From Alloascoidea hylecoeti (Eukaryota): a DNA stretch of 64,000 bases. The notes beneath the pieces were generated by a model. It did no database searches, had not been told where the DNA came from, and saw only the letters and a list, made by a program, of their open reading frames with translations. The position numbers and the translations under genes are program-made. Position 1 is the first letter of the stretch; every line of letters starts with the position of its first letter. Below, piece by piece: positions 1 through 64,000 of the stretch. The DNA lies in contig BCKZ01000017.1 of assembly GCA_001600815.1 (NCBI GenBank), positions 411,970 to 475,969 on the forward strand, in the 5' to 3' direction.

Positions 1-397
1 TTTCGATCTTCTCAGCATTCAATTGTGAAGTAATGTTATTAATAGCTCTGATGGAGGCATCTCTTACCATTGGCTCTTCCATTGCTGCTAAAGCTTCTAG
101 ACACGGAATCAACACGGAAACGTGGTCTGGACCACCAACAGCAGGTAAAAAATCGGCAAGTTGGTCAGCTAAAACACATAAAACTTCATCTTCATCATCC
201 TCGGCGACGTCTTCCAGGAACGGGACAAGTTCACGTCGTGTTCTGTCGGGTCCTAGGGCGGTCGAAATGGTGGGAAGACGGGACATGGCCGTGACTCTCC
301 GGGAGACATCTTCATGTTTCAACTCGTCCATTAAAAGAGCCAAAGGATATAAATCCTCATCTTGAGGTTGGTTTTGTGGAGAGTATAACTCAGTCAT
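1..397 (-). CDS. TPD3: PP2A scaffold (A/PR65) subunit, 5' part; runs off the window edge
   Basis: Not in the ORF track. Manual translation from the ATG at 397 gives MTELYSPQNQPQDEDLYPLALLMDELKHEDVSRRVTAMSRLPTISTALGPDRTRRELVPFLEDVAEDDEDEVL...LAAMEEPMVRD, the characteristic first HEAT repeats of PP2A-A. Confidence 0.95.
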   Translation of the reverse strand, partial: MTELYSPQNQPQDEDLYPLALLMDELKHEDVSRRVTAMSRLPTISTALGPDRTRRELVPFLEDVAEDDEDEVLCVLADQLADFLPAVGGPDHVSVLIPCLEALAAMEEPMVRDASIRAINNITSQLNAEKIE

Positions 398-617
398 AGT
401 AAAAAAAGTTGTGATTGTTTTGAAAAAGAGTGAATAATAATTAAGGGATGAAATATCATCTTTTGCTTTGCTGGTGTTTGTGTGTACGGGTGTTCTACAA
501 ATAACATTAAAAAACATTTCAAAATTCAAACTAATTATAACAAATTTCAAACATATACAAAAAACAAAAAATATATGACAAATAACAAATAACATAAACA
601 TACACAAATTACTTAGA

Positions 618-1121
618 TTATAAATACATAACCCGTAAAGACGGTACATTATTTCTTTTCGACATACCCATCCCCAGATCAAACATTTTAGCATGTTCAG
701 CAATTTGTCTAATTCCATTAGTCCCAAACTTCCTAAACAAAACAAATGATATTAAAAATGTAATTATTCCCATTCTTTTAGCCATTGTTCCAAATGTTGA
801 TGCTCCGTGAGTTTTTAAAATACCAACTATTTCAAATATTTTCCTAAAAAATCTAATAACTGGATTTCCTGTTGTTGATGAATTATTTGATTTTCTTTTT
901 GGACGACCACGTAAAAATTCAGTTTCAAATCCACTTGTTGATCCATTATAATTATCATTTTCAATGTTAAATGGAGGTCGCAGCTTTTCATTAAAACTAC
1001 TATTACTGTTGTTGTTTGCTGAATATTGAGAATTGCTGTTATAATTATTTGATGGTTCATTCCAATTATTGTGATTATTAATACTATTATTACTATTATT
1101 ATTACTGTTAAAATTATTGTG

Positions 1122-1172
<51 letters not shown>

Positions 1173-2705
1173 TGGGAATTGTCCCCAATATTGTCCCTGA
1201 TTCCCCCAATCCCATTGATTTTGATTTTGATTTTGATTTCTAGCTATAAACATATCATTATTTGGGGTTTGTAAAGATTGAAATGGTACTGAATCCCTAG
1301 CTAGATTTGCATAAAAATCATTTGCTGTTCCTGATCCTTGTGATTGACTAGAAGTGATATTCACATTATTATTTTTATAATTAAGATTATTCATATCTTG
1401 AAATTGATCTTGACGATCAGTTGAAAAACCTGCTCTTTGTGATAATGAGCCACCAGAATTTTGAATAGAAAGAGAAGTTTTTCTTGATCCTTGTAATTGG
1501 AATGGTGGCTGAAGAACTTGTTGTGGTGTCTGAATTGATTCAGCTCTATTTCTATTTTTATTTCTTGCACTATAATTAGGTGATTGAAATTGAAATGGAG
1601 TTATACCTGATCCTCTTCTTACAGTTCCACTTGTATTTGTATTTGTATTTGTATATGGATTTGTATTTGTATATGGATTTGATCCTTGATCCAAAGTATC
1701 ATTATTATTGATCATAATACTATTATTGATATTATTACGTTTCAAATTTTGCACTTGTAATTGATTATTTGAATTACGGCTAGTACTTCTATCCCGTGCC
1801 GGTGTTTGTTGTTGTTCTTCTATAGATTCAATTCTTAAAGCATTAACAGCTTTAATAAACCTTTCTTTTTTTGAATTATCAATAAAGGCACTAACTTGAA
1901 CATATTCAATAGCATTATCATATAATTTTAATCTTGGTAATATATGTAAAATATATAATTCCAATAATTTATTATAATTAACCAATGCTTTATCATCAAG
2001 ATTAAATATTTCAATTGATTCTAAATATTTTTCTAATCTTGTTTTAATTAATGTATTTGTTGGATTACAATATCTGTATTCTAATAAAGTTATTGATACT
2101 GCAATTTCAGGATGAATATAATTTAATCCTCCACATACAAATTGTAATTGATCCCATAATTCATTGTTTGTTATTCTTGAAACCATGTTTAATCTTTCAT
2201 TTTCTGGCCATATGTCTAATGGTACATTATCATTATCAACTTTTGGTTGTGTTTGACGACTTGAACCAATAGAGCCACTTAAACCAGCATCATTATTATT
2301 ATTCTTAAGTGTATATTTTGCAGCAACATCCAATAAGGCAAAATAAAGACTCCATACTTTTAACCATAATTTTAAAGAAATATCACCAGCGGAATAATAT
2401 AGAGGAACAGATTCTAAAGTCTGAGATAACAAGTTCCAAGATTCAACGAACTTTTGGCCCATGAAAGCTCTAGCAGCAACACTATAACTTTTATCAATCA
2501 TTTTTTCTTGTGATACTGGAGGTCTATTTGGATTAGAACTAGGAGTGGCTGGTACTATTGAAGTTCTTCTTTCTGGTTGGCTTGTGTTTGAAGTATAGGG
2601 CTGTATAGGTGCATGAACCTCGTCATGATCATAATGATCATATTGACTGGATTTTGGAAGGGAAGTTTCTGTTTCTGATTCTGTTAGAGTATCTTTATCA
2701 CTCAT
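618..2705 (-). CDS. PEX26: Pex26-like peroxisomal tail-anchored protein, copy 1 (N/Q-rich linker)
   Basis: 695-aa ORF. Motifs YSVAARAF...KVWSLYFALL and KLLELYILHILPR...KERFIKAV resemble fungal Pex26. It has a C-terminal hydrophobic segment (MGIITFLISFVLF) and a terminal RVMYL similar to the KVSYI-type ends of fungal Pex26. Confidence 0.72.
1073..1171. repeat. (AAT/TTA)n trinucleotide microsatellite encoding poly-Asn in PEX26 copy 1
   Basis: Long run of tta units, read directly. Confidence 0.95.
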
Positions 2706-3226
2706 CTTTTTATGATATAAATGTGGTATAAGATTAAGTTGTAAATAATTTTAGATTTAAACCTAACTTTGTTTTGCAAATTTGGGAGGTTGGTTCCTTA
2801 AGTAACTGAATGAAGCAGGGTAATATCGTTTCGAAATTTAGAAAATAGAAAACAAAAAAATAAAAAGTTAACACCTTTAAATTGTTCAGTTGACGATATT
2901 CGTTAATTAAACACATTTGATAAATATATTGATGCTACTATTCTTTGGATAAAAGCTTTCCGATTGGTAATAACAATATTGCCACCATATCGAAATAGAT
3001 AAGTAATAACTAATTATTACTAAATCAAATATGAAAGAATCGCCAAGGCATGATTCTTGAATATTTTTTAATGACAATGGGTCATGAATCTTCATTATTA
3101 CATCTGATAGCTTGTTATTATTTAACTTGTAATGAAATTTTAAATAAATTATTTTATATTATATTACTACCGTTAACAAAAAAATCATAAAAGCAATATT
3201 TGCAAATTGTATATAATATATACTAT

Positions 3227-5167
3227 CTAAATATAAGTAACTCTTGGTGTTCTTCTACTATTAATTGGTTGAAGAGCATACATAGAAGAAGCTCTATTAT
3301 ATTTTGAAACTAAATCATTTATTTTTTTACCATTTTTAACTAATAAAAATGAAAAAATTAATGCTAATAATGCCATTCTTTTTGCAATTAATCCAATACA
3401 TGATGATCCTTTTGATTTTATAATTCCAATGAATTCAAATGCTTTTCTCATGAATGTCATTAATGGATTTTTAACACTTGGTGAATCATAACTTGAATAA
3501 TCACTTGTACTATCATGTCTTTTATTAGGACGGATATTACTAGGATATGTATTATGTTCACCTCCACTACTACTATCAAAAGATGTATCTTCTTGACGAT
3601 ATGGGAAATGACCTTGTTGATTATGACTAATATACGATTGTGATGCATTCCAACCAGCATCCATTGGTGGTTGCTGCCATGAATTAGGGACTGGGAATTG
3701 GCTTGGCCCTGGGAATGGTCCTGGTCCTGCCATTCTATCGTTATCATGTTCAAAATCAAGATTTTGAGGCCGCTGAGGTGGCCCTGTGGGAGGTCCAGGA
3801 TGTGGGAAAGTTGTCTCATTTTTATCATAATTATTATCATTTTCAAAGTCAGGTTTTTGCTGTGGTCGTGGTGGTGGTGGTCCTGTAGGAGGTCCAGGAT
3901 GCGGGAATTTATTTTCAATTTGATCATCAAAATCATATATATCATGATCATTACGGGCAGTATCTTTAAAAGGTGCATCATCTGTTAAATCATGTTGTGA
4001 TTGATTTCTTGGTTCTGTATTAACTGAATTATAAACAGCATTTATAGCAGCAGCCCCTAAAGCAGTACCAAGACCTAAACTAACACTAGAAGTTTCATTT
4101 GAATGGGAAGCTTCAGGTTGCTGTTGATTATCTCTAAAAGCATATGGATCATTTTTAATAACATCTTCATGTAATAAAATAGGAGCTTGTAAAGTTGTTG
4201 GAATACTTTCAATTGTTGGTTGTGTATGAGGTACTGTTTCAATACTAACATTTGAATCATGATTTGTAGCTTGAGCAGATATAGTTAAATTTTGAATATA
4301 TTTTTTTTTAGTATCATCATCTAAAATTTTATTCGATTTAATAAAATCAATTGCTTCATCATTTAAACCTAATCTTAATAATACACTATAAATATATTTT
4401 TCAATCAATTTATTATAAAATTTAAAAGCTTTTTCATCAGTTTCTTTTAAATCTATAATTTTACCAGTTTCATTATCAGGAATTTCTAAAGATTTTAAAT
4501 AATCATATAATCTTTTTTTTAAAATTGTTTTTATAATTTCATTATTACAAAATCTTAATTGTAATGCAGTTATTGAATGAGCAATTTCAGGATGAATATG
4601 TTTTAAATCTCCACAAACTAAACATAATTGTTTCCATAATTCATCACTTGTTATTCTTGATATTAATTCTAATCTTTCATTTCTTGGCCAGATATCAGAT
4701 AATGGTACAGATTGAATATCTTCTTCTAAAGTTCGAGATTCTTCCATTAATGCCCCTGTAACTTTATTATACTGATTTTGAGTAATTGTAAATTTAGCTG
4801 CTATATCTAATAATGCAAAATATAGAGCCCACATTTTTAAAAAAGTCTTTGTTGATAATTGACCAGCAGAATAAACTAAAGGAGCATATTCTAAAATAGG
4901 TGTTAACAAATTCCATGATTGTATGAATTTTTTGGTTATACAATACTTAGCTGCAGTAGTATATAATTTATTAAGTCTTGTATCTTGTGATGTAGCAAGA
5001 GATGTTTGAGTGATTGAAGAATAAGAAGATAAATGAGTAGAAGTTGAACCTATTGTTGTACTAGAAGCAGCATTGGCACTGGAAAGATAAAAACTATCGG
5101 CAGCACTTGTACCGGCTATCATGTCTTGAGCAGACGTATCAGGATGTGTTGATGAGGTTGTACTCAT
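3227..5167 (-). CDS. PEX26: Pex26-like protein, copy 2 (Pro-rich linker)
   Basis: Paralogous to 618-2705: LYTTAAKY..KKFIQSWNLL, KMWALYFALLD, DIWP.NERL, IHPEIA, C-terminal TM and RVTYI end. The first ATG is at 5167; the track start at 5176 is TTG. Confidence 0.72.
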   Translation of the reverse strand: MSTTSSTHPDTSAQDMIAGTSAADSFYLSSANAASSTTIGSTSTHLSSYSSITQTSLATSQDTRLNKLYTTAAKYCITKKFIQSWNLLTPILEYAPLVYSAGQLSTKTFLKMWALYFALLDIAAKFTITQNQYNKVTGALMEESRTLEEDIQSVPLSDIWPRNERLELISRITSDELWKQLCLVCGDLKHIHPEIAHSITALQLRFCNNEIIKTILKKRLYDYLKSLEIPDNETGKIIDLKETDEKAFKFYNKLIEKYIYSVLLRLGLNDEAIDFIKSNKILDDDTKKKYIQNLTISAQATNHDSNVSIETVPHTQPTIESIPTTLQAPILLHEDVIKNDPYAFRDNQQQPEASHSNETSSVSLGLGTALGAAAINAVYNSVNTEPRNQSQHDLTDDAPFKDTARNDHDIYDFDDQIENKFPHPGPPTGPPPPRPQQKPDFENDNNYDKNETTFPHPGPPTGPPQRPQNLDFEHDNDRMAGPGPFPGPSQFPVPNSWQQPPMDAGWNASQSYISHNQQGHFPYRQEDTSFDSSSGGEHNTYPSNIRPNKRHDSTSDYSSYDSPSVKNPLMTFMRKAFEFIGIIKSKGSSCIGLIAKRMALLALIFSFLLVKNGKKINDLVSKYNRASSMYALQPINSRRTPRVTYI

Positions 5168-5426
5168 ACTTATCAATTTACCTAATCAAAATCTACTGTG
5201 TTATATTTATAAAATTTTAAACCATATAATTATATACCGAATATAAATGGAAAAGTGAAAAAGGAAGAAAATGAAAAATGGAAAATGGAAAAAAGTTTTG
5301 GAGAAGAAATATTTAAGGAGGTTGGTCACTGTTAAGTTAAATTAATTGATGGTAACATAAATTACATGAGACACACTAACTACCAAACACTTGTCGTATA
5401 ACTATGCCACCCGCACTAAATACCAT

Positions 5427-5474
5427 TCAAATTCAAATCCAAATCCAAATCCAAATCCAAATCCAAATCCAAAT
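5427..5474. repeat. (CAAATC)n hexanucleotide microsatellite
   Basis: caaattcaaatccaaatccaaatcc... read directly. Confidence 0.9.
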
Positions 5475-6386
5475 ATTGCACCTGAACTCTTTATAACCAA
5501 AAGCTCGCAATCAGAAGTACAAGTTCAACTTTGCCGCGATAATCGTGTTCATGGTTGATGCACTATTTATGGGCCACAGAACACAAACACGGAGGCATTA
5601 TAATTAACGGTTTGGATCGTACAGCAGCAAGACAGCTAACGTTTATTTGGTGTTCACGCTGGTCCATATTTAGTATACACCATGGCCAGAAACACCGTTA
5701 AAATTAAATAGAATTCAAGTCTCGAGATAGTTCTCTGTTTATGTGTAATATTCAGCAATCCCCACCAGTTTTGATATTAACTATTATGTATATTAAACAT
5801 CTTATACTACTATGTTTGAGCTAATCACTGTAAAACATAATTGCGACTTGTAAAATTGTATGAGCGTAGAATTCGAAGCACACCAACAGTACAAAATAGT
5901 CACTCGTTTCAATGTTTTGGTTTTCGTATCATTTCCAATTACAATTGGGCCTACTAGCTGGCAAAAAAGAGGATCATTAAAAACCGTTGAGATTTCGAGT
6001 GAACGTATACTTCAAGCATAATAATAAAGCTAAGAATATACAAAAGGTGCTGAAAATGAAAAGAATGAACAACTATCAAATAAAAATTCATAAATAATTA
6101 ATTAATTACAATTGGAATTATGTGTCTCAAACTCGCGTATCTGCAGAATTAAATTCTAGATCTTATATAAGCTTTTTTGTATGTCCGATAACTGTGAGAC
6201 TAGCGCTAGAATAATTTGGAATGAGATATCTATAGGCTTCATGAAAAGGGAGGATCTGTATTCGTGCTAAACTGAACCACCCTCTATGTTGGAGATATAT
6301 GTTAGATATAACATGCAAGTTGCTGACACGGAATAATCAGATTACTATATGGGCCGAGGTTGAGATACGCAGATGTTTAAATGAAG

Positions 6387-6446
6387 TGTCAATAACTGTC
6401 AGTTGTCAATAACTGTCAGTTGTCAATAACTGTCAGTTGTCAATAA
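6387..6446. repeat. 17-bp tandem repeat TGTCAATAACTGTCAGT, 3.5 copies
   Basis: Exact units at 6387, 6404 and 6421, plus a partial unit at 6438. Confidence 0.95.
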
Positions 6447-7490
6447 AGTATAATTGAGAACGAATAATAATAAACATAAAAGAAGAATTTTAAACACGAA
6501 GACAGATAATAGAGCTTGTGGATTTAAGTTTGGTAAATGCAGGTACACATGCATATTGGATTTTCATGTTTCATATAACAATTGGCCTAGCGGCGGCAAC
6601 AACCATTAACTGTAATTATGATTTTATTGACATATTAAATCTTTGGTTTTACGAATATCATATTTTATACTTAATCATACGCATTCTTGTTTTAAACAAA
6701 AATATTATAAATTATATCCAATTAGATCTTAGTGGTGAATTGACATGACGAATAATCAGACAACAACCATCTTTATTCTTTTACTTTAACTTTCACTTTT
6801 TATTCATTCTTTTATTTCAAAAACCTTCATTTTATATTATCTTTAGTAGATAAACTTTGAATAGTCACTCCTTTAATTCCATTCATACTATAAGAACCTT
6901 TTTGAATCCGGTTTAATACCTTATAATTTAGAATATAACCTGACAACTATTACCCCTGACTGAAAATTTGTACCTCTTCAAATTTGTTGAATTAATCTCC
7001 ATAGCTAATAATATATAATAGCTCTTCATTCCTTTGGTTAAACAGTTAATGCCATTCATTCATTTATGATTAAGACATCATTCCTTCAGGCGAAATTTAT
7101 CAGAATTATCAAAAAAAGTTTAGCACATTATATTTAAAAAAGAGAGACATAAACATTAAAGACATTAAGCAACACTTCAAGCTTGCAGGAACAAGAAACA
7201 ATACAGTCATTAAAGTATTGTAATCATCAAATTCTTAAAGCTCTAAATATAAAATAAAGAGCTTACATATATACAATTATATATCACTTTTTCTTTTAAA
7301 AAAAAAAGATTTATATTGGCTGGCCCAACAATAAACTCAAAAAATTTATTCTGATCCATACAACAACATCATTGCAGCATTTAAATTTCTAAATTCAACC
7401 AATAAAGTTAATAACACTCTGGCGCTCCAGGTAATTTTAGAAATTTATAAAAAAGATTTATTAAGATCGACAAATCTTAAGTTTACAATA

Positions 7491-8828
7491 ATGAAAAATT
7501 CAAATAATATTCATGATCTTGGTGATGAATATGGATACAATCAATTATTAAATGAACATAATACAAATTCAAACATTATAACGAATTCTTCAACTATAAG
7601 TATAACAACAAATAAATCAATTTTAAATTCAAATAATATTGATTTATACCCAACAACTTCAAAAACTTCAACAACAATATCAAGATCTTCAAAAACTTTA
7701 AAAACTTTAAAAACTTTAAATGCTTTAAAACCTTCAAAAACTTTAAACACATCAAAAACCTCAAAAACTTTTGAAACAAGAGATGATACTAGTAATAATG
7801 TTTTATCAAATAAAATACCCAATCTATTTAAAAGATGTGTTACTTGTAATGATACAGATTTATCTTGTCCTACATGTTCAGCAGGACAAAGCTGTGTAAT
7901 GATATCACAAACATGTGATTCATGTGCAAAAGTGTATTGTCAAGCTGATTCAGCAGTTACAAGTACAAATACATCAGTAGTAACTTCAACGGCTTCAGAA
8001 GGATATAATAAAAGTACAAATATTGGTGCAATTATTGGTGGAGTTATAGGTGGGGTTGCAGTAATTACTTTAATAATATGTTTTTTCATATGGAGACATT
8101 ATAGATTACGGAAAAAGATAGAAAAAGGTGAGGTTACTATTGATGTTCAAGATACTAATATTAATGGAAATTCAAACACAATTGGAAATCTAGGAAAATT
8201 AGAAAGAGGAGAATTAGTTCAAATTAGAGCAAGTCATGGAATGGGACAAAAAAATGAAATTGTTAACAAAAGAAATACAGAAGAAGAAATAGATGAAGGA
8301 GATATTTCAAGAGATACAACAACATCAACAATTTTATCACATGCATCGAATATTTTACCCATTGCTTATATACCCGGAGTTACAATACGACCAGATTCAT
8401 CATTTACTGCAACAAATAGTAATTTAAATAATGATATTTCAACATCTGGATTGAAAAGTCCTGGAGTTGATTCATTTATATCAAGAGATTCGGTAAATAC
8501 CAATTTTTCAAGTGATTTCGATTACATTACAGTTGATAAAAATAACAATACAACTACTGTTGATAAACCGGTTTATTCAAATGCAAAGGCTACGATTAAG
8601 GTAGTTCAGGTCTCAGATGGTAGTTCTCAACATCCAAACCCCATTAAAGTAGTTAGAATTGGAAAGAGTAAAGGTAGCAGTAATGCTCGAACTCATGAGA
8701 TAATCGAAGAAGAAAATGAAGATATGGAGATTGATGAGATAGAAGGTCCAAACACCAGTACTCCACTACAAGATATCGAAGAAGAAGAAGAAGAGAAGTT
8801 TAAAGGAAAGGGAAAAGACAAAGTTTAA
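7491..8828 (+). CDS. OPY2: Opy2-like single-pass membrane anchor (HOG/filamentation signalling)
   Basis: 8-Cys domain CVTCNDTDLSCPTCSAGQSCVMISQTCDSCAKVYC, Ser/Thr linker, TM (GAIIGGVIGGVAVITLIICFFIW) and cytoplasmic ASNILPIAYIPGVT motif. Confidence 0.85.
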   Translation: MKNSNNIHDLGDEYGYNQLLNEHNTNSNIITNSSTISITTNKSILNSNNIDLYPTTSKTSTTISRSSKTLKTLKTLNALKPSKTLNTSKTSKTFETRDDTSNNVLSNKIPNLFKRCVTCNDTDLSCPTCSAGQSCVMISQTCDSCAKVYCQADSAVTSTNTSVVTSTASEGYNKSTNIGAIIGGVIGGVAVITLIICFFIWRHYRLRKKIEKGEVTIDVQDTNINGNSNTIGNLGKLERGELVQIRASHGMGQKNEIVNKRNTEEEIDEGDISRDTTTSTILSHASNILPIAYIPGVTIRPDSSFTATNSNLNNDISTSGLKSPGVDSFISRDSVNTNFSSDFDYITVDKNNNTTTVDKPVYSNAKATIKVVQVSDGSSQHPNPIKVVRIGKSKGSSNARTHEIIEEENEDMEIDEIEGPNTSTPLQDIEEEEEEKFKGKGKDKV

Positions 8829-9083
8829 GTTATTATGTAAACAATATATTTGACGATTATGTAATCTCATAGCACGTGTGCTGACTAAGATCCGGGTAAA
8901 TGCAACCCGATGGAGTGAAGCCCGACGCTGCGGGTAGCTGTTGAGTCGGACCATGCGCAACTTTTGATATAAAAAGCCACATTTGCTCATTTTCCCGTTT
9001 CTTTTTTAAAAACTTCAGCATTCTCCTTTTTGCTTTTCCCCAATCAATTCACTCAATTAATCAGTCAATTCAAATAAGAAATA

Positions 9084-11210
9084 ATGTCGTTTAGTGAAGT
9101 TGATGTTAAAGCAATTAACACTATCAGACTTTTAGCTGTATGTTACCAAAAATATTATTAATATTACTCATGAAAACCGATCGTTCCTTGTTAACCTTCT
9201 TTTTATTTGATTTTGATGTAGGTTGATGCCACCGCAAAAGCAAACTCTGGACATCCAGGTGCCCCAATGGGTTTAGCACCAGTTGCCCATGTCTTATGGA
9301 AATATTTCCTTAATTTTAATGCAAAGGATCCAGAATGGATTAATAGAGATAGATTTGTTTTATCCAATGGTCATGCTGTAATGTTACATTATGCTTTATT
9401 AAATTTATTCGGTTATCCTTTGTTAATAGATGATTTGAAACATTTCCGTCAATTAAATTCTTTAACCCCTGGTCATCCAGAACGTGAAACTCCTGGAATT
9501 GAAGTAACAACTGGCCCTTTGGGTCAAGGTATTTCAAACGCCGTCGGAATTGCAATTGCTGAAAGTCATTTAGCTGCCACTTATAACAGACCAAATTATG
9601 AATTGATTAATTCCTATACTTATTCAATCTTAGGTGATGGTTGTTTAATGGAAGGTATTGCTTCTGAAGCTGCTTCATTAGCTGGTCATTTACAATTAGG
9701 TAACTTAATTGCTGTTTATGATGATAATAGTATCTCAATTGATGGTAGTACCGAAGTCGCCTTTACTGAAGATGTCACCAAAAGATTTGAAGCTTATGGA
9801 TGGCAAGTTATTTGGGTTAAAGATGGTGATAGTGATTTAGAAGGAATTGCAAATGCTTTTAAACAAGCTAAATTAAATAAAAATCAACCAACTTTAATTA
9901 GATTAACAACAACAATTGGTTTTGGTTCTTTATTACAAGGTACACATGGTGTTCATGGAAGTCCATTAAAAGCTGATGATATTAAACAAGTTAAAAATAA
10001 ATTTGGTTTTGATCCTGAAAAATCTTTTTATGTTCCTGATGAAGTTAAATCTCTATATGAATCAAAAGCTGATGAAGGTGCTAAATTACAAAGTGATTGG
10101 GTTAAATTATTTAATGATTATAAAAATGAATATCCTGAATTAGGTCAAGAATTACAAAGAAGAATTAATCAAGAATTACCAAAAGATTGGGAAAAATTCT
10201 TACCAACTTATAAACCAACTGATTCTGCTATTGCTTCAAGAAAATTATCTGAAATTGTTTTACAAAATCTTCATCAAGCTTTACCTGAACTAGTTGGTGG
10301 TTCTGCTGATTTAACTGGTTCAAATTTAACAAGATGGAAAGAAGCTGTTGATTTCCAAGCTCCAGAAACTAAACTTGGTGATTATAGTGGTAGATATATC
10401 AGATATGGTGTTAGAGAACATGCTATGGGAGCAATAATGAATGGTATTCATTCATATGGTGGTATTATACCATATGGTGGAACATTCTTAAACTTTGTTT
10501 CTTATGCTTCCGGTGCCCTCAGATTAAGTGCTTTATCACATCATCAAGTTATTTGGGTTGCAACACATGATTCAATTGGTCTTGGTGAAGATGGTCCAAC
10601 CCATCAACCTATTGAAACATTAGCTCATTTTAGAGCTATTCCAAATTTACAAGTTTGGAGACCTGCTGATGGTAATGAGACATCTGCTGCTTACTACCAA
10701 TCAATAATAACAAGAACTTCTCCATCTGTTATTGCTTTAACAAGACAAAACTTGCCACAATTGGAAGGTTCAAGTATTGAAAAAGCATCAAAAGGTGGTT
10801 ATACATTAATTGGTTATGAAAACCCTGATATTATTTTAGTAGCAACAGGTTCTGAAGTTAGTTTAGCAGTTGACACATCAAAAGCATTGTCTGAAAATGG
10901 TCGTAAAATTGGTGTTGTATCTTTACCTGATTGGTTTACATTTGATAAACAACCAAAAGATTATAGATTAAGTGTTTTACCGGATAATGTTCCAATTCTT
11001 TCAATTGAAGTTATGACAACAATTGGTTGGGATAGATATTCTCATGAACAATTTGGTATTAATACTTTTGGCAAATCTGGTCCTGCTAAAGAAGTTTATG
11101 ATTTCTTTGAATTTAACGTTGAAGGTGTTTCAAAACGTGCTGAAAAGATTATTGAAGGTTATAAAGGTGTTTCATTAAAGAGTCCTTTAAATAAAGTATT
11201 GTTATCTTAA
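9084..11210 (+). CDS. TKL1: Transketolase; exon 1 9084-9137, intron 9138-9221, exon 2 9222-11210
   Basis: Splicing GTATGT...TAG gives in-frame MSFSEVDVKAINTIRLLA|VDATAKANSGHPGAPMG. ThDP motif GDGCLMEG and GEDGPTHQP are present. Confidence 0.97.
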
Positions 11211-11892
11211 ATGAGAATATTATATAACCAATTGCAATTGGAGGATGAACATTTTTTGTTAATCTCTTATATTTTTGTTTGTTTTTTTTGTTAGTTAATA
11301 AGACAATACAATACCAATTTACAATTGCTAGATTAAGTGATAGATATATATATATGAATTAGATATGAATTAGATATGAAAATGAGATAGTATATAAATA
11401 CATAGAGCTATAAATTTATTTTTGCTTTTACAAACTTTATGATTAGAAGATTTAAATTATCGATTATGTTTCAATTAAATAAGATCAAACAAATCTTTGT
11501 ATTGAGAAATATATATTTGTTATTCCTAAGATCCCGAATAAAACCCATTTTCATTGCTCCTCTATTCTAAATCTGATGATCTATCATGATCAGATCTACT
11601 GATCATGGGTTAAGGTTTGCAACAAGGTTATCTTTTTAATAACACTTTATAAAAGACTCAATATCACATGATATGGAACAATACCAATTTTGGATGACTG
11701 TTATAAACATGGAGAATTTTTTATTTCCTGTTTCATTCCTTAATTCACTTCTTAAACATTTTTCTTTTGTTTCTTACTGATTTGCCTCCGAGGATTATAA
11801 AAATCAACCGAGGGATTTTTTATTTCCAGTTTAGAAGAAAAAACATTGTTTGTTTTGTGTTCTGCACGTATAAGCAGTCAGTACATTAATTA

Positions 11893-13542
11893 ATGAATAC
11901 TTTAATACGGGAGGATCAAAATGACTCCTCTCAACCACTTTTAACCTCTAAAAACTCTTATGGATCTATATCGAAAAGAGGTAGTGTTGATTCAAATTCA
12001 TCAAGATCAAAAGGCTCGGTAAATGAACTGGTACTTGATTTAGAAGCAAAAGATCCATATGAACCTACATCTATTACTAATGAGGCAAACTTAGGAATAT
12101 GGTCTTGTGTCATGCTTATATTAAATAAAATGATAGGCACTGGCGTTTTCAGCACCCCTTCACTTATTTATGCCTCAACAGGATCAATAGGAATTAGTTT
12201 ATTATTATGGATTGTTGGTGGAATTGTTGCATTTTCAGGTTTAAGTGTTTATCTTGAATTTGGTCTTGAGATTCCAAAATCAGGTGGTGAAAAAAACTAT
12301 TTAGAAAGAGTTTATAAAAAACCTGAATTATTAGCTGCTTCAGTATTTGCATTTCAAATGGTTATATTAGGTTTTTCAACTGGAAATTCATTTGCATTTG
12401 GTAAATATATTTTATATGCTTTTGGTTATGATAACGATTGGTCAGCTAGATTTATTGGAATTGGTGTTATTACTTTTTCAACTATTTTACATTCAATTTT
12501 TCCAAAATCTGGTAGATTTTTATTTAATATACTTGGTATATTTAAAATTGTTGTTTTATTTTTTATTGTTTTTTGTGGATTTGCAGTTATATTTGGTTTT
12601 TTTCCAAATTTAGAAAAAACAAATAATTTTAATGGAAATTTTTTTAAAAATGATGGTTTTGGTGGTGGTTCTTATAATATTGCAACATCATTATTACAAG
12701 TTGTTTATTCTTATAAAGGTTGGGAAAATGCAAATTATGTTTTAAATGAAGTTAAAAATCCAAAAAGAACTTTATCATTTGGTGGATCAATGGCAATTTT
12801 ATTAGTTTTATTTCTTTATATTTTTTGTAATATTGCTTATTTTATTGTTATACCAAAAGATGAAATATCTTCTTCTGGTGTTATTATTGCTGGTACTTTT
12901 TTCACAAAAATATTTGGTGATTCAATTGCTTCTTTTGTTTTACCAATTTTAATTTGTTTTTCAAATTTAGGTAATGTTTTAGTTGTTTCTTATGCTCATG
13001 CTAGGGTTAATCAAGAATTTGCAAAACAAAATTTATTACCTTTTTCAAAATTCTTTGCAAGTAATAAACCTTTTAATACTCCAATAGCTTCATTATTTTT
13101 ACATTGGCTAGTTACTGTTCTTGTTTTGGTTTTACCACCTCCAGGTGAAGTATATGAATTTGTCGTTAATTTATACACATATCCAGGTGCTTGGATCAAT
13201 TCATTTGTTGCTGCTGGACTTTTATATCTTCAATATTATAAAGAAGCAGAAAATTGGGGAATGGAACAATATAAAGGTAAAGGATATCATTCACCTTTTA
13301 TACTTACAGTAACCTTTTTATTCATCAATTTATTCCTAGCATTGGTTCCTTTCATACCACCACCTAAAACTGAAATTCCTAAATCTTATCCTTATTATGC
13401 ATTTCCCGTAACTGGAGTTTTGGTTCTGTTACTTGGTGTTGTGTATTGGGCTATTTTTATAAAACCACATCTTAAAAATAAGAATATTATTAATGATGCT
13501 GAAGAAGATGTTATTCAAATTGCAAATCATTCTTCATTATAA
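11893..13542 (+). CDS. APC/LAT-family amino-acid permease, Mup1/Mup3 methionine-permease-like
   Basis: LNKMIGTGVFSTPS, YLEFG..IPKSGGEKNYL and YSYKGWENANYVLNEV motifs; about 12 hydrophobic segments. Confidence 0.88.
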   Translation: MNTLIREDQNDSSQPLLTSKNSYGSISKRGSVDSNSSRSKGSVNELVLDLEAKDPYEPTSITNEANLGIWSCVMLILNKMIGTGVFSTPSLIYASTGSIGISLLLWIVGGIVAFSGLSVYLEFGLEIPKSGGEKNYLERVYKKPELLAASVFAFQMVILGFSTGNSFAFGKYILYAFGYDNDWSARFIGIGVITFSTILHSIFPKSGRFLFNILGIFKIVVLFFIVFCGFAVIFGFFPNLEKTNNFNGNFFKNDGFGGGSYNIATSLLQVVYSYKGWENANYVLNEVKNPKRTLSFGGSMAILLVLFLYIFCNIAYFIVIPKDEISSSGVIIAGTFFTKIFGDSIASFVLPILICFSNLGNVLVVSYAHARVNQEFAKQNLLPFSKFFASNKPFNTPIASLFLHWLVTVLVLVLPPPGEVYEFVVNLYTYPGAWINSFVAAGLLYLQYYKEAENWGMEQYKGKGYHSPFILTVTFLFINLFLALVPFIPPPKTEIPKSYPYYAFPVTGVLVLLLGVVYWAIFIKPHLKNKNIINDAEEDVIQIANHSSL

Positions 13543-14046
13543 TTATAATGGTACATCCCCCCTCATTTCATTTCGAACGGACTCTTCTAACTAGATGCTA
13601 CATTACTTGAAATATTTATTTATATGGTTCATGCGGCTGGCTTTTTCTTTTTGAACTTTCCTTTCCATTTTATTACTTAGGTTTAATTAAGCTTAACTGG
13701 GCTTTATTTTTATTCCTCATAATATTGTGATATTACTATGGTGTATTTGTTATTGTTTGTTTTGTCTTTTTTATTATATAAAAGTTTGTTCTTTATAATT
13801 ATGTTCTAGCATTTTTTAAATTTAATATATACAATCAATAGATCTTGCAATAATATTAATTCGGATTAATCAAGTAACGTTTAAGTATCGTACATAAATG
13901 ATAATAGAAGTTCTTGAATAACTGAAATCAAATATTAATCAATATAGGCTATTTATACCTACTTAATACATATATTAATATTGCAATGATCCGAGAGTGG
14001 TGGATATCTGCTCGTATTAATAGTAATGATCCACGTGCAAGATTTA

Positions 14047-14056
14047 CCCCGGAAAA
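14047..14056 (-). promoter_or_regulatory. Candidate Mig1/CreA glucose-repression site upstream of the BDH1-like gene
   Basis: TTTTCCGGGG on the minus strand matches the AT-box plus SYGGGG consensus. Confidence 0.35.
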
Positions 14057-14652
14057 TTTATTTCATTTATGCCAAACTTGAGTTGCAATTGCGAGATATT
14101 AATATATCAGTCATTATTTTATCTAAAACTAGTTCCTGGAAATAACGATTTCAAATATATACTCAATTTTCCGATTTGAAAAATGAATTGTAAAAAGCAG
14201 CGCTATTTGAAATTTGTTCATAACATCGCCGGATATTTAACTTATAAATAATACGGGTATTTAGGTAAACTTTTAACAATTTCGATTGGTTCAATTTATA
14301 TCAGTAAGATATCTTACGAATCCTATGAAAAATCATTTCAATCGGCCTTTTAAATTTCCAACAGACAGTTTCAAATCATAATTTATGACCTGTTTTTTAC
14401 CGGATAGCTTACTAGAAATTGATAAAATAGTTATACCGACTGTAACACCAATATTACAATGGTCATTGAAATATTATTATCTGTAGATATAACGCATTCT
14501 GGAACTTTGGGAGAATTTGATCTGATGACTGAAGATATAAAAGAGCATCGAATACCCCCTCATTTTCTAATTCCATTTTATATTAAACCGTCTAATCTGC
14601 TATTAATTTTCTATTAACATTTCAATTACAATCATAATCAATCACAATCACA

Positions 14653-15795
14653 ATGAGAGGATTACTTTATTACGGCAACCACGATATTCGATATAGTGAA
14701 AATGTCCCAGACCCAAAGGTAAATGTTCCGGATGAAGTCATTATTGAGGTTGAATGGTGCGGTATTTGTGGTTCTGATTTACATGAATATTTATCAGGTC
14801 CAATCTTTTATCAAAATTTAGGAGAACCTGATAGAGTATCAGGTAAACAATTGCCTCATCCAATGGGTCATGAATTCGCTGGTATTATTAAAGAAATTGG
14901 TTCTGGTGTTACGAGTTTAAAAGTTGGAGATAGAGTATGTTTAGAAGCAACTACCCACTGTTTTGATAAGCATAGATGGATTGGCTCACCTCATGAACAT
15001 GATAAGCTATGTTCAATGTGTGCCTCAGGTTTAACAAATATTTGTGTTGATGCCGGTTTTACTGGTGTTTGTCCAGTTGGTGGAGGTTTAGCTACCTATG
15101 TTCAAGCACTTGATAAGCATTGTGTTAAGCTTCCTGATAATGTTCCTTCTGACATTGGTGCTCTTGTTGAACCAATTTCTGTTGCCTGGCATGCTATTAG
15201 AAAGTCAGGTCTTAAAAAAGGTGATACTGCTCTTGTTTTAGGTGCTGGTCCAATTGGTTTAGGTGCAATTCTTTCTTTGCAAGGCTTCGGAGCAGGTAAA
15301 ATTATTGTTTCTGAACCTGCTGCAGTTAGACGTGAGCAGGCTCTTAGTTTTGGTGCCGATGAAGTTATCAATCCACTCGACTCTAAAACTACAGAAGAGG
15401 TTGTTGAGAAATTAAGGAAACTAACACCCAACGGGGATGGTGTTCAATATTCATATGATTGTTCTGGTGTTAAAGCAACTTTTGATCTTGGAATTCATGG
15501 TGTTGCACCAGGCGGTAAGCATACAAACATCGCAATTTGGCCCAAGAAACCAATTGATTTCTGCCCATTGGATATAACTGTACGCGAAGCCAATATTTCA
15601 GGTAGTATGGGATATGTTAGACGTGACTTTGAAGAAGTTGTAGAAGCTTTATCAACTGGTGCTATTCCAATTGATCGTGCAAGACAGATGATCACGGGTA
15701 AGATTGATTGTAAGGATATTATAGAAAAGGGTTTCCAAGAACTTATTAATCACAAAGATACAAATGTTAAGATTTTAGTTAATTCCAAAATCTAA
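14653..15795 (+). CDS. BDH1: Zn-dependent (R,R)-2,3-butanediol dehydrogenase-like MDR enzyme
   Basis: CGICGSDLHEY, MGHEFAG, ALVEPISVAWHA and GAGPIG motifs; the N-terminus MRGLLYYGNHDIRY is typical of Bdh1/Bdh2. Confidence 0.9.
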   Translation: MRGLLYYGNHDIRYSENVPDPKVNVPDEVIIEVEWCGICGSDLHEYLSGPIFYQNLGEPDRVSGKQLPHPMGHEFAGIIKEIGSGVTSLKVGDRVCLEATTHCFDKHRWIGSPHEHDKLCSMCASGLTNICVDAGFTGVCPVGGGLATYVQALDKHCVKLPDNVPSDIGALVEPISVAWHAIRKSGLKKGDTALVLGAGPIGLGAILSLQGFGAGKIIVSEPAAVRREQALSFGADEVINPLDSKTTEEVVEKLRKLTPNGDGVQYSYDCSGVKATFDLGIHGVAPGGKHTNIAIWPKKPIDFCPLDITVREANISGSMGYVRRDFEEVVEALSTGAIPIDRARQMITGKIDCKDIIEKGFQELINHKDTNVKILVNSKI

Positions 15796-16756
15796 GTGTT
15801 ATTAAATACTTATGTTTTGTCTGTTTCTAAACTTTCCAAACTTTGCAATTGAGTTTACAAGAAGCACTGAAAGAAAAATAAAAGGTACTTTTGTCTAGTT
15901 TTTATATTAAAAATTTAATGATGTTCTTTAGATTAAGTTATGTAACCTATAGGTTTTATAAATGAATATTATGATGATGATGCTCTTATATTTTTGTTAA
16001 CGTATTTAAATTTTTATAATTGGCAATATAAAATCTGACCATATAGCCTATATTTAATCCACAGAAAAAATGAAGGGAGGCTACTTTAAAGGGAAGGATA
16101 ATAATTGCCAGAAAATAGTTCCCACAAAGTATTCAAATGATGGATCGAATACCACCACGACCAAGATCTGAAAATATTTTTAAATTAACCAATATTGCTA
16201 CAATTAATTCAGCCAACTTCATGGTACGTAGGATCTTGACATTAACACCAAATATGGCTTGAATGATCTGAAGGTTATTACTTTCTATGAAATATGATTC
16301 AACAGTATAAGGTAGTGAGTTCTGAGACGCAAAAGATCCTAATCTACTAATAGAAATTTATTTAGAGAATGATCATCTGCGTAATAAAAAAAAAAAGGAG
16401 ATTTGAGGACAACCCAAATACGATAAGGCTGAAGTTGTAGTGATGATGTTTTCTCTTGAAAACTCAACCAATCAAAAGAATAACCGTAATACTGTTGGAT
16501 GCCTTTGACATGATTTCCTTTGTTGTCCGAGTTTAGTTGACTGCATAGTATGTATTTAATTAAAAAGTTTCAGATCAATAAGGAAGCTATTTTGAGAGTC
16601 GTAAAACTTTCTATATTAACTTGAAATTGTTTACCAATTTTAATGAAATTTTTGACATAAATATACCAATAGGTTGTCAATATCACTACGAAAACTATAT
16701 CGATCTAATTGAAGGGATTTTGATAATGTCACAAACCACGCGCTAGAGTACAATGC

Positions 16757-16833
16757 CTACCTAGCCCTAGGACTCGGACTCGGGTTTGTCCAGGTGTCTA
16801 AAAATGTCGAGTCTTAGCCCGATCGCAGCCCTA
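16757..16833. mobile_element. Possible truncated end of a hAT-type MITE
   Basis: GC-rich islet ending CCGATCGCAGCCCTA, similar to the right end CCGATCGCATGTCTA of the 41.3-kb element. TTAGCCCGAT is shared by both. No TSD found. Confidence 0.35.
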
Positions 16834-17645
16834 GTAGAAATACACAGATGTGTGGTTTGGCATCAAACATCAAACGATTCAATCAATGACTTGTAGGAAT
16901 GTTAAGCTCGAGCGAGAGTTGCATAATATCCAAAAAAAAAAAGAAGTATAATGCTTAAAAGACGACCCGAAACTTCGGCCTAATCATTAATCGAAGCACC
17001 ATCCCCTTTATAGACTATTTTCCTATATTCAGTAACCTAGCTTTCTATATTTTTGAGCAATGGATCGAAATTCTCATGCAATTATTCTACTTAATTTTGG
17101 CCACTTTCTTAATTATTAGCGTGGCCGAATCTTTAGTCCATCACGTGGCCTAAATTAAGTGGAATGATTATAACGACTGGGACTTAATTATGTTGGAGAT
17201 CAAAATTGAAATCTATATTAATGAATTATAATTGAATAATCATGTTTATGTATTGAATATATTATATTTTCTATGATTACTATCGTTTCCTGATGTCAAA
17301 TTTTAAATTGACAATATCGATCGATATCGTGTTTAAAGGGATATAGTCTGGAGACTACAACCGTGTTTCCGATGGAATCTGCCAATTATATCTAATTATA
17401 TGCCTCACATGAGTGAAACAATATAGATAGCAGCTTGACTAGCATACATCAATAATGAATTAGCTACTTTTAATTGGAACGACTCCTTACTTCCCAATCC
17501 TTTATATATATATATATATGATTCATGAGTTCCAGATATAAATTTGTGTGCATCAGTTGATGAAACTGTATGCGAAAGCAGACACATGAGATGTTCGCAG
17601 TCTACAACAGAAATATATTTAATTAAGATCATTAACTAATCATAT

Positions 17646-17655
17646 CCCCAGAAAA
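17646..17655 (-). promoter_or_regulatory. Candidate Mig1/CreA site upstream of the cytosolic ADH
   Basis: TTTTCTGGGG on the minus strand. Confidence 0.3.
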
Positions 17656-18418
17656 TAAAAACAGAGTACATTATATTAGCAATTTAGCATATATGATATA
17701 AATGCATATTCAACAATTCTCTAATCATTTTATGATTTATATCCTGATTCCAGACATGACTCAAGCAAATGTATGGTTCATCTATTATTATAAATTATAA
17801 TTATGAACATAAAATCTTTCAAGTTTATCTTCCATCCAACAACTGCAGTGCAATTGCATGCATATGATGATTTAGAAATGTAACAACTTTATAAATAAAA
17901 CTTTCTTGATTGAATACTTCCTATAGCTATATAGCACTAATAAGGAGCAGATATAAAGCAATAATATTAATTGCCATTGTTAATTATGTTTCATCCTAAT
18001 AATTCTACTATCTAATTCCTAATATATATATATTAATGGAAAAAGTTTATAGGCTTCTTATGCATATGCATGCGTAGATTTAAATGGAAGCACTACTACA
18101 GTGCTATAGCAGTATTACTTGAGTCACGGATTTTTCTTTTAGAGAAGTAGTTTACCTCACGAATAAAACAATATGCATATGCAACTGACAAGTAATAATA
18201 ATATACAATATTTTAATAATAATAACAAGTATAGCATGAAGGCACATCATGTTCTAGCTTATTTAGTTCCATTTGTAAGTTCAATATCGGCAATCATCAA
18301 ATAATAAATATCAATTCATCCTATTCAAATATCTATATAAAGGCTTAATTTCTCCTTTTCATCCTTCATTCGAAAAGATTAACTTTTTACTATTTACCAA
18401 TTGAAAGAATTATCCTCT

Positions 18419-19474
18419 ATGTCTGAATTTGACGTTCCAGAAACCCAAAAGGCAGTTATCTTTGAAACCAATGGTGGTCCATTGGAATATAAAAATATCC
18501 CAGTTCCAACACCTGCCGCTGATGAGATTTTAATTCATGTTAAGTACTCCGGTGTTTGCCATACTGATTTACACGCATGGAAAGGTGATTGGCCTTTAGC
18601 AACTAAATTACCTTTAGTTGGTGGTCATGAAGGTGCCGGTGTCGTTGTCGGAATGGGTGCAAATGTTAAAAANTGGAAGATTGGNGATTATGCTGGCATT
18701 AAATGGTTAAATGGTTCCTGTTTATCNTGTGAATACTGCGAAAAGTCCAACGAGTCCAATTGTCCTGATGCCGTGTTGAGTGGATATACACATGATGGTT
18801 CTTTCCAACAATATGCTACAGCCAATGCTATTCATGCATCTAAATTGCCCAAGAATGTCAATCTTGCAGAGATTGCACCAGTTCTTTGTGCCGGTATTAC
18901 TGTCTACAAGGCATTGAAGACAGCTGGTTTAAGTGCAGGTGAATGGGTTGCCATTTCCGGTGCTGGTGGTGGTTTAGGTTCCCTTGCCATTCAATACGCT
19001 AAAGCAATGGGTTACAGAGTTTTAGCTATTGATGGTGGTGCAGAAAAGGGAGAATTCTGTAAATCCCTTGGAGCTGAATATTACGTTGACTTTACAAAGA
19101 CCAAGGATACAGTTTCTGAGATTATAAAGGCTACTAATGGTGGTCCACATGGTGTTATTAACGTTTCAGTTTCTGAAGCAGCTATTAACAGCTCGTGTGA
19201 ATATGTTCGACCAACAGGTTCGGTTGTCTTAGTTGGTATGCCAGCAGGTGCTAAAGTTACTTCCCCAGTTTTTTCACATGTTGTTAAATCAATTTCAATT
19301 AAGGGATCATATGTTGGTAACAGAGCCGATTCCGCTGAAGCTATTGATTTCTTTAGCCGTGGTTTAATCAAGTGTGCAATTAAGGTTGTTGGATTATCTG
19401 AATTACCAAAGATTTACGAATTGATGGAAGCTGGTCAAATTATTGGTAGATATGTTGTTGATACTGATAAATAA
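18419..19474 (+). CDS. ADH1: Cytosolic Zn-dependent alcohol dehydrogenase (Adh1/Adh2 type)
   Basis: ATG at 18419 ([15 protein letters not shown]); [20 protein letters not shown]...C structural Zn site, GRYVVDT. No presequence. TATATAAA about 85 bp upstream. ADH1 versus ADH2 cannot be resolved. Confidence 0.93.
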
Positions 19475-21808
19475 ACTGTTTATGATGTACGTTTCCCACC
19501 TTATGATAAATGTGGTGATGAAAGAATGATACAAATGTTTTTAACTTATTATATAACTAGAGAATAAATATTTATTGCTATTTGAAAATTAAGAGTTTAA
19601 TTGTAAAATTTAAGTTAAATCTTTAAATAAGATTTACTATTGAATGTATTTTCTATAACTTGAGTTATATATTGGAAGTAGCAGTTTATGAAATTAAGGG
19701 ATTCTGTCCCCAGATATCATAGATTCGTACTAAATTCTGGTAGAGTTTATTATGTTAATCATGATTATCAACAACATATAGAATACATTATAATGTATTA
19801 AAGTTCAAAATGCCTGTTCTCCAAGTTGCGCCAAAAAGCCAATCGACTCATTAGTGAATTGTTCTAAGAGTGTAATATATAGAATATCCAACATAATATT
19901 TAACAATATATACCAGAAACTTAAGGTTTTTTTAACTATCTAAGTTTGTATGTTCAGTTACATATATTTTTCAGAGACAATGAATTGAATTCGTAAAACC
20001 TTTCCCACCAAATCTAGATATATCCTATATTCGGTAACATCATTAATCTAATCTATGGATGAGGGAGACTTCATTATGATATATTGAATATTGTGGAAAT
20101 TTAAATGTTCTAACTGATTATTTCGTATGCATGTAGATATATTGTGGTAGGGATATAAGACGCATATATCTATGGGTTAGGAGCAGTTGCATAATAAAGG
20201 AATAAATAGGAACTTGAAATATGCTTGAATGAGGGGCTGGTGGGAAAATCTTCCACTAGATTCCTTTCTAAGTATCTTTTTGAAGGAAGAAATTTTGACC
20301 CCACTAGACTTACATATACTGGAATGAATATTATTTGAACAACTAATAAATATGTATAACTTATCAAATTTGCATTTGATGGGCAGGTAAGAATTTGAAG
20401 CGGCTATAAATAATGGTCCCTGTTTTCTATAAGTTCGCGTACGAGTGTGAATTTCAAGGATTAACCGTCAGATATAATAATTATTGGTTGCGAGATTGAT
20501 CAGCTCTTCACCGAAATATCATATAAACTACAGACACATGTACACGTACAAGTATTGCAATTATGATATCATGAAAAATAAATCAAACGGGACTTGACTA
20601 ATTATTATTGCAATAGCACTAAATGCCACTCATGGCCAATGATTTTCTTTGTGGCGTTCTTTCAACGGGATTTGAAATTTTGAAGTGATTCAGGTATAAA
20701 ATGCTCATGCACTTTTTTTAATTATATAAAAAAATATAGTTGAAGATTTCTGAATTTTCGTGAGAATTCTATATGCAAAATATTCATCAGACTTTCTCCA
20801 GCGCGAAATCTTAGTCTCTGATATGCATTTAAAATTCGGAGGCTACTTATGTATTTTCCAATGATCCTATTTTATCATACTATACCTATATGTGGAACTA
20901 TTAATTACAGTCTATCTAGCTACATATTTATAATGTTGAGTGTGGCATAGTTCATGGATAGGTATAGCGTTAGGGGAAAACATAATTATAAGGTATCTAT
21001 AAATTCCTATAGGCGTATAGATAATAAAAAGCGATCAATTAGTTACATTTAATGATATAATTTTGCTAACGCTTCACAGCTGTAATCGCTATAATCGTTA
21101 TCATCGGAATTCTAGTGCGACACAGATCGCAAATATAAACAAGCTTAAATTGTGTTTTAAAATCTTAACCAATTCCGGTATCTAAAATCCCGGAGTCGTA
21201 TAGTGTATGATCATTGCGATGATATAATGGTATTGCAATTTCCGAGCATGTTTAAATCTATGATTACAACGTAGTAGCAGAATCCAATCGCAACTCTTAA
21301 GATTGGTGATCACTTTTGCAAGCCCTAGGTGTTATTATTTATTGCAGAACTCCATCTTTTATATCACACAGTTCATTTATCTATTACTGTAATTTTCTTT
21401 CTTTTTCTCTCCATCTCTTCTAAATACCACTCCACCACCATACGTAAACTAGATTCCCACCAAAATTACCACAACACCTACTATTAAATATACCNATTTT
21501 CTTTATCAAAATCAATCGGTATACCTAATATTTATTTCGTAGTATTGTAGCATTGGTAGGGGGGTTTGGCTATATATCACGGATATATACATCCAAAATC
21601 TCGGGCCCACGGGCTCAAAAAGAGAAAGAAAAAATTTCTTAGTTAGTAAGAATAAGTGAATCCTTAGTGAGAACAGACTAATAATATTGCAAATGCATCT
21701 GGAAATGCCCTACTTCTATTCTACCTGCATGGCCTGGGATTCAGAATGACCCGGATAAACTATTTTACTCCAAGATCTCATTGATACAGTTTTTCCACTA
21801 TTGATAGT

Positions 21809-22167
21809 GCTATTTTCGAAAATAATTAGTTAAAGGTTTAGGTATTAATTAAGGTAACTCTATGCAATTCTACTTGAATGAATATTTATACACATTTCTT
21901 TAAATTAGTGATGGCAGTGGAACTTAATTAGCAATCCATCCGAAAATGATTAGTGTTCAGTGAGCGAGCTAATTAGCTAAAGAGTAAGAGTTGGTAATAG
22001 CTAATTAACTCCTCTCGGTACACTAATCATTTTCGTATGGACTGCTAATTAAGTTTCACTGCCATCACTAAATTAAAGAAATGTGTATAAATATTCATTC
22101 AAGTAGAATTGCATAGAGTTAACTTAATTAATACCCAAACCTTTCACTAATTATTCTCAAAAATAGC
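21809..22167. repeat. Foldback: about 170-bp inverted arms (21809-21979, 21998-22167) with an 18-nt loop
   Basis: Manual alignment shows about 14 differences including one 1-nt indel (about 92% identity). Confidence 0.95.
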
Positions 22168-22702
22168 GTTAGAAATCCTGAAGAATCAGAAACATATATG
22201 CTCGGTTTCAGTATTGACATTTTCACTGGATACGGGGCGAAACAAGATTGAAGCGGAAATCTCCAAACATCAATATTGACGCATGATCGTTCGGTTTATG
22301 AAGTCAATCGTATACGACTATTCGTACTGTCATAATTATTACTTATATAAAATGAACCCACTTAAACTTTTAGATATGGTAACATAATATTTCAGCTAGA
22401 ATCACGCTTTTATTACAAAGTAACATATAGAAATATAAATTAAAGATATATAAAAACTTAAATTTGAATATATATAAAAAGTGTCAATAAAAAAATGACA
22501 TATGCTCCAATCAATAATAAGTATAGAAAACTAAAGTGGACCTTAGAATTATCAGTTCATGGTGGCTATGACATAATAGTAATGATTGTAGTTGATGATC
22601 TCGAGTGTGATTATGATCATAAAGAATATGTGATTAAATCAGATTTTGACGGGATCAATTCCAACCGAAANTTTTCATTTTCAACTGGGAAGCTGCAGCT
22701 GT

Positions 22703-22894
22703 CTAGCAGGAAGAACAAGAACCACATTTGCAATCCTTTGGACAAGAGCAATCTTTAGGATCTTTACAAGTTCCAACACAAGGAGGTTGAGTTTCAGCTG
22801 ACTTAGAGCATGAGGAGCAAGCATTGCAAGTACAATCGTTTTGGCAAGTGCAAGTTTCTGGACTAGTGCAAGACCCGACACAAGGAGAAACCAT
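22703..22894 (-). CDS. Metallothionein, copy A (63 aa, 16 Cys)
   Basis: MVSPCVGSCTSPETCTCQNDCTCNACSSC-SKSAETQ-PPCVGTCKDPKDCSCPKDCKCGSCSSC; CxC/CxxC motifs; no aromatic residues. Confidence 0.9.
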   Translation of the reverse strand: MVSPCVGSCTSPETCTCQNDCTCNACSSCSKSAETQPPCVGTCKDPKDCSCPKDCKCGSCSSC

Positions 22895-24192
22895 TATTAA
22901 TTATTAATAAGAATAAAGATGTAGATAGTTATAAAAGTTTATTGAGAAGCTTCAATTGGATATAATCCGAATGATATATGAATTGATGAGAATTTAATGG
23001 TGTGTTATAAGGGGGAATTGACAAGTATTTATATTTTTCTCATTCTATAGTTAAAATATAAAACTACTAATTCTGCATTAATGCCTACATAGCCATTTTA
23101 GGAAATCGAGGAGTGTTTTCCTTTATAAGCAGCCTGAAAGTTTATTCTTAAGCAACACTATTGCAGAAGTTGATTGCATGTTTGCATTCTAAGTGAAGTG
23201 TTTATCTTATATGTCATAATTTCAAGTTAAATATATGCAGATCAAGCTCTATTCATAACGGGAGCATCAGTTCATTCAGATGTAAGATCGTAACTAATAA
23301 AGCTGCAACTATTCATTATCTGTTTTCCTATGTTACTGGCAAAATAACTGATAATAAATTGAACATCATTAATATTTATTAATAAGCCTACTGGCCCTAC
23401 TCCCAGTTATAATTATCGCGATCGATATCTAATTTCGTTAGTATAACCTTATATTACACTTCTAAATTCCATATGGGTATATAATCCTGATGGCTGTCAC
23501 ATAATGTATTAAATTAAGTTGACATGAAAGGTTTATGGTACCATTTGTTCCAAAATATCAGTTTATAGTTCATGTTGTAGAGATTGTTTTCAATTCTGTG
23601 ATGATTTGGATCTAGACTGAGATACCAGGAATATAATTAAATATATTATTACATTTCACAGCCAATTGGGAGCAAAGACAAAAGTCTGAAAGTTCGGATA
23701 TTAGCACTATGATTAGAAAATTAAAATTATATGCAAGCATAGCTTTGAATAATGTAATGTGATTGTGCTGTTTAATAAATTTAAATACATGTTTCTATAT
23801 ATCAATTAATTCAACTATAGTCTAGACTCTATAGCTATCTTTAAATTTAGTAGTATGATTAATATATATTTAGTATATATTTAATTTTATTTACTTAGAA
23901 AACAGTAGAACATGCAACTTCTGCAATAGTGTTGCTTAAGAATAAACTTTCAGGCTGCTTATAAAGGAAAACACTCCTCGATTTCCTAAAATGGCTATGT
24001 AGGCATTAATGCAGAATTAGTAGTTTTATATTTTAACTATAGAATGAGAAAAATATAAATACTTGTCAATTCCCCCTTATAACACACCATTAAATTCTCA
24101 TCAATTCATATATCATTCGGATTATATCCAATTGAAGCTTCTCAATAAACTTTTATAACTATCTACATCTTTATTCTTATTAATAATTAATA

Positions 24193-24384
24193 ATGGTTTC
24201 TCCTTGTGTCGGGTCTTGCACTAGTCCAGAAACTTGCACTTGCCAAAACGATTGTACTTGCAATGCTTGCTCCTCATGCTCTAAGTCAGCTGAAACTCAA
24301 CCTCCTTGTGTTGGAACTTGTAAAGATCCTAAAGATTGCTCTTGTCCAAAGGATTGCAAATGTGGTTCTTGTTCTTCCTGCTAG
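24193..24384 (+). CDS. Metallothionein, copy B (identical to copy A)
   Basis: Identical protein in divergent orientation; TATAAATA about 140 bp upstream. Confidence 0.9.
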   Translation: MVSPCVGSCTSPETCTCQNDCTCNACSSCSKSAETQPPCVGTCKDPKDCSCPKDCKCGSCSSC

Positions 24385-25262
24385 ACAGCTGCAGCTTCCC
24401 AGTTGAAAATGAAAANTTTCGGTTGGAATTGATCCCGTCAAAATCTGATTTAATCACATATTCTTTATGATCATAATCACACTCGAGATCATCAACTACA
24501 ATCATTACTATTATGTCATAGCCACCATGAACTGATTATTCTTTTAGCTGCTGTATTATAACCTTTTATTAAAAGCTTAATTATGTGAGTTATTATGTTT
24601 TCTTATGGTGCTAATATACGCGCATTTTGTGCTTGTACCACAATACTGCAGAAACACCACCAAAGTTCAACTTATTGGTAATTTTACTCCCGTATCTTCT
24701 TAGATTTATCTAGTAGTTTAATAGAATTTTTAGGATGGGCAAAGCCATTATATTTTTTAAAAAGCATTGGCTGTACCTATAGGAGGAGATTTAGAAATCA
24801 GTACCTATGTGTAAAAGAAACGGAATATCAATTTATTTGGGCCAGTGCTAAACATAGCTTTCGTTAATAATAAAAAAAAGACACGATCCATTTGAATTTA
24901 ATTATGACTCCAACTTCAATGCATGTTGGAGCAAATAATTTATATAGTTTTATAGTCTATAGAATCTATACTAATCCTATTAAGTTGGCTGTATTAATTG
25001 AATTATAAAACTCTACAATTGATAGAAACCTAAATTAATTACATTATTTTCATTCATTATTATTCAGACAGCATAACTTACTAAAAAAATTATAAAAGCT
25101 GAATACAAAACTTAAAAAGAACTTCAAAAAACTTAAAAAAAAATTAAAAAAATTAAAAAAAGCTTACATTTTTAAGGCTCTTCATTGAAAGTTCAACCAC
25201 AATGAAAACCTTTTCAATTATTCATTCATTATACTATCTGTTTATCGTTATGACCATCATCC

Positions 25263-26465
25263 TTATTTATCGGTATCAACAACATATCTACCAATAATTT
25301 GACCAGCTTCCATCAATTCGTAAATCTTTGGTAATTCAGATAATCCAACAACCTTAATTGGACATTTAATTAAGCCTCGACTAAAGAAATCAATAGCTTC
25401 AGCGGAATCGGCTCTGTTACCAACATATGATCCCTTAATTGAAATTGATTTAACAACATGTGAAAAAACTGGGGAAGTAACTTTAGCACCTGCTGGCATA
25501 CCAACTAAGACAACCGAACCTGTTGGTCGAACATATTCACACGAGCTGTTAATAGCTGCTTCAGAAACTGAAACGTTAATAACACCATGTGGACCACCAT
25601 TAGTAGCCTTTATAATCTCAGAAACTGTATCCTTGGTCTTTGTAAAGTCAACGTAATATTCAGCTCCAAGGGATTTACAGAATTCTCCCTTTTCTGCACC
25701 ACCATCAATAGCTAAAACTCTGTAACCCATTGCTTTAGCGTATTGAATGGCAAGGGAACCTAAACCACCACCAGCACCGGAAATGGCAACCCATTCACCT
25801 GCACTTAAACCAGCTGTCTTCAATGCCTTGTAGACAGTAATACCGGCACAAAGAACTGGTGCAATCTCTGCAAGATTGACATTCTTGGGCAATTTAGATG
25901 CATGAATAGCATTGGCTGTAGCATATTGTTGGAAAGAACCATCATGTGTATATCCACTCAACACGGCATCAGGACAATTGGACTCGTTGGACTTTTCGCA
26001 GTATTCACANGATAAACAGGAACCATTTAACCATTTAATGCCAGCATAATCNCCAATCTTCCANTTTTTAACATTTGCACCCATTCCGACAACGACACCG
26101 GCACCTTCATGACCACCAACTAAAGGTAATTTAGTTGCTAAAGGCCAATCACCTTTCCATGCGTGTAAATCAGTATGGCAAACACCGGAGTACTTAACAT
26201 GAATTAAAATCTCATCAGCGGCAGGTGTTGGAACTGGGATATTTTTATATTCCAATGGACCACCATTGGTCTCAAAGATAACTGCCTTTTGAGTTTTTGG
26301 AATATTTTCAGCCATTGAAGCAAATAATCTTCTAGTTCGTAGATTTGTTGTATTCGGATTTCTATATGAGAAAGACCTCTGAAGAGAACACAATAAAGCC
26401 GGTGCAAGGACAGGAGCCTGAGTTTTATATGTTTGTAGTAACGTCCGAGAAATAATAGGAAGCAT
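25263..26465 (-). CDS. ADH3: Mitochondrial alcohol dehydrogenase (Adh3 type)
   Basis: Same ADH core preceded by an Arg/Ser/Leu-rich extension of about 50 aa with no acidic residues ([14 protein letters not shown]...LRTRRLFAS), typical of a mitochondrial presequence. Confidence 0.92.
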
Positions 26466-27666
26466 TAGTACTATTATTGTAATGTATTAGTGAAACGTAA
26501 CGTGCTGTTCTAGTCTTATTGTTGCAATAAGTATAAAGTCAAATATGAAATCTGAAATGGATCTGGTGGTGTCTCTTTTATGCAATCTAGGTTTCCTTGT
26601 GGTAATTGAATAAGGACATCGCATAAATGATCTCTTACGTAACCATCTTCTTGTTCCTTAGTCATATGTGACCAATCCGGAAAAACTAGGAGTTGGAAAT
26701 TGCCACTTTGCGGAACTGGATCGCCTATTGCGTCAGCGTTATAACAGGCATAACAACTATTAACAAACTCCTTTTGAGTGACGTGCACCCCCACTCCCCC
26801 ATTCGGCTACTGAGAAAATGGGAACTGTAAGAGCATACATTGCCATACATCCTTCTTGGAAATGTGAAAATAGAATAGAAAGCATTTGTCCCATTAGAGT
26901 AAAAGAAATTGGTATTGTTACATACAAGTATAATCCTCAACAGATTTAACTTGCTTATTTCTGCCAAACAATCGCTGCGAGTCACAAAGATAATTCGTGC
27001 AGTACTATGTAGTTCTTAAAAAATTCATATTGTGAACACATTTGGTTACAGTACCACCTTTGCATAGTAGAGCGAAATATTCTTGATGATATACAAATTT
27101 ATCTACGGGGCGAGTTAAATTAACCGCCAATTTTTTTCACTCATGACCATGAATGACAATTTAAAAGACCTCTACCTAATGATAATAGTAGAGATATAAA
27201 TGGATCAAATGAGTTGGCGTCGAAGTGAACACCAAGTTTGCTTAAATGTTATAAAAACGTTAACTTAAGCCGATATTTGAATGAGACATACGGGATTTCT
27301 TACCCAGACCAAAACTCCGGAAGTTCTTCATCTATTCATCCGGGGTTGTTAAATGCCACCAAAATATATTAAATTAAAGAGTGAATTTCTCTGAAATTCC
27401 CCCTTAAACTGTATATTAAAATTGGATATAAGAAATATTGAGATGAGAGGACTGCAAGCTTTATCAAAATTTTTAAAAAATATCGAGGCTTGAAGGTGGA
27501 GAAAAACGGATGTGTGCCAATGTGTGGGGGTGATTTCTTATATACTAATAAGTATTAACAACCGTTCGTCTGTGAACTTTGCATAAAACTTTATAGGCTT
27601 ACATATGTAATAGGTACTAGGCACAGAATTAGAAATTAGATAATCATCTCTCCTAAACGACACCAA

Positions 27667-28131
27667 ATGCCGGCATTTGAAGGTGATAGAAAATTTATGG
27701 AATTAGCTTTAGAACAAGCTAAAAAATGTGGACCAACAAAAACCGCATTTTCAGTTGGTGCTGTATTAGTTCATAATGGGAATATCTTATCAACCGGATA
27801 TTCTCGCGAATTACCAGGTAATACTCACGCTGAACAATGCGCATTAGAAAAATATTTCAAGAAAACTGGAGACAGAAAAGTACCACCAGGTACTGTAATC
27901 TATACAACTATGGAACCTTGTTCAGAAAGATTAAGTGGAAATTTGCCTTGTACAGATAGGATTTTAGAAACTGATATAATTGCATGTTTTGTGGGTGTTG
28001 TTGAACCAGATACTTTTATTAAGAATAATATCGGATTACAAAAATTAAAAAATAAAGGAGTTCATTATATCAAAATCCCAGGTTATGAGGAAGAATGTCT
28101 CGAAGCAGCCCGAAAAGGGCATGATGATTGA
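27667..28131 (+). CDS. RIB2: Stand-alone DRAP deaminase (C-terminal domain of Rib2; riboflavin pathway)
   Basis: [32 protein letters not shown] and [14 protein letters not shown] Zn-deaminase motifs. No pseudouridine-synthase ORF upstream. Confidence 0.85.
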
Positions 28132-28602
28132 ATAATCTGTTGATCTAATTATAAAGTTACAGAATGTTCACGATTGCAATTGCATTTTGAATGCAGTGCA
28201 CTCAGTCATTGATATACCTTGATCTTAATACTTTACGCTATACAGATTTATATAAATTAACATTGATCTATTAATACTAATATTGAGTCGCGAGGATTGT
28301 AGGCCTATACATGTAAAATAATTATGGGTTGTAAGTGTAAGGTATCTAGAAGGATTTTGAGGGGAAAAAAGCGTATATCTTAAGGTGATAGATAGGTGCA
28401 AACCGAAAAGAGAAAAAAAATACGCAGTTTCCGAAAACAAATCTCCAAATGTGAAATAAAATTCAAAAAAATAAACCTTATGTACATTTTATAAAGAGTT
28501 GAGTGGTAGTATATTGGAGAAATGTAACGTGAAATATGAATATAGAAACCTAAATACCTAAACGCATACCGAAAAGAAGTTTTCATATTGCTAATTAATA
28601 GA

Positions 28603-29440
28603 TTAAAAGAATATAAATAGATGGTATTTTTCTATTAAATAATTATAAGAATTATCAAGTGAAATTAATAAAGAATTAAAGAGTAATAATGAGTTCTTGG
28701 ATAGCAAGAATTCAATAACTTCTGGGACTTTACTATAACTTATACCTTCTTTTTTTGGCTTCGAAAATGTTTTCATTTCTTCAATCATTTCTTTTATTTA
28801 ATCTTCTGTAATACAAGGAGCGATTCTAACGATTTTCGTTAAGCCAGTGAAGCTCCTTGTCAAAGACGTTTTTATATTTTCAGATAGATCACTGATCAGT
28901 ATGTTATTGAGGCTAATCTGCCGTCAACGGCTAAAAGATTATGAATTGCAGCCACCAATTTTCGAGTCACAACTAATACATCAAATGAAATTAACCTTGG
29001 TAGTAATTAAAATTAGCTGGTATTACGGTTGATTTTATTTGATGTATTAGTTGTGACTCAAAAATTGGTGGCTGCAAATTAGCCTCAGTAAAATCATTCA
29101 GGTTGTCATCTGAAAATTGAGTTAATTTCTTCTTAATCATGTCCTCCATAACTTGGGTCTTTAGTTGCCTCATCTTTTTTTCCCTTGTCATTAAGCAAAC
29201 TCTGATTAACCGCAAGATTTTTTCCATTTATGAGTTTATCAAGTTGTAATTCACCTTTTGGACCTTTTCTATTCTTATCCGGGATGGTTTTCTTATCCTG
29301 TATCTGGTTAATTGCAAGGACAACTGGCAACTGTATTGTTATATCAAAAATAAGATGTGATATTTCTTTTACTTAAGACCAATTTTTTGCTCCTCTAAGT
29401 TATACACCAGCAAAGTTATCCTTTTGAAATTTATCTGATT
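28603..29440 (-). mobile_element. Degenerate ORF relic, possibly a Ty1/copia gag remnant
   Basis: Stop-interrupted protein-like frames: KDNFAGV*LRGAKNWS*VKEISHLIF... and ...LLISLDNSYNYLIEKY, loosely like the gag L-x-G-x-N-[YW] and LL-x-SL-x3-Y motifs. Confidence 0.3.
28946..29077. repeat. 51-bp inverted repeat (28946-28996, 29027-29077) with a 30-nt loop
   Basis: 3 mismatches. The peptide LQPPIFESQLIHQ appears on both strands in the ORF track. Confidence 0.93.
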
Positions 29441-29958
29441 TTGACTCGATTAAGTAAAGCCCCTAAGAAGCTTCATGAAAATATCCACTCGGTAGAAAGA
29501 AGCAAAAAGAATCAAGAACTTGTGATATCCTTTTCTATATTTTTATGCGATCTATCATCTAAGATAACAAAGGTTCTTTCAATCCCCGAGGCAGTTGATC
29601 AATTAAATAATCAAATAGATATTACTTTTTGAGCAAGTGAGAAATCTTTTTTCCTCTTATCATCTCTGAGAACTATGCGAAAAAAGTGGCTCAGTGTAAT
29701 TTCAAACGCGGTTGTCCCTTTTCCCCTTTAAATTCTTTAAATTGAGGGGGTTGAAATGGTGGTTTGCAGCCTTGCACTAGCTGGATACGGTGGATAGTGG
29801 TTGGTTAAAATAAGATTAAGTTTTACAGGTCACATTTTTTCTATGAAATAGACCCATATTGATGTGTATTTAAAGTATTTTTAGAATATCATATTATTCT
29901 ATATTCTATTTCTAATTCTATTAATGTCGTTATGTTTGATATTCATAAACATTTGAAT

Positions 29959-30678
29959 TTATAATTCTTTTGGGACATAAAAAGCTCCTTGTAAAACCAT
30001 CGCTGGTTCCTCAACATTATGATGCTCATAACTTAAAACACCAACACCACCAGTATCCAATAAGAAATTGGGATTTTTGTTAATTGATCGTTTCGTCCAA
30101 CGTCTTGTAAAACATCTTAAAATATGACCATGTGCAACGACCAAAACATCACAAGGAATATCCTCATCAATAGCTAACCTTTGAATATTTTGGATTCTTT
30201 TGACCACCCTATCTAACCTCTCGGTGACTTGCTGAAAGTCTTCACCACTTTCACAACCATCTCTCCAAATGGACCACTCATTGTCTTTGTCCAATCCTTT
30301 TGATTTCCTCATTGCTCTGATTTCCGAGGTCAGCTTTCCTTCGTATTTTCCGTACTCCCATTCTTTTAAATCATCATCGACTATAACCTTAATATTCCCA
30401 TTTTCAACCAAGTGTGAATATTTCTCCAATAATAATTCAACCGTTTGCGTTGCGCGCAATCTCGGAGATACGAAAACATGGGTTAAGGAGCTCGGGCTGA
30501 TTAAATTAATGTTTGGGTCGTCGCCGATTAATTTCGAGCCTACGCGAATCATATGATTGCGGCCATTTGGGGTTAATGGGAGATCGGTGTGGGAAGTGAA
30601 TTGACCGGTTTTAGACCACTCAGTTTCTCCGTGACGGACGAAGACGGTGCGTGGTGTTGGAGAACTGAATTTTGTCAT
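29959..30678 (-). CDS. SHB17: Sedoheptulose-1,7-bisphosphatase (histidine phosphatase family)
   Basis: TPR..FVRHGETEWSKTGQ, SPRLRA, EWEYG.YEG, W.IWRDGCE.GE and AHGH.LR motifs. Confidence 0.9.
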   Translation of the reverse strand: MTKFSSPTPRTVFVRHGETEWSKTGQFTSHTDLPLTPNGRNHMIRVGSKLIGDDPNINLISPSSLTHVFVSPRLRATQTVELLLEKYSHLVENGNIKVIVDDDLKEWEYGKYEGKLTSEIRAMRKSKGLDKDNEWSIWRDGCESGEDFQQVTERLDRVVKRIQNIQRLAIDEDIPCDVLVVAHGHILRCFTRRWTKRSINKNPNFLLDTGGVGVLSYEHHNVEEPAMVLQGAFYVPKEL

Positions 30679-30898
30679 CTCTTAAGATTTATGTTTATAT
30701 ATTTTCTAGTGTATTAATGTTTACAAATTTACTGGCGAAGGTGGTAGGTAAAGAAGCTAAAAAGAGGTGTCTTTGTTTTACCGCCTAAAAATAGCAATAG
30801 AAATATTAGGTACTAAATGAAAACGCCAACTCATCAAAATAAATAATTTTCTTTTCCTAAAGTTTCATCTTCACCGAAATTTTTTTTACAACAAAAGG

Positions 30899-32107
30899 AT
30901 GTTGGAGACCTTTTTGTATAATATAAGACGAAATAGGAGGCTTCAGGGTGTGATTTCCTGTATTGTTCTTTTTTTCATTTTCATCGGTTATAGAAGGTCT
31001 TCTTCGGAGTCGGCCCCTTCAACTTACAGAACCATTGATGAAAATGGTAATACATATACAAGATCCACACCTCCTGCTGACGCGGGTGAACCTGTTAGAC
31101 AGGTCTCGATAATGACTCACTCTTTAGAAACGCCATATACCAATGATCAATTAATCAATAAATGGTTCGACTTTGGAGGTGATACAATGGCGGTAAATGG
31201 CAAACATTTAAGATTAACAGCAGACCGTGCTGCTCAAAGCGGGTTCATTTATTCAAGATTACCTTTCACGGCATCCAGTTTTGTAATTGATTTGGAGTTC
31301 AAAATAAGTGGGAAACCAACAAGTTTATATGGAGACGGCATGGCACTTTGGTTGACTGAAAATAGACAAAAACGTGGCCATGTTTTCGGTTTGGAGGACA
31401 ACTTCAAAGGTCTTGGCATTTTCGTTGATACCTATCGTAACGGTAAAGCTGGTACTACTTTCCCTTATATAATGGCAATGTTAGGAGATGGACAGACTAA
31501 ATACGATAAATGGCAAGATGGGAAAACTAATGAATTAGGCGGTTGCTCTGCAAGAGGTTTATATAATTCCCATGAAAATGCTCATCTTAAAATAACTTAT
31601 ATAAAAGATGGCTTTTTATCTGTTGCTATAAAATATAAACCTGGTCAAGGTTATAAGAATTGTTTCACTTTAAATGATATTCAATTACCGGTTATCCGTT
31701 ACCTCGGATTATCTGCTGAAACAGGTGAATTAAGTGAAAACGTTGATATTATTAAGCTAAATTCTTATTTTTTGTACAATCAAGAAGGTAAACCGATTGA
31801 ATCATCGGAAAATATTGAATCTTGGTTACCAGATGAAGATGAAGATCAAACCAGTAATCAAAATAATAACCAAGAAAATACAAAAAGGCAAAATAGAAAC
31901 GCTCTACGTGAAAAGAAAAAACAACAAGCTAGATTATACAACAAAAAGTATGATAATGAAGGAGGTGGCTGGTTATGGTTTTTTTTCAAATTTATACTTA
32001 TAATTGCAGTACTATTTGGATTTTACGTTGCAGTTGTTTACTTCAGAGTCCAGAAAAAACAAAGAAGTGATGCTTCAAGATATGATTATGGAGAATTAGG
32101 ATTCTAG
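30899..32107 (+). CDS. UIP5: L-type (legume-like) lectin membrane protein, VIP36/Uip5-like
   Basis: WFDFGGD, LRLT, YGDGMALWL, FKGLGIFVDTY.N and YLGLSAETGELS motifs; C-terminal TM; divergent from SHB17 as in S. cerevisiae. Confidence 0.78.
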   Translation: MLETFLYNIRRNRRLQGVISCIVLFFIFIGYRRSSSESAPSTYRTIDENGNTYTRSTPPADAGEPVRQVSIMTHSLETPYTNDQLINKWFDFGGDTMAVNGKHLRLTADRAAQSGFIYSRLPFTASSFVIDLEFKISGKPTSLYGDGMALWLTENRQKRGHVFGLEDNFKGLGIFVDTYRNGKAGTTFPYIMAMLGDGQTKYDKWQDGKTNELGGCSARGLYNSHENAHLKITYIKDGFLSVAIKYKPGQGYKNCFTLNDIQLPVIRYLGLSAETGELSENVDIIKLNSYFLYNQEGKPIESSENIESWLPDEDEDQTSNQNNNQENTKRQNRNALREKKKQQARLYNKKYDNEGGGWLWFFFKFILIIAVLFGFYVAVVYFRVQKKQRSDASRYDYGELGF

Positions 32108-32463
32108 TTTTTGATATATTTATATTCTTTTTTAAATATATTTTTTCCTTTATGTTTTTGTACATATACATTGTGCTTGACGTAATTCTATAATGTAACC
32201 TTATGCCAACTTTTGTAACTTTATGCCAAATTTGTTTACTTGTGTGTGACCAAAATATTCAATTGAAACAATAAGCCAAGCCACATAACTTTAAAGTAGA
32301 GTGTCTGGGTTTTACCAGGTTTCTCGATGCAAAATGTTTTTATTATATAAATCTTTATGTCCTCGTTTTTTTCCCATCTTCTCCCTTTTCTTCATTCTTT
32401 AAAATAATTTATATTTTCACTACAATCATTTTTTTAATAAGCCAAAAATAATTTGATATAAAA

Positions 32464-33027
32464 ATGGGAATGCTAAGAAGTGTATCTCGCAAAAAGCGAA
32501 ATTCAACTAATGGTAGTAATATTCCAATGAATAAAATCAAATTAACAAAGGAAGACCAAAAGCATTTCAAAACTAGATCAGGAGATGTTCATGATCCCGT
32601 TTTATCAGCCATGAATGAAGCCCAACCCTTCGAACAAAACCAGGCAGAATCAAAGCAAGTTTCGATCGGTCAATATGTTTTAAATAATCAAATTGCTGAT
32701 GTTTTTGGTGATACAATCGCAGAACCCGATATAAGTAACCCAACAAGAAGTAGAAATGAAAGACCCTTGGACACAATTAGAAAATTTGAATATGCGATCA
32801 GTGGAGATCTAGGCTACAGGGATCTATTAGAAACTAATAAGTACGGCTTTCAACCAAGGAATGGGTTTATCGCTGGGTTCGATAACCCTTATGGAAGTAC
32901 AAATCATGTCCGTTCTAATCCATCAACTACATTCACCGCCCCTGTTTATCAAGCGCCTCCCATTAACTCGGCTGATGAAAAGAAGAAGAAGAAGAGAAGT
33001 TTCTTCGGAAGAAAGAAGCAAAAATAA
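32464..33027 (+). CDS. DUF2406 family protein (YMR295C/YGR273C-like)
   Basis: DPVL.A..EAQPFEQ and DVFG..I...DISNPTRSRNERPLDTIR.FEYAISGD motifs; basic C-terminus. Confidence 0.85.
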   Translation: MGMLRSVSRKKRNSTNGSNIPMNKIKLTKEDQKHFKTRSGDVHDPVLSAMNEAQPFEQNQAESKQVSIGQYVLNNQIADVFGDTIAEPDISNPTRSRNERPLDTIRKFEYAISGDLGYRDLLETNKYGFQPRNGFIAGFDNPYGSTNHVRSNPSTTFTAPVYQAPPINSADEKKKKKRSFFGRKKQK

Positions 33028-36000
33028 TCCTATTGATGTTTTTCATGATCCCTACACCTCATTTCCAAAGATAGGGGTTCTTTTTCACGTTTTTTTTGCC
33101 TTTTTCTAATTTGTCTTTGGACTTGCGTTGTTTTTCTTATAAATTCAAATATTTACAAATGTGTTCACACTCTCCTTGGTTACTTGCTACTATTGTTGAT
33201 TCTATGTATCATGATCATGATGATTATTCCTTCCTTTACAACTGTACTCTTAATTATGATATGATTTTTGTTTTTTTTTTCTATATCCTTTTTCTAATAT
33301 CAAATTAAATGAAATTATATGGGTTTTATAATAATATTAATATAATACAATATACATAGTTTTTATTATTTTTGCATATCATCTTATATATTTATCTATT
33401 TATATTTTAAATATATTTTTGACATTCAATAGAATGTTTTTATTCACATAGCCCAAGTTAAATTAAAGTCAAAAATAGCTAGTATTAATTATAATTATAT
33501 CGTATATTAAATTGCATTACAGGTAAAAAGATAGTTTCCTTTTTTAGCGATTATCTAATTCTCATGTTAATATTATGGGTTAGGTTTATCTTCCAGATCC
33601 GAGACACAACTATTCGTTGAGAATACTTCAATAGATATCTCAACTGATACCTTGACTAATTCCTTAAAGCTATAATTAAATAGATATAAGGAGTACTCTG
33701 CTTTATCTAATGAGTAGATCTAGAACTATAGCTGCAGGTATAACAGACGTAAATTTAAAGCTCCTTTTAAAAATTAAATGAATAATATTAATCTCATAAA
33801 TCATTCGAAATCGTTTATTAAATAGACAGTACTAGCTCTTTACTAAGCTTCATGATCAAGGTGGCATGTTTTTTCACTCTTAATATTTAGTTAATTGATA
33901 CTAAGTAATCGATATCTGAACAGTCCAAAAGAATAATTAAATTGCGGCTCTCATCATATCTTTACAACTTTTTCATCTTAAGCTTTCGATTGAAAAACGT
34001 TAACGTTTGTAATATTAATAATTATTAATATACCTTATAATATTCTGTATACGGTTTTGAGAGCAATTAATTAATTTATAATCTTATAAATTATAAATTT
34101 AATGTTATAATTCGACTTGAATGTTATCATCATATTAATAAAATTATAAAGTAATTGCTTTGTATTTCTGGTTTAATAATTCATTAAGGGTTAATTCATA
34201 AATTTGATACAACAAATGTATAAAGTTTATACATTAATACTGTAATTATGGAGGGGAGAGTTAACGTTTGTTTATCCTTGATATTGTTGTTGTTATAATA
34301 TTACGTTCAAATGTCTGAAAACGTTATATAAACCCATGTATGCACTCCTTTAATTATAATTGATGATTATTGATTAAATAATAAATATTTACCAATCTGT
34401 AAACAACGTTAGTTAGCCCTTAATACAACGCTATATAGCTAATCTATAAAGATTCTCAATCATGAACATCGAATTCTAACGAAATCGATCGTATAGCATA
34501 CATTATTTCAATGGATTTATTTAGTTAAGGTACAGTGTTTCCGCCTATTTTCATTCATTTGTATAAAATGTTTGAATACCACAGACACCCTGTAAAGTTA
34601 ATTAAAAACAATATTCATTCATCATTTGCTTTCTGACATGCTACTGGACAGCCATATACTCATTATAATAACCGGTACGAATATAGTTAATCCATTTTTC
34701 GCCGAGGTTTATCTGGATATGCATGTTCCGAGAATTGTTATACAATATAACGAAATGGGGGGGTGAAAACAATTTCATTTCTGAGAGCGTGTTTTAATTT
34801 GTACCAATCGATACCAGTACGTAAGCCGTTGTAGTTTCAATGATTATGACATATATAATTAATATAAACCATTAATATTCCATCAATATTATATAAACTT
34901 CCATTCTAATTTAATAGCCAATTGGAATTGTTACTAATTTAAAATCCGTAATTATAATCTTATCAATATGTTACAAGTTATGTTATACAGCGGAGACCCG
35001 GGAATTATTTAGTTCCTTATGAGTTATACAATTATAACAATCAATAAAAATATAGTTGGAGATGATGAATTGCGCATATTCAATTATGAGTTATAATTTG
35101 ATCTAGATTTAGTTTGTCTAGCTGATACTGATTAGAGTTTTCAAGAGAAGCTAAGAAAAATAAAAAATCCAAATTAGTGAGATATATGCTTATGCTTAGC
35201 CACGGATTTTTCCTGATTATTGTTAAGTTTTCAATACCCGTAGTCGATTTCACTAAATTTGAATCACGGAAGCATCAATTGAGTAAGGCTGGAAGCCTTT
35301 TTTTGAGTAAATTGTCTGCGTCGAAGCCTAGCTTGATGTTACAGCCTTGGTTTTCTTTTTTTTTTTTTTTTTAACGGACCGCAATTTTGTAATGATTCTT
35401 GTGGGATAACCGATATGGGCTTAGTCTCATGGTGCGTAGGAAATATTTCATCATAGAAGGTAGTAAGGTACCTGTCTTTTTTCCCCATAATGTGTGTAAG
35501 ACAGATTTGAATATTCCGAAATTTTAAACCTTGGCATTGGATATCTTTAGGTTTTGGTTTGACGTGTTAATGCTTTCCTTTTTTTTTTCCTTAGTAGTGA
35601 CAGCTGTTTAAAGAAGGATTTTTCAATGTTTTTGCTTCAGGTGATCTTCAAATTTCTTGAGCTTAATCAGCTCCACAACTTCCTATGTTGATCATATGTT
35701 TTTCACTTTCCTTTTCTTTGCTGTGTTCTGGGTAAAATATTAATTTAGACTTTGAAATACTTAATTTGGTGGCTGATTCCGTTATCGAAATCTCATTGTA
35801 TTCGTGGGGTTGACGTTCGGAGATTTCGGAGAATGTAAGTTTTCTATGAGGGCTTTAAGAATGTTTCGAGATTAACTACTTCAGATTAGACTGATTGGTT
35901 GCTTAATAGGAAATAAGAAATCAAATATAAGGTTCCATATACCATTAATAATTACAATATTAATATAATAAAAAACAATATAAAAACTAGTTAGCTTCGA

Positions 36001-36308
36001 TAAGCTAATTAAAATAAATTTAAATTAAATCTCTTTATTCGTCGGTCTCTTTTAAAATTTATTCCAAGAAATTGTTTATTTCTGCAAAAAGACGATCTTT
36101 ATTATAATTATATATACCTTTTATCTTCTATTAATATAAACTCAGTGCCAGAAACTGCCACAGCTGTCAGGGAAGAAATCTCGAAATCCCACATTAACAT
36201 AATAATAAATAACGATTCCCACAAACACAACCAACATAAAACATTTAATTGTTTTTGTCCCTTGTTATAAACATAGCCATACATAATAAAAAACGTACTT
36301 ATATATAA

Positions 36309-39020
36309 ATGAAACCGAAATATCGATACAGTAATAGTCCTGGTACCGGACGAACTGTTTCAGACGCATCGCCCTTTTCAACAACCAGCGAGGAATTACA
36401 ATCGAATATCTCAACAACACCTAATCTCACTACCAATATTGACGCAACAGATTACATCAATACCAGGAAATCGAAGAAATCAAAAATAAATTACAGTACT
36501 GGTAATTTAAATGAAAATAATCAAAATAATCAAAAAAAAGATAAACAACGACGGCAGCGAAGGAGACATAAAAATTCACATACTGGTATGAAACAATTCT
36601 TTTTTTTTTTAAAATCCTGAAAGTAGTTCTGAAAATAAACTAATACTAATGTTTTTATGATTATAGGATGCAAAAATTGTAAAAAGAGAAGAATAAAATG
36701 TGATGAGAATAAGATAAGTTGTCAAAATTGTGTCAAATCGAATGTATGTTTTATTATCGGTTAAATGCTTATAATTAGTACTAACTTTTTTTAAAAATAG
36801 TCCCATTGTTCTTATCTTAATGATGTTGAAATTGAGATCCCAATGTTTATTCCTTCAAATGGTTATTATCCCCCTGATCAGAATATGGTGGGTCCAGAGG
36901 GTTCATATATGCCTTCAAATGGTATGGTTTATGATTCCGGTATTCAACCACTAATCCCGGTTAACTCTGCATATCAGAATCAAAACAACTTGGGTATAAT
37001 TCCTCAACCTCCACTTACTAACACTGAATATGAAAATCAATATTTTGTACCCCAAAATATACACCCACTTCCTTCAAGTTCTTTGAATACATCAGTAGAT
37101 GTTCCACAATATATAGAACAGATACAGAACAATGAAACAAAGCAATTAGACTCTACACATAATATACCCCAGCAGATGACTCAATTGCAACCTGTTCCAG
37201 TCGACCATAATGACCAATCTCGAGAAGAGGAAGAAGAAGATGATGATTATGACGATGACGACAAATTTCTATGTGGACCTGGTAATCGAAATATGCAAAT
37301 ATTTGACCCTATAGTTATCCCACCCATGGAAATGCCAGAGGTTGATTTTCAAGACTCAAACCTTATAGACCAACGTATAAAGGTCGTTCAGACAGGATTT
37401 GATTCAGATTCCATGAGAGCCACTTATGAAGGCTGGATGGGAAGAAATTTCAAACAGGCTTTTACTTGTCCACAGCTTTTTCATTCGATACTATCTTTAT
37501 CGATCACATACTTATCAATTAAAACCAATGATGATACATTATTAGAGGATTCAGGTAACGAAAGAGCATTAGCATTAGAAAGTATGAGAAAAGGATTATC
37601 ATTCGATTTGATTGATAGTGTAAGCTGTGGTGATGCCTATTTAGCAGCCAGTTTGTTACTATCATGGGATATTTTGTCACAACCAGGTTCAAATCCAGAG
37701 ACTTATATAACATTTGCAAAAGGAATGACGGCGATTTTACAACAGGTTGAATCTGTCGAATCCAAAGGTACAACAACATCAAAATGTGTTTCTGAATCGT
37801 TATTACAAACCTTTAAATCGATTTATTTCCCAGGTTATGAGCCTTTTTTCATACAAGAAGTCATTGAAGAATTAAAAAATACTTATGATTTTTTAGTATC
37901 GGGTAATGACCAGACATTAATTTCACTATATCATGAATTATTAGATTTTTTGAAGGAGATTAATTCGTTTTTTAAAACAACTACAAGACATGATGATAGA
38001 ATTACAATTTATTCACCATCAGCATTATATCGATATTTAAATAAATGGATAACCATAATTCCATCACGCGCAAATAATCTGGATGCTAAAGGTATGAAAT
38101 TTTCATTACAAGAACGTGTATTATATATGTTTTATCATACTATTACAAAGGGATTAGATGCTATTTTCCCAGAAGTTCGATATTTATATCAGGTTGGGTT
38201 TGTTGGACCAATTGGAGTTATTTCAGTAAATTATCAAGATTTTTTAAATGATTCTTATAATTTTAATAATAATGTGAATCCTGCTGATACTTATATTCAA
38301 ATTCAAGAATATATAAAATTTATTGATTATCCTTTAAAATTATTCTTATATTTTACAAAAAGATTACAAAATTTGAATATAATATTTACAAATTTTAATC
38401 CTTTTAAACTACATAGTTTAAATGATTTTGAGAAATTAAAATTTAAATCAAGAAGACAAATGATTAATATTAATGAGATTATGATTAAATCATTCAAAAA
38501 TATAAATTTGGATATTTTATTGAAAGAAGAAGGAGATTATTATTATTTACCAAAAGGTGATAAACCTTTAAATGAAATTGAAGAGCCAGTTTATTCAGAT
38601 TTTTTAGATGGTGAAGTATTACAAAAATATTATATTGATAGAATGTCAATTGTTGATATATTTTTAAAAAATGAAAAGAAAGAAGAAGAATCAATATCAA
38701 GCAATAATGAAACATTATCTTCAAATATTGATTACCATAATCAGAATATAAATACAAATACACATATAAATAATGACATTTTAAATCCAAATCCAAGATC
38801 CTCATCATCATCGGCATCTATAATTGACCATTCATGCTCGCCTTCATCGATAGCTTCTACAATTAATAATACAACAATAGACGCAACCAAACAATATTTA
38901 TCACCTGCTTTATCGGGTAAAAATTTCGATTATAATATGCAACCTTCTTTTAAAGAAAATAATAATGAATTTGGGAATTCTCCATTAACTCTAACAAATC
39001 TTTCAAATTCATATGAATGA
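36309..39020 (+). CDS. Zn(II)2Cys6 transcription factor (Upc2/Ecm22-like cluster); exons 36309-36585, 36667-36743, 36801-39020
   Basis: Introns GTATGA..TACTAAT..TAG (36586-36666) and GTATGT..TACTAAC..TAG (36744-36800) join RRHKNSHTG|CKNCKKRRIKCDENKISCQNCVKSN|SHCSY in frame with the 725-aa ORF. Confidence 0.92.
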
Positions 39021-41276
39021 TGTGTTGAACGGTATAAATATTACCAATAAACAATTATATACTTATAAAGATCTCTCTGAATTGAAATGAAATGGCCTAT
39101 TAATTTAATATTTAACGAACTAAATAAATTAGGCGTATATATAACTGGTATTTATTATTATTTTTTAATATCATTAATAACACACAAATGTTGTCCCGGG
39201 TTAGTTGTTTATTGATGCTAATTTTTTTTTTCTTGAAAAGAATTGACCCTTTTCTTAATAGGCGTTCGGATTCATGTATAAATATAAATTTCTAATGAAT
39301 TATTCCAAGTAAAAGATTTCAATTATTCTCGTTTAAACAATTAATTTCGAAGAAGATCTGAAAACGAATGAAATACCACAAATTTGGTATCATATAACCA
39401 CATTTAATCTTAACAATTGTTAGCTATAGCAACTAATACATGTTTTGCCTCTTCTTCTTATAACTATAAGGCCTTACATATGTATTGAAACATAATAATG
39501 AATATCAATGTTTAATTACTGGGAATAGGTGTATGAAATTACTCTTTTAAGCTTCGGCTTCTTCTGGTATACGGTTATGCTTTTCACCCCGTAGTCGGAT
39601 ATAGGTATAATTATAGCATCCTTTTTTTTAATTTAATTATATATTTATGTGAATCTATTAATGGAAACATAGATGTAATATAACAATTAATATTTCAATA
39701 ACATTTTCAACTAAAATTGCAATGGATATTCATAACTTGTTACTCCTCCTTTGCGTATCCTCGCCAACAAAAGATACGAGATATACAGCTTAGAGAATGT
39801 TGTTAATATTAATAATATTGCAATTCATTGTGTGTGATATTTGCAATTGTATTTATTGAATTTAAATTTAAAGCCACAGTGTTGATATGTTTATAATTTT
39901 TATACAAGTGTGCTGAAATTTTGTAACTTGGAAATCTATAACATATACTTATCAATTAATTATGAAAAATACAATAGTGAAAATCCAAGTTTAATTAAAG
40001 CGTGAACATTATATTCTCAGTCTATGAATAACTTAAGTAAAAAATAGCTTGAGGTTATAATTGTTTCAATTTATTTCAGTTGCAATAGCAATGCCAATTT
40101 GTGCATAAACCAATTGAAAATTAATTATACTAGCTACATATATAATTATAAATGATATAATGCTTATTAAATGCTATAATGAAGAATTAAGATTATTATA
40201 ATTTCTCAAGATTACGAGTACGAGTATCTAAGATCTAGAATGGTTTTTTTATTATAAGTATTCAGGTAAACTTGTATTTAAAAAGGCAATTGCAATTATG
40301 AATATACCATCAATTAAAATATTAATGTACTTGTAATTCAAAGTTACAACTTTCCTTTTTTGAAGGCATTAATGTCAATATTATATGCTACAAATAGTAC
40401 TATGACAATTATATTTAAATTTAGACCAGCCTCTAACTATAGCTAATATCGATTTGAAAATGCTGCTAGATGAAAACTATAGTGATTAGTCAGAATAGGA
40501 AATACCATGCACAATTGTTAAACAATTACAAGAAGAACTCATTCCCAATTTCCTTCCTTTAATTAATTTAATTTGTAATGTAGACTACTCTCTTTTTGTT
40601 TTGATTAAAATATATATATATATATAAACCCCTAAGACATACTTAAACTTGCAATAACTAATATTAATATGATTAGAGTTATATAATTATATTTTGGATC
40701 CATGCATTATTTTCAATTCAGTATCTTTGAGGACTATGCATAGTAACTATACTATACGTACTGACTTCGGTGAAGTAGATTGAGGTTCATTCTAGCTATA
40801 ATAAGAAATGTTTATATATAAAAACTAAAATATAACGATTCATATATATTTTATAAACGTTTTTTAGAAAGCCACAGTATTTACCAGATTTTAGTTATGA
40901 AAATCTACAGAATTTTATAGCTCAATCCTGATGTTTTTATAAGGTTGTGATAATAAAGATCCGGATGATTGCCGTTGCAATTCTAATTGAATGCTATAGC
41001 CAGAGCCCAATTCTTAAAGTTTCAATTTTCAAGTTCATAACATAATTTAAAAAAAAAGCTAAGTTTGATTGTCTATTGAAAGACCCAATTAATTCATTAT
41101 CAAATATTTCAATCTTTAGCGTTAAACAAATGGAATTTATCTATGTCATGATCATGAAATATAAAACTTATTCAAATATCTAAAAGGAAATGTTTGCATA
41201 GACTATAATTATAATAGATCTAGAGTTCATGGTGTTAACAGACGTATAAGCATTTTTAAACGAAATATATGCATGT

Positions 41277-41568
41277 TAGACAAGTTATATTTTAGCCCGA
41301 TGCGAAGCCGAAACCAGGTTTCGGTGGGGCAAATTTCTGACTTCTTCGTTTCGGATTGGTATCGGTCTGTTTTCGGATTATGTAACAGGGCAGGGTAACC
41401 TGCTTATTAAAATATTTTTAAGTAAGTGAAAATGAATATCATGTGAAAGTCACGATATTAATTGAGAGGTGTTTGGCAGTTTCGGTATCGTTATCGAGGG
41501 ATCCTTTTTGATCCTGGTATTGGCCCTTGACCCCAACAAGGCCGAAACCGAAACCGATCGCATGTCTA
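41277..41568. mobile_element. Non-autonomous hAT-type element (MITE), 292 bp
   Basis: Termini TAGACA...TGTCTA flanked by a perfect 8-bp direct repeat ATGCATGT (41269-41276, 41569-41576). Multiple subterminal TTTCGG/CCGAAA motifs. Confidence 0.75.
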
Positions 41569-42416
41569 ATGCATGTGCACTAATATAGCACTTGCTGACA
41601 TGATATTATCTCATGAACATAATAAGAAAGTATATATGGTTCATGTGTCCAGATTTCTACAAGCAGTATTCAAAGCAAACTACTAGTAAATTCAAAGGTA
41701 CTTAAAGCAAACTACTCAAAATAGAAAGTTCTAACTTCATATTATTTCAAACTTCAAACTTCGAAGTTGTAAGCGGGTTCTCCTCCAGGTTATTCTCGTT
41801 GATTGTGGGAAGATCTCCTCATGTCGTAATCGATGTGCCGATTTAATGTAAATTTGTATACCTTCTAAAGATACTATATTTGGTTTTATATCGGTCGGTC
41901 AAATCAGAGAAAGTAAAGTTACCTATTTATAATTATAATGTCATAATCTCATAATTTTCTCGTATATTCTATAATTATCAAAAATATATCCATAAGTATT
42001 TTTCTATATATATTGCTGCAGTTAGCAACATTTATTCTTCCAATTATTAATTATCAATAATCTATTTTTTCTTACCATCTCTTCAGTGTCAGTTTGAAGG
42101 TTCTTGCATAAGAAACACCCTGGTATGATCATTTTTCTTTTTACAATTTTATTCGCCTTTTTACCCGTTCATTTATCAAATTTAAACTCCTCAATTGCTG
42201 TTTTCTTTTACCATCAACACAATATTTCAGCTAACTAAAGTTTAACTAAATCTATAAAGTAGTTTTTATGTTAAGATTTGACGTCTAGAAGCTCCTAAAT
42301 TTAACTTTACAGTATTGTTGCTTCTCCACAGAAAAGAAAGATAAATAACTACTTTAAGTGGTACAATTAAAAATTGAAAAATTTTATAAGCATTAAAACT
42401 TTTCTCCATTTTAAAA

Positions 42417-45193
42417 ATGGTGCCCAAACCTTATGATAATGATCACCAACAGATAAATTCCAGTAAAGAAGTGAAAAAAACTTTCATGAATTCAAGACAA
42501 GGATGTGAAAAATATCCAGAAATTGATATTAAATGCAAGAAATTTGAAGTTCATAATATTAAACAAAATGAGAAGAAATATCATCAAAGCGAAGATGATA
42601 GCAGTATAACTGAAAGTGGTAGTCATAATACAATTAAACTTAATAGTCGTACATCCTCCTTCTCTATGGCGAAAGTAAATAAGCTCAAATTTAATACGAT
42701 TTCAGGAGCAAGAGAATTGCACTCAGTGCCGCAAACTTCAAATTCAGTTCAAGAAAAGCCTCAATTATTTTTATATCATTCTGATCCCTGTGTTCCTTTT
42801 CTTCATTATAATCAGAGTCAAATGCCTATCAGACCAGAGAATTCTAACTATACTTCTAAAATTAAAGCACAAGCTAAAGGGCAGGACCTAAATGCACGTA
42901 TGCCGAAGTTATCTAATAAGTCAATGAAGAGAAACTCTCAATTTGGTTATAGTCTTGGTATCTATTCAGGGCAGCAAGAGCCATCGATGCCATATATGGT
43001 TGGCTCCATTCCAGATCCCGCGGTTGGCTGTAATTGGTACTACAATATACATTCTCTCCCTCCAGCTCCAGCTGTAACTCACCAGGCCCCCCAGCATCCA
43101 AGCCAAATGCAAATTCCACGTTTCGGCTATCCCATTTCCTCTTACAATTCATCATTGCCGGCTGATATTATGGATGGCAGACAACCATCAATTGCAATGC
43201 CTTATATGCTACCGACGATGCCTATTGCTCATGCTAACTATAATCCTCCTCCGTATATGGTAACTGGCAGGCCTGCAGCTGGCCATGGCCCTGGATATAG
43301 CTCTACATTTAATCCTGGATCCAATAACCAATTTCTTTTCTGCCCCCCATTGTATAATAATTACACCGCAGCTGCACCAACGGAGGAATCTAATATGTTC
43401 TATGCGCCAAGGCCGATTGGAAAATCCAGGAATGCAACTAACGACCATATTTATGACCAATATTCAACAAAAGCGAATACGCACGCTATGCTTTCAGGTA
43501 ATAATTGCAATACCAACAATAATAAGTTAAAGTTTATTTATAATAATCATAAGAAACAAGGACAGAATATTGTGAGCCCCAGGCTTCTTGCAATAGGTTT
43601 ACCAAGAGGGCCTCCTCAAAAGCCCCTAACAACTGATTTTGCTCTATGGGTTGGAAATCTGCCTCAACGACGAGTAACTATAAATCATTCTTACCCAATG
43701 TTGAATAAAAATTTAATCGTTGAATTAAACTCTTTTTCAAAAAGTTTAAAAACACCAATTGAATCAACGATTTTTTTAAATAAATTATCATCCTTATCAT
43801 CTTCTTATAAATATTTATCGTCATTAATTAACTTATTCCAAGATAAAAATCTAATAAGTATCAAATACATTGAAAAAAGTGGATGTGCTATTATTAATTA
43901 TAAAGATGAAAAAACCTTAAATGAAAAAGTCGATCTTTATTCTAACAATAATGATGATATTAATAGAAAAAGGATTATTGGGGGTAGGAAAATTGCAGTA
44001 AGAATCAAAAAGGATAATAAAAATATTAATAATGATAATAAAATTGATAACAATAATCATGATGAATTTAATAACAATTCAACAGTAAAGTTGGATACCT
44101 TTTATAATCATCATAATTGTAATATTGATCATCATTCACAACAAGATACTGATCTTAATGAAGAAGTTCCCTTAATTGATTATTCAAGTTTAAGTGGTAA
44201 TTTAAGTAAAAATCAAAATGAAATTAGCTTAAGGGATCTATATGATGAAGAGATTTATGAGGACGGTGAAACAAGAGATTGTTTCTTTATTATTAAAAGT
44301 TTAACCAACGAAGATCTAATCTCAAGCGTTGTTTCTGGTGTTTGGCAAACCCAAAGCCATAATGTTGAAAAATTCAATCGGTTTTTTAATGTATGTAAAT
44401 TAAAGCATATGTCTTTGTGTATAACTAACATTTTTATGGGTATATTTAGGAATACGATAATGTCTATTTTATCTTTTCAACTAATAAATCAGGTGAATAT
44501 TTTGGATACGCAAGAATGGAAGATGAAATTCCAACATCAATTGCTAATTTTGAAAGAAACGTGAACAATGACGTTAATTATAAAAATATAAATTTATCTT
44601 CTCCTTTTGCAACAACAGCTAACCCCGTTTCACGGGATAACTCACCAAGAATAATTTATACACCAGAATTAATAAATTTACCATCGGGTAGAATAGTTGA
44701 TGATTCAGAGAGAGTTGGGTTCTTTTGGGAAGTTTGTGATTGGAAACCATGCCCTAGTGAAGATACGACTACAACACGCAGTACTTCACCTGTATCTACA
44801 AGAACAAGTCTATCCTCAAATTCGGCTACTGAAATATCATCAACTGCGAATTCATTGGATTTAGATGTGTCAGATGTGTCAGATGTTAATAATAATCATC
44901 ATCTGAACTCGAATCATTTAAATCAAGAATCAGGTTCAAGAATTTCAAAATTTTCATTAAATCAAGAGCAGGACCCAAATTCAGCCTATCCATTTACAAT
45001 CAAATGGATAAAACCAAATCCAGATTCAATTTCAAATGAAAAAAATCAGACAATTCCATTTCATTTACTTCAAAATATTAAAAATTCATTTAATAATAAT
45101 AAAGAAGTTAAAATTGCAAGAGATGGTACTAGAATTGATAAAAATATTGGAAGATTTATAGTTGATTTATTCGAGGATAATGATCAACATTAA
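42417..45193 (+). CDS. RRM-like + YTH (YT521-B/DC-type) RNA-binding protein; exon 1 42417-44390, intron 44391-44449, exon 2 44450-45193 (905 aa)
   Basis: GPPQKP...ALWVGNLP; FFIIKSLT.EDL..S...GVWQTQSHN; after splicing GTATGT..AACTAAC..TAG the frame reads EYDNVYFIFSTNKSGEYFGYARM, then PFTIKW and N.FNNNKEVKIARDGT. Confidence 0.9.
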
Positions 45194-46629
45194 TTCAGTA
45201 AATATTAATTACAAGTTAGGAACCAATTGTTCTAAAAACTTGTAAAGAAACTTTGTAAAAAAACACATTTTTATTTATGACTCAACAAAAAAGATTAATA
45301 ATTATTGCGATAAATGCAGGAATCATCTTCTATTAACTACTCGTTATTACTTCAATATTAATGGTACATTATTAGAGTTGTGTTACCTATCAATATTTTC
45401 ATTTTATACATAATTAAATCTAAAACACAGATGAATGTATTAAATATTTCTCTCTTTATATTAAATTTTATATTCATTTATTACTTTATCATATTAAAGC
45501 TCAACAGATTTTAATTTTATTTTATTTTAGAAACATAGCCATCGCTCAATTTCAATCAACAAAAAATAACAACAAATCAACTAAGAAGAAGATTCAAATT
45601 TTATATTATCGATCAATTGGGGTATTTGATGAGATATCATCAACTATCTACTTAAGAAAATAATTCATATGGTACACCTATTGACTCATATGATAATAAA
45701 AACTATTACATTAGCTGCATAAGGTTATAGTTATATCTCTATAAAGATACATCTATGATATCGATACAAATCATATGTGAACAAATATTAATAGATACTG
45801 TTTGCCTTTACAAAACGATATAGTGATTAGACATCTTAAATAGAATACTATAAAATTTACATTATTATAACTTCTTTAGCTATCATCATTGTTCAACAAT
45901 ATGATTTATATCTTCCGCTGATGTTGAATCATAAACAACTTTAACTCGACTAAGAAAACAAAGTTCCAAACTCCAAACCCATTCGTGTTGGGTTTTAATT
46001 AACTGTTAATGATGCTGCAGTTATTGCATTTTTGGATTTTAAGTTTTTCTTATTAACTTGTAGCTTAGAAGTGTAAGTTTCTCTGCCCCCACACCCTACA
46101 CTGCATACCAAGTGAGTTGATTAACCAGATAGGATATTAAAAACAATAATTTATATATTATATATTATCTATATAAATTAGAATACGTATTGTATCACTT
46201 TGTGTACTTAATGCTTTATACCGGTATACCTTAATCTTGTTCTCTGGTTTTAGTTGTTGCACAATGGGGAAAAAGGAAAAGAAGAAGAGAAGAGTAAAGT
46301 TTGTTGTGAGGTTCTTTTAAATATCAAAACTACAAAATCACAACATCAAGTACAATTAAATATTAAAGATTTGGATACGATTTAATTGCTGGATCTAGAA
46401 AATAACCACTATTTTATTTTTATTTTTTTAAGTTTCGCACAGATTTAGTTCAATAACATGAATTTTAATATCATACGTTATTATCTGACCAAAAGAGTAG
46501 TTATATAACGTAGATTGGTTTGAAGTACAGGGGTTTTATAATGAAAGATTAATACTAATTATAATATCGCGCTTCGGAACTTGAATAATCGTTTTGAAAT
46601 GTTTATAACAACATGACTTTAACAACTTC

Positions 46630-47003
46630 ATGTTGGAGAATACATGCCACCTAAAACGGGAACCGACATTGATGGCAAAGATGATGTTTTTGTTGGTTTA
46701 ATAAAACAAGAAAGAGATGATGAAGGATATATTGAAAGAGAAAGAATCCATTAATAATAGTCTTGCAGAAAAGATGAGTAAAAATTATCTTCAGAACTAG
46801 AGATGTTGGAACGACCCAATATGCTCAAGGAAGTAAGGATAGAATCATCAACGTCAACATCAAGTATCAAAAAAGAAATGAATTTCACCTCAAATCAGAG
46901 TAAAGACAATCTCAACCCATATCCTGGGGCAAAAAATTGGAAGTATGTTAAGGTTAGTATAGCAACTCTAATGTATTATACCATTCTGTTTGTTGCATTA
47001 TAG
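46630..47003 (+). pseudogene. Degenerate ORF relic, possibly gag-like and related to the 28.6-29.4 kb relic
   Basis: MPPKTGTDIDGKDD... interrupted by stops, then KDNLNPYPGAKNWKYVK; shares the KDN...GAKNW..VK pattern. Confidence 0.25.
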
Positions 47004-47234
47004 CAAATAATAGCCCTAGTTGAGATTTTTTTCTTTTTAAGGTACAGTACAGCCGTTTTTCCCTGCATATCATTATTATATGTCATAGAAAAATATAGGA
47101 CATGCAGGAGATTGGTTTGTGCTTAGCGTCATGCACATTCCACATTTGTCCAATATATCAATCTCAATTTTTTTAAAATCTATTAATTGATTATATATAT
47201 TTTACTATTTCTTGATATTGTATATTCAACTCAG

Positions 47235-47907
47235 ATGTTTTCAACTACAGGATTAAATAAATTGGAACGAAAAGCTCAAAATATAAATCGCAACCTTCTG
47301 CAACCGGTACCACGCAAGTACCACTTACTTCCAAATAAAAACATCAAAAAACAGCAACCCTTGGATGCAGAGCTTGATATTATTATTAAAAATGAAAAAC
47401 CGGTTTATATTACAAGTGATACTATTGAAGGTTTTGTTAACCTTATTCCTAATACAACATTTACTTATGGTGAATTTACGATATCTTTGGAAGCAGAGTT
47501 CACTACCGAAGCTTATAAACTAGATCCAAAGAATTAAAAGAGACGAAATTGTACAACGAATGCTAGGGTACTGTTGTTAAAAATGATAGATGATAAAATT
47601 CCTGGATCATATTTCGCTAAAGAAAATGGAAAATTTAGGTTTAGCCGGTGTGAAGTATACATTACCATTCTGTTTTGTTATGCCTTAAAAGTTATTTGCC
47701 AATGACTTATCAATGAACTTCAAGTTTGTATCTCGGCGTTCAAGTGACGTCAATATCAATGAAGAAGGAAAATGGCAGGAACCAGTACCAATTGCAAAAA
47801 AATCTAGATGGCTGAAAATCGATCTGGGTGGTGCTAATAAGAATAAAAGTGCCATTACTATTTACCCATGGAAAAAGATGAAACTTCAAATTTATTTTTT
47901 ATTCTAA
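47235..47907 (+). pseudogene. Arrestin-N/Bul1-like pseudogene fragment
   Basis: LDIIIKNEKPVYITSDTIEGFVNL...FTISLEA resembles an arrestin-N start. In-frame TAA at 47535-47537 where the mirrored copy has GAA. Confidence 0.5.
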
Positions 47908-48193
47908 TTACAATATAATGCATACATTGGACGGTATACCTTTCTAGTACAAGTGATTTATAATTGTATATTGAATATTATAATTTGGTGATTAAAAAAC
48001 AAAAACCAGGGTTAGAATGACGTCAATCTATAAATTTATATCTATATAAATGATTGTATATCAGTCAAATAATTATAGGTTAAATCACCGTTTTGATTTT
48101 AATTTCAATTTCAATTTCCCATTTCCCATTTCCCATTTTCTACTTTACTTATTGTTTCTAGTATAGCTTGCGAAATCTAATTATTAGCGTAAT

Positions 48194-50068
48194 TTATATA
48201 TTATTGTAACTTGTGAGCTTATCCTTTAAACTCATCAGAGTCATGATCCAAGCCATAATTAATGCAACAATCCCAACCGAAACATTCAAAGAAAACATTG
48301 CATCTAAACCTTTATATATCAATGCTTCAACTGTTTGACCATTAGATTCCATAAAAACAAGTCCTCCACAAATCAAACAAAAAGAAACAACTAATTCAGT
48401 AAATGGTCGTGATGGGGATCCATCAGCATTAGGTGTTTTAATAAACATTAAAATAATCGAACTTAATCGTACAATAGCACCAATAGATAACATATAACCC
48501 CATTGCATATGTATCATTGTTGATAATTTATACATTTGTTCATGTTGAGACATTAAAACACCAGTCCAAAATACAGTAAAAGCTGGGAATGGATTTGGAG
48601 AAAATCCAATTGTACAACTTTTTATTGATCTCTCATTTCTTGAGTTGAGTTCAATATGTCCTTCACTAAAATATGCACGTTTCCTCCAATTTGATAATTT
48701 TGATTCAGTTAAAATACCACAAAGTCCACATCCAAAATACATAAATGCAATTGAAGCATGTTGTAAATCTCTTGGACGCCAAACACCATCTTCATTACCT
48801 AAATGTTCCATCCAAATATTTGTACTACCATAAAAAAATATAAGAAATGATTCAATAAATTCAACAGAAATCATTCCTTCTGGTAATAAAAAATTTTTGA
48901 TCTTTGAAATTAATATATTAAATTTTGATTTTTTAACTGTTAATTTTGATTTTTCTTCAATTGCATATCTATTCCATGCCCATCCTCGATTTTGAAAAGC
49001 ACCACAATATCTAAGTAATGAAAATACTCCATACCAAAAGAAAACTCCTCCTTTAATGAAATGTGCTAATAAATTAAATACTTTCTTTTGTTGTCCCATT
49101 AATGTAACTGTTGCAATTCCAGTAAGAATATAACCAAATCCAAACATTGCTAATGGAACATTTAATATATTAAATAAAGCATTTGAAATTGTTGAGGTAT
49201 GAGTAATGATTTTAGCAATAGTTTGATTTTTCATTAACTTATAAATAAATTTCTCTTGTAATTTAAACGCTTTGCCCCTGTTTTGATTCGCAGTCATTGT
49301 ATCAATCGAGGAATCTCTGCTATGCATATGGTATTGTTCCAGATCAATATCGTTAGCAAGATTTGGATGATCTCCGTATAGTGTAGACATTGCGGAGTCC
49401 GTTCTATTTAGTTCATTCGAATTCATATCATGCTCATCATCCCTATCCATCACAGCGGTTTCTACATTCATCGTTTGTAAGGGAGTAAATTCAATATCGG
49501 AACAATCCATATTATTTGAATCATGTTGTTTTGCCCAATTAGACACAGTTTTCAGTATTGCGGATGTATAATGTATAAGACCTAGGAATAATAAAGCCCA
49601 GGAAAGTTTGGAGTAAGCATTGTTTGGATATAAATTAGGTGCTGATGCTCCATAAACGGCTAGATTTAATAATGCGACGATGATGACGACATAATGAATG
49701 GTTAATCCGAGTAAATATAAAGCCGATTTTGCGTTGTTTAAAACAAGGGTGATTGGGTAAAGGATTATAAATGAGATTGCTATGAGTGACATATGTGTAT
49801 AAAGAGCAGATTTATTACCTCGTGGATGATTTAGGAACGTCGTGACATTGTAAGCCTCCCAATGTTCTCGCTCTTCTGGTGATAAATCCGGCTGTTCGAG
49901 AATTGGTTTTCCGTGGTGCGACATATCATTCATTTGGCTCATTCGAGGATATAATTGTAGAGAATCTGATCTTTCACGTGCCAGCAGGGGTTGGGTCGGT
50001 ATGGCTAGCGCCGAGAATGTGAGAGGGATTGCTCCGAGGAGGAATAACAAACTAACCCTAGGAATCAT
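48194..50068 (-). CDS. Ytp1/DUF2427-family multi-pass membrane protein (YCR061W-like)
   Basis: Signal peptide; HG.PIL...L.P....WE.YN.TT; VFNLLAHFIKGGVFFWYG; N.WMEHL; DLQHASIAFM; PNPFPAF; IHMQWG. Confidence 0.88.
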   Translation of the reverse strand: MIPRVSLLFLLGAIPLTFSALAIPTQPLLARERSDSLQLYPRMSQMNDMSHHGKPILEQPDLSPEEREHWEAYNVTTFLNHPRGNKSALYTHMSLIAISFIILYPITLVLNNAKSALYLLGLTIHYVVIIVALLNLAVYGASAPNLYPNNAYSKLSWALLFLGLIHYTSAILKTVSNWAKQHDSNNMDCSDIEFTPLQTMNVETAVMDRDDEHDMNSNELNRTDSAMSTLYGDHPNLANDIDLEQYHMHSRDSSIDTMTANQNRGKAFKLQEKFIYKLMKNQTIAKIITHTSTISNALFNILNVPLAMFGFGYILTGIATVTLMGQQKKVFNLLAHFIKGGVFFWYGVFSLLRYCGAFQNRGWAWNRYAIEEKSKLTVKKSKFNILISKIKNFLLPEGMISVEFIESFLIFFYGSTNIWMEHLGNEDGVWRPRDLQHASIAFMYFGCGLCGILTESKLSNWRKRAYFSEGHIELNSRNERSIKSCTIGFSPNPFPAFTVFWTGVLMSQHEQMYKLSTMIHMQWGYMLSIGAIVRLSSIILMFIKTPNADGSPSRPFTELVVSFCLICGGLVFMESNGQTVEALIYKGLDAMFSLNVSVGIVALIMAWIMTLMSLKDKLTSYNNI

Positions 50069-52133
50069 TTTTGGCCAAAATTGGAGGATGTGAATTAAAA
50101 AGGAGAAGGTTGGGGATTTTCCCAGTCTTATATAAATTTGGGGACTCAGAGAAACAAGATTGATCCAGAATTTATATTATAATAAAAGGATTAAGGTTCG
50201 GTTGTGATTGGTCATCCCTGACATTCCATGCCTATCAAAGGTAATAGCATCACAGAAAACCGAGGTCAATTCGGTGGAAATGCCCATGATCATGCAACTC
50301 ATACGGACATTCCGGAACGCTACTGTTGAATTGTTACTCCAAATTGTCTCCAATATTAGGTTGATCCGGAACTCACGGAATCGGAGGCTGGATAATAATT
50401 GCCGAGTGATGTTATTCCTCCAATCAAACCACTCATAAACGTAATATCCGAAATCACCGGGTCTACATGTGGCTGGTGAGCTACAATGGGAAATAGTGTG
50501 GCGCGATCAGCCATAAACGTTAATCGTAAGATTTTTCTAAGAGCAAATAAATATCAAAAAAGGATACATCTTATTTGTCTGATTTGTGATTGATTGCTGT
50601 ACGTTTTATTCCAGGCTACGTGAAATGTTATTAATCGATTATTGATCGGTATCCTTATTAACTCCCTGTCTAGAGTTAATTGGAACGTTAACTATAATAA
50701 CCCATAATTAAACACTTTCATTTCGAAAAATCCGTATATTTCTCTAATTTGTGATATCGATGGTGTTACAATTGCATATACCGCTTAGCTCCGCGACTGA
50801 TCCGTACTTATTATAGGTCTATATTAGTAATATAATTACGGCCATATCAAACTTCAAACTACATATAATATAATTGAGATTAACTATATCTAGATCTAAC
50901 GATCTAGCTAGAGTCAACGTTATATAATTCGAAGTTACTTCTTGTGATTTCAGACATCATTGGGCATGATTATATTAGAGAGTTAATAGAGACGTTTATG
51001 ATCAAACATCATTATCAAGTTTACTGATATACTGCATAATTAGTCTGGAAGTGACATATATGCTTATTTGTCACAATTGCCAGATTTAACGGAAAATATC
51101 GCAAATATTAACGACACGGCTGACATTTATTGGAGTTTATTAATCCTAGAAAACTATCACATATAAGGGTAATTAGATGCATATGATCCGTGTCACGTGT
51201 AGCATAGATAACCTCCATTGGTGCCCAAAAACAGTCTCTTCTCAAAAGTTGCTCCATTTTAGACCGCTATATGCGTACCAGAGGGGGCGGAGTTTGTGCC
51301 GCTAAATCCATAACGGCTATTATTTCCAAAACAAAGACAGAACCCAAGTTAAACACCGCCCAAGTGGCAACACAAAAGCAATATTTCTATCACTACCGAC
51401 TTCATTCAATACTAAATCCGCTACATCCTTACTCACTAGATAATTATATATTTGATCCCCTTTATTATAATCATTTAAGCTTGCAATTGTTGTTCAAAAT
51501 TGGCTCATCTTTCCTTTTGCTACGTATACGTATATTATGACGGTTATTGCCAAAGGTGTATATAATCATATATTTTAGAGTCTTAATACTTGATATAAGC
51601 TGTAATACATTACTTATACTGCAATTGTCTAATTGTGTCAATTATGATCGATATCGATATCAACCACATGTTATAGCTACTAATATACGCTTATGTAAGT
51701 AGATCAATGAATATGACATTTGCAATTGATCCTCCAAAGTTTACATAATGTAAATGCTAAGAAGAAAAGTTGTTGCAGTTGAAAAAGGGATCTAATCAAT
51801 TAAGCTTGAAGTGAAATAGTTATATAGTTTTCAAGTTTTTGTGATACATATTAGAATTAAAAATAGAAATTATAAAGATATTAATAATAGCTATAATCTA
51901 TCAATAATTGACCTCTAATTTTAATCCCCTTTGTTTATTCTTACGTTTTTCAAGTTCTGCTGCTGTTTCATTTGTATTAAATATATTCTCTCTCTCTGAA
52001 ATTGCAAGTTTAACCCATATCCTTTAGTTTTAACAGCAGTTAAGAAGCAAAATGTATGTGTTGATTTGTCTCTTGTTTAGCATTTATTTGTCCATTTGTT
52101 AATAATTCCACATCCCTTAATTATTACGGAAAA

Positions 52134-52759
52134 ATGATTCCTAGGGTTAGTCTGTTATTCCTCCTCAGAGCAATCCATCTCACATTCTTGGCGCTGGCTA
52201 TACTGTCACAACGCCAACTGTTACATACAAGATCGGTTTCTCTTCAATTATATCCTCTAATAGGTCAAATGTGTTGGATATATATTACACTCTTAGAACA
52301 GTTCACTAAAGTGTCGATTGGCTTTTTGGCGCAACTGGGAGAACAGGCACTTTGAACTTTAACAAAATGAATGATATATCACATCACGGAAAACCAATCT
52401 TCGAACAGCCGGATTTACCACCAGAAGAGCGAGAATACTGAGAGGCTTACAATGTCACAAAGTTCCTAAATAATCCACAGGGTATTAAATCTACTCTTAT
52501 TTATAATCTAATGAAAAATCAAACTATTGCTAAAATCATTACTCATACATCAACAATTTTAAGTGCAATATTTGGGTTTGGTTATATTCTTACTGGAATT
52601 GCAACAGTTACATTAATAGGACAACAAAAGAAAGTATTTAATTTATTAGCACATTTCATTAAAGGACGAGTTTTCTTTTGGTATGGAGTATTTTCATTAC
52701 TTAGATATTGTGGTGCTTTTCAAAATCGAGGATGGGCATGGAATAGATATGCAATTGAA
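52134..52759 (+). pseudogene. Inverted, internally deleted pseudogene of the 48194-50068 gene
   Basis: MIPRVSLLFLL start; TGG>TGA at 52439; a jump to MKNQTIAK; ends at NRYAIE. Confidence 0.92.
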
Positions 52760-52889
52760 TCACTTATTATCTAGAAAACTGTGCAATGTGTGGATTACAT
52801 TGTAATTGAGGTTTCACTAAAACATAAAAAGGTACTTCAAAAGATATATCCCTTTTAATTAACTGTGGAGAAGAAGTATCTATAATTTT

Positions 52890-54169
52890 ATTATTGCTAG
52901 CACCACACCGACGACAACCATCTGAGTCTAGATTGTTTTGCAATTGATGTATTGGATTTTGTTACCTTATAAGCAACAAGGGATCTACATTCTCTTAATG
53001 GGCTTAAAGATCTTTTTGGAGTAATATTGTGAATACTAAAGTAGATATTACAAGTAATAATCGGTGGTTCGTTCCTGTAATACTCCATCGATTGATATAG
53101 GGACTATATACAAATTTCACAGGAAATATAAACATTTTTAGTTCCAACATGATTCGAGTTCTCGTTTAGAGCTGAAGATTTTGATGAGTTATTAATACTT
53201 GATTCTGGTGAATTTATGTATAATATCTAACATCATTGACTTAGACTGATCCAGAGGATGCGTTTTATAAGATATCAATTACCCTGTTTCTGAGTGTATG
53301 TCAGCCAAAATATGCCTATTTTCGCGCCAGGAAGGAGGATATGAAGGTACAAAGTTAAATTTGTTCATAGCTTTCAAAGATGCATTAGAGAGTTTCTTTT
53401 GTCTTTTTCTTGTTTTAGAATTTAACAGAAATATAGTCTTATTATCAATTGATGCTTTAATATAATGAGTAATACAAATACCACGGGGAGAAATAAGTGA
53501 TTCAAAATATCTCATATTAGTAAGGTCATCACCAAAGTTCCAAGCAGTAAAGTGAAAGTTTTTAAGAGCCAATGAGATCCGGACGACAGTCATCTTAAGC
53601 ATTTGAACGGATGTTTTTCTCAACTTTAATTTATGTGAATCACGAAAGATAGAATTACGAGACCCACTAACGAATTTCATTCCGCAATGATAGAAGGAAT
53701 TTCCAAAACTAGAAGAAAGCTTGCGATCAATATGTTTTGAAAAATAATTAATTTCCTTGGTTTTGGTAACTTTTAAGGCATAACAAAACAGAATGGTAAT
53801 GTATACTTCACACCGGCTAAACCTAAATTTTCCATTTTCTTTAGCGAAATATGATCCAGGAATTTTATCATCTATCATTTTTAACAACAGTACCCTAGCA
53901 TTCGTTGTACAATTTCGTCTTTTTTCATTCTTTGGATCTAGTTTATAAGCTTCGGTAGTGAACTCTGCTTCCAAAGATATCGTAAATTCACCATAAGTAA
54001 ATGTTGTATTAGAGATAAGGTTAACAAAACCTTCAATAGTATGTTTGAGTGATTTGTCCTCGGAGGGTAGAGTATAAATAGAGAATTGAGTACACTCACA
54101 AGCAATTGAGTTACTGGTTAAAGCAATAAGGAAGTTGAAAAAGAACGTGCATAGGTGCTGCACCTTCAC
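52890..54169 (-). pseudogene. Arrestin/Bul1-like ORF (296 codons, GTG start) with a degenerate downstream continuation; mirror partner of 47235-47907
   Basis: The 276-bp core 53767-54042 is the reverse complement of 47419-47694 (about 4 differences seen). Weaker similarity IAKQSR..RWL versus IAKKSRWL lies downstream. No ATG start. Confidence 0.5.
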
Positions 54170-54531
54170 TTGAGTTTAACCCGATATGAATTTTACGGTG
54201 GTAGATGAAACAAAGTATCAAAAACATTAAAATATTCCTAAGTTCCTTAAAAAGGAAATAAAATTCTTTAATCGAAGAATTGGATAAAATCAGATATGGA
54301 GAAATCAACAAATGTGTGGTAACTCGCAGAAACACGCTCAGACTGAATATTAAAGTTCACGAATTTTGTGTTCAGATAAATCTATACCTGGAAATTCCAA
54401 TTTGAATTTATTATTACTTGGTTAAGTTGATGATATATAAATGAAAATGTTATATGGTTGTACGGATACAAAAATCTATCATCTTTTGTTCTCACACTGT
54501 ACAAGTCGATCTTCTGTATGATTATGCATTG

Positions 54532-54699
54532 TTCCACTCTGAATTCGCCATTTTGTAGACAGGATTTCGCCACTCGGTAATGAGGGGCTTACGATCGGGT
54601 TACATAGTATACATGTACTCCTATAGTAGGTCATGCAGCCACTCGGTTCAGGTACTTGTGTCAAAATCCTTTCTACAAAATGGCGAATTCAGAGTGGAA
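54532..54699. repeat. 168-bp element with 36-bp terminal inverted repeats (54532-54567, 54664-54699)
   Basis: TTCCACTCTGAATTCGCCATTTTGTAGA(C/A)AGGATTT with 1 mismatch; the spacer holds GCCACTCGGT twice. Confidence 0.9.
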
Positions 54700-57600
54700 A
54701 AACTGTATTCTTCTATAATAAATGATATGAAGGAAAACGGCTGGTGCTGAAACTTAATCACGATTAGGGCCACAGAGTCCCCACAAAGATTATCTCCATG
54801 TTGGGTATGGAAAGTTCATATATGCCCAAATCTTCGGTTCATATTTCCATGGTGAGCCCTATTTTATCCTAAGAATTCTTGAACACTTGAGAAATAGATA
54901 AATTTAACGCAGAAATGCACTTTATGGCAATTGCAAAATATTTACCCTTTTATCACCATTTTGCTGTGAATATTTCAAAATAATCTTTTATTATAAAACC
55001 TATAAGGTTATATTATAACTACTCGTTAGGTGAAATTATAACTCACTACTACTAATAGATTTATTGAATTTAAATTTATTCTTGCAAAGAAGAAATGCAT
55101 GTAGCGGGTTCCCAAGCCAGCAATTTATACATAGTAGTCAATTCTTAAATTTTTACATGTAATTGTATTTGATACACGTGTTGTGTAATTATATTTAGGG
55201 ATACTTTAAAATAACTGAATTTATGAAGCAGTGCATTAATTGTATAATCGGGATGGGTATTTTAGCATGCAGGTGGTGGATATAATGAATCGCCAAGAGA
55301 CGTGAGACCAATTAAGTAAAATATAAGTGTACATGACGTACCATACCTGCTAAGGATGAAACACTCTTAGATTGAATTAAAAAAAGACTGAATATAAAGT
55401 TAAACAAAAAAGTCCAAAATGGCCGAATTTTTCAGCCGCATGTAACACGGAGGGAGATTTATCATAAAAAATATAAAATTCATAAAAGGAATCGAAGAAT
55501 ATGGTAACGCGACATATGTACAAAAGAACAAATGTTTTGGATGTAAAAATACGACATTTCTTTTGCTGGTCAGTACTTTGCGTTAATATCGAGCATTTGT
55601 TAGCCTATATATTCGCTCATATTTGAGAAGTTATTAGCCCAATATTTAAATTATTAGTTCGACCGCACGATTCAATATATTCGGCCTTCTCCCTCCTCAT
55701 GTTCGACTACCTTGCATTAAAATATAATAGACCATATTTATGTTCAACAAAATATGATAAGAATTGGATCTTCTCTTTTGGTACAAAATTACCATGCAAA
55801 ATCTAAAAGATAATAGAATCATAGAATCTGATGAGAGGAGTCCATGATTCTAAGCAACTGTTTGCTGAAAAGGGAAGACTTTTCTGAGATCAAGTTCCGT
55901 AGAAAAGACTAGAATCTGTCAATTAATGATACTAGTTATTACAGAGGCAGATTTCTATTTCCACCTAATAACAAGAACATTAATTATTTTTTGAACGCCC
56001 AAATGTTGGATGGTTTGTCAGATGAGATGCAAGTTGCTGAAGGTATAAATAAGCTGCAAGAAGAATCAATTACAGGAAATAATCCTTATACCTCTGCATA
56101 ATCAAGGATTAATAGTTACTTAGATAAAATAATTCCTCCAACTCTTTCGCACCGCAAATTTGGTGAATGGATCCAGAGTACTTTTGTCAGAATATTCAAT
56201 ATCATTCCTGACCTGTATGATAATCTTTAAATACCATGTTGAAACAGTTACGCCAAAATTTAACATGATCGATTTCTTGCTGATTGCTCAAGAGTGTATA
56301 ATGGTTATCCAACAACAATTACAGGAGCGAAAGACAAGAAGTGTTGTTTATTGAACTTGCTCTGTCAACCTGACTAATCTCTACATGGATTTCATGGATT
56401 TAATTGACTGTTTAATATATCATCCGCTTTGTAAGCTGTATCATAAAATAAAATCAAGTTAGAAAAAAAGTGTTTACAGTTAGTTATTATAAATGGGTAC
56501 ATTTAGTCTTTGTATGATGATCTAATCTTCATCATTATAGTAGCTATATATATTTACAGAGATAAAGAAAACTTTATCAGCCGTATGAGTGAACCCCAGT
56601 AGGTCCAATATACCTCTTGTCAAACTTGTCCTCGCACCTATCAAAAATTCTTAGCTCTGATAATACAGTAAATTTAAACTTTAAAATTATATCTGGGGAG
56701 CATTTTGTAGATTTATTACTGCTGAGTACTGACTGTGTAACTTATTATTGAATATTATTTGCGGATTCTTCCGAATTTTTTGAAAAATATATCTGCAAAT
56801 ATAATGCTTCATCTTTTTATCTCCACATGCACAGTAATGAAAGGTTTTGACACGGTTTCTGGAAACCCACCCACTAGAAACGCTATCCATGATCACCGCG
56901 ACAACTAATTTTAAGCCAATCTAATTTCTAGAGCCATAAGATTATAGGGGAGAAGAAACTCATTTCAATAGGTTATTCGAATTCGTAATAACAAAGGTTG
57001 CAACTGATATATTATTCATGATCAAACAGTTACTATATTACGGCTATTATAAAAGCTTAAGCTTCCGTTACAATGCTTAATACCCTATTAGTGATATATA
57101 GCTACCTAGTGAGAAGTATAAATACACAAATCAGTTTATATTGTGCATGTAAGACTCAATAATTACAATTTGGGGCTTTGCACTATAACAGATTACCACA
57201 AGAGTTTATTTAGTTATTGTTTAGTTATATATCTTTTAATGAAACTATACAGCTATTCAAAAGCTCCATGTAGTTGTAAAAGCCTTAGGATATTAGTGCA
57301 CATTTGTTTTAGTATTAAGTACAGTACAGGCAATGGCTAATGAGTTATGCAGGGAAATATATTAGGAGAATCCACGAACTGTGCTTCTCGAGTTGAATCC
57401 AAATTATTTATGATATGAAATATAAAGAATGATGATTTAAATCTTGAATTCTATTGGACAATTTCTGTCCTAAATCGAGAAAATAGGTCTAGAATAATTT
57501 TAGGAGTGAATAATTAACATACTGAGTAATCATCATCGTGGAAGCATACACAATGCAACAATAGTTTGAAATGGATTTCCTAATTAGTATTTAACATATC

Positions 57601-59381
57601 GATTTTCATTAATATTAATGCTGATCATATTATTGGAACAAATTCCCATAACATTTTTTTCTTTTTCTTCTTATTCTTTCTTCTTGAGAGGTAATAACAA
57701 CAAGTCAGCTAATAATGTTGCTGTTGCTACTTTTAAACATTACCTCCCACAAAGAAAGACCGCTCAAGCTGTTGGCAATGAGGCAAGAGGTACAGTACTA
57801 CTTTGCAAGAAGTTGACTTTACTAAAATGACAGGTAATTATAAATATTATAACGATCATGAATACAACATCCAATATATGGATTCGTGAATAATTGCTAA
57901 GCCATATAATTATCGTATCTATAGTAATTGTATAAAGATCCATAGCTGAAATTAAATTATATTATGTATACATATAAGTATGCTTATATGCTAATTTTTG
58001 GCTTTTAGTTCCTTATTCGCAACAATTTTATAATTAAATGCATATATTATATGAGATGGATGCATTTAATATTGATATTCATTGGCAAGGTTATTCCTAC
58101 TGCTAGATCGGTTGTATAAGTTCTAAAAAAATCATATAATAGTTGTAAAATTAGATGTTATGGCTAGAGATATTGCTAAGCTCGAATCATTCTGATTGCT
58201 AAACTTTGGATAATAAGATCAAAATCTAAAAAGACTAGAACTATGGACGATATCTAAATGCAAGGGCAAGGCGCGTTTGGTCATATAATAGATTAAATAG
58301 ACCCTAGTCTACTTTATTGGTATCAAGTGATATCGATATATTTTCAATCTAAGGATAAAGGATTTCAACTGAGCATAAACACATGGTAACATGATAGATT
58401 TTGTGTGACTTATCATATCTAATTACCCCTAAGGGCCATAACGGTCATTTTATTAAAGCTTGCTATTCTTTTAAATTTTCAACTGGAAATTGCAATTGAC
58501 TTTTTTTTTCGCTGAACATCCATGCAATAATTGGCAATTACTATTCCTAAAACAGAATAGGAAAAACGCGGTATCCGCGTTACTTAAGCACCCACTAACG
58601 TGACCCAATCCGGAAATAGGCATGCATCTCACGTTTAATTTTTACGATCAGTTTCCTGATTCGTACACTCTGAATTGTTTCCATTTTCTTTTTTAAACCT
58701 GAAAACTTGTCTTTTTTAATTAATATTCATATTTTCATCGGGTGGGCTGCTTTTAAATCTGTTTTCCCCAAAAGAATCAATTTTAAGGCAATCGGTCAAG
58801 TCTCAAGTCACAAACGATCTTATCCTCATTTTCTTCCTACATACACCCTACGAAAGTTTGTGTCCTTGATATCTACTCTAGATCTTGTTTTTTCTTCTCC
58901 AATCACCCGACGCGACTCCCTATATTATTTTCTTCCTAACCCCTCGCTGCTTTCTGCTATTCTTTAGCTATATCGCCTACCGAATCACAATAATAATCAC
59001 ACTCTCTACACCTTTCCCTCGACGATTATATCTGTGATATATATAATCCATAGTTTGAACCAAGGTCTCGCGTCGTCTTACTATACCACCACAAAATCTC
59101 GCCTTCAACATCATCTAGATTGCCAAAACTGCAATACTGGAGAGTCGAAGCTATTTATATCTCACATCCTTTAACTTTTCTCCGCATTGCATCTCACTTG
59201 AAAAATCATTTGTACCGGACACCTACATCTTAATTATATATTACTCATATTATTTTTTAGTGTACATCAAACTTTTTTATTTATCAGCTATTACTCTCAG
59301 GCTTATTTTATTTTATTTTATTTTATTTCATTTTGTTCTTCTTTTCCTCTTTTTGTGTTTTGTGATTGGAACAGATTTTTT

Positions 59382-61295
59382 ATGATGGATCAGTTTGGTC
59401 GCCCGTCAAATTTTCAGATGCACACATCGGCCTTCTCAGATCCTAACACTTCACAGCCAAGCGTACGTCCAAGCCCCATGAGCCGGAACACCTTTCCTAC
59501 TTTTCGTTCATCATCCGATTTAAATGGAAGTCCCCTCAAAAAATCCCACAAAACACATCTCAGCAATGATTTTTCCTCAATAACTCTTTCTTCTTCCCCC
59601 TCGAACAATATTGCTGAACTAGCAACCTTAAGCGAAGAGCAAGGTGAATATTCTTTTATTGATCAGTTCAACCTTGATTTACCCAATGGTCAATACTGGC
59701 CGGCTATAAACTACTTTGAGAATAGAAATAGTCCCACTCATGTCTCCAACCAAGAAATCTCGAGCCAGCTTCTTCCATCTGATGTTATGATATCGCCTGT
59801 TAGAGGATACATCGGAGTCTCCAATGATTTATCTCCTAAGAAAGATACATATCCACTGAGAACTATAGAGCCAAATCTTCTACAAGGTTTAGAAAATACA
59901 CCTGCACTAATTAGAAAAGATGAATTATATAAAGCTGATATTGATAATTATTCTGATGATAGTTCAAAGGCAGAAAATCAAGAACCATCTTTTTTGTTAA
60001 CTCCTAAAACGATATTTAGAAAACCATACAAAGGTAGTTTAACTGCTCCAAACTCATACGTAAAGCAAGACCACAGATCTTCAATCGAAATTGCTAACAC
60101 TTACAATATGTTCAAATTCCCAAAAGAGGTTTCAATTAATACTTTGTCATCGTCTTCTTCTTTGAACTCCATCCACTCTTTACAATCAGCTTCATCATCC
60201 ATGACATCTAATTCCCCTAATAAATTTGTTCCACGCCATCGAGCCTTTTTATCCCAGTCAAATGTTCAAGGGCAACCTCAATTTACTCGAGCAAGGTCGC
60301 ACACACATAGTTTATCTAACTCTGGAAATGGATATCTTCCAAAGAAACTTCCTATTTCAAAAATTCACAGAACAGGACACTCTCACTCTCACTCTCCGAC
60401 TACAGGATTTGGAATAAATCAATCAAGCACTAATAGAACTAGATCTTATTCTCAACCTCAAAATCCCCACTCATTTGCAAGAGCTCAGGGTATGGCTCCA
60501 ATTTCTGGTATTCCATCAGAAGATCTACGTAGCATCAAAAGATCAAAATCTCATTTATCGATGAATTCAAATGGATCAAACCCATTTTATGTACCATCAA
60601 CATTTATTCAACAAAGTCCTGCTCCAAAAGTTCCAAAATCAGAATCATTACCTCAATTGAATCATTCAGCATACGAATCACCAAAAGAATCTAATATTAC
60701 TCAAGTTGATCTTACACAATATAGAGGACGTTTTACAGACGTGAAAAATTTTGATCAAGCTCCGATTGACCTTCAAAGCAGCTCATTGTACTCACACAAT
60801 GAACGTCAACCACAATCGTTACAACACCCAATTATTGAAACAAATGAGTCCAACATCATAAGTGCAGAAAATATCACAATGCAATTGTCTAACTTAACAA
60901 AAACAAAATCAATTACTCATTCAATGAATCCACAAGAGTATAAATTTGGACAAAATATAAATAATCCGTCTCAGAATATGTATCAACCACCATCACAACC
61001 AATCTCATACTTAGTTTCGCCACAATCTTCTCTTAATCTCAATCTAACAGCTTTAGGTGGTCATAGAATGTCTTCCATTACAAATTCATTGGTAAAGAAA
61101 AAGAGTAAGAAACCATATCATTGCATACAATGTGGCCTTAACTTTGTAAGATCTGAACATTTAAAAAGACATATCAGAACCCATAATAAAGAAAAACCAT
61201 ATAGTTGTTCAGTAGAAGGTTGTGGGAAACGCTTTACTCGTGCTGATAATTTGAAGGTTCATATCAGAAAGTTTCATCCAGATGCTGAAACTTAA
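59382..61295 (+). CDS. C2H2 zinc-finger transcription factor (two C-terminal fingers, Msn2/4-type recognition helices)
   Basis: CIQC...FVRSEHLKRHIRTH-NKEKPY-CSVEGC...FTRADNLKVHIRKFH after a long Ser-rich region. The first ATG is at 59382; the track start is GTG. Confidence 0.9.
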   Translation: MMDQFGRPSNFQMHTSAFSDPNTSQPSVRPSPMSRNTFPTFRSSSDLNGSPLKKSHKTHLSNDFSSITLSSSPSNNIAELATLSEEQGEYSFIDQFNLDLPNGQYWPAINYFENRNSPTHVSNQEISSQLLPSDVMISPVRGYIGVSNDLSPKKDTYPLRTIEPNLLQGLENTPALIRKDELYKADIDNYSDDSSKAENQEPSFLLTPKTIFRKPYKGSLTAPNSYVKQDHRSSIEIANTYNMFKFPKEVSINTLSSSSSLNSIHSLQSASSSMTSNSPNKFVPRHRAFLSQSNVQGQPQFTRARSHTHSLSNSGNGYLPKKLPISKIHRTGHSHSHSPTTGFGINQSSTNRTRSYSQPQNPHSFARAQGMAPISGIPSEDLRSIKRSKSHLSMNSNGSNPFYVPSTFIQQSPAPKVPKSESLPQLNHSAYESPKESNITQVDLTQYRGRFTDVKNFDQAPIDLQSSSLYSHNERQPQSLQHPIIETNESNIISAENITMQLSNLTKTKSITHSMNPQEYKFGQNINNPSQNMYQPPSQPISYLVSPQSSLNLNLTALGGHRMSSITNSLVKKKSKKPYHCIQCGLNFVRSEHLKRHIRTHNKEKPYSCSVEGCGKRFTRADNLKVHIRKFHPDAET

Positions 61296-61923
61296 TATTT
61301 GATATGGATATGACACAATTTTTTCTTTTTCGAGATTATTTTATATTTCAATTTATAATTCCGGTTTTTCTTATTTTTTCCTCCTTCCTCTTTGTTTTTT
61401 TCAACTTGTATACTATAGTATAAATTGTATTTGATAGCCTATTGTTTTAAGTATATTGGGCTCGGTTTCATAAAACTATTCGTAGATATATATATTATTC
61501 ATGTCTCTTTGTAAAATTATACAGCAGTAATAAATAATCTATTGATATATTAACACTAATGACATATTTATAACTGTACGCGTATTTTTTAAGAAAACAA
61601 TATTTATATGTCGTGTTCACACTACACCGGGACTAACTACGATACTAACTACGATATCGGGACACCCAAAAATGTTACATTTCATACACGAATTGCAAAA
61701 CTAACAACTAATAAAAATTAACTACTATAAATAAAATCTTTTCAATCTCTTAATTAAAATACCCCGTATGAATAACGATTTGACCTGTGACCGGAAATTT
61801 ACCTTAATTTTAATAGTTATTGACATTCATATTTCTTAAAATACATTTTCCTCTGTAGTAGATTTGTCTCTTTGATTGCCATTTTAATGTAATTTCTCAT
61901 ATATTTATAATTATAAGGTGATG

Positions 61924-62630
61924 TTATACAATTGATCTTGATTGAGAAACTTTTGATGATGGGTTTTTTGTTCGTTTTTTAGGTGATACTTTTAAAGTTG
62001 AATTTGAATTTGAATTTGAAACTTTTCCAGATGTTGAAGTTAACATTGAAGCCTTGGATTTTGTTTCAATAGGACCCAATGATGATGATGATAATGATAA
62101 TAATGATAATGATGATGATGATGATGATGATGATGTTGTTGTCATTGAACTAGATTTTGAAATTTCAATTGTGTTTTGGAATATGTATTACCATTTATGT
62201 TATAATTTAATTCTGAAGTGTTAAAATTATTATTTATAGTTGTTTTAAAATTAAAAGGATTAATAGTACTAGTTATAGTTACTGGTATATCCAATTTATG
62301 TTCCTTTTCATTACTATTATTATTGTTAATATTGTTAGTATTACTTACATGTTTATGTTTATCATCATTGTTGATATTTTTATCCTTGACTCCATAAAAT
62401 AGCTTTCTTTTAGATGGTGCGTTTATTGAAGTAGGGGTTGTTGATTTGGATTGATGTTGAATTTAAATTTAAATTTGGATTGTTTATTAAAAAACGATGA
62501 TTGATCTTGTATTTCACCTTGTATTTGTAATTGATTAAAAATTATATCAATATGTTGTTGTTAAGTATGATTATCATAATTGATAATTTTTAAAGTTTTG
62601 ATTCAAAAAATATATATTTTTAGTTCATCC
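61924..62630 (-). pseudogene. Frameshifted remnant of an Asn/Ser-rich low-complexity gene
   Basis: Three abutting protein-like frames (QQHIDIIFNQLQIQ..., SKSTTPTSINAPSKRKL...NNNN..., MTTTSSSSSS...) linked by apparent frameshifts; includes a (GAT)n repeat at about 62080-62134. Confidence 0.4.
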
Positions 62631-62923
62631 TAATCTCAATGGTCTTTTATTAACAATTAAAACAGGAATCATCATTAATAGACATCAACAATAAAAAGAC
62701 CAGCTATCATCACAGTTACGTGTTGAAGGATTCATGGGGAGACACAACCCGAGGTGAAAACACACAAACTTACGGGATCTAGCTTGCAGATTTAATACTT
62801 TTGAGATCAACATGTTATAATCACTATTGGAACTAAGAACAGAAAAGAGTTGTAGTTGTAGATATTCAAGAAAGTTTTTCATCTTTGGATACGTTATTGA
62901 TTGCAACATGGTCTAAATTAAAT

Positions 62924-62961
62924 AGAATAACTGTGTAATGAGAATAACTGTGTAATGAGAA
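62924..62961. repeat. 17-bp direct tandem duplication AGAATAACTGTGTAATG x2
   Basis: Read directly. Confidence 0.9.
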
Positions 62962-64000
62962 TTTTGGATTATAATGATAAAATCTAATTTATATTTAGTA
63001 CTTTTCTTTGTGTAAAAAGACTACTATATCAATATAATATGGCAAAGATTGTAATGAAAGAAGTTAATCTTTTAAGTTAATTGTTTTGATTCTTAGTTAT
63101 ATGAAGCCTATTATTATACCCGTTACGAGCCTTTACAGGTATAATTTTTTTCAAAAAAGAGATTTGTGTGAGTTTAAACTCTTCTTTATAGATTAAGGTA
63201 ATTTCTTCAGTATATATATTTGCAAATAAAGGAGGTTTATAAGTATAATATGAAGCGGCTGAAATCTAGTCGCTTGAAAAGTATAGTATTTTAATAGTGA
63301 GATACTCCTGTTCTTGTAGCTTAAACAAGCAATTAAAGAAATATTTTATATCCAGATTTAATAGAATTCTTCCATATATTGATATATTAGACGAATCAGT
63401 TCATTAAGATGATAAACTCGACACATTATGAACTAAAATAACCTATTATTATAATGCCGATGGTTTAGAATTGAATCTACTTTGATAAGATAATATATGT
63501 AGTCGAAATAAATCTTGTTCTCGTCGAAACATGAAGAAAATCCTCTTATTATATAGATAGATAATTAACCATTTAACTATGCATGATTATCTAAGAACAG
63601 GAAAGAGGTGCTACTAATATAGAGCTGGTAGCCATATGTATAACACCTATGGTTTGTATATTAAATTGTTAATATTTTTAATTAATCCAGTCATAATAGG
63701 ATAGTTAATAATCATAATTATAATAATTATTTATAAATAGTAAAATTTTGAATTCTATTTCCAACTTTATTACCTTTTGAAAAAAAAGAACTTGATAACC
63801 AAAGAAGGTTTAGTAAATGGCGCTAGAATAACTAATATTGGTAAATATTGTTCGATATAATAAATTGTTCCTGATTTGGTCCATTTTGGAGATTTGACTA
63901 TTATTCCACGAATTATGGAATTGGTTGAAGATGCAGAAATGGCGCTGCAGCTGATGAAGCTCCCTATATTAAATATTCTGATACTTCTACAAATTTAAAT

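Follow-up and report, generated by a model that had tools for sequence, protein, structure and literature searches.

Nested inverted pairs of alcohol dehydrogenase and metallothionein-like genes in Alloascoidea hylecoeti and their probable homogenisation by gene conversion

In a 64-kb window of the Alloascoidea hylecoeti genome (64,000 nucleotides, the whole stretch of DNA analysed here), two alcohol dehydrogenase (ADH) genes face each other across about 6 kb that contain a second inverted gene pair, this one metallothionein-like (MT). Such nesting raises the question of whether the locus is an invertible cassette, as a first-pass annotation had suggested, or a pair of ordinary gene duplications that have stayed nearly identical for other reasons. 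We approached it by asking what the repeats consist of, whether they are real, what could keep their arms alike and how they compare with inverted repeats known to invert.

Two gene pairs and the inserts between them

The outer pair comprises the following features:

18419–19474, plus strand: ADH-L, zinc alcohol dehydrogenase of the yeast ADH1/2 type, ORF of 351 aa
18435–19474, plus strand: left arm of the outer inverted repeat (from the repeat alignment), coding sequence only
19357–19376 (partner 25361–25380), plus strand: difference island, 6 of the 10 arm differences in 20 bp
25263–26465, minus strand: ADH-R, the same enzyme core plus an N-terminal extension, ORF of 400 aa
25263–26302, minus strand: right arm of the outer inverted repeat, with Ns at 26010, 26052 and 26064
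26316–26465, minus strand: presequence-like extension of ADH-R, 50 codons, ending RRLFAS and followed by an in-frame Met

Both ORFs contain the Pfam domains ADH_N and ADH_zinc_N, and the closest homologues of ADH-L are yeast ADHs, with identities of up to 82%. ADH-L is of the cytosolic type, without an N-terminal extension, and has Ala at residue 320, whereas ADH-R has Pro at the equivalent position; the KCAIK/KCPIK difference originally annotated is confirmed by comparison of the arms. The first 49 residues of the ADH-R extension include seven R/K and no D/E, a composition that suits a basic presequence, and we infer that the extension may direct ADH-R to mitochondria. The in-frame second Met could also allow a cytosolic form of ADH-R. 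Several yeast ADH homologues likewise have an extension followed by a second Met, and the extension is absent from the four next-closest ADHs of the same genome. In a quick ADH tree, which serves for grouping only, ADH-R groups with ADH-L (99) and with the C15 ADH of the same genome (87).

The ADH arms are 1040 nt each and differ at 10 positions (99% identity). An 890-bp inverted repeat formed by the two ADH coding regions had been described in the first pass, and both the coordinates and the raised read depth bear it out: the longest run covers 890 nt (18467–19356/25381–26270). The figure holds as a run, but not as fully certain identity, since N:N is counted as a match in this and the other ADH and MT runs called perfect; the longest ADH run free of uncertain bases is 629 nt (18728–19356). 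Identity ends at the coding boundaries, and the flanks, including the two 3′ regions, are unrelated: their alignments scored 22 and 21, where shuffled sequences averaged 23 and 26. The ADH promoters lie outside the repeat. Five of the six island differences are synonymous and the sixth is A320/P, and clustering to this degree was reached in 0 of 200,000 simulations; we read the island as a probable unconverted remnant. Confinement of the repeat to coding sequence, the lack of relation between its flanks and the clustering of its differences point to old paralogs that were probably homogenised by gene conversion.

The inner pair is arranged as follows:

22545–23172, minus strand: left arm of the inner inverted repeat, with an N (22671), the 3′ flank, MT-L and ~280 bp of promoter sequence
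22703–22894, minus strand: MT-L, metallothionein-like ORF, 63 aa with 16 Cys
23173–23914, no strand: unique spacer of 742 bp between the divergent MT promoters
23915–24542, plus strand: right arm of the inner inverted repeat; N at 24416
23949–23957, plus strand: putative Ace1-like element TTCAGGCTG in the right MT arm
24193–24384, plus strand: MT-R, metallothionein-like ORF, identical to MT-L

One N pair aside, the MT arms share an identical run of 622 nt (22551–23172/23915–24536), and the inner 622-bp inverted repeat holding MT genes is as first described, both in its coordinates and in the contigs across its junctions. The ORFs have the traits of metallothioneins, being small and Cys-rich, with Cys-X-Cys motifs and without aromatic residues. 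They matched no Pfam family, and a search for protein homologues found none; the top Atlas match was 'Metallothionein' (0.82), which we take as no more than a lead. The putative Ace1-like element of the right arm occurs ~245 bp upstream of all four MT copies (the two here and two on C6), and TATAAATA lies 139 bp ahead of the MT-R ATG. We treat the ORFs as metallothionein-like. Because the TATA box and the Ace1-like element both lie inside the identical arms, an inner flip would leave both proximal MT promoters unchanged.

Another MT palindrome is present in the same genome (G000:C6, locus L009 1284–2840). As in the one described here, its arms are near-perfect (99.6% over 724 nt) and hold two identical MT genes of 63 aa in divergent orientation, with TATA and Ace1-like elements at matching distances before both copies. 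Unlike the present pair, it has a spacer of ~0.1 kb rather than 742 bp, longer arms, no surrounding ADH and zero Ns. Identity between the two MT loci is only 77–78%, with 16 of 16 Cys kept alongside 11 amino-acid and 15 synonymous codon differences.

Three further inserts lie within the cassette:

19796–19893, minus strand: dispersed high-copy element of 98 bp, solo-LTR-like, starting TGTTGG
21381–21634, no strand: insert with the ninth N of the window (21495)
21787–22167, no strand: degenerate MITE-like foldback that has dispersed relatives

The 98-bp element has many genome copies and a near-perfect 5-bp flanking duplication, and contigs from the public runs described below have loose ends at both of its edges (19796 and 19893); it is a passenger. 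The second insert matches a sequence that reaches 79–113 times single-copy depth in the runs, yet has one copy in the assembly, and it gave no match to three rRNA-like loci. The foldback has arms of ~170 nt (21809–21979/21998–22167) that are 87–89% alike, an intact left end (TA followed by CAGTT) and a diverged right end; the left end matches 10 other places, and C32 holds a similar foldback. Earlier annotation of a foldback with a 170-bp stem was right about its existence and arm length; it is a separate repeat-like insert, a passenger that belongs to neither gene pair. Rfam gave three sub-threshold matches at chance level, and a tRNA scan of the 64-kb window found none. The only Cys-rich or recognisable ORFs within the cassette are the two identical MT genes. 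A centromere reading of the locus was rejected, the arms being intact genes.

Mirrored Ns and the repeats in public reads

The window contains exactly nine Ns. Six are mirrored about the ADH axis (18673/26064, 18685/26052 and 18727/26010), with 18673, 18685 and 18727 each at a third codon position, and two are mirrored about the MT axis (22671/24416). A recount of positions upheld the earlier statement that eight of the nine are mirrored and that the ninth falls inside the cassette, although this last N is unrelated to the gene pairs and sits in a separate insert. The first-pass annotation had itself offered repeat ambiguity as an alternative source of the Ns, and we prefer that alternative, as an unrelated repeat pair on C17 has mirrored Ns too. 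Assembler ambiguity is the best reading of the mirrored Ns: the arms probably still differ at these sites, and the assembler was unable to tell which base belonged to which arm. Such an assembler limit agrees less well with one N cluster on C17, since a resolved indel lies just 91 bp away from it.

Public reads were available as contigs from four runs (X1–X4) belonging to three studies, and the contig check covers 18728–26009. Across the four runs, depth is 1.5–1.9 times single-copy in the ADH arms and 1.25–2.5 times single-copy in the MT arms, and the inner junctions were recovered in every run; in X1, X2 and X3, an 802-nt contig links the MT spacer to both MT arms. Because arm depth is raised and inner junction contigs occur in 4 of 4 runs, both nested repeats are real two-copy sequences. 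The left version of the ADH island is found in X2 and X4 contigs and the right version in X1 and X3 contigs. These are short-read contigs, none of which runs from unique DNA through an arm into the unique DNA beyond it, and orientation is beyond their resolution. Four listed contig joints, which lie at dispersed repeats or MT arms and whose shorter sides have just 20–59 letters, were discounted as evidence of orientation. None of the data showed an inversion.

Gene conversion and competing explanations

We consider it probable that the locus consists of two independent inverted paralog pairs, one nested in the other, that are kept near-identical by non-allelic gene conversion and have the potential for rare, passive inversion. 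A break in one arm would be repaired from the other arm, 0.7–6 kb off. Conversion would in this way have imposed one sequence on the cytosolic ADH and on the mature region of the ADH with the presequence; the promoters and 3′ ends, and the presequence itself, would meanwhile have diverged. A small share of repairs would end as crossovers, inverting the enclosed DNA, and isomers might arise over evolutionary time as a by-product of little effect, altering one residue, the 3′ ends and the position of the MT pair. We infer homogenisation over time from a single genome, and the MT pair, taken alone, can also be accounted for by a recent inverted duplication. With the repeats real, the geometry does permit up to four isomers by homologous recombination, as originally proposed. 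The outcome then predicted for an outer flip also stands, in that A320 and Pro would be exchanged and the 3′ ends swapped, with promoters and presequence staying in place.

Patchily identical neighbouring pairs are common in this genome. An 800-kb sample contained four inverted and four direct near-identical neighbouring pairs (at least 200 bp at 95% identity or above), and a rough extrapolation suggests about a hundred comparable inverted pairs genome-wide. A convergent pair on C1, for example, has ~99.5% identity over some 940 bp and then diverges clearly.

A history of one-off recent events, with a single ADH copy or conversion, a single MT inverted duplication, no continuing homogenisation and one orientation, seems unlikely. 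The MT arms carry promoter and 3′ flank, as in a fresh duplication, and in none of the four runs do the long contigs listed for the unique segments carry alternative letters, so that a second state is not hinted at. However, the two MT loci are each near-identical internally but diverged from one another, ADH identity ends at the coding boundaries yet retains a diverged island, and patchy identity is found again at other loci. It is more doubtful still that the cassette flips frequently and without regulation, so that clonal cultures would mix isomers as a standing property of 0.6–0.9 kb arms a few kb apart. The identical runs measure 629, 206 and 622 nt, lengths that suffice for homologous recombination, and a mix of isomers is compatible with short-read contigs. 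Against such flipping, the assembly forms one gap-free path through the cassette, and the same extrapolation gives about a hundred comparable inverted pairs in the genome; the available passages of PMC9731477 describe the larger, 4.2-kb FF repeats of Saccharomyces as stable on laboratory timescales. We also find it improbable, to a slightly greater degree, that the true divergence of the arms exceeds what the assembly shows, or that the assembler duplicated one copy. The mirrored Ns would fit such an artefact, as would the restriction of resolved differences to the vicinity of repeat edges: in 14 of 14 near-identical pair alignments, they form a chain to an alignment end in which no step exceeds 113 bp (15 pair comparisons were made, and 2 without a 200-bp alignment were dropped). 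Because differences chain to the alignment ends in this manner, the assembly cannot resolve central ones, and some identity may be inflated, a caveat that applies to our preferred reading as well. On the other side, all four runs, which come from three studies, have raised depth on both arms and unique junction contigs; over 18728–19356 and its mirror no alternative letters are listed, though the same contigs choose different branches at the island; and the sole cluster of alternative letters within an MT arm, found in X4, agrees with the C6 paralog at 7 of its 10 sites.

A programmed flip/flop, in which carbon source or metal would trigger arm recombination, swap 3′ ends between the cytosolic and the mitochondrial ADH and so tune their expression, is very improbable. 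We hold just as little credence in a condition-responsive inversion switch outside mating type that, if true, would exchange ADH 3′ ends together with a residue, move the MT pair and tune fermentation versus respiration, or metal tolerance. The geometry permits a switch, and the two ADH 3′ regions are unrelated. Nevertheless, neither promoter nor gene is shifted between an on and an off position, and the protein change amounts to one residue. A motif search for a Puf3-like element found none in either ADH 3′ region. A dedicated or regulated flip system is unsupported: the symmetric MT pair is the only enclosed coding DNA, the MT promoters would be unchanged and comparable pairs are common in the genome. 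As regards site-specific inversion by Flp or a tyrosine recombinase, a profile search of the genome with PF00589 gave no match, with a control matched in 14 of 14 cases, as did one with PF05202, whose control matched in 0 of 14. These blank searches leave room for a switch, because no dedicated recombinase was found in Ogataea polymorpha either, as far as the passages of PMC5720833 show.

Known inverted pairs and switches

A metagenome scan for relatives returned 79 loci, the closest at 78%. No ADH or MT inversion system was found in literature searched by title and abstract opening, a search outside which most subscription papers fall, and none appears in the available passages of PMC8150848.

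Yarrowia lipolytica would have two loci that each hold a head-to-head pair of MT genes, four genes in all, an arrangement for which literature searches gave no confirmation; its likeness to the present genome serves as a lead only, and we know of no within-pair identity there. Among 36 yeast-type ADH loci (25 of them at least 8 kb), one, JXWR01006501.1 (L115), has a second ADH. As here, a presequence-bearing and a cytosolic ADH are inverted with respect to each other, ~4.5 kb apart, with high-identity patches. Unlike here, the pair is divergent rather than convergent, with 87% identity over the available 295 bp. The quick tree places its cytosolic gene with an ADH of Wickerhamomyces anomalus, so that this is most likely an independent case.

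The present locus would add to the examples of concerted evolution among inverted gene pairs, and is of mild interest for its cytosolic and presequence-bearing ADHs with a common enzyme core and separate promoters and 3′ ends. Its significance would be much greater only if flipping were frequent or regulated, and nothing here indicates either.

Judging from the available passages of Hanson et al. 2017 (PMC5720833), the mating-type switch of O. polymorpha resembles this locus in having an inverted repeat, possible homologous inversion and no known dedicated recombinase. Its 2-kb identical repeat contains truncated gene pieces, and its induced flip exchanges MATa and MATalpha between centromere-silenced and expressed positions. 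In contrast, the arms here are intact ORFs, with 10 resolved differences and three N sites in ADH, no gene is placed on or off, and flipping is not known to be induced. Closer to our preferred reading is the FF region of Saccharomyces chromosome XIV, where, in the passages available from Salzberg et al. 2022 (PMC9731477), inversion is proposed as a by-product of homogenisation by gene conversion, ~4% crossovers are cited and 0 flips were seen in ~53,800 mitoses and 950 meioses. Both loci have inverted repeats that are near-identical and built of intact pairs of protein-coding genes, and in both the orientation is beyond short reads. The FF arms are 4.2 kb long, include intergenic DNA, enclose 24 kb with 15 genes and are documented in both orientations, whereas the arms here measure 1.04 and 0.62 kb, are nested and are known in one assembled orientation, the ADH arm being coding-only and pairing a cytosolic with a presequence-bearing isoform. 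The locus offers a small setting, accessible to PCR, in which to ask whether FF-type inversion toggling happens outside Saccharomyces.

Anatomy of the nested repeats

Self-comparison of the window, which is AT-rich budding-yeast sequence on contig C17 of a 24.8-Mb assembly in 136 contigs, reproduced the nesting of ADH genes, metallothionein-like (MT) genes and foldback described in the first-pass annotation:

18435-19474 / 25263-26302: ADH arms (outer), 1040 nt with 10 differences, 5788 nt apart
22551-23172 / 23915-24536: MT arms (inner), a 622-nt identical run
21787-22167: foldback, arms of about 170 nt, 87-89% alike
22703-22894, minus strand: MT-L ORF, 63 aa, 16 Cys
24193-24384, plus strand: MT-R ORF, 63 aa, 16 Cys

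Paired Ns were scored as matches, so the ADH run free of uncertain bases is at most 629 nt. The mirroring of the Ns also held: six of the nine are symmetric around the ADH axis and a further pair around the MT axis, leaving a single one at 21495; the three Ns in each ADH gene all fall at third codon positions (AAN, GGN, TCN).

The enzymes encoded by ADH-L (351 aa) and ADH-R (400 aa) both belong to the yeast ADH1/2 type. The N-terminal extension of ADH-R is basic, lacks acidic residues and precedes an in-frame Met; the genome's four next-closest ADHs have no extension. Located 2.6 kb upstream of ADH-L, at 14653-15795, is a third zinc dehydrogenase gene (380 aa), only distantly related to the ADH pair. 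The MT ORFs had no Pfam family match and no database homologue; their metallothionein-like label is suggested by composition, conserved Cys and an upstream element that we take to be Ace1-like.

The foldback and a short element at 19796-19893 appear to be passengers, the former from a dispersed, degenerate MITE-like family and the latter solo-LTR-like, labels that we assigned from their end motifs. The solo-LTR-like element is very short (93-98 bp) and present in many copies; the copy at 52272-52364 begins with TG, ends with CA and is flanked by a perfect 5-bp duplication. Both foldback arms carry a 34-bp segment missing from both arms of a relative on contig C32 (L021:1211-1586), which suggests copying between the two arms of an element. 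In two smaller foldbacks (28946-29077 and 54529-54702) the arms measure 51 and 45 nt and show 91-94% complementarity. Elsewhere in the window, 47419-54042 holds a second, decayed nested inverted duplication, with 276-nt arms (47419-47694 / 53767-54042) that are 98.6% alike and fragments of a YTP1-like gene (48194-50068) inverted at 52130-52759, 83-98% alike. Diverged tandem paralogs occupy 618-2705 and 3227-5167, one with a weak Pex26 match below cut-off.

Identity between the arms and the origin of the Ns

The two ADH genes are alike from codon 7 to the stop codon, and their flanks, upstream and downstream, align no better than shuffled sequence. Six of the 10 differences, five of them synonymous, fall within 20 bp, a cluster that none of 200000 simulations produced. 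A fresh duplication is expected to leave similar flanks and scattered differences; the unlike flanks and clustered differences point instead to old paralogs whose cores would have been overwritten by gene conversion. The genome's four MT copies form two divergent pairs, and the second pair, on contig C6, is also a near-perfect palindrome; the two MT arms of one locus are 99.6-100% alike, against 77-78% for arms of different loci.

Similar pairs occur elsewhere. In an 800-kb sample we found four inverted arm pairs (three or four loci) and four direct pairs of at least 200 bp, at least 95% alike and within 30 kb, a density that, scaled roughly to the whole genome, corresponds to inverted pairs numbering on the order of 100. 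A convergent paralog pair on contig C1 (L051:9341-10000, L052:1-4628) matches at about 99.5% along some 940 bp, beyond which the two copies have clearly diverged; this is the same patchy pattern as in the ADH genes and a clear conversion-tract pattern. Also on C1, divergent small secreted-type genes (L065:1247-3544) are 99.6% alike over 463 bp. Among 36 yeast-type ADH loci from metagenomes, one had a second, inverted ADH: in JXWR01006501.1 (L115:3-5972), from another lineage, presequence-bearing and cytosolic genes are divergent, 4.5 kb apart and 87% alike over 295 bp.

We compared the window over 18728-26009, a stretch inside the outer junctions and the ADH Ns, with short-read contigs from four public DNA runs (X1-X4; three studies), one or two of which may be the assembly source. 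Relative to the median of six unique contigs per run, depth was 1.5-1.9x on a collapsed 459-nt ADH contig and 1.25-2.5x on a collapsed 379-nt MT contig. In all four runs, contigs without differing letters run from ADH-L into its inner flank, connect the foldback with MT-L, and extend from MT-R as far as ADH-R; the MT spacer and both MT arms share one contig in three runs, and of this contig only the right half appears among the X4 pieces listed. In none of the four runs does a single short-read contig span an arm from unique DNA to unique DNA. The run contigs drop bubbles: the difference cluster that includes the A320/P site (KCAIK or KCPIK) has its left version in X2 and X4 and its right version in X1 and X3; since X2 and X3 come from one sample, both versions exist. 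Along 18728-19356 and along its mirror the listed contigs show no differing letters, which speaks against hidden arm differences in that stretch. The X4 MT arm has a cluster of differing letters, with seven of 10 sites matching the C6 paralog.

The 800 kb, tiled over four contigs in five blocks at arbitrary coordinates (one adjoining the window), contained 14 short N runs, nine of which received closer repeat checks. Seven lie inside a repeat found within the sample: six are mirrored across a further inverted pair on C17, and the seventh belongs to a family with dozens of copies. Two on contig C3 adjoin, but fall outside, a dispersed repeat match. In all 14 alignments of near-identical pairs, every resolved difference can be reached from an alignment end (in some cases a tile border) through a series of such differences spaced at most 113 bp apart. 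The nearest resolved difference is 206 bp from the ADH Ns and 120 bp from the MT Ns; one C17 N has an indel only 91 bp away. We infer that at the Ns the assembler could not decide which copy a base belonged to, and that the arms most likely do differ at these sites. The Ns give no evidence of flipping, and the ambiguity that the first-pass annotation had offered as an alternative is favoured, mirrored Ns being present in another C17 inverted pair as well. The ninth N lies in an insert (21381-21634) that is present once in the assembly yet matches a contig whose depth in the four runs is 79-113x the single-copy level; rDNA spacer, mitochondrial DNA and plasmid DNA are possible sources.

Predicted consequences of an inversion and comparison with known systems

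As had been proposed, a crossover in the 890-nt ADH run would swap one residue and the 3' ends and leave promoters and presequence unmoved. The residue, at the A320/P site, is Pro in 104 of 120 homologues and Ala in one. Neither ADH 3' region contains a Puf3-like motif. Apart from the two identical MTs, the enclosed DNA has no recognisable gene. The TATA boxes and Ace1-like elements of both MTs fall within the arms, so the proposed reversal of the MT upstream spacer by an inner flip would apply to its distal part only.

We consider it probable that the locus comprises two homogenised inverted gene pairs with a passive, rare potential for inversion, the most likely of the readings weighed. A one-off duplication or conversion would also yield near-identical arms, but the unlike ADH flanks are not those of a fresh duplication, and we regard it as unlikely. 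Frequent unregulated flipping, for which the long inverted arms would be a substrate and the Ns offer no evidence, is quite improbable. That the arms differ and their identity is a consensus artefact is more doubtful still: the listed contigs showed no differing letters in the ADH stretch, and the X4 cluster in an MT arm matches the C6 paralog at seven of 10 sites. Least credible is a programmed switch. A genome search found no match to the tyrosine recombinase family PF00589, and a literature search, with most subscription papers outside its reach, turned up no description of an inversion system built on ADH or MT genes.

The Ogataea switch is induced, shifts MAT genes between positions where they are silenced or expressed, and has no known recombinase (PMC5720833); recombinase negatives are thus not decisive against a switch here. 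The invertible-cassette proposal was right about the repeats and the outcome of an outer flip, but the ADH/MT locus lacks the Ogataea placement of silenced and expressed genes. Among known systems the Saccharomyces FF region comes nearest. There, conversion homogenises gene-bearing inverted repeats and can incidentally invert the DNA between them; crossovers are cited for about 4% of conversions, and no flip was seen in some 53,800 mitoses and 950 meioses (PMC9731477). Regions of this kind occur in both orientations in nature. On anatomical grounds, the locus described here resembles the FF region.
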